A stretch of 64,000 nt of DNA from the NCBI GenBank assembly GCA_039621445.1, contig CP154954.1:30570395-30634394 (forward strand), read 5' to 3'. Positions within the stretch are counted from its first letter, which is position 1; the number at the start of each line of letters is the position of its first letter. The translations under genes were made by a program, and so were the position numbers. The notes under the pieces were generated by a model. That model searched no databases, had not been told where the DNA came from, and saw only the letters and a program-made list of their open reading frames with translations. Shown piece after piece: positions 1-64,000 of the stretch. The DNA comes from Euglena gracilis. Lineage: Eukaryota.

Positions 1-421
1 TTTGATGACTTGGCAACCCTGGGAAGTTGGTCCAAAATACAATTTTTTTTGTTGGCAGGTGGACCCTGTTTGACAGTACCGTTTTTTTGGACCTGGGCTC
101 AAAAAAACTGGCGTAACTCGGACTGGACGCAGAATTAGGATTAATATAGGGTTTTTAGGGTTGCTGGGACCATATGAGATATTTACCTACAAGACAACTT
201 CCAGAAGCCCAGAAGTCATACCGGAAACCTTGATTTGCACAGGCCTAGAGGGGGGGGGGGCTCCCCCTTTCCCCAGGAGTAAGCTTCGCTCTTCCCATCA
301 AGGTTTAGAGCTCAACAGCCCAGGCACGACCACTTCCACAGTTTGTTTGTATTTGCACAGTTTGCTTTTTTTCCTGGCTTTGGAAAAAGGTCAAAACGAA
401 TTTGTATAGTTTGTCTTAAGT

Positions 422-632
422 AAAAAATTTTCGGAGTGCATCTGGTGGTGTCTTCATAAAATGTGCTTAAAACAGCACCACCGGAATTTAAACAGAACAG
501 AATGCAATGGATGGTAAAAAAAATATTTTGCCATCCATTGCATTCTGTTCTGTTTTAATTCTGGTGGTGCTGTTTTAAGCACATTTTATCAGACACCACC
601 TCCCAAATGGTGATCTACTCCAAAATTTTTTG
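422..632. repeat. Long near-perfect palindrome / foldback MITE
   Basis: Arm 444-519 (ggtggtgtc...ataaaatgtgcttaaaacagcaccaccggaatttaaacagaacagaatgcaatggatgg) is the reverse complement of 526-600. Outer arms aaaaaattttcggagt / actccaaaattttt extend it. Confidence 0.85.
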
Positions 633-2544
633 TATTTAGCAAAATGAAGAAGACACATCACTAATATGTGTGCATTCTTTGAATTTAAATCAAAATTTTC
701 GGTATTTGTGGCACAACTCATCTCGCACTTAAGCTTTTTTTTTGGTAGGTGTGTGCAGTTTCGCACATATCGAAAAGTTTGATTTGGCACCGGCATTACC
801 AGAACTTTGAGTGGGAGGAAGCACGATTTGTCAAGATCCGAGCGAATTGAATTGTCATTTTTGGTCCTGGCACTCCCGGTAATTTGACCGATTTTGCGTG
901 GTTGGAGGGTGTGAAACTCCCTGGAGCGAGCCCCCCAAAGTGAGAAACTGCACAAAAACCCCAGTTCACCCACCCCCCATTTCCTGCGTGACGACTGCCA
1001 ACCCCAGGTGGCGCTCTGGAGGTGGGGTGGCAGGTTCACCCCTTTGCTTGCTTTCTGAAGTTTTGCGGCACGTTGTGGAGGAAGTTCACATTCAACAGAT
1101 ACAATGAACTGCTAGAAAGAACTCTGCCCCCGGTGGTTGATTAGGGGATACAGAAGACAGGAGGACGGCCACCAGTTGTTTGTTGAGTTAGCTGGCAAGT
1201 TATCTATCAATTCCCAACAGCGAAAATGATGTCGGTGTGTGCATTTGCGCACACCGACCATTTTAAAGCCAACCAGAGCCTTCTATGCCAGCTGTTTGGA
1301 GCTGGAAAATGAATGCGATGAATTTGTGATATTACCTCTCCTGTATTCCTATGGTGCTTGACCCCCTCTTCTGAATATGGATGGTATTTGGGTGGTTGGC
1401 GTGCGCAATTGCCCACATCAACCTTTAAAATGGTTGATTTGCTCAATTACGCAAGTGGCCAAAATTTATGAATTTCGAAGCTTTGGGGACTTCTGAGACA
1501 AGAGAAGACTGGAAACAGGAAGAGAGCAGTGTGTGGAGGTGTTGTGCTCAAAGCGGTGGTGTTGTGTGGTATGTCTGAGAAAGTCAAAAAAGCGTGTCAA
1601 GGTGTTGAATTTTCTAACCCACTTAACACGAAGATTTTCAAGTATACTGACACATCCATGTTCAGCTAATGTACTGTGCCTCATTTTCGGATGAAAATAC
1701 TGGGTGAAGGGCACTTGCACTTCTAACCCCAAATTTTCAAGATATAACCTGTAAGTGCCGTTTATTTTGATGTTTCAGCAGCCAAAAATGGTTATTCACA
1801 GGCTGAATTGCCAATGCCCAAATTTGGGCCAAAAGGCTGGTCTGTTTGTTGTTTATTTCTTTATTCTGGATTTTCAAGTTGCAGTAATGCCGCACCCTTT
1901 AAATGGCACGTGTGTGAAATTGCACAAATGGTTGGTGTGCGCACGTGTGCAAACCGACCAAACAGACTGTTTGCGCATCTGCGCAAACCAACCACTTTTT
2001 CAATTTTTCAAACACACCAATTTTGGCTGCACATACAGCCCGTTTACTTATCTACACAAATGGTCGATGTGTGCAAGTGCGCATTTGCACAAATGCGCAC
2101 ATCTATTTTGAATCCTCACAAAGTCAAAATTTGGGGGCATCGTTTCAGGCTGAGGCACACCTCACCAAATCTTTCCGGCAATATCCCAAGTTGATGAGGC
2201 AGCAATCAGGGGGTTCCCAAACACGCATGGCAGGTGTCATGCACCCTGTATGCTGTGGTAACACCTGCTCTTTGACACCCTACTGCAAAGTCCTCATTTC
2301 CATCTCCGCGTCCTGGGGCATAACATCACACCCTGCATTTTTGGGTATTTGGGGGTCAGGTGATGTCTTTTTCAAAAAAAAATGTCCATTTGGGCATTTG
2401 CCCACATCGACAAAGAAAAAATCTTTCAGTGCGAAATGCACCGCCTGAGGTTATTTCGCGGCCAGCACTTTTCAAGCGGTTTCCCATGTTCCCACACTGT
2501 CCCCCCCCCACCGGCCAAGCGGCGGCTTTCCTTCCCCACCGCAG

Positions 2545-18839
<16,295 letters not shown>

Positions 18840-19359
18840 GCACAGATCGAGACAAGCCCCCCCCCAGCAGAATGCGATACCAATGCTCGTTTTGCCATAG
18901 AAATTTGCATACATTTCACCATAAAAAATTTATTCTGTCATTTGGTATGCAATGTCGCTTCTTTTGTCCCAAAGAGAAGAATACCCGCATTCTCACCAGT
19001 TTTTTTTCCAACCCAGCATCGCGGATGTTCTTCCCTCTTGCAAAAATTAAATGCTCGATTCCTTTTTTTTTTGCAGCCCTCGACTCCCTTTTGCATTTGC
19101 CACACCTGTGAGAAAAAGTATTATTCATTTGGCATAACCACAAATTTGCATTGGATGAGAAACTTTTATTTAAGGTGGTAAATCAAAAGAACCCCCAAAA
19201 GCTCATTGTATGAAAGCATAGACCATGTGGGGACTTTCGGGTTCTGCACGTGATTGGAATACAAAGAGCCGTGGGAGCGGAGTGTATAACAAAATGTGAT
19301 TGTGATTGATGTGAATCTGCTACCACGGATTGCTGTTGCGTGCCTCTTTTTTTTTGCAA

Positions 19360-21250
19360 AGAACAATGTCCACTGGACAACATGGGCGATCTTTATGCAA
19401 CCCCCCGGTCAATTATTCAATATTTTTCCCCCAGGTTGAAAATTTTTCCCCAAACCAAAATTCTGAAGGGCACCCCTGACTGGGATTCAGCCACATGGTG
19501 GCCCCAATTAATGAAAATGAAAGTTCCAAAGACCCCTCAGAAGGAATTCTTTGGCCCATGTCGCACAGTCGAGAAAATTTGTCATTTGTACTCCTGTAAT
19601 GCGTTCACTGCTGTGGCCTCCCAGTGGGGCCACATATCCACAAAACTGGGCAGTTTTTTGTTGCCTGGGGAGGCAAATATGTCTGCTTCCAACTGTATGA
19701 AATTTTGCAAATGCTCCCTTAGCATTGAAAAAGTTGGGGGTCTAAAGAGTAATCCCCCCTGTCCATTTCCCATCTGCTCATGGGGTCTGCCAGGCATTCA
19801 ATTGAAGGCACCAAGTTGACCTGGAGATTTATTTGGTGCTCCAAGGTCTTTTACATTCATGTGCAAGATCTTTTCTCCGAAATTCCCGCACAATTTCTCC
19901 TGTGTGGATGTCCAGACCCCCTAGGTACTGCTGTCTGAGTGCAATTCTCTGGTTGCATTTTGGGGGAAGGGTCCCCCATAATTGGGCCTTCATTTCCTGA
20001 GAAATGGGGTGTTTCGAGCCCCAGGTGGCTGTGTATTTTGCCAATTTGCCAGGGCATCCGTAAAAAGCCTTAAAAACGGCAGGGCCATTTGATTGCACTT
20101 TATTTGACACAAAATGGCAGCCAGCTGACATGTAATCTTTTTTACAATTTGTCCCAGCTCCTTTTTTATGGTTTTGATTTTCTAGGGGGCAATTTTAACT
20201 TTCCTTCTTTGAAGTTCAGTGGAAAACCCAGATGGTTTGCCATTTGGGTGGGCTGAAGGATGGACTTTTCACATTGATTTTTAAACCCTGATTTTTTGTA
20301 AATCTCTGACGATAGTGTTCAGGTGATGTTGCAAAATGTTTTGGGGGGGGCTACCAGTAAAATGTCACGCAGATAAATAAACCCCTGGATGCTCCTTCTT
20401 TTCCAGAGATTTTCGAATGATTTCAGCACTGACATGAAAATTTCGGGCGCTGCGTTTGGCTCAAAGCAATGCTTGAAACCTTGCCCTGCCCTTTTCCCCT
20501 GGTAGGGTTCGTGATGAAGAAATGATTTGGGGGGAGGTGCTGTGGTCCTGTCCTGCCCCTGCCACCGGGCATCTGTTTGTGGAATCGGCCTCCCTGGCCT
20601 TGGTATTGTTGGCCGCCCTTGCATGTGTTCCATCGGCCACCATGGCCTTTGCTGTTCTGGCCGCCATGGCCCAGCCTGCTTTTTTGGCCGCCATGGCCCA
20701 GCTTGAACAAGGTATTGGTGTAACTGGGATATGGGCCTCCATGGCCCTTGCCGTTGTGGCCTTGGCTTTGGTGTCCGTCGGGTTCTTCTGACCACTGTCT
20801 GCCAAAGTCTGTGGCTGTCACTGGGTGGGTTTTTAAAAACTTTTTCTGGGGGGGAAGGGACAGCCACGGTTCGCCACGGTTGCACTGCGCCGTCAGGTCG
20901 TCCAGCTGTGGCTGCAGCCAGTTCTTGTTGTTCAGCGACGCTCTTCTTCGTGTTGGAAATTGCATTTCTCATTGAAGTCTTGAATATGTCGACAATTTTT
21001 GATTTGATATTCTCCACTATCGTCGCCCTCTGGATAATTCGATTGACTTCACTCTCTGAAATTCAATTGTCGGGGTCTTTGAATTGCAGTTCCTTTCTTC
21101 TGGGTTGTCGAAGGGCAAATTAAGAATCAGCCAACTCCGGCGAAAAAAAGGCACAAGCAGGGACTCCTAACCCAACGCACCCAAACAATCCAAACACCGC
21201 CGGCGAGCAAGGTATGGCCTCACAAGGGCAAAGTGCGGAGCCCGAGGTGT
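19360..21250 (-). mobile_element. Decayed, internally deleted DIRS retrotransposon (gag, RT, RNase H, Dam-like MTase fragments)
   Basis: PEIFMSVLKSFENLWKRRSIQGFIYLRDILLV (RT), GGLDIHTGEIVREF (RH), EADIFASPGNKKLPSFV..WPHWEATAVNAL (MT). 5' ITR-like segment at 21126-21250. Confidence 0.85.
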
Positions 21251-21377
21251 CCTTGCCCCTTTGGGTCAATTTTTGCTGCCCTGTTTCCCCCCCCCAAGAA
21301 GCTGGATATGATCCAGCTTGAAAGGGTTCGCTTGAAGCGGCAAATTTTTCACTCAATCGCCGATCGCTTTTTGACAC

Positions 21378-22270
21378 CGCGGGCTCCGCACTTTGCCCTT
21401 GTGAGGCCATGCCTTGCTCGCCAGCGGTGTTGCGGGATTGCTCGTTGCGATGGGTTAGGGGGTCCCGCTTAGTGTCTTTTCGCCGGAGTTGGCTGACTCT
21501 GACTCTGACCCTCCGGCGCCAAGAGGAAAGAAACAGTGTCTCGAACGAAGAAGAACAAAGAGAAGTCAACAGAGTAAGAGTGTCCCGAAAGACACGAACC
21601 TCACGAGTGTCAATTTACAAGCCAATTATCAGTTTTAAATCTGACTTCGACGGACAATGCTGTAGAGAAGAAATTTTCATCAAACACCCGACGTGAACTA
21701 CCTGGAGCAGCAGTCGCCGCAGCAGCTGGAGAACCTGGTGGTGCGGACAAAACGTGGCGAACCGTGGCCGTCCCTTTCCCCTAGATCCCTTCATCAAAAA
21801 TTTCCCAGAAAAAACCCCACCCAGTGACGGCCACGGACTGTGGACCACAGTGGCCAGAAATAAAAGAACGAGGAAGGAACCCCCAGCGCAGAAACACCTG
21901 GGAAATGGGGTCCAAAAACCAAGCCGGATTGGACAAAAGAAACCCGAAGGATTCCAGAGGCAAAAGCGGGGAAGATGGAATCAAGGACAAGGTAGTGGCC
22001 ATGGAGGCCAATTCTACAGGCAACTTCCCACAGGAAGGGGAAGAAAAGGTCTGTCAAATCCCCCCAATTTTTCAAAAACAACAACCCCTCCCAAGGGGAA
22101 GAAGGGGGGGCACAGCAGCCCCCCCCAGATTTCCGGTGGAGCTGGAGACCAAGGCCAAGAACAGTCCATCCTCCCAGCCACCAGCCCGTGGGGGGGTCCG
22201 GGTGCCGCCGCTGGAACCGGGTTTTCCCCAAAAATGGTGGGCTCAAGTCATTTTCGGGTGTTTCCCCCGG
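21378..22270 (+). mobile_element. 5' fragment of a DIRS element of the same family, head-to-head with the previous one
   Basis: 21378-21497 is an inverted copy of 21126-21246. The motif gtggcgaaccgtggccgtccc at 21754 matches 20858-20878 on the minus strand. Confidence 0.7.
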
Positions 22271-23689
22271 GTTCCCTCCCGTCTGGGACTCCCCGCGTAG
22301 GATCGGTAACAACATTTCAAAAATTCCCCCAACTCCCATTGAAAACCTTTGGTGCTATCCTTCGAAATGCGGTTTGCCAACCCAAAAAAGAGCAGATAGC
22401 ACAAAGAATGCCACACACCAACACCGATGTCCGGGAGTCCACACACACCAGAATGGGTCAAAAAGGTGGCCGGATGGCGTCCGGCAGTTGGAAAATCCCC
22501 TGTAACAATTAAATCAATCCACTTCCACCGTAGAATTCAAATAGTTGTCAAATATCCAAGAAATCTTGATGACTTGAATTCCGCTTCCAAAACTTAAACT
22601 TCGGATAATGGTCAATAAAAAAACCTACAAATGTCTGTGAAATGGGGATAATTAGCTACCTTTGGGGTTTTTGTTCAAAGTGGAGAATGAATTGGAAAGT
22701 TTCTGAAAAGTGGATTTAAGCGCGCACTTAGCGATGTTATGCGCGAAAAATGGTCCTTTGGGTGCTTCCCCCCCCTCAGACCTTTGACGACCCCCAACAG
22801 TCTACACCCCCTCCCTTGCGACTTTAGTCGGACTCCGAAAAAAATTAAATCAGAAAGTCAAAAAATTAAAAAAAATTATGAAAGTCGCATGCTTTGGAGG
22901 CAGAGGGTCAAACTCGGGGAATACCCCTTGGTGAGAAATGAGGAATGGAATGACGAAACAGGCTATGCGCCTCTCCAAAATTCAGAACTTACATTGTATG
23001 CCAACCCATACAATGTGTTCACCATCTTCCGATCAAGCACATAAAAGCCCCATGATGCCACCAAAAAAGCGCACGTGTGTGTGTGTGCGCGCGTGTGTCT
23101 GTGTGTGTATGTGTGTGCGTGTGCATGCGTCCAACTCCTCCTTCAATTGCCTTCAAGTCCAAATCCGAAGTCCGTTCCCAATGGAAAAATGGGCAAGGGG
23201 AACTTTCTTCACATTCTTGGTATGTGCCCACCCCAACTATTTGTTCTTGCGACCATGTGCGAATGAAACGGGCAGCATTTCCTCCCTTTTTTGTCATCGT
23301 TGTGGGCGGAAACTGTCCCCCCCCCCCTTGGAATGGTGTATCCCTCTTCAAAAAACATAACTTGAAAATGCATGAGGGAAGACCCAACTTGAACCTACTT
23401 AACAATTTTGGTGAAAAATGTGAGGGTGAATCCACCTTTGAAACCAAGGAGCGTCCTACTTGATTCCAAGGGAAAAGAATCACAAAACCTCTCAACTCAC
23501 TCCGGTGAACGAAAAGGAATTGGTGTCATAAACAAAAGGTTGTTCCGGGCTCGGAGCCATTGCTTCTGTCCAATGGAAATTCTTGCCAAGGGGAATGGCT
23601 CATGCCCCCCCCCCCTTTACTCTGGGGAACATCCATGGCCGCTCCTCCTTTCCCAAGGAGAAAATTGCTTGCCACCCCCCTTTTGGGGG

Positions 23690-23880
23690 TAATGAAAAAT
23701 TGCCCCCCTTTCTTCCGGGGGGGTTAAAAATTCGGCCTCCCCCCCGGGGGGGATAAAAATCCCCCCTCCCCCCCTCCGGGGAGTTGAAAAAATTGGCCTC
23801 CCCCCCCGGGGGGAAAATAAAAAATTCACCGTCCCCCCCTCCGGGGGAGTTGAAAAAATCAGCCCCCCCCCCCCCCCAGG
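23690..23880. repeat. Degenerate ~30-bp tandem repeat (ccccccggggg-aaaaa)
   Basis: Direct inspection; similar-style array at 55725-55950. Confidence 0.7.
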
Positions 23881-24044
23881 GGGTATGTGCTCACAACTCC
23901 ATCTCCTTGAAGGGCTTCAAAAAATTTTGGGAGAAAATGCGAAAAGAGTTCTTGCGAGTGTCCAACCGATACCACAGGGGCTATGGCCATCCAACAAATC
24001 TCACACTCTCCCTACTTACATTTTTGCTCTCGGGACTCTCCAGC

Positions 24045-25652
24045 TGCCGGGGGGGGTATGGGTGTAGGGGCGCGTGGGGGAAGGGAGGAAGGACGGACGG
24101 ATATAAAAGCGATGGGAGGACCTCTAAGAGGCCATTCGTTGATGGGCGGCAGCAGTGGTCGCGGCAGGGGTGGGCGGGCATTCCTTCACCACCCGAGGTT
24201 AATGATAATGGAGTGGCCGCCGCCCTTGCCCTTGCCGGTGCCTTGTGGCGGCCAAGGCTCGGGTGGTGGCGCCGCCGACCACCCTTTCCCCTTGCCGTGA
24301 GGCATGGAGTAGGGGTGCGCGGCCCAGCACACCCTTGCCAGGTGTCCCCACTTCCCGCACTTGTTCCACCGCCTCCGCTGCGATGCCTTTGTGGGCGTAG
24401 GTGTAGAAGTGTGGGTTGGCGAAGTTGGAGTTGGTGTCGAGATAGGCTTCGGCGGTAACTCAAGGCTATCGCGAAGCTTGGCAACAAAATACATGCCTCT
24501 CCACCCCCCTTTTTTGCAAATCGTGGAGCCTGAAAATTGGCTCCCGGAAGTCTTTGAGGATGACATCGAACCAATGGTCACCCCCCTCCCCCGTGCCTCA
24601 AAATTGGCACACACCGCACTAAACCCACCTCAGGGCCTCGTCGGCCCACGTGCGGTCTTCGGACCACGTGGTGTTAAACCCCCCATTCATGGGGGTTTCC
24701 CGTTGTGGTCGTGGTTGTGGTCCGGGGGCTTGTCCATTCAACCGTCGTTGGTGTTCCGGGGGGGCTTGCCCAACCGTGCGTCGTGGGGGGGGGGTGAGTA
24801 GCCTCTGGCTCCAACTCGACCCCGGCTCCCAAAAATGGGGGGTCCATACCTTCGAGGGGGATGTGTGTTGTCCAAAAGCCGCATCTCCAACACATTGATT
24901 TGTGTCCCAACCTCTTTCCTTGTCAGCGCATCCCCCCATGGAGTGCAGTCCTCCTCAAAGCCGCAAGTGGTGCAGGCTTTTGTGTACTTTCGACCCTGCC
25001 TAAAAATTGTTGGCAACAAAAGGGTCGTCTCATGAAAACAATTTCCACAAATTTCGTTGAGTTCCCCCGAACTCCTCATTTCAAGCACGCGCCTGTACTC
25101 GGCACGCCACCCTTCTTCTTCGTTCGTCCCCCCCCAACCCGGCGTGATGTTTTGTGTGTTGTTGAAATCGTCGAGCGTAGAAGTAGGAGTGTTAGAGGCG
25201 GCGTGGATGGGGGCGGTGGTGTTGGTGTCGGTGTTGGAGGTGACGGCGGCGGTGAAAGCGTTGATGGTGGTCATGTTGTAATCGACAAAGGGGACCTTCC
25301 AACCTCCGTGCCCCCTTCCTTCCTCCCTCCTACCTTTGAAGGAATGCCCACACTTTGGTATTTACACATATACAGCGGCTATTTACAATATTTACAAAGT
25401 CGGGGCTCCCGGCGTGCTGGAGCTTCCCGCTTCACTCCTGTGACAAAGAGGCCAATTCCAAACAACAAGAATAAGCAAGATAAAATGTCGCGGGGAAAGC
25501 AAACAAAATAATGATGCACATACGTGTGCACGCAAAGCAAAATGAAACGTGTGTGAATGTGCCCGCACACAAAGGAAACGTGCACATACAAAATGGAGGA
25601 TAGAAATGAGCGGAGGAGCGTGAAACCAAGGCCCCTCCTGTGCCGCACGGCA
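24045..25652 (-). repeat. Putative 1.6-kb 3' LTR containing a Zn-finger ORF
   Basis: Follows the chromodomain and a purine-rich tract. TGCCG...CGGCA inverted termini. The pyrimidine-rich end resembles the end of LTR 55334-55588. Confidence 0.5.
24186..25274 (-). pseudogene. Frameshifted ORF with CxxC..CxxC zinc ribbon and CCHC knuckle
   Basis: ICGNC...ACTTCG (24738-25274) and WNKCGKWGHLARVC (24186-24614). Confidence 0.6.
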
Positions 25653-25769
25653 CTCGGCCCCGTTCCACCTCCCAGAGCTTCTAAAAATTGAGCTCACCGT
25701 GAAAATTTGAAAATAAAAACAAAATTGAGCCTCAATGAAATTGGCTCATAAAGATTTTTGAAGTTCCCC

Positions 25770-26520
25770 CATTAAATTCAGCTTCAAATTTTTGTGTGCG
25801 CAATACCGAACCAATTCATGGCTAAACCGATGAATGAAATTTCCATTGGGTTCCCAGGTTTCTTCCCCCTTCTCATAACCAACCCACTTGGTGGGAAATT
25901 CCTATGTATCCCCCTTCCTACGGCGGGCCAAAATTTTCTCAACCTCCCATTCATCGGGCATTGCCTCCTCCTCTTTTTCCGTCTGTTTGAAAAAATACAA
26001 AGGAACCCCTTTACCAAAAACCGGTTGTTCCCTATACTCCTTGAGAAAACTTCGGTGTGTCTTAATTTGCACACCCGGTTTGGTTTCCACAACATAACTC
26101 CTCTCTCCCTCCCGAGCTTTGACGATACCGGGACCAATCCACCTCGAGTTTAATTTTTCACCCGAACCCTCGGGTGGTTTGTACCACACATGGGTTCCAA
26201 TTTTTAATGGTTCCATTTCTCTTCGACCTTGGTTAATCCTTTTAGCTTGGACCTCATGGGTGTGGTTTAAAACCTTTGCCACCGTTTCATCGATTAGCTT
26301 CATTCGATGAAACAATTGTTGGGCATCCTCGCACTCTTTGGAATCTTGGTAAGGTTTCCCCCCAAGGGGACGTTCCCTACCGGTCGTAATTTGGTTTTTG
26401 CTAAAACCGCCCTCCCCCTTCACATCATGAATCCTATCCAAAGATTGGGGTAAAGCCTCAACCCAATTCATTTTTCGGTCCACAAAGAGTTTCCTCAAAT
26501 GGACCAGAATTTTGTTCAAT
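25770..26520 (-). mobile_element. Ty3/Gypsy integrase C-terminus + chromodomain relic
   Basis: NWVEALP..KLNSRWIGP..SYVVE..DEWEVEKILARR; clearly homologous to 54500-55260. Confidence 0.9.
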
Positions 26521-28180
26521 TTCAATTGCACGGCCATGGAGGCCAACAAGTGCAGGGCCATGGTGGCCAGTTTTCACAGGGCCATGGATGCCAGAATTTA
26601 TCAGGAGGCTAAATGCGCCATCGAGGCCATGGGGGCCAAAGGGGTGGACCAGAAATGGCCCCCCATAAGCTAAGGTGCAAACCTTATATAAATCAACTGC
26701 AGCAGCCCCAGTGGGATGCCCCAACAGGGGCCGTGGAGGACAAGGGGTAAACCCCCCCCTCACCTTTCTTCTTCGATGCCCATGGCAGGGGCAAGTCAAG
26801 ACAAGGGGGATACCCAAAAGGGGGCTCCTATTGTATGTCAAATGGCAACAGCAATGACAAAGTGGAGGATCAGAGAGCCTGCGAGAAGAGCATGCACCCC
26901 CCCCCCAGCAACCCTTGCAGAATGCTCAATCCCGAGGGGCACCAGGGGTGCAATGTCCAACACCCCCAACCAGCCAAGAAAATCACCTGATTGGGGAAAC
27001 AAATTCCATGGAGGAAAAATGGGGAGACACCCCCCTGCACCAGAGGCTTCAGAAAAGTCTAAAATTGTGGTCAAAACATCCCCCCCAGCAACATGTCAAT
27101 TTATCAAAAATGGAATTCAACCCCCCTGGATAAATCTCCCAAAATTATCCACACACCCAACACCCAGAGCCAACTTGAACCTGAACCAGGCAGAAAAAAT
27201 TCTACTGGATTACGAAAAAACTGGATCAATAAAACGAGTTTGGGATTCAGAAACCCAGAATTTAATCCCATGGTTTTTTTATTTCAAAACCAGAAGGGGG
27301 AACAACCAAATGGAGAATGATCAGCGACTGCAGAGAAATAAATCAGCAGTTTCAAGTAAAACCTTTCAAGCTGTATCACATCCAGCACACTTTTCCTGTT
27401 CTGTAAAAAGGCCACTGGGCAGCCAAAATAGACTTAAAAGATGCCTATTTCCACATCCCAGTGAGCCAGTCCTTAAGGCCATTTTTAAGACATCAAGTGG
27501 GGTGGCAGACCTGGGAATTTTAGGCCGGCTGCTTTGGGTTAAACGTAATGTCACAAATTTTCATGAGTGTGATGAAAACATTCGAAAAACTGTGGAGAAA
27601 CAGGGGCATACATATTTTTATTTACCTGTATGGCATTTTACTGGTGGCCCCAACCAAAACGTTTTGCAAAATCATCTCAACTCTGTAGTCCTCGATTGAA
27701 TACAATCAGGATTCAAAATGAACATAAAAAAAGTCCACCCTGCAGCCCACCCAGATAGTCAATCATTTGGGTTTTCAACAAAATTTCCAGGACGGGAATT
27801 GCAGGTACCAGCCCAAAAAGTCAAGACCATAAAAAAGGAGCTGGGCAAAATTGTGAAAAAAAACATTCCATGTCAAAAAGGCAACTGGCTGCCATTTTGG
27901 GCCAGATAAGGTGCAACCTAATGGCCCTGCCTTTTTTAAGGGCCTTCACAGAATCCCTGACAAAGTTTTTAGTGGAAACCTCCACTGCCCCTTGGGACTC
28001 AAAGCACACCATTTCCCAGGAAATCAAGGCCCGATTGAGTGAAATCAAAATTCTCCTGGACACCTGGGGGAGAAGACCCTTCCCCCAAAATGCAACCGGA
28101 GAGTTGCACTCAGACAGCTGCACTCATTCCTGGGGGGGACTGGACATCCACACAGGAGAAATTGTGCAGGAATTTTGGAG
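26520..28180 (+). mobile_element. DIRS relic: gag end, RT and RNase H N-half
   Basis: Across frameshifts: KWRMISDCREIN, WAAKIDLKDAYFHIP, GCFGLNVMSQIF, IYLYGILLV, LHSDSCTHSWGGLD. Confidence 0.9.
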
Positions 28181-29440
28181 CTTTGTACACAATGTACAAA
28201 TATCAGTGGGCATTGGGGCCTGTGCCAGCCCCAGGAGGATTGGAGGGGGTCACAAAATGCACCATATTTCTCCAAATTTTGGTTCCAGAGCCTCTTGTAA
28301 GGGGTCAACAGGGTGTTTCATCTCAGCCCACCAAACCCATGAATCAAAAGCATAGCACTGTATGCATTACGGGCTTGGGCCTTGGAATATAAAAAAAGTG
28401 AATTAAAGCGTCAGCCACCTGGTCTGTGGTGGCTTCAGGGGGGGTACCCCCATTTTCTCCAAAATAACCCACAAAAGTGAAAGGCACTTTGATAACGCCT
28501 TAAGCTTGGATTTCTCACCGGGAAATCGTTAACGGTTTCAATCTGTACTTGCTTCCCCTCCAAAATTTTACTGAGCAAATCATGCAGAGTAGGGGCCATC
28601 TGGGGTGTGGCATTTTCCCCCCTGCAGTTGGTGAACATACCCCTTGTAGGGGGTGATTTTCAGGCAGTCGGTCCCTGGCACTCTAATCTTTATTAACTGG
28701 GGCCACCATGTGGCTGAATCCCAGTGGGGGGTGACCATCAAAACTTTGGTCTGCTGAAACATCTTTAACCTGGGAAGGAATTTTTGAATAACTGACCAGG
28801 CGGGTTTGAATAAAGATCGCCCATGTTGTCCAATGGACGTTGCAATGCATCCACTGCTGTGGCCTCCCAGTGGGGCCACCTGGCCACAAATTTGGGCAGC
28901 TTTTTGTTGCCTGGGGAGGCAAATAAATCTGTTTCCAAATTTATGAAATATTTGAACTGCTGCCTTAGCCATTGAAAAAGTTGGTGGTCTAAAAAATAAT
29001 CCCCCCTGTCCATTTCCCATCTGCTTGGGTGGTCTGCCAGGCATTCTTTTGAAGGCACCTTGCAGGTTTACTTTGTGTTCTATGCACCATTTGAAAAATG
29101 GTCTCAGCACTGTGTTGAAGGGGATCTTCTCTGCCCCCCCCCCCTTTGGTCAGGTAATAGTAAATTTCCTGGTTGTCCACTGACAAGGAAACTGTTTCCC
29201 CAGGTTTGCTTAAACCTTTCACAATGTTTATAGCTGCACTCAACTATTTTACATTTATGTGCAACAAATGGATTCAAAGAAGCGAACACCACTGACCAGT
29301 CAATGCCCCAAAATTTCTCAAGGCCCTTGAGATCGTGAGACAGGCACAAGCACATCACAACAAAAACTTGCCGATAAACCCAGGAATTTTTTCCGTTCAG
29401 CTTTTTCTGTGTGTTCCACTGTGTCGTACCCCCCACCCTA
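28180..29440 (-). mobile_element. DIRS relic: RNase H C-half, Dam-like N6-adenine MTase, start of tyrosine recombinase (opposite orientation to the preceding part)
   Basis: HINVK*LSAAINIVK..VDNQ, LAD.PSRW, ETDLFASPGN..DALQ..LYSNPP..VTPHWDSATWWPQL. Confidence 0.88.
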
Positions 29441-30999
29441 ATTGGCTAATGGACCGTCCTTTGGGACCCCCAATTAACCAATGGGGGGTTGGTACGCCGT
29501 GGCGAGGGTGTCCGAACGGGGGGGGGGTAAATGGCGTGGCGAGGGGTCTCTGAGGGGGGGTGTACCATGGTACCATGGCAAATATAAAAATGTAACGGGT
29601 GGCGTGGCGGCGACACCTATGGCTCTGAGGGGGGGTTTTAACGAAATCAGGAGAGGGCCTCCAGGTGTCACGAATGATCGTGTTGCAGCCACATAACACA
29701 TCATTAAATTAAAGGGGCTTATTTGTGGGCACTGGGTATGGACACAACTCTTTCCCACCTGTGGAAATTCTGGCCCTCACGTTTTATCTTGATGTAGGGT
29801 GCCCTACCCAACACACTGGTGGCTCGTTTAACTTGTGCCAAGACTGAGGATCGATATAAACAGAGGATTCATGAGCAAAAAATAAGAGATACCATTGCCT
29901 CTATCACAAAAGCATTTTTGGCCAAGCATGAGGGTGCCCCCTCAGGTGTGGGGGGCTCAGGTGTGGGGGGCTCACTCCACCAGAGGGGTAGGACCCCACC
30001 CGTAAAAGAAAATTTGTCTTCAAAAGCCCTCGGTTGGCATAAAATGGGGGCCATGGGGGGACCCCCCCAAGGGCCAGAAGCCACGTCGCCAAGTCGGAGC
30101 AGCATCATCAGCCAACTCCGGCGAGGCGGCACTAAGCGGGACCTCCTAACCCAGCGCAACGAACAATCCCACAACACGTCGGCGAGCAAGGCATGGCCTT
30201 ACAAGGTCTTTGTGCTTCGCCCTTGGTGTCCCTAACTCTCTTGTCGTTTTCCCTCGAGGGAGTACGACAACAAATACAAAGCCCGGGCGGCTGAATTTCG
30301 CAAACCCTCGAGGTAAGACTGCCAGGGAGGAAGTGAGTGCCTTCTCGCCGGAGTTGGCTGACTCCTTACGCGCACTTGAACACCCAGAAGAAAGTAACGT
30401 CAAATACCTTGCCAATTGGAAGAAGATGACAATCAATCAATTCAAATTATCCAGGAACAGACGCTCGTGTAGATGCTTAAAACAGAAATTTACTGAAGTA
30501 TCTGAAAGATGTTAACGAAAGATGCAATTTTACAAGACGAGCAGCGCCGGAGACCGTCAAGATGGAGCAGCAGCAGGAGTACTCCCGGGAATACTGACCA
30601 GGGAGGAATTGGCCATGAGGGCGGAGCAGAAGAGGGGGATGAGATCCTGCTTTGTTTGCCGGCTGTTTGTTGAGTTTGTGTTCTTCTTGGCAGGGTGCTC
30701 CTTATTGCGGCTTTGGTGCCGGATTTGGCGATGATTTGCTCTCCGACATGGACTTGGCGAAGGTGAACCTCAGTGGCACCCCGGCCTTTCGATGTATGTG
30801 GGTCCGTTTCCGCCTGCCCCCTCCCTGATCCTTTCCAGGGTGGGTGGGGTGGGCTCACCCCCCTCTTGTGCTCCGCCCTCATGGTCACTTCCTCCCTGGT
30901 CAGACTTCTCGGGAGTCCTCGACCATTCGGGCTCCGCACACTCTGGGGGTGAGACTTTGTGCACGAACCCTTTTTCATTATTTTTCGTTTCTGAATCCA

Positions 31000-31850
31000 C
31001 CGCCCGCAATCGTAAATAATTTGCTGAAAAGGCTGGGTAATTTTCCACTGACCAAGTTCACACAACTCCTCACTGGACAATCCCAGTTCTTTGTACATCA
31101 AAACTTCTGCCCCCCTGGTGCTGTGGGCTTTCCAGTGGGAAATTGGAATGCCAAAGGTTTCCAACAACTCCTTGGTCAAAGGGTTTACGCTGTTGGATGT
31201 CAAGGGTTTTTACATCCAATCTCCACAGCAGAGGGGAACCCTGGGAAATGAAAGAAGTTATTTTCACATATTCTTCCATCAAATGATATGGACTCAAAGA
31301 GGGAACGGAATCAATTTTCAACACCTGTTCCCGCATTGGTGAAGGCCAACCCTTTCTTCTAACCAAATCAAATTTTTTTCACCAACCACTGAAATGGTCC
31401 TCTGTGTTCTTGCCAAATACCCCCCCCTCCCTGTGGAGTGTCAGAAGTCTGAAGGACAAAATGATTCTCCACCTGAGCTCTACAAGTGGCATCTCTGAAA
31501 CCTTTTGTGTACTCAAGAATTTCTGCAAAATGGGTAGGGGGTCCCAAAAAAGCAGCATACCTCTGAACTGAACGATTACATTCCTTTTTTAATCTTGTGA
31601 GTAGATGATTAAAACGAATGGACTACAAACCAGGCAAATACTGTAGAGAGAGGCATACGCACAGCGAGCATCAGCCTGTGAAAGTTTGTGCAGGTCCAAC
31701 AGAGCAGTGGCCAAATCCATCCTGGAGTCTTGCAAGCGCTCCAATGCTTTTTGTTGCAAGATGACAAACAATTTTCTGAAGGCACTGTCATAACGCTTTA
31801 GGGGTCCCAAAGTCCTCAGGACATTTTAGATGTCTTGATGTGGCACTTTT
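31000..31850 (-). pseudogene. Tyrosine recombinase (DIRS)
   Basis: LKRYDSAFRKL, RRKGW, WKAHSTRGA (HxxR), LGQWK, FSANYLRL (catalytic Tyr). Confidence 0.9.
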
Positions 31851-31899
31851 TGCTGTTCCAAAAGGAATCTGACACAATGGTGCAAACCAGGGGCCACTT

Positions 31900-32330
31900 T
31901 GGCTTTGGCACTGATTGCCCCCAAAAACCCTTGAACATTCCCTCCCCGGAGGGGTATGACTAACATTTTGGTCCCAGACTTTAACATTTTGCTTAATAGG
32001 GGCCACCATGGACTGGAAACACACACGGGTGCCTCCAAAAGACATTTCACTTCCCTGTTCAGTCTCAGCTTGATGATAAAAGTAAAGGTGACCTTCCAGG
32101 GTGGGTGGGGGGTGCATAGACCTGTGTTACTGAGGACACGTGGCATTTCAGGGCATCCACCAGAAAAGCTTGGTGGTGGGGCCATCTGGCCACAAACTTT
32201 TGGAATTTTGCAGTTTCTGGAGATGCAAACATGTCTGTGTCTGGTGAAATTTTTTTCGGAAAATTTTAAGAATATCCCTGAAAAGGCATGGGCACGGGGT
32301 ATAATAGCCCCGGTCCTGATCCCACATTGT
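31900..32330 (-). pseudogene. Dam-like N6-adenine MTase domain (DIRS)
   Basis: WDQDRGYY, DMFASP, FVARWPHHQAFLVDAL, PWWPLL across frameshifts. Confidence 0.8.
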
Positions 32331-32820
32331 GAGAGTTGTGAGCGCGGGCCACATTTGAGATTTTTTGTAAGAGATTGTGCGCAGCCTGAGGCCTGAATTA
32401 GGACTGAGAGCGCGCGCTGCACGTTGTCAAACCTCATGAGTTGATTGCTGGGCCCATGGGTTGTGGCCTTCTGGGATATCTGCGGACCATGTGATTGATT
32501 GAAGACTGAGAGATTTGAGTTTTGTGCTGTGGTTGAAGTTGGGAAACTTGAAGTGGAATTTGCCTGCCAATGGGTAGGAAGGCGAAGCCCAAGGCAGGGG
32601 CAAAACCCAAGGCGAAGCCCGGGGTCGGGCGGCAGAAAAGGTGTGGATTGCGAAGACGGCCCCCACCCCCGGCGCCGCCCCTGTTTCACAATCAACTCAG
32701 CTCTGACGACCCGACGGTTGACGCTGTGGAGCATGCTGGATTGGTGCATGCACCAGTGGTACATCCTGGAGCTGGACATGGGCAACCTCTTCAAGATGTA
32801 CGTTCCGGTCATTTGGGCCA

Positions 32821-32935
32821 TGCCACAGATGCACATGGGGTGCATGCTGCATATGCCGCAGATGCACATGGGGTGCATGCTGCAGATGCCTCAGGTGCAC
32901 ATGGGGTGCAGGCTGCAGATGGCCCACATGGACAT
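32821..32935. repeat. 30-bp tandem repeat (3-4 copies) in DIRS gag region
   Basis: cagatgcacatggggtgcatgctgca recurs with a 30-bp period. Confidence 0.85.
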
Positions 32936-35900
32936 GGAGTGCATCATGGGGCTGGCCTGACTGGAGATGCAGATGACGGAGATGTGCATGCAGTGACGGC
33001 CAGGTCAGGGCGGGCGGTGGATGATGCCCTGGCCATGCATGCTGAAGTTGGGCATGATGGAGGCACGACCCGGCCCTGTACAACCACTCAGGGTTTGGCC
33101 ACTCAGAAAGCCGGCTGTGCTTTGGCAGCCGAGAGAGGGTCCCCCGGCAGAGCTTCGGCCGCTGCGAGGACATGCGGCATTGGGCATGACGACATCGGGC
33201 ATGAAGACATGGAGCATGGTGACATTGGTGATGTGGGTGGTGATTGCCGTTCTGTCCAATTATTCCAGAGACCGGCCCATTGCGATGGGTTTTGTTGAGC
33301 AGACCGCCCCTGCCAGTGCCCGAAACCAATGGAGATCCAGAAAAGCAGCCAAATCATCGCCGCTGGAGACCCGCATGCTGCCATCATGTCCAACATCGTG
33401 AAGGCGGCACAGCAGGTCACATGGCAAGCGACCGAATCCCTGTGAGCTCCGGCCCGGGAGTTTTCGGTGCTGGCCATGATGGGGCTTGGAACCCCAGGGG
33501 CCGCTGAAGCCCCTGGGTTCCTCCTCTCCCGGGACCTTGATGCTTCAGGCCTTCCCCTTGCCTTTGGACTGGCTGCCATAGCCCTTTCCTCTCCCAGACT
33601 TGAATTGGCTGTCATAGCCTTTTACTTTGCCATATTTGAACTTGAACACTTTATTTCCTGTGGGAATGGGAAAATGAGACATATAATGTCTGGAGAAGGC
33701 TAGCCTGCTTGATTCAGTGCCCACTGGGCTTTGTCCACTGCTAAGTCCTCCTTGAAGAACAGCCCATTGGTTGTACTTGGGATTGCCCCGGGAATGCTGC
33801 CCTTCCTTCTCTCCTACAGCAATTTCTGCTCCAGCACTTCCACAACAAAGAACAGTTGTTGTGCCAATACTTGATAATCTGTATCAACACTTCCATACAG
33901 GCATGTCACCATATTTCCAGGTGCGACATTTTTTGCCGTAGTGCCTTCAGCTGCTTGTCCCAGGCCCCTTTTCCGTCTGAACCATGATTATTATCTCCCG
34001 CTCTTTCTTTTATCCCTTGATACCTTGGTAGCTCCGCAAGCACCGTTTTCCATGGTAGTCGATCTCCTATCTCGACGTGCCAAAGGCACGCCACCAGCTC
34101 TGGCGTCACGTCGTTGTCGTCGTCTCGTCGTCGTCCCCGCCGTCCTCCTCTATCGCGGACCGCTCCGCTCTCTGCGTCATACCCTTCTCCTTCTTCGACT
34201 TCTTTCCCAGACAGCGCTCAGTCAGCATGAACGCCACTTTCGCTGCTGTGTGCTCCAGGTCGATCAGCGGTACCTCCACACTTCCAGCCAGCGGCACCGA
34301 GTACAAGAACGAATTCCTGTACTCCCCAACTTGACTTGAGACGACCGCCACCACTGTCAGCTCGTAGACCTGCTTCGCAAACTTTGACGTGTGTCAGCCG
34401 CCGCCCAGCCAGCGTTGCGACGTCATCGAGACCGGGGTTCGGGGCTCGATTCTGAAAAGATCCTGGCCACATTGCCCTCGTGGAAGAACAGCTCGCTCCA
34501 CGAAGCGTTGAACACATATTCATCGGAGGATGTCAGTTTCTCTGCGTACGTTGCCATCTAATGTTGTCGAAGGACGTTAATATCCGCCAACTCCGGCACT
34601 AAAATACAGTAAGAAGCACCCCGCCAAGAAGGACATAAACACAACAGGATCTCACCCCCAGAGTGTGCATAGCCCGAATGGCCCAGCACCTGGACAACCT
34701 GACGACGCTGGTCGACTGTGGCGAACCGTGGCTGTCCCTTCCCCAAAATTGTTGGTTAGGGCCCCTTACACCATAGCAACGCTTGAACACATTGTGTGTA
34801 CTGGATTGTTGGCCCCCATGGGTCTGGTTCCAATGGCTGTAATGGCCTGCTGATTGTTGACTCTGGCCCTTGTCTTCTAACAACTGCCTGCCATGGTCAA
34901 TTTGAGCGAAATTGGTCTTAGTGCACTCAAAAATCCTTGAAAAACTCTTTTTTTTGGATTTCAGGTGAGCTTGACCTTCCGGAAGGGATCTGATGGTCAG
35001 GTCAGACTTTGAAGCTCGAAACCGAATTTGGACCCTTCCGGCCTTGACAGCCAAAATTTCCGAGTCCGGCCACCTAAATTTTCAGACTGGTCAGGATTAT
35101 GAAATTTCCTCACCCTTAGGATGGCCCACAGGAACAAGCAAGTCTCCTCACAAATTTTTCCTTCACACAGGGTTATTGTTATTACCCCATTGTCAATTCA
35201 AGTACAAAAAAAATACTTTGTTTCCATTGATTTCATTGTTTAAATTACAAGTCTTTAAAGACTGACATCAAAAAATACACTTTGGGAATATAAAAAAAAT
35301 ACACAAGGAGTTCAAAAATGACAAGCAAGCCGGCAGGTCAACCCGAAGCTGAGGCCAGAGGACTGAAGGCCAAAAGCAGCCGGGACTCAAACACGAGGTA
35401 CTACCCGGATTCCCGGCCAAGGCCTAGATGAGGCCCTGCCTGGCAAGGAGGAGCAAGAAGAAGCCCCCCCCCCCAAGAAGCTGCAACTGCAACAATTGAT
35501 GGGGTGGTGCCATCGGCCCCCCCCTGAGGTTGTGCTCAATTACCGCCTAAGGCCATTGATGGCAAAACCAGATGGCCCTCATTTGGGTCATGGGAGTAGG
35601 TGCTTGATGGCCCCCCCAAAGTATTTATATTAGGATGTTGAGCCGCCAGCAACTGCAGCAGCTGCAGAAGACCGATCCGAGGCCACCACACACGACAACA
35701 CACCAACCCCCCCCCCGTGCCAAGCCTGCCTGTCTGCACCCCCCGTGGAAGAAAATCCACACGCAAAGACCCCGAAAAGAAGTAGAACCCCCCAGGATTT
35801 TGAAAAAGAATCACATTCTTCTTCATCCTCAGTGAAGTGGAAAAAAGAACTTCGTCGTGGTTCCTGACGGGTGTGCCGAAAAAAAGTGCAAAAAAAACAG

Positions 35901-38361
35901 AAATCACACAAGGTGAATTCTCTATGTAAGACGAATTACCTCGCCTTGCAAGATTTACTGACAGTTTCAGGGGTGAGTTTCAAAAAGAAGAAGCAAGGCA
36001 AGTTTTACAAGGGTCAATTGCGGATGTAAAAGTAAAAGTCCGAGAAAATTTTTTCTTGTGACATTTCCGTCGGTTGCAACCGGAAAAACAAAAACATTTG
36101 GAAGCACCACAAATTTTGCATGAGGTGTTTTTTTTTCAAAATACGGCGGACGTTGCGGTTTGTCAGCACACGCACATATTTCAGCAAACAAAGTCAAGTA
36201 TTTTTGGGTTTGGTGGTGATATCCCCACCGTGGTTGGTGGCGTTCAGATTTTTGGTGTTCCGTTACAATGTTTGGAAGGCCAAGCTCTTCCTGCTCTCAT
36301 GAAAATCCCTAACCCTGTGGGTTGGAGGGGTGTGGAATCACCCCACCCAAATGTTGAATTTTCCCCGCTTACCCCCCAAGAAACGGGCATGGGGGCTGAT
36401 CATCTTCCGTTTTTGGAAAGTGGGACACCCATCGATGGGAGCCCCCCGGATCAAAATTCACAAGTCCCCCCCCCCCGACGCAATGGAGGAGGAGAGGGGG
36501 GGTCGATCCTTTGGACGTTTACTGAGAAAGAATGGAATAAAGGATGCAATTTCTTCAGGGAAAGCAAGAAAGCCTCTTATAAATGCTCAGTAAGCACATT
36601 GAATTGGTGAGAAGGGAAAGGAAATTTTATGAAAGGTTCTTTCACCAGATTTCTAGAAGGTTTCAGATTTTGGATGAACAGATGGAGGTGTTTATAGGAC
36701 AAATCGCTTCAAAGGAGTTGGACATTGATGAAAAAATTCGGGTGGAATAATCAGAAATCAAAATGGACTTTGCCACCGGTATTCAAAACTTGGAAAGAAC
36801 CAAGGTCAGATTTCAGGACAAAATCACCAATAGTGTTCACGTGATGAAAACGAGAAACGGCAAGAACTTTTTGGAGTGAAACGTCAAGTTTTTAGTTTAG
36901 GAAACACAAATCAAAAGGCGTTTGGTTCCATTTTGTCCAGGGTTGAATGTTTTTCAAAAGGTGCTTCTGCTCACAATTTTGGACTTGAGCAAAAAACATT
37001 GCTCGGTTGGAAAATAGGGGTGTGAGTGAATGGGTTTTCTCCAAGGATTTGGAGTGCAAGGCCCATGTGGACAAGCCTCTCCCAATCCATGAATTTGGAA
37101 AGTCCAAGGGGGCTACCCCAGGGAAGGGAGACCCCCAACCCTGGCGTCGCTGTGGTGACGGCGACTGGGGCCCAACCTCAAGCACCGCTGTGGTGGCGGT
37201 GCAGGGGGGCCTAGGAGTAAGTGCAACAAGCACAGCCCCACACCGGAGCTATGGCGTTGGTATTAGAATGAATGAGAAGGCCTGGGTTGGGACATAAAGT
37301 GACGAGAAGGCATGGGTTGGGACAGAGAGAGGAGAGTGGGTTGGTTTTCGAAAGTTTTCAAAATCCCTCCCCTTTGCTCCCTACCCGGGCAACCTGGGCC
37401 CAGAGGTCGGTTAAGGGCCCGTTTCTGCACGTGGACCCCGTGGACGTTCCAGCACAAGTGGGTCCCCCCGGTGTTCAAGCACCCCCCCGTACAGGAGGTA
37501 CCCCCTTCACATGCCCCCCCCACCATCAACGAGTTGTTGTTTTTTCGTCGAATCAACCAAAAAAGGTTCTACCGTTGTTTCTCTGTTGCTCCTGCGCTGC
37601 TCCCGTGCAAATTTTCCCATTGGGGTGGTGGCGTGGGGGACGGAGGATACCCCAATTTTGGAAGCCAAAATCCAATTTTTTCTTGGATTTTCTTTGACCG
37701 CAATCAATGGTGGAAAAAAAGGAAAAACACAAAATTTCTTCTGGCCACGCTGAAGAGTGGACTGATTTTCTATTTTGCTGGAAACGTGAAAATGCTTTCC
37801 AGAGTCCCAACAGAAGACCAAGACATCCTGTCACTTTTTACTTAAATGAAACCGGTGGAGACCGGTTGAGGCTCCTATTTAGCACGGGAATGATCACTAG
37901 TTTCCAACAGGTTTGGGGGGACAAATTTTTTGGATTGCCCCGTATCCGTTCAAAAGGGGAAGAAGCACCACTACATACACTCACTACCACAACAAACGGC
38001 AATTAAGGTGTAATCAGAGCACCGTGGGAACGTTGTGGTAAGATGGCGCAGCTTGCCGCTAAGCGTTGGTCAAATTTGCCGGATCCCCAGCCCGGGAAGG
38101 GGGAGGGACGTGGCAAGGGGGGTGGCAAAGGCAATTTTCGAGGCAAAGGTTGACAAACTTTCAAGGTCCAAGGAAAGGGTTGTGGAGAAGGAGGAAAATG
38201 AAAATGGTCAAAGGGTGGGTCCCCCTCGTGTTAGGGGGGACGGGAGTGCCTAAGGGGCGGCACTCCTATCCAAGCGCCCTCCACGCAAAATTTGTCCAAG
38301 AAAGAAGATTTGTGCTGCCGTCAACATTTCGAAATACAAAGTCAAACAATTTTTGTCAACC

Positions 38362-38890
38362 AAGAAGCCAAAGGCCTTGTACTTTTTTCAGGAAGCAACA
38401 TTTTTTCGCAAAAACGCCTGATAAACGTGGGTTTGAAGTTTTGACACTATATGTCAACCCCCGTGTAAAGCCCCACATTTTTTGGCGACATTTTGACACG
38501 GTCTTTGGGAAAATTCCTCAAATAAGGGACGTGGACTTGATTTTCGCAGCCGTTCCTTGAACGGAATGTAGCCAAAGTCTCAGCACACGTGAAAGAAACT
38601 TGGAATATTCCGATTCTCTTGCAAAGAAGACACTTTTCATCACAAATTTCTACAACCCCCCAGCGCTGAATGTTTGGACGTTAATTTTTTTCCAATTCAG
38701 GGGTACAAAAAGCCTACCCGCATTTAAGGAACGGTGGAGGGGTTGTAAATTCGTTTATGTCCTGGTTTTGGTGTGATTTACCATCCCCGGTACCAAAAGA
38801 CACACTCACCGTTTGGGTGGAAACGATTATGGAGTGACTCTGAATCAAAAAAAAACGATTCCCTGAACGATTTTGTCAAACTTCTGGTGC
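38362..38890 (+). pseudogene. C5-cytosine DNA methyltransferase relic
   Basis: KALYFF/SGS (motif I), GFEVLTLYVNPRVKPHI, DLIFAAVP*TECSQ (catalytic Cys codon now TGA), RNLEYSDSLAKKTL, GYKKPTRI*G, KRFPER. Confidence 0.8.
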
Positions 38891-39083
38891 AAGGGAAACG
38901 TTTCGAGGAGACTCATGTTCAAAAGTGGGAGGGTTCTTAGGTCCCCATGACACCCCGTCATCAACGACCAGCGACCGACCAGACTTGTGCATGCACGAAA
39001 AACTTTTTTTTGACTCCAAGCAACTGAAAACGGTGAACGTTTCAGAATTGGGTTAATTAATCAAAACATCCGGTCGAACGCAA

Positions 39084-39330
39084 ATGGTGATGGCAGTTAA
39101 TGTTATGGCACCCGGTGGCTCACACAGCGTTTTGAAGGCCTCGTCCGACACAGGTGGACAAACAAATCTGGTGAGGTTGGGACTTTTTGAAAAATTGATG
39201 GTCCCCGGAAAAGAACCTTTGAGGTTGGTCACCGTGAAAGGCGATCTCCTACTGTGTGGGCGGCATGAGTTGGAGGTAAAATTGAATTTTTTGGCACAGA
39301 AAAATGAAAGGTGAAGGTTATCATTACCGC
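39084..39330 (+). pseudogene. Retropepsin aspartic protease relic
   Basis: LKASSDTGGQTNLVRLGL, homologous to ILIDTGAEANLIRQGL at ~51340. Confidence 0.8.
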
Positions 39331-39349
39331 AACTTGCCATCAAATATTC

Positions 39350-40461
39350 CCGGGCAAGAGTTACTCTATCCACTGCATTCCCAGTGGTTCATGCGAGTGG
39401 ACGTGTTTGACGATTTCCTTCAACTGGTGTACAAAAAATGCAGGCTCTTGGCGTTTACCCAGAAGGTCCACGTAGAATTTGCCGTCGCAATAGGTGAAGA
39501 TGCCGAAGTTCAGGCATGGGCATCCCAGCCAGAAACACAGATCCCAGAAACCCGGCATCCGGTCCAGGGCGAGCTCATCCGACTGAAGATATCCCTCAAA
39601 CGCAAGAAGAAGCTCCGTGTCAAAGTGAAAACTCTTGAAGTGTTCGTAAATATGATCATGAACAACGTCGAGAACCGCATCCGGTGGATTGTGTATTACA
39701 CTTCCTGCCTTTCTGATCTATTAGAGATCGTTTTTGAGGTCCCCTCCGACTTCTGCAAGGCAATCAAACACGATATCCACGTCGAAATCCTTGGTCGCAC
39801 GTGAAGGTTCGTCAGCATTCCTGCCTTTTCTTTCGGAGGGTACAGCAGCTTCTCCGCCTTTCCCTTCGGGGGGGGGGGGGCTTGCCGCCTTTTCCTTGTG
39901 GTGGTGGGGCGTCATTTCGCCCTTACCATGTGGGGCTTTCCCACCTTTCTCTTCGTCCTTACCGTTTCCCTTGCCTTTACCAATACCTTTACCATTCGTG
40001 CTCGAAAGTAAATCCACGGTGTCCCAGTATTCCCAGTATTCCGGGTCTTCTAGGGTCAAACCCCAACGAGGCGGGTGTTCTGTACTGTGTACTTTAAACT
40101 CTCCCTCCAGTGACATTCTGCTCCTGGATTGAACAGGTGGTGGGGGTGGGGGTTGTGGCTGTCGGGTACCCCGATGTGGTTGTTCTGATGGCACGTCGGG
40201 CACTTGCCAGGTTTCCTCGTCAGAGTCGACGTGCATCGCTGTGGCCCGCACTTCTGACCCCTGTGAGCGGCGTTGTGGCTGCGACGTCAGATTTTCTGGG
40301 ACGCGGTCACGTTTTCCAACGGCAGAGATGGTAGGTCGCGTTGGTAGAGCTTCCGCCACCACAACCGCCTGTTGTCTCACGGTTTGACTTGATCGTGTGG
40401 GAGGTTGTGTGACTGTGAGCCCTGTCACGGAAATATCACACTGATGGCGTTCCGTCGTCAT
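39350..40461 (-). pseudogene. Unknown ORF (one internal stop) downstream of a Gypsy chromodomain
   Basis: ORFs 39721-40461 and 39361-39558 share a frame. Protein-like text (FDVDIVFDCLAEV..., MPGFWDLCFWLG...). Confidence 0.4.
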
Positions 40462-41649
40462 TTCCGTGCCATCTGCCCTGGTAGGTTATCCATTTCCGGC
40501 AGACGTCGGGTGCTGACGTGCGACCTACCGTTGAACCGCCAAAACAAATTGATACTGTTGGCGGTCCTCCTCCGTGTTGAACGGGCTACCAGTCCAGTGG
40601 TTGAGGTGTTCATCCCGCATTCCCGAGGTCGTGATATATTTGACTGGCATCAGGCGCCGCGTGGGGGTATCCCTCCGCCGGTCGTCTGCCCAGTGGGTCC
40701 GGGATTGATGGTGGTGATTGTTGTTGGACAGACTGAGGTGGTCGTCGGTACACATATTTATTTTGAGGCACTGGTCTGTCCACATAAACAGACACAGGTG
40801 CCGTACCCAGTACATAATACCCAGAAACGGTGTCCTGAGACATGTGCTCCAGCAAGGGGTAATCCCGCCGGGGCACACGTTCATGTGACCGAAAAATACG
40901 TTCCTGCCTTCGTGGGTGCTCACTCCTGACAGTTAATTCCCTATCGACTCCTTGGTTAATCTGGGGGAGTGTGCACGCACATATGCAGTGTAAGTTCCTA
41001 CTTGTAACTGGCGCGTAACCTGAGGAGGGACTTCGACACAGAGGTCACGCATTGTCTAGTAGGCCTCGAAAACGGACGCGGCCGAAGTCGGTGTAATACA
41101 CCATACCTGTCACCGTATCCTGACCAGTATAGTGCATCGTCATCCCTGGTGGTTGGCGGCAGTGGTGATCCCAGAATGCCTCTGTGAGGTGATCGGTGGC
41201 TGGGTTTGCGCTTACACGCAAATCTGGATTTATCGTCTCTGCCGTGGTCTGGATCATCGCACCATCGTACGGTGGAAGACGACTAGAGCCAGATTGCTAA
41301 GACGACCGTGCTTCCGCAGGAGTCGAGAATATCCTTCCGCTTCTGCTGGCTTCAGAGTTCAGCAGGCTGCTGGGTACCATATTCGTAAACATATTGTTCA
41401 GGGTGAGGGCAAGTGTTTGGCTGGTAAGTATTTCGTCCGCCGTGGTCTCAGCCACCAGGCAGCATGGTAGCGCCCGGGGCCGGTGTTGTGGTGAAGGTGA
41501 GAGTAAATTACTATTTTGGTACTTTCTAAGAGCTGTACTCTCTGAGGCTCCTTGGATATTTTCAACGAAATCTGCTGGAAGGAATATGGTAATGAAAATA
41601 ACGATAAAAAAAGAAGAATGAATTTTACACGCACCTTCAAAAAGTAGTT

Positions 41650-44620
41650 ATTGACACATCTACATTGTGCTTTTTGTTCCACAGCTTCCAATCCTGCTCG
41701 ACATACCCAACAAAACTAGTTGCTGGCTCCCAGGTGTCCTCCTCGGAAACATACCCTTTCTAGCACACTTTCCAAAGGTGCATACAACTGTTTATGATGC
41801 GATGGAACATTTTATCGAATACAAAGTCATCCGTTGCAGGTCATCTGGAACGGGGATTGAAGTGAAGACACAGGACGGCTTTTGCATTCGGTGGTGCGAG
41901 GTACGGTTTGAATTCGTCCATGTGAACAACTTGAAAACCGTTGGTTAGAGCGACCTTATCGCCCACTGGTACCTAGTATTTCCACGTTTTTCCAAGGGCT
42001 GTGCCAAAGGAGGTCCAAATTGGAAGCTAGCATGCAGGTACGGCTATTACGCACCAACACACAGTCACCAGGACTGTACACAGGTGACTTGACAAAACGA
42101 TTTCCGTTTATTTGCATGTATTTTAGTAACACTATTCTGGACTGCAGAACATAGGACTTCTACTTCCGCCAACCAGGTCGCACAACTGACAATTTGTCAA
42201 AGCGGGTCTCTGGGAGGGAACATCCCCTATGGTCCATTCCGAAAACCAATTTATACGAGGAGGCAGACAAAACCAACCCTGGTAAAGTATTCATACAAAA
42301 AATGTCCTTGGTAGCACTGATATCCAGCTGTTGCGCGAGTCAGCCGGTGAAAGGTGAAGCATATTTACAACGGATTTCACAGCTGCCTCGGCTCTACCAT
42401 TGCCTTTTGGTCTGTATATAATGGAAAAACATTGCTCAATTCCGAGTAAAACGCACAAAATGGTAAACAAACGTGAGGAGATCATATAATCCTGATCACT
42501 CACAATTGCCTTCGGTAAACCCATTGAGAAAATGCATTTCTTAAAAATAAACAGTTGCCAAGGTTTGGTTGTCAACCCTGACTTCTGGCATTGACTGGCT
42601 ACAATATAACCACTCAGTCGACAAACGACAGCAAAACGTAATCGTAAATTTTGACGTATGTTCCTTGGCATGTGACTAATTACAGAAAATACATGTGGAG
42701 AGACGTAAACATGTCCTGTGGTACGGGGAGAAAGTCCATCGTACCATGGGGGTAGTCTCTGAACGGTTTCAAGGCTTGACAAATTTGAAACCGTTGTGCT
42801 ATCCGCAAACAGCGTCAGTATGATTCATTCTCAGTCACGGTTGTGCAGTACCTGTGACCCACGTAAGGAAGAAGTTTGGGGGGCCCAGGGTGACCATGTC
42901 TTTCATAACACAAAATCAAGTCATCAACCAGGTCCTTGGGGACACAATATTTGTAACCCGATTCATTACAGAAAAACCAACCGTAAGGGTGAAACAGTGT
43001 ACTTCTCCTGCACTTCGCCATTACGAAGGCTTGTCACTGGGGGAGTATATCGGGTCGTGAGTGTAATACCATTCGCGGAACAAAAGTGGGGAAGCGGACT
43101 CCGTGCAAGTAAAACTCCGCGGTCTGGACGCGCTTCCACATCGACGACATCCACGCACTGTTAAACGCAGGAAACATTCCTGAAACCGGAAAAGATTCCA
43201 AAAAGTTGTCTGCGACGTCGTTCCGACGTGTGTATTCTTCAGCTTCCGAGTTGCCGTGGAAAGTCGTGTCTCTCTCAACCAGTTTCCCAGAGTTATACCA
43301 ATGGGCCCGGCTGAGAGGATCCGCCACTTCCTGAGTGTGTCCAGGTTTATAAATCACCACTGGATGGAATTGACTTAAAACTTCATTCCATCTTCATCGC
43401 CTTCCAAACGATGACAGGGCAACCGTTCTCCCAGCTGCACGATATCCCGTGACAAATCAAGTTGTTCACTTTGTGGTTCAAAGCAAAAACACTCACCCAA
43501 GTGTCCGCGACGTAATTCCCCCGCCCGGCTATGGTCATGGCGGTAACAGTTTCATTGACCAGTGGTTACTCCGCCAACCAGAAAAAGTCGGCTTCAATAT
43601 ATCTTGTTTGGAGGATCACACCCCGGCTCCTTACAGGGGGGATGATGAGACCACGGACGAATAGTTTAGTGAATTTAGAATGGCGTTGCGCTCATTAAAT
43701 TTCATTTATTTCACCAAAAATTCCGTTGCTGGCGATGCCGCCAGTTCGGACTTGGAGTAGGGGAGCCCGATATCCGTGGGCACGGACCTCTGGGCTGATG
43801 AACAGTTACAGGTAGGACCTGAAACCCACCCACCCCTACCCATCTGTCTGAACAGTTGGTACCTGTAGTTATTTCGGGTCCCGTACTGCCCACTCCACAC
43901 AAATGTATTTCTGCCGTACCCTTCACTTTGCATACTGACCATGGAATTGTTGGTCCAAACAGAAATCTGCATTCAAAAATTTTACACCAAGGTTAAACTT
44001 CTCATTGAGAGTGGTTCTCGAATTGCACTGCTTTTTCGGTTGGGGTTCAAACTGACCCGCTCCTGACAAGCACTAAGAAACCGAGCAAAATTACAACCTC
44101 GGATTACACCAAGAGGTGCGATGGTGAGTTTGGATGTGAGCTCGAGATACTCTTGCCAATCAGTCCCAAAAATCACACACAAACCACACAAATTCAACAT
44201 TTTACCAAATTTTTTGGTTACTGATCGGGACTTCATGGTTCTGACGTAATTCTTGGAAACCCATTTTTTGCCAGTACCGATTGGTAGTGGATTGCCACTC
44301 CCACGGCTTGCACACATCACACAACTTTTCATTGCCAATAAAAACCCCATCACCGTTGGCGCTAACCACGACGACCTCCACGTTTCTAAAACGGTTATGC
44401 ACAACTGCAACGCCGTTATCAACCACACCCGCAACTGTTTTACACAGCCGGGGTACGGAAAAAAATTCCCCCCTTCCTAACGAAACACCAACATGCATTC
44501 CAGCATTCCACAATACGAAGGGCAAGCAAGTAGCTGTACCCCTGTCGTTCCACTTGGCACAAACGCCCTAATGCATGCAGTAATTACGGTGTCCAGCAGT
44601 CACAAGATACACCACAACCA
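41650..44620 (-). mobile_element. Highly decayed chromodomain Gypsy pol (protease, RNase H, integrase, chromodomain)
   Basis: YKPGHTQEVADPLSR, HGHPG, GLPKAIVSDQD..YRPKGNGRAEAAV, KGYVSEEDTWEP. Confidence 0.85.
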
Positions 44621-45377
44621 CGTTTCCCACCAGTTGTGCCGAAACCAGGCACACCGGTACACGACTCACCGGCTAATGCCGCTTACACCACTTACACGCA
44701 CTCCCGCCACACCACAAAACTTCCTTCCAATGTGTGCACTAGAGGAGAATTTCCCCCAATCTGATTTGTATTGTGGACGTTTACTTAAAAATAGAACACT
44801 AATCACAATATTGAAAACGGAATTACCAGTGAGTTGTACACATGGTTACTTCCTGCAATGTTCAGAGATACACCGAGTACTCGAGCAACGTGGATTAACC
44901 TCGTTGTTTGGAAACGCGAAACGTGTAATTTTTAATTCCAATACCACACAATACACGCAGTGCAATGTATGTCAGTTTTGATGCGGAATGGGGAAAAACA
45001 CATCATACCCACACCTCCTCAAACTATCCCTCGAGAATGTGGAGAACACCCCTCTGCTGGCACAGCCACCATGCACCTTTCTGCTTGCACAGCCACCAGA
45101 AAACATCTCTGCAACCGTGTCGACCGTCTCTGAAAATTTTTCACTGACAGGGAAGGTGAAACAACCTTTGCTCTGAAAACTTTGGCCTGGTTCTGCTGGC
45201 AGAGCTAGCAGAAAAAATCTCTGCGACGATGTTCACCGAAACTGAAAAATCCTCACTGACGAAGTCAGTGAGCGGACCTCTGCTAACCACGTTGGGTTGT
45301 CTGATTTGTCACAAACCGAAGCTAAAAATTCTTGACTGACAGAGTCAGTAAAGAAACCTCTGTGCACGATGATCACC

Positions 45378-46217
45378 TGTCCCACCACCTGGGAGCCGCC
45401 GGTCGCCTGTGCGACCGCCGAGTCAGGGAGGACCGAGGGCCCGTGGGGTCCTCGCCGTCGGGGAAAACCAGGGGCGGTCGTCTTTCCGTGGAGAGGCCTG
45501 CGTTTTCTCCGGGGGTTGGTGGGCTCAAGCCAACCCCCGTTTGTTTCACTCAGGTATTTTCCCCAACCACAGCCGGCGCGTAGGATAGTTTTTTCAAGGG
45601 TTTCTCAAAATGTGGTGAAAAAGGAAAAATCTGCCATTTGCAGTGCAACCTCACTTTTCTCTCTGAAATATCACTTTTCTCTGTTTCTATTTCTCACACT
45701 CTCTGACACTCTCTTGCACACCTTGAAGACAAAACCAACCCACAGACCAACCCATTGAATTCCGAAGTCCACAACCCCAAACCATAGATCCAAATGACAA
45801 CAAATCTGTGGGAAACCTGTGGGAGTGACTGAACGTGACGAAGATAATAACCTGGGCAAGCAGGCGAGAGGTAGGGGGTATAGGGGCGGCGGAGAGGGTG
45901 GCGATATTGTAGGCTCCTTCACTCCAACCCAAATCTCCTTCAAATACCCAATAATGCTATTGTCCAAATCCACACTTCAAAACCCACAAACGATGAAATT
46001 ATTCAAATCCAACTCCAATGTATGCCGTCTTTTCCAAAAAATGCGGAAACCCCCTCAAGTTCTTTAAAAAAAAACAGATTTTGAAGAAGCTTATTAATTT
46101 GACCCGCATCCAATTTCTTTCGCAGGTTTTTTTTAACAGTTTGGCTATTACTCGAGACTTTTGAAATTTGAGCTTTCTGGCAATTTTTTGGCTGCTGGAC
46201 AAAGCCCGCGGCCGACA
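45378..46217 (+). repeat. LTR (~840 bp)
   Basis: TGTC...GACA termini. Highly similar inverted copy at 56217-57047. Confidence 0.75.
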
Positions 46218-46249
46218 GATTGTCGGGGAATCAGGGAACAGGGCGTTCA

Positions 46250-46950
46250 CCTCTTATACGTACCGGAAAAAGTACTTAAATCGTGTTTTCTCACAATCTC
46301 GTTCGCGAAGTGGATTATCCTCTTCTCCAGAGTCACCGAGAGAATACCGGTACACCGGTCATGGTCGACAGGAAACCTGTTCACCATGACAGTCCGACGG
46401 TAGGCCCTGTTCAAGTCCTCGTTGCTCCAGCGTTGGAGCCTTTCATGGTCATGCTTGAGGATCTGAACAAAGCTGCAAGCTACCCGGCTTCGGAATTTCT
46501 GGATTAAGCACGAACGCTTAGGTTTCCTTCTTGCGTACGCTCCACTTGACTTGACCTTTGCGTCGTCGCCCTGTAACTTTGTACTGAAAAAAGTCACAGG
46601 TCGGCGTTCGTGTGGCGCGTTAGGCTGGATAAAAACCCTGTCGCTATCGACTAGCACGCATGGTTTGTACGGGTGAGGACGTGGTGACCACGTTCCGCCA
46701 AAGCAAAACCTTCATTTTCTCAAGGGCTTCACACGTTGGGTCATACTCAATGACTTTGGTGTTGCAAACTGCCTGGACTTTGAGCTGTTTGGTGAGGGGT
46801 GCCCCAAGTTTGGGGAAAGTACTCATGTAAATTGTGTAATATTGGGCTAATTCCAAAGCTTTTTGAGGTGAGTAATGTTTTTGAGTACCTTTCACCAACC
46901 CTGTGGTCTGTGAATTTTCTGAGGAATATGCAGAAATCTGCTCGTTTCCC
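46250..46950 (-). mobile_element. Gypsy RT-end / RNase H fragment
   Basis: LELAQYYTIYMSTFPKLGAPLTKQLK; RRPVTFFSTKL. Confidence 0.7.
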
Positions 46951-49900
46951 GGCCATTCTGTCCGAAGTTCAGATTGTGGTTAAAATTTTCTGGTTTCTGC
47001 GACAGAAATCTGTGTTCAGAACGAAAAGGAAACTTAATTTTATGCAGCCCATTTTTCGGAACCTGTGACATCTTTACAAATAATGATGGAAGCTGTGGAA
47101 TAAAAACCTTTTTGAGGCTGCAGAAACTTTATCGTCTTAGTAATTTTCAGAAACGACACAAGAATCAGAATATGATTCTTACTCGAAGAGGGGGTTAAAG
47201 ACATGCAGAGGACCATCACGGTGGCAGGGCCTGAAAACATACAGGTTCCACTGCACAGCAGTGATGACGAACCAGAACCCCCAGCTTACGAAAGTGAAAT
47301 AGAGGAAGAAAAACAGGCTGAAAACGCAACAATTCAGAAAATGGTCATGCGAAGAACGAAAGCTGCTGGAATGTGGCCAGTACATTTTTCAGGCTTTTCA
47401 GCAAATTTCTGTGTCATCACGAGACAGCACCCCAGGGCCAGAACAAAAAAATATTTTTATCAGCCCGGCCAGAACCATTGCTGGTTAACACAGAGTTCAG
47501 AATCGCAGTCAGCACTGCCAGCTGCAGTCCTGCATCAGGTTTTTTTATCCAGCCCAGCCGGTTTCGGCTGAGATATCTGCCCCAGCCCAGATTCCTTGGC
47601 AGGTGTTTCACCCAGCCCAGCAATTTTCGGCTGATACATCTGTCCCAGCGATCATGGGGACAGCCCAGACGACTTTACAGGTTTTTCAGGCTTCCCAGAT
47701 ATTTGCGGCCAAGACATCCGTTCCATGAATGATGGGGCCAGCCCAGATGTGTGGGAAGGTTTTTCAGCCAACGTTAAGAATGTCTTCAAACACGTGCCCA
47801 GCCCAGGTTTTTCAGTCAATTAAGCCAGATTTTCCACAGGCCCAGCCACAAAATTTACAGCCAAATACCAGTTTTTCTGCAGGAACTCGGTCCAAAAACG
47901 CGGGAAATAGGCAAGATGTGAAACGGAATCTGGGAATACCCAATCTGATGATGATTGGAACAACAGGGGTGAAGAAATCAGTTGTAAAATTGAATGTTTG
48001 CATGGCAGAGTTTTGGGGCAGGATGTAAAAAATCCTGGTGGGTGAGGCAGAAAAGCAGGCTAAATCAGGCATTGGCCATGTCACAGGGGCAGACACTGAA
48101 TCTGGCATAAATGTTCAGCGAATGTCTGATCACATTGCCATGGTAAAACTTCACATTCATGCTAAACTCAGTGCAACCGGAAACAACTTGCTTTCGCAGT
48201 TTCAGAAAAACGGTGAAATGGTGCAAAGTCTGGCCCAATGCCAAAGGCATTTGTTGAGTGTGGAAATGGAACGGCATTTTGCTTAAAAAGTGAAGAAAGT
48301 GGGGGATGGAGTTCACACGTGTTTTGAGACCCAGGTTGAGGGGTTGAGAAAAAATCAGAGGTACTTTTCTCAGAAGCTTTCGATTTTGGAAAAAATCCGT
48401 GGGGGAAATGCATGTGGTGGTACAGCAAGTGAAGGAAAAGGAAAAACATCAGGAAATTGCTGTTAATCAGGTCAAAAATGCAGTCGGTGGGCTAATCTCT
48501 GGTCTGGAGGGACGCATTGGGATTATTTTTCAGCAATGAATCGATTTGGGGGCGACTGAGTGTGCCTATTTTCAGGCACAGGCTGAGAATCAGCGGCAAC
48601 ACATCAACTGATGAAAACTGGGGTAGCTCCAAAATGTTCCGGACAGCCAAAAGACTGTATTTAATTCGTGCAGGATTGGGAGCAGTATTTCAGGAAGTTG
48701 GTTACTTTGCAAAATGGACATTTGTCTGATTCAATCAAAGTTCCAGCTTTTTACAACGACTGTGGATGAAATAAATCGAAAGGAGTTGCAATTCCGAATG
48801 GAATTGAAGGGAAAACGTCTTTTGAGGAGGAATTTGACAGGCTTGAAGGCAATTTGCAGGATTTAGCACACCTGTTCCAGAAAAACGTGGTATGATGTAA
48901 ACCTCGTAAACCAAGGGACAAGCACCGTACAGGATTGGCAGGACTTTGTCATAAATTTTAAAATGGCCTGGAGACACGTGAAAAGTGCCATTGACGATGA
49001 GGCAGAAAGCCTGGTCAAGGGGAAACAGCCAAATTTCATTTTGTATTGGGTCGCCGATGAGGAGGAATAGAAATCAACGTGTGGACCGAAAGTCAAAATG
49101 TACCCCAGAGTGCCAGTAACCGGGGAAAACATTATTTGTGCCTTGGAACGTGTCACTGGGGAAAAGCCCTGCATGGTTTTCAAATTTTCACCGCTGGAGT
49201 TCGAAGTCTTTTTGACGAATACCACAATTTGCGACAAACTGAAAGAGGGCAGTGGGAAACCAATCACAGGCACGGATAAAAGGATTAAAATTGGTGAGGA
49301 ACAGCCAAAAATGGGAGCTGAAGAAATTTTCCTTTTTTTTAGCGAAAACTGTCATCCAGGGATAATCAAGTCATGCTACGCAGTTCCAATGAGCCAAATG
49401 GGTCCGGAAACCAGAGGGCCAGGTCTGCCAAGGCAGACCGGGCGAAGGGGTCCAGGACATCCTCCCCAGCACGGTCATCAAAGGGGGGTGAAACACCGGC
49501 AAAACCGTCCGTTGGAAAACAGATTCACCGTTGGCAGCTCCAGCGACCAATGCAAACGTGTACCCCCCAGTGCAAAATCCAGTGGCGGTGATTCGATCAC
49601 AGTCATTTTCATCCCCCCCCTGCCATCTCAAATTAGCAATGGGGGGGATGCAGAAACGATTTTGCGTGGAATCCCAATGCCAATGCCAATTCCCAGGGAC
49701 ATCAGTGGTGGCACTCAAATCAAAAGAATCTTAATTCACAGTCTGGTGGTCGAAAAGGCAAAGAAAAGGGGAAAGGAAACACTTCATGGGAAAAGGAAAC
49801 AACGGAAATGACTGGTCTTGAGGAAAGGGCCATGACGGTAGAAAAGACAAAGGCAAAGGAAGGGGAAAAGGAAACCGATTCTAGGATAGCCGGGGTGGAC

Positions 49901-50149
49901 CGTTGGTTACGCGAGCCGCCCCGGGCTCACATACCCAGCCCCACACAAAAACATACGCAAATCCCAGGTTGCAAGAAAAAAAACGTGTGATTAAAAACGA
50001 AGGCACGATGAAAAAACTGCCATCCCGGGAGATGTCTGCCCAAGGTGTGTGCACTGTGTCGGATGCGCGCGTGCGTGACGGACAAATTTGTGGCTCGGCC
50101 CGAACCTGTAAAAAAACAGACCTCATAAGAGTTCGTAAGCCTTCCGTAA

Positions 50150-50745
50150 AGATTAGAGCTTTATAATTTTTTTTGCGGTAAGGGCTCGGTTGGGGATTGC
50201 CTAAGACAGCAAGGGTTTAAAGTAATTTCAGTGGACATAAACTTCAGATCTAACCCAGCCCACTGTGCGAATATTTTGGAGTGGAGATATTGGAAGTCCC
50301 CCCAGGATTTTTTCAGATCATCGCTGCAGGGGTGCCTTGTACAGAATACAGCTTGGCCAAAAAATTGGGAGTCTGGAATTTGGAGAGGGCAGATCGGCTG
50401 CTCAAAAAAATTCTGGAAATTCTGGAACATTTCAAACCAAAGTTGTGGTGGATTGAGAATACTCGTTATGGACTTTTGTGGAAAAGACGCTTTGTTCAAA
50501 ATCTGACTTTTTTCGATGATGATAATTGTCAATTTTCAGATTGGCGATATCAAAAACCCACCCGAAACTGGGGGAGCTAAAATATGATCATGCTACAAAA
50601 CAAACTTTGCGATGTCCAGACCTGCCCGAATTGAATTGCTGTGGGGAGGAGTCACCGTGAAAATTTCGGAGGGTATGGAATGACAGTTGGTCCCCAGAAA
50701 AAATGGAGGACGCCCAAACAATTGGTGGAGAATTTGCTAATCGCG
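50150..50745 (+). pseudogene. C5-cytosine DNA methyltransferase domain
   Basis: IRAL*FFCGKGSVG (I), KVISVDIN (II), IIAAGVPCTEYSLAK (IV), WWIENT (VI), CQFSDWRYQKPTRNWG (VIII), KWRTPKQLVENLL (X). Confidence 0.9.
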
Positions 50746-50764
50746 CTGGAACAAAAAAAGGGGA

Positions 50765-51165
50765 TATCGTAGGGAGGATTATGCCGTTAGTAAAGTTTGC
50801 AAGGTGGAAATTGAGAAGAAATTTCGGGTTAAGGCCGACCGGAATTGTTTTGCAACCAGCCAAAATACCAGGAGTGAAAGGTTTTACGTGGAGGATTATA
50901 ATGCAATGGAAAAGGAGTGGGGGATGGAGGAAGCGTTGCGGATGAACCCCCCTGCACTTTGTTGCCTGATGTGGCTGAACACTTGCAAAATTCCAATTGT
51001 CGGCCAATTTGCATTTGCCCAGACTGGAATAGGAGGTTGTTGAAAAATCTGGAGGCTTTGGCCGTCAAAAAGATTTTTTTTCCAAGGGGACAAAATTGTT
51101 TGAGGTTGTCAGGAAGATTTTGAGGGGAAACCAGTGGGGGGTGTGGGCCTTGTTGATCGGTAGAA
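50765..51165 (+). pseudogene. Dam-like N6-adenine DNA methyltransferase domain
   Basis: EDYAV..NCFATSQNTR..NAMEKEWGMEEALRMNPP/CTLLPDVAEHL..ICICPDWNRR. Aligns motif by motif with the DIRS MT at 28650-29010. Confidence 0.8.
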
Positions 51166-51279
51166 GGCAACCCTCCCAGGGGGGGGGCAGTTCCAGGGAA
51201 GAAAAATTTGATTCGGCTGAAAACAAGCATGTTAAAGGGGACAAAAACTCGGGGAAGAGCAAAGAAACTTGGAGAGGAC

Positions 51280-51620
51280 AGACAACTTCTGTTAAAAACC
51301 CAAATCTGGTTGACCAATGGGGAGGAGAAAACATCCCCAATTTTGATTGACACGGGGGCTGAGGCAAACCTCATTCGACAAGGGTTGATAAGGGAACACC
51401 TAATGTATCCTGCTAAGGAATCGCTTGGGTTTGAAACGGCCAATGGGAAAACTTTGGCGGGGGGGAGCAGATGTGCTAAGGTGCAAATGATCCTTCAGCG
51501 AAATTGGAATCAGGAAAGGGAACCTGGGTGTGTGTAATATGAGGTTTAATTTTATGAGTCAAATATAAAATTTGACGCAATTATTTCCTATCTTTGGTTG
51601 GCGGAGGCAAAACTCAGAAT
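51280..51620 (+). pseudogene. Retropepsin aspartic protease
   Basis: ILIDTGAEANLIRQGL..GFETANGKTLAGG. Confidence 0.9.
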
Positions 51621-51979
51621 ATTTCACACACCACAAGATGTAGGTGAAAGACAGCCCCGAAATGATTCTCTTGCGGTCCGCAAAAAATTAGGATGACACA
51701 AGTTTTTCAGTGGACAACGTGACTGTGGCGGACGGGTCTTTGTTTGGGTTGCAAAGTTTGGTCTTTGCTTGCCTTTGGAGGGGTTGGACCAGGTCCTCGA
51801 TTTGCAATTTTTGAGTGATGAGTACCTAAGGGAGGTTGCCACAAGTCCCGAAGGAAGTGAAACCCCAGTGCAGGTTAACAACCGAAAGATAATTGCAAGG
51901 GAGGGGGAGGACCAAAAAGAGGATTAACGGGTAGTCAAGTTGAGGTAACAAGTTTTTCAAGATTTCAGGGGAACGGTAT

Positions 51980-53390
51980 TTTGGTCATCGCCATTTACAG
52001 ACCCCCCCCCCCCGAAATAGGGCAATATGGTTATGCACACATACCGTTAACGAAGGGGGCAAAGCCCAACAGGCAGAGGTCTTTTTTCATGCATGGTGAG
52101 AGGAAACAGACACTTGAAAAAAATCGCCCAAGACTGGTTTTACAAAAAAATACATTGAGCCGGCCTCAGCCAAGGGTTCTGAATGGCTGTCACAGACTTT
52201 TCCAGTACCAAAAAAATCCAAGTATTTTCATTGGAGGCGGCTGGTTGACCTCAGGGGCCCAAACAGCCCAACAAGGCGATGCAACTACCCCCTACCCAAA
52301 ATTGAATACATTTTGGTCAAACATGATGCAAACCAAAATGCTTTCGATTAACGATTTGAAGCAAGCTTTTCACCAACAACCTCCACACCCAGAACGTCGA
52401 CCCATAACGTGTTATTTCACCCCCAAAGGCATTTTTCAACGAAGTGTGAATGGGTTTGACAAAAGCCCCCCAGCAATTTCAGCAAATGATCGATGACCGT
52501 TTGACGCCATTAAGGGATATCGCCACAGCGTACATAGATGGGATGCTGGTGGGAACAACAGTCGGGGAAGGGGAGGACCTGGTTGTGGTTGGGGCACATG
52601 AAAAAGATTTGAGGAGGGTGTTGGAGGTGCTCAAAACAGAACTTTCGGTGGCTGATGAATTCAAAGCCAAATTTTTAATTGAGGAGGTTGACTTTTGTGT
52701 GCAAAATTTAAGGAAATGGGACGAGGAGACCAACACCGGGTAAACTACAAGCGATCGAAAAGTGGGAGATTCCAAAAACAATTCCAGCTTTGAGAACCTT
52801 TTTAGGATTCGTAAATTATTACAATGCATACATTCACATGTATGCCGAAGTAGCAGCCAGGTTGCAAGACAAGTTGAAAGTCCCAAGAGAGATTTTAACG
52901 AAAGGAAGTCGAAAACCTTTGGAATTTGATGGGTAAGATTTAAAAGCTTTTCAGGAGCTGAAAAAAAAGATGTGTTGCGGCCTAATGTTGCAACGGGTAG
53001 ACCCAAATAGACCCTCTGTGCTAAGGGTAGATGCCAGTGGGTACGCAGTGGGGGCAACGTTAGAGCAAATGAATTAAGGGAGAGGAAGGCCCACAGCCCA
53101 AAATTTTATTGAGAAAACAACTGTGCCTTTTATGTCGCAAAAATTGACCGAGGGGCAAAGAAAATGGACCCCCAGTTAGAGACGTACGCCATAATATTGG
53201 CACTACAAAGATGGGAGAGTTGGATTGGATTGGAACCCGTTTTGGTTTTAACCGACCACCAAAGTTTCGAGTCATGGACAAGGGAAGTCCTGGACACACC
53301 CAGTGGTCCGGTTGGGAGAACGGCGAGATGGTAAAAAAAAAACCATATCCGATATCCTTAGTCAGTGGGCATACCCAGCCTCACAAGCAG
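51980..53390 (+). pseudogene. Reverse transcriptase + RNase H (Gypsy)
   Basis: NDLKQAFHQ, MGLTKAPQQFQ..AYIDGMLV, LRVDASGYAVGATLEQ, LTDHQS. Confidence 0.92.
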
Positions 53391-53949
53391 TAAGGGACAT
53401 AAATAAGCACGGGTCGACCGAAGACAAGGATGAAATTGAAAATTTTATCCGGGAGGAAAAAGAACTGGAAAAACACTGTTTGGAGATAAGAATCAAAAAC
53501 CAGCCCAATTTTTCGTAATGCCTGGATACAGGGGGGGACAACCCGTAGTGGCAAAAACGTAACACCTGAGGAGGAAAAAGAAGAGTGCACAAGGAGGGGA
53601 ACCAAGGGTGAGTACACCCAGGAGGAAAACAAAACACCCCTGTGGACACCCACTCACAAGGGCCCAGGATACAGAGGAGTTCATTTTTGGATGAGAAAGT
53701 GGGGGGAGGCTACCCTGTCCCGGAGACGGCTGAAAGTTCGAGGAGGGACACTCGTATGGAAATGGGGGACGCCCTGCCAAGTACGACCCCTAAGAATATT
53801 ATGCCCGTATGGGAGCGCGACTGGGGGCAAGCATATTCCCAATGCACCACATGGAAAGTAAAATGGGTAGCTACCAAAGGTGGTTGAATTTGGCCAAAGA
53901 ACTTCAAAGTGCTAAAAGGCCAATTTTTTTTTCAAGGAAACGTTGTGTG

Positions 53950-55270
53950 TGCCTGAAAGTTTTCAACGCTTCGTGATTCAAGAAAATAACGAGATTTTGG
54001 GGCATGTTGGCACTGAAAAAGTTTGAAAAACACATGGCACCTCGTTTTTTTGGGCTGATGAAAAGGCTGCAAAGAACTCAATCAAAATTGCAGCAAAAAT
54101 TGAACCAAGCGAGTGTGAGGGGGGAGAGTTTGAAAGGACCGATCGAGTCCACACCCATACCCCCTGCACCAATGACAAGTGTTGCCATCGATTTGTTTTG
54201 AATGCCGAGGGTTTTAAACGATGGGGGGGAGTATGACACCCTAGCATTTGTGTGGATAGGCATTCGGGATGGATTGTGGGGGTTGCATGCAGGGACATGT
54301 GGTTGACTGGTGCCAAGTTGGATAAGGAAATGGTGACAAATCGGTGGAGGCCTTTTGGGGTTCCTTCGGTCATTTCAAGTGACCAAGGGAGCCATTTCAA
54401 AAGCACTTGGTGGAAAACAAATGTGTGCACTTTTGGGGATTAGGTTGGCATATTCCAATGCATACCACCACCAAGCAAACGGGAAGGCTGAGAGAGCCGG
54501 ACAACAGGTAATGGAGGCGTTCAGGAAATTGTATGTGGAGGAAAAAAATAATTTGGTAGAGGCTTTACCCAAGCTTTAGACCGAATTAAAGATGTAACGG
54601 TGGAAAGCGGGTACAGCCCATGTGAAATGTTGCATGGAAAGGAACGACCATTGGCAGGGGTACCCTACCAACCACCCAAAGAATGTAAGTATCCGATGGA
54701 TGTTTTCCGTAGGACGCAAGACATTGATGGGGGGTGGCTAGGATACTCAACAAAAAGCATGAGGAGGAGGTGGCAAGGATAAATAAGCCGCGGAAAAAAA
54801 TGGACCCCTAAAGACGGGGACGACGGTTTGGTGTAGGAGACCCGAGGTGTCGAGGGTGCTTGACTCTGGGTGGGTGGGACCTGGGGTCGTGAAGGGTAGA
54901 GAAGGGGAACGGAGTTATGTGATTGAGATGAAACCTGGGGTGAACACAAAAGCCCGTAGGAGTTTTTTGAATGAATATCGGGATCCCCAAGTTAAATAGA
55001 AGGTGATGCCTCTGTTTTATTATGAACGGACCGAAAAAGAAGAAGAGGCATTACCTGACGAGTGGGAGGTAAAGAAAATTACAAGGCGATGGAAAGGAAA
55101 AGATGGAAAATGGGAATTTTTGACAAAGTGGGTCGGAAATGAGGACGAGGAGGAAACTGGGGACGCAGCTGGAAGTTTCATTCACAGGTTCAGAGGGGAG
55201 TTTGTAAAATATAGTCGTGAGAAAAAAGTGAGAATAGATATAATGTCCGAAATACAAATTGACGGTGGGC
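53950..55270 (+). pseudogene. Integrase + chromodomain
   Basis: MTSVAIDLF, DRHSGWIV, FGVPSVISSDQGSHF, YHHQANGKAERA, DEWEVKKI..WEFLTKWVG. Confidence 0.93.
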
Positions 55271-55333
55271 CGGAGGCTCTAAACTGATCGGCCCTGGATA
55301 AAGCTCTACGGTGAGCCAAATGGGAAGGCAAAG

Positions 55334-55588
55334 TGCTGTAGAAATTCAAAAACCGGATTTGTACGTCAGTGTGGGTGTCAGTGCACGCACATACACATGA
55401 GCGTGTGAATGAGAGAATATACAGATGCAGGACGCTGCCAAGGAGAATGGAGAAATATAGAAAAAGGCCCCGCATGGCGGCCGGGAGTGCGAAGTTGCAC
55501 CATAGTATATTCGTTGCTCATCTGCAATATTTGTCGTCCGCTGTCCCTCTTCCCTTCACTCCCACTACCTTACCCCGCGTTGCCGTCA
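55334..55588 (+). repeat. Putative 3' LTR of the MTase-bearing Gypsy
   Basis: Purine tract gggaaggcaaag then TG...gccgtCA; end motif shared with the 840-bp LTRs. Confidence 0.5.
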
Positions 55589-56216
55589 CGTTTCCCTACA
55601 AGGTGGTGTTGTATGGATTCCTTCTCAAAGTATTGGGATATGTGGATGATGAGGAACACCTTGTGGTTTGGAGTCAATGGTCGTCACAAAATGAGACCGG
55701 GACAGAGTTTTTGGCCAAAACTCTCCCGGCCCGAGGAGGGGCGGGGGCGCTTTAATTTTTGACCAAAGATCCCCCGACCTGAGGAGGAGGCACTTAAATT
55801 TTTTACAAAAATCCCCCGACCGAGGAGGAGGGGGGGGGTTGCGCTTGAAGTTTTACAAAAATCTGCCCGGCCCGAGGAGGGGGGGGGCTCCAACTGAATT
55901 TTTCCAGAAAAAACTCGGCCTGTTGGAAAACGGGGCGAGGGCAGATTTTGGTGAAGACCCTCATGCACCCCATGAGAAGCTGAGGGGGGGGGCAACCAAA
56001 TATTTGTTGGTTGCTGAACCGAACCTTTCCCAACGGGTTGAAGGCACTTGAAAGCCACAGTCACTGAACATTGTTTCCCGTTTGTTATTTCAAGGGAGAA
56101 TAGGTGTGGGATATAGGCTTTGGGTGAAACAGTGCAAAATACAGGATTTCCCCACTCTTTGTTGAGAACGGGGGGGGAGAATTTGTGGTGTCCGAACAAG
56201 GTCGCAAGGGAGAGGG

Positions 56217-57047
56217 TGACGGCCGCCGGCATTCGGCGGCAGCAAAAAAAATTGCCCGAAAGCTCAAATTTCACTGTCGCGGATAACACTGTCGCGATAG
56301 AAATCGGATATGGGTCAAATTAAAAATAAGCTTCCCCAAATTGTGTTTTTTTTTAAAGAACTTGAGGGGGTGTCCGCATTGTTTGGCAAAGATGGCAGAC
56401 ATTGGAATTGCATTTGGATAATTTCATCGTTGGTGGTTTTGAAGGATGGATTTGGACAATAGCATTATTGGGTATTTGAAGGATATGTGGGTTGGAGTGA
56501 AGTAGCCTACAATATCGCCACCCTTTCCGCCGCCCATATACCCCCTACCTCTCGCCTGCTTGCCCCAGGTTGTTTTTCTCGTCACATTCAGTCACTCCCA
56601 CAGGTTTCCCACAGATTTGGTGTCATTTTGAGCTATGGGTTGTGGTTGTTGCCTTCGGAATTCAATGGGTTGGTCTGTGGGTAGGTTTTGTCCCCAGGGT
56701 GTGCAAGAGAGTGTGAGAGAGTGTGAGATATGGAAAGAGAGAAAGGTGATATTTCAGAGAGAAAAGTGAGATTGCATTGCAAATGGCAGATTTTTCCTTT
56801 TCACCACATTTTGAGAAACCCTTGAAAAAACGATCCTACGCGCCGGCTGTGGTTGGGGAAAATACCTGAGTGAAACAAACGGGGGTTGGCTTGAGCCCAC
56901 CAACCCCCGGAGAAAGCGCAGGCTCCACCCCGGAAACACTACCCCCCGGCTGTTGGTGGTTTTCCACGACGGCGAGGACCCTGCGCCGTCGGCCGACCAT
57001 GACTCGGCGGTCGCGGAGGCGACCGGCGGCTCCCAGGTGGTGGGACC
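56217..57047 (-). repeat. LTR, inverted copy of 45378-46217
   Basis: Long shared blocks such as ggtgggctcaagccaacccccgtttgtttcactcaggtattttccccaaccacagccggcgcgtagga. Confidence 0.8.
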
Positions 57048-57049
57048 GT

Positions 57050-59920
57050 TGAACAAATCACGCGACTGGTACTTGTTTGGTGGGGCCGCTTGGACTTTGA
57101 ATACTATTTCTTACTTCAGGATTTGGACATTCGCGAGACATATGTCCCGATTTGTTGCTATAAAAACCATGCTTTGTCCGTGGATTGGTCCAAATAACGT
57201 AGATATATCGCTTTTGACACCGTGTTGGTGATCGTCGTGACGTTGGTTATTTTTCAAGGCATTGACCAGACCAACAGGTATCCCGTGGTGAGTTTCGTTT
57301 GAATAGCAGATTGTATTAGTCCTCCAACTTGTGTGAGCTTCAGATGTTTTGACGCATAATTCCAACGATTGTCCAGAGTCATTTCATGCCCCGCGAAATC
57401 CTCGCGATGGAGATCCTTGGACGGATGTTTTGAAATGGATCAAAAACTGCGTGAAATTCTTCACGCCTTAGTTGCTCGCTACGATCATCACCTTTAGCAG
57501 AATTTCCAAACCATTTTGCCTGCCAAAGGTCAAGGGACTTCCATTTGCATCCTTGCGGGTGGAATATTGCCGCCACTTCTTTTCCAGGGTTATCCTGGCT
57601 ACTAATCTCGAACTTGTTGAAGCGTATTGTTCAACAAAGTCATCGAACGCCACCCTATATCGTATCACCCACTGCTGTGCGCGTCCTTTCTACTGCCTTG
57701 ACAGGTATTTGATGAATCACATCTCGCAAGGGTTGTTGCGCGGTAACAACCGTTGTGTGCAATCCGTGATTTTCGCGTTCAACGTATTCACTCAGTTACC
57801 TTTCTTTCTGTACGTGAGGTGGTGAGGTGTGTGTTGGCTTGTTACCTAAATCTGCTACGAAATGTACGTTCAGAGCTTCCCTTTTGCCCCGAAGAAGCCC
57901 TTACGCTTTCGCCGGGTAGGCAGTTGCTTAGGTAAGGAAAAATCTTTAGAGTAACAAAACCATTTGCCCCAATTTGCCTGATTGTTCACAAAACACAAAG
58001 CAAGCTGACTTTGAATGATTTTTCTTAGCCGTTCGGTTCAGGGAGCTTTTCTCCATTTTGAGCGACGGGATTGAGAACTTCAGAAAGACAAAGGAACAGT
58101 ACTGCCTGTGAGGAAAAGAGACCACGCAAGCACGTGTGATACGTGTCCCGCCATCACATAGGATCTGCCACGGTTGTCTGGCTTCCTCAAACACAGCCGT
58201 CAGGTTGTTACAGATGCAGCCTCTGCAGGGTTGTCACATAGTTTGGATCGTGCCTGCCGCACACCTCTCCTGCCGAATTGGCTCCGGAGAATCATGAATC
58301 ACGGCATGACACGGAAAGACAGGCTTGGGGACGTATTACGACCCCATACAGTACGCGCGGAATGTGTGCCGCATATGCCTGTACAGTTCCAACCGGGGAA
58401 TTCTCCACAGGTCTCTTATTATCACGCAGGGATATTTTTTTTATCTGGCTAGCCACTCTGCCCATGATGTTTATGGGAGAAGCTGCAATGGTTCCTCGAG
58501 GAAGGAGCGAGTGCAACCAACACTGCAGTTCCTTACTCGATGGGTTCGGGACTGGGTACCACCATGTTTCTAATACGAAACGCCAGAAACCTGGGAGGTG
58601 GATCGACTCGCACCTGAACCCCCACTCAAATGATCCTGGTGGGATACCCCTTGGACCCCCGCTATGATTACTGGCGGTTGAAAAGAGTTTAATGCCGAAA
58701 CGGAATCATATGCTCTCAGTTGAGGTAATTGCCTTCATTTCAGTTTTCCTCTCTCCCACAGAATCGCTACACCGGTAGCGTAACCCGATAAACAGGCCTG
58801 CCTGGATACACCCAGGTCTGACCCCCCCCTCCCCGTTCTCGGCCCCTTTTAGTGACTACACCGATGCCTCACCTCACACCCAATCAATGTGCGGACGGAA
58901 ACAGTCTGCACGAGGTTAGCACCTATTATCTCGCCGTGTACTTTTTGTTGATGTGAAGACCCTGGCAGCCAGTAAATGCTGGCAAGCCGCCAAGTGGCAC
59001 ACAGCGCACAGCACACAGCACTCATGACGTAATAATAGGCCAAAGTTGTCACATTTCGGCCTTAAAGCTCCATAAGGCTGCCAGACAGTAAAAATTGTTT
59101 TTGGCCTAAGCCAGTCTCTTATTACTCACCACTTTCTCCACACCCCTGCAAAGATGTCGCCGGCAATCGGTTCTGCAAGTACGCTTTTTTGTCCTAGTTC
59201 CGTTAAAACCGCCCAGGCGCCATATCCGGGTATGACCATATGAGCTAACGCCCCCCCCCCCTCCTTCGACAGCTCTCCCTATGGGTTTCCAGCAAATACG
59301 CTAGACCAACACCGTGTGCCTTTTGCACACCCGGATGGATGGCATGCTTTGAAAAGAAACCTGCCAGCCCTTTTTCACGCAGTGATCTTCTCTACACTCC
59401 TAAGCTGATACAGTTAATAAGCAACCGCAAAAACGGGCTTTCCTTTTTGCACGTTTTTGGTTTTGTGTTGCACCTTTGTGGAGAAAAGAGATCCCGTGTT
59501 CCAGAAAGCATAATCTAACCGGGACTGTGACTGAAATCCTGACAGGACCTGGGACGACCTAGTCCAGGATGAAAAAGGGCATATCCCTGGGAAGGAGATG
59601 TGTACCAGGCACGATCCAAGCTCTGAGGAAAATCTGTAGAGTCTGGATCTGTCACAATCTGGCGGCTGTGTATGAGCACAGCTTGACCATCGTGGCAGAT
59701 CCTATGGGATGTCGCTACACATATCACACGTGCTCGAGTGATACCTTTTCCTTGCACGCAGTATTCTTTTACACCACACACGTTCTCGATTTCGTCACTG
59801 AAGAGAAAACATCTCCCTGAAGCGGACGGTCAAGGAAAATACATTATCAAACACTATCTTGTTCTTTGCCCTGCAAAGAGGAAATTGGGACAAATGGCCT
59901 TTGTTACCCAGATGACTTTT
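57050..59920. mobile_element. Very old Gypsy pol fragments in both orientations
   Basis: 57960-58255 (-) and 59605-59900 (+) are diverged inverted homologues with integrase N-terminal character. Confidence 0.5.
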
Positions 59921-61513
59921 ACACACCAAAATAGGTGCGCACCAGGCGAAAGGCAAATAGGCAAAAGGCAAAAGGCAAAAGGCAAAAGCAAAAAGGAATA
60001 TCCGTGGAAAATGGGAAGCTTTGGACGAACACTGTTAACCCTTTGTGGAAGAAATAATTTTCACAAGTGCCTCCTGTACCCCCAGCCCGCTTCCCGCTCT
60101 CACCACAGCAAGACCATGTTCCTCTCCATTGTACTCATACGTTGCAGCAGTACACGGCCCCATCCTGCTCCAGACGTACGGCCTGAAGTCAGCCTGCAAT
60201 CGTTGTTATTTTTTTGGCACTCACCATCCAATTCACGGTTTCTTCTGCTGCCTGACGCAATTTTGAAACCTCCACCACCTCGGTCCACTTGTAACCCAGT
60301 CGCCCCTTTATTCTCCCTCTTATGGCCTTCCAGACGACCCCAAGGATCTCGTGTTGTTCAACCCACCGAGCTGCCAAAAAAACTCACTTCATCTCGTGTT
60401 ACTCATCTGCCAAATTCCCGTACATCTCCCACCAACCCTCAGATTTAGCCTTGAACTTCCACATACCTAAATTTTCCGCGTTTTTTTCTCACCACATTCA
60501 CAACGCAAACCCACGGTGTTTCTCGCAGCCAATTTCTGGATACCTACCACCCCTGGTGTCCGACCAACCAGACATCTGGATTACAACCACCCCGTGGTGT
60601 TTTACCCACTTAACCACTCTCTGGGGTTCAACCCACCAAACTTATGGAACCACCCATGGTGTCTTACCCACCGGATATCGGTAAAACCCTAACCACCCTT
60701 GGGTGGCCAACCTGCCAAACATCCAACCTGGAGTGCCCAAACTGTCGAACTTCCAACCAACCCAACGTGTCCTCTCCGCCGAGCATGTGGGCAGCTTACC
60801 CCCCCACACACACGTTTTTCTGCTTTAACCTGTAGCTTTACGGATTACCACAACCCACATAACTTCCAAATAATCAAACCACAAAATTTTTTTCTTACAA
60901 TTATCGAATAAACCTGGCAAACCGTAGGTGCTTTACCCTCCGAAAAATAGATAACCCCCTTCCGGATGGTGTCCTACCCACCGAGCTCCTGGACCACTCC
61001 AAACACCCCATAATACTCCACCAACCGTATTCTGGGCGTCCTCCAACCACTCCATGGTTTTTCTCCACCCACGAGGTTTTATATAACCCCAGCCACCCTG
61101 CGGAGTCCAAGTCGTTCAGATACCGGAAAACCACAAGCGACCCATGGTACTCTACATGCTGAACTTTTTAGAAAATTCAACCACCCGTGGTCTTCGACAC
61201 ATATCGATTACCAAATTTTAATGCACCAAAGTCCCGCAACACCAGAAGCCCCACCAGACCTTCTCCTACCCGAGTCAACCTTTCTACTGTGGTGCAATAC
61301 GCACCAACATACCGGACCTCTCCACCCCCAGTGCTATTCAACCTTAGCTACCGGACCACCCCAACTTTCGCATGGTGTACCACCCGCCAACTTTCTTGAT
61401 GCTACCATCCTCCAGGACGTCACAACCACGTAGTGACGTTTTACCCTGTATACTCTGGGTAACCAAAACCCATCAAATTTAGGGGTAACTCAGCCCCCAA
61501 TGATATTCCACCC

Positions 61514-63800
61514 GTGAAGGAGGCGGAAGACAACGTGGTGATGGCGGGGAAGAGCGGCGTACCGACGAGTAGACTCGCCGAGCTGGTGGAGGTGGCGCAC
61601 CTCAGGGCCGCGGTGCAGGAGCTGCTGCAAGAGAAGGAGCGGCAGCGGGCCGAGAACGTCCAGCTGCAGGGTAAGATCAACGCCGTCGAGGTGCAGATGG
61701 CCGCCTTCACCGCCAAGGTGGAGGCGACGGCGGTGGCGCAGGGCAAGGCGGTGGCGGTGACGCCGCGCCTGGTGGAGCAGCTGCAGTATCAGCAGGCCGA
61801 GAACGCCTGGCTGAAGGAGCAGGTCAAGTTCCTGGTGGCGCAGGTGTCCTCCCTCACCACCAAGGTGGAGGCAGCCGCGGCCAAGGAGCCGAGCTGCCGC
61901 CGCTGATCGTGGGGAGGATCCAGAAGGTGGAGACGGAGATCCAGAAGGTGGGAGCCCAAGCCCAAGGGCTAACCGTGGCCGTGCAACGGCTTGCAGCGGA
62001 CAGCCCCGGTGATAAGATCTGGGTGGTGGAGACCGAAGTGCAGAAGGTGAACGTCCACACGCAAGCCGTGGTGATGGCCGTGCAGCGGCTGGATCATATC
62101 GTCTCGAAGGTGATCGTATCCTCCCAAGCCAAGGCGGTGCAGGTCATGCCCGCCAAGGCTCCGCCACCCCCGGCCGAGCAGCAGCCGGTGCCGGTGGCAC
62201 TGCAGTCAGTGCCACAGGACAGAACGGTCCAGATGGAGAAGCCCATGCACGAGGGGTCCGCGGTGCGGGAGAAGCCGTTGTCCACCCTCCGACCAGCTCT
62301 CCGGCTCGTCCGGAAGCAGGACGCGGCGGGAGGGGGCGGGGTGCCGTCCCTCTCCATTGCCCGCCTGACCACGCCGTCCACCGTCCCCGTCGCCAGCGCG
62401 TCCGCGGTGCGAGAGGTCCGCATCGCCCCGGTGCAGGCCCAGCCAGCGGCCCTGCACTTCCTCCCGGCGCCGCTGGTGGACTCCGTCATCGGCCTCCACC
62501 CGGGCCGGTTCTCCGGGCATCCGGAGGAATGGCCGCAGTGGCGGAGGCGGTGGCTCGGGAACTCGAGCAGGCGTGGCCATCCATCACGTCAGCCCAGCGT
62601 CTCGCCATGTTCCGCGCGGCTTTGGACGAGGCCACGGTGCTGATGCTGGACGAGGAGATCGAGACCAAGGGAGAGGTGGAGTATGCCGTGGTGTTCGCGG
62701 AGGTGGACCTGGCGAACGGCGTTGAGGACAAGGAGGTCCTGCGGCGGCGAATGACGAAGCTGAAGCTGGTGACGAGCGGGAAGCTGACCGAGAAGTCCTG
62801 GAGGGAGTATTACGCGCAGATGGCGTCCTTCGCGAGGCAGGTGGGCATGGAGGAGCAGGAGCTGGGGAAGCTCCTCGTGGAGGCCATGCCCCTCCACCCC
62901 TGGCGCCGGAAGGTGGCGCAAGAGTAGGACAAGCGGGTGGACCACCGGTCCATCGTGCTGGAGGGCCTGCCGATGGACACGACGGTGGAGGAGGTAAAGG
63001 AGATGATCAAGCAAGAGACCACAGTGGCCCCCGCCTCAGTGCGGAAGGCGGGGCGCCGCTTCGTGGTGATGCCAGTGGGCGACGGCACCGCACCCTGGTG
63101 AAGGCCGTGTACAACCGCCAGCGGCTCGAGGGCGGCAGCACCGTCACGGTGACGGCCGACTCGTGCGACCTACCGGCGAAGGACATCCACAACCTCATGG
63201 TGAGATGGCTGCGGATGGAGGCGAAGATGGCCCCCGAGAAGGAGAAGGAGATCCCGGAGAAGTGGCCTGTACCACGGTGGCAGCGGGACGTGGAGGTCGA
63301 CGACACCACCGTGGAGCCGTACATCCAATAGGTGGAGAAGACGAATGTGCCGCCGAAGAAGGAGAAGCAAGCGCAGCAACCACGCCCGCTGACGCCGCCG
63401 GTGCCCGCGCCCCAAGGCAAAGGACAAGGCCAAGAGGGACGTGGGTACCCGGAGCAGTGGTCATCGAGCCCATGGACGAGTGAAGAAGGAAAAGGAAAGG
63501 GTGGATACCAAGCCGAGCAGTGGTCATCGAGTGCATGGCAAGGAAATGAAGGAAAAGGAAAAGGTGGTGGGTACCAAGGCGAGCAGTGGACATCGAATGC
63601 CCCAAGACAAGATGAAGGCGAAGGAAAAGGCAAGGCGAAAGGTGGAGCCAAAGGATATCAAGGAAAATGAAAGTCCAAGGGCAAAGGCAAGGACGGCAAG
63701 AGCAACGTCTCGGCCGTCCAGGAGCAGTATCATGAGTGACGGGGCCACCCAGGCCCCAGGGATGGGGGTCTGGTGTTTCACACCCGTGCTGCCATGTCCC
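61514..63800 (+). pseudogene. Relatively young, GC/CpG-rich retrotransposon gag-like ORF (coiled coil, capsid-like region, RRM-like region, GKG repeats); few stops/frameshifts; probably continues past the window
   Basis: Coiled-coil 61514-62100; PGRFSGHPEEWPQWRRRW; AMFRAALDEAT; SIVLEGLPMDTTVEEVKEMI; ~63-bp repeats EQWSSS at 63410-63660. Confidence 0.7.
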
Positions 63801-64000
63801 ACGGCAGTACTGGGGTGAAGCGGATACCCCCGCCCCGGGCCAGTTTCCGGCGTAGGATCGTTTTTTGGCTCCTCGAGCCGACTTGTGTCGGAAATTTTTT
63901 CCCATTCTGCACTCCCCTGTGGCCGAAACTGGGCCATCATTTACAAGGAGAAACTTCCCAGTGGACCCTCCCCGACCCCTGAGGGGGGTGCCACTGGGAT

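What the first reader, a model, noticed from the sequence alone, without database searches (positions are those of the whole stretch)
50150..51165. Gypsy retrotransposon carrying tandem C5-cytosine AND N6-adenine DNA methyltransferases
Seen: between gag and protease of a colinear chromodomain Gypsy lie two MTase domains. The first is a compact C5-MTase (FCGKGS, PCTEYS, WWIEN, QKPTR). Immediately after it is a Dam-like domain (DY..CFAT..N..NAM..W..NPP..CPDW) that aligns with the DIRS MT domains in this same window. Known: C5-MTase-bearing retrotransposons are described from dinoflagellates (Symbiodinium) and the charophyte Klebsormidium, and Dam-like domains are typical of DIRS elements. Inference: a euglenid LTR element with two DNA-writing enzymes plus a chromodomain reader may self-methylate its cDNA, for host mimicry or self-regulation. 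The short PCTEYS-type MTase looks to me more like giant-virus/bacterial C5-MTases than DNMT1/3. I cannot check whether this exact architecture has been published.
Basis: partly seen in the sequence, partly recalled or inferred. Interest (0 to 1): 0.93.

Follow-up and report, generated by a model that had tools for sequence, protein, structure and literature searches.

The report
Dead copy of a double-methyltransferase retrotransposon
This is a decayed copy of a very abundant Gypsy-type jumping gene that carries both a cytosine and an adenine DNA methyltransferase, a real and striking design that a 2026 preprint has already described in Euglena.

Summary
Window 50150-50763 encodes a compact C5-cytosine methyltransferase (Pfam PF00145). 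Window 50765-51240 encodes a Dam-like N6-adenine methyltransferase (PF05869). Both lie directly upstream of protease, RT, RNase H, integrase and a chromodomain-like tail. The whole stretch is colinear with a 2513-aa environmental polyprotein.

The tandem is not a one-off insertion. Fourteen uninterrupted environmental ORFs carry the same C5-then-Dam order, one of them running on into PR and RT. In two DNA runs of the same organism the methyltransferase region is as highly repeated as the PR and RT regions.

This copy is dead. The methyltransferase module has 3 frameshifts and 4 in-frame stops, and three otherwise invariant C5 residues are replaced. No LTR pair or gag could be found. No RNA read matches it at 99% identity or more.

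The architecture is already in print as "EpiLTRs" of Euglena gracilis and Cymbomonas (bioRxiv 10.64898/2026.05.21.726589, May 2026).

Two points go beyond what I read there:
- The C5 module belongs to a roughly 200-aa subfamily. Its nearest non-transposon relatives are standalone genes on viral contigs, some labelled as giant-virus genomes, and in Bacillus phages.
- The two methyltransferase modules occur in up to seven different orders around PR and RT among environmental relatives.

Function remains untested.

The parts
50150..50763 (+). C5-cytosine DNA methyltransferase domain (compact, about 200 aa), pseudogenised. There is a frameshift near 50296-50302, with stops at 50578 (TAA) and 50632 (TGA).
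   Evidence: Pfam PF00145, E 1.7e-6. tblastn of the intact relative P0151 residues 176-378 gives 46-49% identity. Stops and motifs were mapped. Conserved positions P275, Y296 and G303 (P0151 numbering) are T, N and R in this copy.
50765..51240 (+). Dam-like N6-adenine methyltransferase domain, pseudogenised. There are frameshifts near 50763 and 50950 (right after NPP), with stops at 51121 and 51154.
   Evidence: Pfam PF05869, E 6.5e-6. The relatives' Dam HMM matches in three pieces. P0151 residues 382-533 align at 36-44% identity.
51253..51624 (+). Retroviral-type aspartic protease (DTGA at 51349-51360), with stops at 51535 and 51547.
   Evidence: Pfam gag-asp_proteas, E 2.4e-4. P0082 residues 889-1012 align at 35% identity. 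Positions.
51883..52927 (+). Reverse transcriptase, frameshifted. The YxDD box reads YIDG.
   Evidence: tblastn of P0082, P0038 and P0097 and of P0159. Pfam RVT_1 is only weak, E 0.043. The YIDG reading is from the translation.
52928..53479 (+). RNase H region.
   Evidence: P0082 residues 1376-1677 align to 52640-53479 at 38% identity, E 1e-47. P0082's RT_RNaseH domains lie at 1472-1619.
53807..54728 (+). Integrase (rve-type), decayed.
   Evidence: P0082 residues 1932-2243 align here. Pfam rve_3 is only faint, E 0.13.
55006..55260 (+). Chromodomain-like C-terminal tail, degenerate.
   Evidence: BLASTP against P0082 residues 2339-2419, E 8e-13. That range spans P0082's Pfam Chromo at 2358-2392. 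There is no Pfam hit in the window copy itself.
46250..50149 (+). Upstream part of the same high-copy repeat, function not identified. It is the expected place of gag and the 5' end. It includes the ORF at 49071-49811.
   Evidence: Summed contig depth here is 24.7k-81k in X1, similar to the pol region. No Pfam family was found, no PDB relative and no CCHC knuckle.
45370..46217 (.). Left arm of an inverted repeat of about 850 bp that brackets the element. It is probably not part of the element.
   Evidence: blastn gives 86% identity over 861 columns against 57055-56217. See also repeat finder I1-I4 and I7.
56217..57055 (.). Right arm of the inverted repeat.
   Evidence: Repeat depth falls after about 55300 (7.5k, 11.5k, 18k and 4.5k in the bins between 55300 and 56747) and rises again at 56748-57100.

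Best explanation
Window 50150-51240 is the decayed DNMT-DAM module of a dead copy of a very high-copy Ty3/Gypsy chromovirus-like retrotransposon. It is of the kind published in 2026 as 'EpiLTR'.

In intact relatives the two methyltransferases are fused head to tail, with a linker of about 5-15 residues. They are translated in the same ORF as protease and RT, in the order C5-MTase, Dam-like MTase, PR, RT, RNase H, integrase, chromodomain.

Shown here:
- the identity and order of the domains;
- membership of the family polyprotein;
- high copy number of the methyltransferase region;
- the pseudogene state of this copy;
- a predicted C5-MTase fold, with catalytic motifs intact in relatives.

Inferred, not shown:
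- In active copies the enzymes are made as part of the polyprotein and act on the element's own DNA, either the cDNA or pre-integration complex or the fresh insertion.
- The Dam-like enzyme would add 6mA, a mark of permissive chromatin in hosts with AMT1.
- The C5 enzyme would add 5mC in a host whose CG sites are methylated almost by default.
- The chromodomain would steer integration.

I put about 0.9 on the identity and architecture, and about 0.3 on any specific self-methylation mechanism. The confidence given for this explanation (0.85) is for identity, architecture and pseudogene state.
For: Domains:
- Pfam hits on window fragments.
- P0082 (2513 aa) carries C5, RVT_1, RNase H, rve and Chromo. 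It is colinear with window 50150-55260 in 8 tblastn pieces.

The tandem is conserved:
- P0151 (538 aa, uninterrupted) has PF00145 at E 1.3e-6 and PF05869 at E 1.1e-11. It aligns colinearly to 50165-51240.
- P0159 carries C5-DAM-PR-RT in one ORF and matches 50380-52008 at 44% identity over 564 columns, E 3.8e-123.
- 14 of the 34 Dam-bearing proteins among the 221 examined have the C5-DAM(-PR-RT) order.

Same organism:
- 7456 contigs (X1) and 11045 contigs (X2) lie on 46250-57100 at 85% identity or more.
- Summed depth in the C5/Dam bins is 39.5k-51.8k in X1, against 44k-73k in the PR/RT bins and 16-30 for exact single-copy contigs.
- One 86%-identical contig (X1 record 5, 50639-50870) bridges the C5/Dam junction.

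Dead copy:
- 3 frameshifts and 4 stops in the module, and 2 stops in PR.
- P275T, Y296N and G303R at positions invariant or near-invariant in 64 TE-linked sequences.
- 0 of 184 (X18) and 0 of 132 (X22) laid RNA reads are 99% alike or more.

Fold:
- The AF2 model of P0151 has pLDDT 92-98 over residues 170-350.
- Foldseek matches DNMT3A/3B, DNMT1, MET1 and M.HhaI at E about 1e-8 to 1e-7.

Literature:
- The preprint describes E. gracilis LTR elements with chromodomain, DAM and DNMT. It reports more 6mA-methylated DAM-LTR insertions in E. gracilis.
- The C5 domain groups next to Cymbomonas proteins, as the preprint reports.
Against: - No LTR pair was found by four searches. An inverted repeat of about 850 bp brackets the region instead.
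- No gag family and no CCHC knuckle were found upstream.
- In this copy the chromodomain, RT and integrase are seen mainly through homology to P0082, not through Pfam.
- The intact relatives come from unnamed environmental assemblies, not from this genome. No whole genome was available.
- Function is untested. The preprint's heterologous expression of eukaryotic DAMs in dam-deficient E. coli gave no 6mA increase.
- LTR expression in E. gracilis was low or undetectable, in line with the few RNA reads here.
Confidence: 0.85

Rival explanations
1. One-off nested or chimeric insertion. Under this reading a methyltransferase gene fragment, for example from a DIRS element or an endogenous giant-virus region, landed inside one Gypsy copy, so the tandem is not part of the family.
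For: - The window holds DIRS-like MT stretches.
- The preprint itself warns of nested insertions and assembly artefacts in E. gracilis.
- The copy is riddled with frameshifts.
Against: - The same C5-Dam junction occurs in uninterrupted ORFs of 14 relatives, and P0159 runs on into PR and RT.
- Repeat depth across the module equals that of PR and RT, and a paralogous contig bridges the junction.
- The window's C5 domain sits inside the clade of transposon-linked C5 domains, 64 rows, SH-aLRT 99.
Confidence: 0.04
2. A DIRS/LTR hybrid whose true termini are the inverted repeats of about 850 bp at 45370-46217 and 56217-57055. That would make it a Gypsy-type pol carried between DIRS-style inverted terminal repeats.
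For: - The inverted repeat brackets the element with 86% identity over 861 columns.
- No direct LTRs were found.
- The Dam domain is of DIRS type (and the preprint).
- The preprint notes mixed DIRS/LTR clades in Euglena.
Against: - The element has an rve-type integrase, and no tyrosine recombinase was seen between the arms.
- Family repeat depth stops near 55300, about 900 bp before the right arm. The arm itself has uneven depth: 18k, 4.5k and 67k.
- Only this one pair of arms occurs in the window.
Confidence: 0.06
3. The module is a domesticated or host methyltransferase gene pair that merely lies beside transposon debris.
For: E. gracilis has heavy 5mC and some 6mA, so host enzymes must exist (preprint).
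Against: - The reading frame is destroyed.
- The sequence is present at roughly a thousand times single-copy depth.
- No RNA read matches this copy at 99% or more.
- Relatives are fused to PR and RT.
Confidence: 0.01

Closest known systems
EpiLTRs of Euglena gracilis (Fernandez-Moreno et al., bioRxiv 10.64898/2026.05.21.726589, 22 May 2026). I read the abstract, passages of section 8, and sections 7, 9, 10 and 12.
   Same: It is an LTR-type (Ty3/Gypsy-like) element with a chromodomain plus both a DAM (PF05869) and a DNMT (PF00145) domain. The DNMT is related to that of Cymbomonas elements. Expression is low.
   Different: - The main text I read does not give the domain order in Euglena. Here it is C5, then Dam, then PR.
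- The paper places the DNMT as sister to fungal DNMT4. Here the nearest non-TE relatives are standalone viral or phage-type enzymes of about 200 aa.
- This copy is dead and has no detectable LTRs.
- Supplementary figures, which may show the architectures and the DNMT tree, could not be seen.
Cymbomonas tetramitiformis EpiLTR / DAM-chromovirus (same preprint).
   Same: It combines chromodomain, DAM and DNMT. The named Cymbomonas proteins P0213, P0215 and P0216 match the C5 domain at 36-41% identity. They fall in the sister clade of the main TE clade.
   Different: In Cymbomonas the DNMT is appended to the 3' end of pol. The environmental protein P0217 has INT-C5-DAM. Here the methyltransferases lie upstream of PR.
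DNMT-bearing retrotransposons of Symbiodiniaceae and Klebsormidium (de Mendoza et al. 2018, PMC5890265). I saw only the search listing and abstract. The details below come from the 2026 preprint's text.
   Same: A retrotransposon encodes its own C5 methyltransferase.
   Different: According to the preprint those carry DNMT3-type or orphan DNMTs in DIRS, LINE or Gypsy backbones and have no Dam partner. This C5 enzyme is a different, compact subfamily.
DIRS retrotransposon Dam-like MT domain.
   Same: Same Pfam family (PF05869) with an NPP catalytic triplet. A DIRS-like MT stretch in the same window at 28583-29149(-) matches the relatives' Dam HMM at E 3e-6.
   Different: The host element has an rve integrase and PR-RT-RH-INT order, not a tyrosine recombinase.
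Standalone compact C5 methyltransferases of viral contigs and Bacillus (Herelleviridae) phages.
   Same: - Full-length colinear similarity over about 200 aa: 30-43% identity to 58 IMG/VR loci and 27-28% to the 25 listed of 33 phage records.
- Conserved in every row of all groups, the phages included: PC Cys, ENP glutamate and proline (Asn in all but 6 transposon-linked rows), Cys297 and Cys324. Cys329 is conserved in all but 3 of 120 rows. All.
   Different: Those are free ORFs of 195-307 aa with no PR, RT, INT or Dam nearby. Here the domain is fused into a retrotransposon polyprotein.

Membership tests
EpiLTR (chromodomain + DAM + DNMT LTR retrotransposon, 2026 preprint) | DNMT domain (PF00145) encoded in the element | tested here: met
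   E 1.7e-6, 28.1 bits against a cut-off of 22. Searches agree.
EpiLTR (chromodomain + DAM + DNMT LTR retrotransposon, 2026 preprint) | DAM domain (PF05869) encoded in the same element | tested here: met
   26.4 bits for a fragment, against a cut-off of 28.1. The relatives' HMM covers the whole domain. The intact relative P0151 scores 45.1 bits.
EpiLTR (chromodomain + DAM + DNMT LTR retrotransposon, 2026 preprint) | Chromodomain | tested here: inconclusive
   No Pfam hit in this copy. It is homologous to P0082's Pfam-supported chromodomain, E 8e-13. By my reading of that alignment the conserved Trp of 'QWEP' is lost.
EpiLTR (chromodomain + DAM + DNMT LTR retrotransposon, 2026 preprint) | Host is Euglena gracilis (or Cymbomonas) | not testable with these tools
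   The organism is coded as 'organism A' and no whole genome is held.
Ty3/Gypsy chromovirus LTR retrotransposon | pol order PR-RT-RNase H-INT with a C-terminal chromodomain | tested here: met
   Colinear tblastn with P0082 over 51253-55260.
Ty3/Gypsy chromovirus LTR retrotransposon | Direct long terminal repeats | tested here: not met
   None was found by the repeat finder, blastn or word-7 blastn. The copy may be truncated or too decayed.
Ty3/Gypsy chromovirus LTR retrotransposon | gag, often with a CCHC knuckle, upstream of pol | tested here: not met
   No Pfam family was found in five upstream ORFs, no CCHC and no PDB relative. Relatives' N-termini are low-complexity and unalignable.
C5 DNA methyltransferase (PF00145) | Motifs I (FxGxG), IV (PC), VI (ENx) and VIII, in order, with an AdoMet-MTase fold | tested here: met
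   Motifs mapped. The fold of the intact relative is supported. In this copy the frame is broken and ENP reads ENT.
DNMT4/RID-related clade (the preprint's placement of the EpiLTR DNMT) | Branches as sister to fungal DNMT4 in a DNMT tree | not tested
   No DNMT4 sequence could be obtained through the tools. The best PDB sequence match is DNMT1, E 5e-4, over motifs I-VI only.
DIRS retrotransposon | Tyrosine recombinase instead of a DDE integrase | tested here: not met
   An rve-type integrase region aligns at 53807-54728. No recombinase was seen between the repeat arms.

The most novel reading that the evidence does not exclude
The DNMT module of these retrotransposons was not derived from a cellular eukaryotic DNMT. 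It was captured once from the compact C5 methyltransferases of about 200 aa found in giant viruses or other dsDNA viruses. After that capture, the DNMT and DIRS-derived DAM modules were repeatedly reshuffled around PR and RT. Up to seven orders are seen within a clade of chromovirus-like elements that is widespread in aquatic metagenomes, well beyond Euglena and Cymbomonas.
Probability: 0.4. Interest if true: 0.55.

Novelty: already known. Interest (0 to 1): 0.4.

Why it matters
A mobile element that encodes writers for both 5mC and 6mA, plus a chromatin reader, is a rare case of a parasite carrying its own epigenetic toolkit. That point was made in print in May 2026, so this locus mainly confirms it independently from raw sequence.

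- The domain order, C5 then Dam then PR.
- Evidence that the module is carried by roughly a thousand copy-equivalents in the host. This estimate is rough.
- A link between the DNMT module and standalone viral C5 methyltransferases. If it holds, it changes the origin story from 'DNMT4-like' to 'virus-derived'.
- Evidence that the two modules have been shuffled many times.

This particular copy is dead and cannot be assayed itself.

Tried and rejected
- No whole genome is held for the window, so a genome-wide copy census was impossible.
- Earlier notes of this scan returned nothing.
- Word-indexed protein searches for longer relatives found nothing, both for the Dam fragment and for the C5 fragment.
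- Rfam found no family in the window.
- No RNA holder is listed for the stretch.
- LTR searches were negative, as was the CCHC search.
- Upstream ORFs had no Pfam family and no PDB relative.
- Ten ORFs elsewhere in the window were put through Pfam, among them DIRS-like ORFs I had picked by eye. Only one was recognised: rve at 42294-42824(-), E 8.1e-4. A plain tblastn of the window's Dam fragment found only itself. The custom Dam HMM was needed to link it to 28583-29149(-).
- Foldseek confirmed the C5-MTase fold but did not discriminate between DNMT3, DNMT1, MET1 and M.HhaI. The Dam part of the model was only moderately confident, pLDDT 45-88, and I did not search with it separately.
- The scan of prokaryote species genomes matched 17 patterns but found no relative. 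Because it depends on one pattern, this is weak evidence of absence.
- A guess at which 10 ORFs of the low-GC loci were capsid genes found only one, L014:7081-8514, Capsid_N at E 2.6e-5.
- The nested-insertion, host-gene and DIRS-hybrid readings were considered and set aside, as described under rivals.
Full report
**What is there**

On the + strand the window encodes, in order (all through frameshifts):
- a C5-cytosine methyltransferase, 50150-50763;
- a Dam-like N6-adenine methyltransferase, 50765-51240;
- an aspartic protease, 51253-51624;
- RT, 51883-52927;
- RNase H, about 52928-53479;
- an rve-type integrase, 53807-54728;
- a chromodomain-like tail, 55006-55260.

Pfam on single-frame fragments gave the following:
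- PF00145: E 1.7e-6, 28.1 bits, cut-off 22.
- PF05869: E 6.5e-6, 26.4 bits, cut-off 28.1.
- gag-asp_proteas: E 2.4e-4.
- RVT_1: weak, E 0.043.

A phmmer search of the 108-aa C5 fragment against 1.84 billion representative proteins returned 884 hits at E<=1e-3 and 297 at E<=1e-10.

**Is it one element?**

Among those hits, P0082 (2513 aa) carries DNA_methylase, RVT_1, RT_RNaseH, rve and Chromo by Pfam. It aligns colinearly with window 50150-55260 in eight tblastn pieces. The chromodomain of the window copy is not seen by Pfam. It does align to the P0082 stretch that holds its Pfam Chromo domain, E 8e-13.

P0082 itself has no Dam domain between C5 and PR. The tandem was therefore tested separately.

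**Is the C5-Dam tandem part of the polyprotein?**

P0151 (538 aa, no stop) has PF00145 at E 1.3e-6 followed by PF05869 at E 1.1e-11. It aligns to window 50165-51240 at 36-49% identity. That alignment also shows the window's frame changes: +2, +1, +2, +1.

- 34 carry a Dam domain.
- 14 of these have the order C5-DAM, C5-DAM-PR or C5-DAM-PR-RT.
- P0159 has all four in one ORF. It matches 50380-52008 at 44% identity over 564 columns, E 3.8e-123.

Two DNA runs of the same organism label were laid on 46250-57100 at 85% identity or more:
- 7456 and 11045 assembled contigs lay on the stretch.
- Summed depth in the C5/Dam bins was 39.5k-51.8k in X1, against 44k-73k in the PR/RT bins.
- Exact single-copy contigs had depth 16-30.
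- One contig at about 86% identity bridges the C5/Dam junction.

The tool warns that summed depth is not a copy number. I therefore read it only as 'the module is as repeated as the rest of pol, on the order of a thousand-fold'. The nested one-off reading is rejected.

**State of this copy**

- The methyltransferase module has three frameshifts, near 50296-50302, 50763 and 50950.
- It has four in-frame stops, at 50578, 50632, 51121 and 51154. PR has two more.
- Three positions that are invariant or nearly so in the 64 transposon-linked C5 sequences are replaced here: P275T (turning ENP into ENT), Y296N and G303R.
- Of 184 and 132 RNA reads laid from two runs, none is 99% alike or more, and only 3 and 2 are 95-99% alike. 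The reads come from other family members at low level.
- No direct LTR pair was found.
- No gag family, CCHC knuckle or PDB relative was found upstream.
- Family-level repeat depth runs from at least 46250 to about 55300 and then drops.
- An inverted repeat of about 850 bp (45370-46217 against 56217-57055, 86% identity) brackets the region. Its uneven depth, and the gap between it and the end of the family repeat, argue that it is not the element's terminus.

**The Dam domain and DIRS**

An HMM built from six relatives' Dam domains finds four places in the window:
- the window's own domain;
- 28583-29149(-), in two frames, E 3e-6 and 2.2e-4;
- 32068-32265(-), weak, E 0.017;
- 19310-19816(+), weak, E 0.18.

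By eye these three lie in DIRS-like debris. Pfam does not recognise them.

**What kind of C5 enzyme is it?**

The domain is only about 200 aa. The AF2 model of P0151 is very confident over it, with pLDDT 92-98 over residues 170-350. Foldseek matches DNMT3A/3B, DNMT1, MET1 and M.HhaI at E about 1e-8 to 1e-7 without discriminating between them. By sequence, the best PDB match is DNMT1, E 5e-4, over motifs I-VI only.

Full-length relatives are standalone genes:
- Of the best 80 of 567 confirmed metagenome loci, only L001-L003 have PR or RT beside the C5.
- For the 52 other metagenome loci with a full C5 domain, the stop-to-stop frame holding it is 195-325 aa, and 195-276 aa in 49 of them. The contigs have 23-59% GC.
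- 118 ORFs from the 17 long low-GC loci include Capsid_N (2), Pox_A32 (1), D5_N (1), PriCT_2 (2), DUF5906 (2), Prim-Pol, rve, SET and N6_N4_Mtase (3). One capsid gene lies 5.3 kb from the C5 gene in L014.
- 58 IMG/VR viral contigs encode relatives at 30-43% identity, all without PR, RT, INT or Dam. Three record names (L084, L105, L138) carry the tag GVMAG. I read that tag, from recall, as giant-virus metagenome-assembled genomes.
- 33 phage records, mostly Bacillus Herelleviridae, match over the whole domain. The 25 listed are 27-28% identical.
- The ESM Atlas's nearest clusters are viral proteins of 210-222 aa.

Across 120 aligned domains, the phage, standalone and transposon-linked groups all share the PC cysteine, the ENP glutamate and proline, Cys297, Cys324 and Thr308 (one Cymbomonas row has Pro). 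Six transposon-linked rows have ETP in place of ENP. Cys329 and Lys306 are shared by all but 3 and 1 of the rows.

**Trees**

In an LG+G4 quick tree of 163 rows rooted on the two phage sequences:
- The transposon-linked domains form one clade of 64 rows with SH-aLRT 99. The window sits among C5-DAM proteins.
- The sister of that clade holds the three Cymbomonas proteins plus P0217 and P0220.
- Successive outgroups are standalone and IMG/VR sequences, with SH-aLRT 87-89.
- An AU test does not reject a single clade of all 68 transposon-linked rows, p 0.498.

The direction 'virus to transposon' depends on the phage root and on moderate supports, so I hold it at about 0.4. I could not test the preprint's 'sister to DNMT4' placement, because no DNMT4 sequence was obtainable.

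**Module shuffling**

Besides C5-DAM-PR-RT, the fetched proteins show these orders:
- DAM-C5(-PR): 9
- PR-DAM-C5(-RT): 4
- DAM-PR-C5(-RT): 2
- PR-C5-DAM: 2
- C5-PR-DAM: 1
- INT-C5-DAM: 1

Many are fragments. All are automatic gene calls on environmental contigs, so read-through across nested elements is not excluded. In the tree the orders cluster by clade.

**Literature**

The full-text search for 'EpiLTR' finds one relevant paper: Fernandez-Moreno et al., bioRxiv 10.64898/2026.05.21.726589, 22 May 2026. From the passages and sections 7, 9, 10 and 12 that I read, it reports the following:
- E. gracilis and Cymbomonas LTR elements combine chromodomain, DAM and DNMT.
- Their DNMTs form one group, sister to DNMT4.
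- The DAM comes from DIRS.
- E. gracilis shows more 6mA-methylated DAM-LTR insertions.
- LTR expression in Euglena is low.
- Heterologous assays of DAM in E. coli were negative.

Supplements were closed, so I do not know whether the domain order or viral relatives are shown there. For de Mendoza et al. 2018 (PMC5890265) I saw only the listing and abstract. From Sarre et al. 2025 (PMC12344493) I read passages, and from the Euglena GEVE preprint I read passages.

**Verdict**

The copy is a fossil, and the architecture is already published. Added value lies in the viral affinity of the DNMT module and in the module permutations. Both are leads that need the full genome and a broader DNMT tree.

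Noticed in passing
window 38219-39308 (+): A second, also decayed, C5-MTase-bearing element. The C5 domain (38219-38739) is followed after about 170 bp by a protease (38910-39308), with no room for a Dam domain. A Dam-less C5-PR relative therefore sits 11 kb from the C5-Dam-PR copy.
   Followed up: partly
window 25785-26498 (-): An integrase C-terminus plus chromodomain fragment of a related element. It is 40% identical to P0082 residues 2174-2413 (E 1e-48) and 64% identical at DNA level to 54520-55193.
   Followed up: partly
window 28583-29149 (-), 32068-32265 (-), 19310-19816 (+), 30490-31209 (-): DIRS-like debris. The first stretch matches the Dam HMM at E 3e-6. The next two match weakly. 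The last looks by eye like a tyrosine-recombinase C-terminus, but Pfam reports nothing.
   Followed up: partly
window 45370-46217 and 56217-57055: An inverted repeat of about 850 bp, 86% identical, brackets the element at exactly 10 kb spacing of its inner ends. Its origin is unexplained.
   Followed up: partly
window 42294-42824 (-) and 43241-43405 (-): Pieces of another retroelement on the minus strand: rve at E 8.1e-4 and an RNase H-like match to P0038.
   Followed up: no
window 55300-56750: RNA reads from two runs end abruptly with consistent loose ends at 55578, 56355, 56389-56392 and 56555-56559. This suggests spliced or otherwise joined transcripts of something other than the retrotransposon just downstream of it.
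   Followed up: no
P0028 (environmental relative, DAM-PR-C5-RT): This family member is deposited as a hypothetical protein of the carnivorous plant Genlisea aurea. It may be a contaminant from trapped protists or a plant copy. I did not examine this.
   Followed up: no
L015 5419-5949 (-) and 7886-8392 (+): A 59% GC contig carries two C5 copies in opposite orientation with no PR or RT detected nearby. Its C5 falls in the Cymbomonas-type clade.
   Followed up: no
window 7700-8400: A long (CA/TG)n-type microsatellite gives open frames of His-Thr and Cys-Val repeats in several frames.
   Followed up: no
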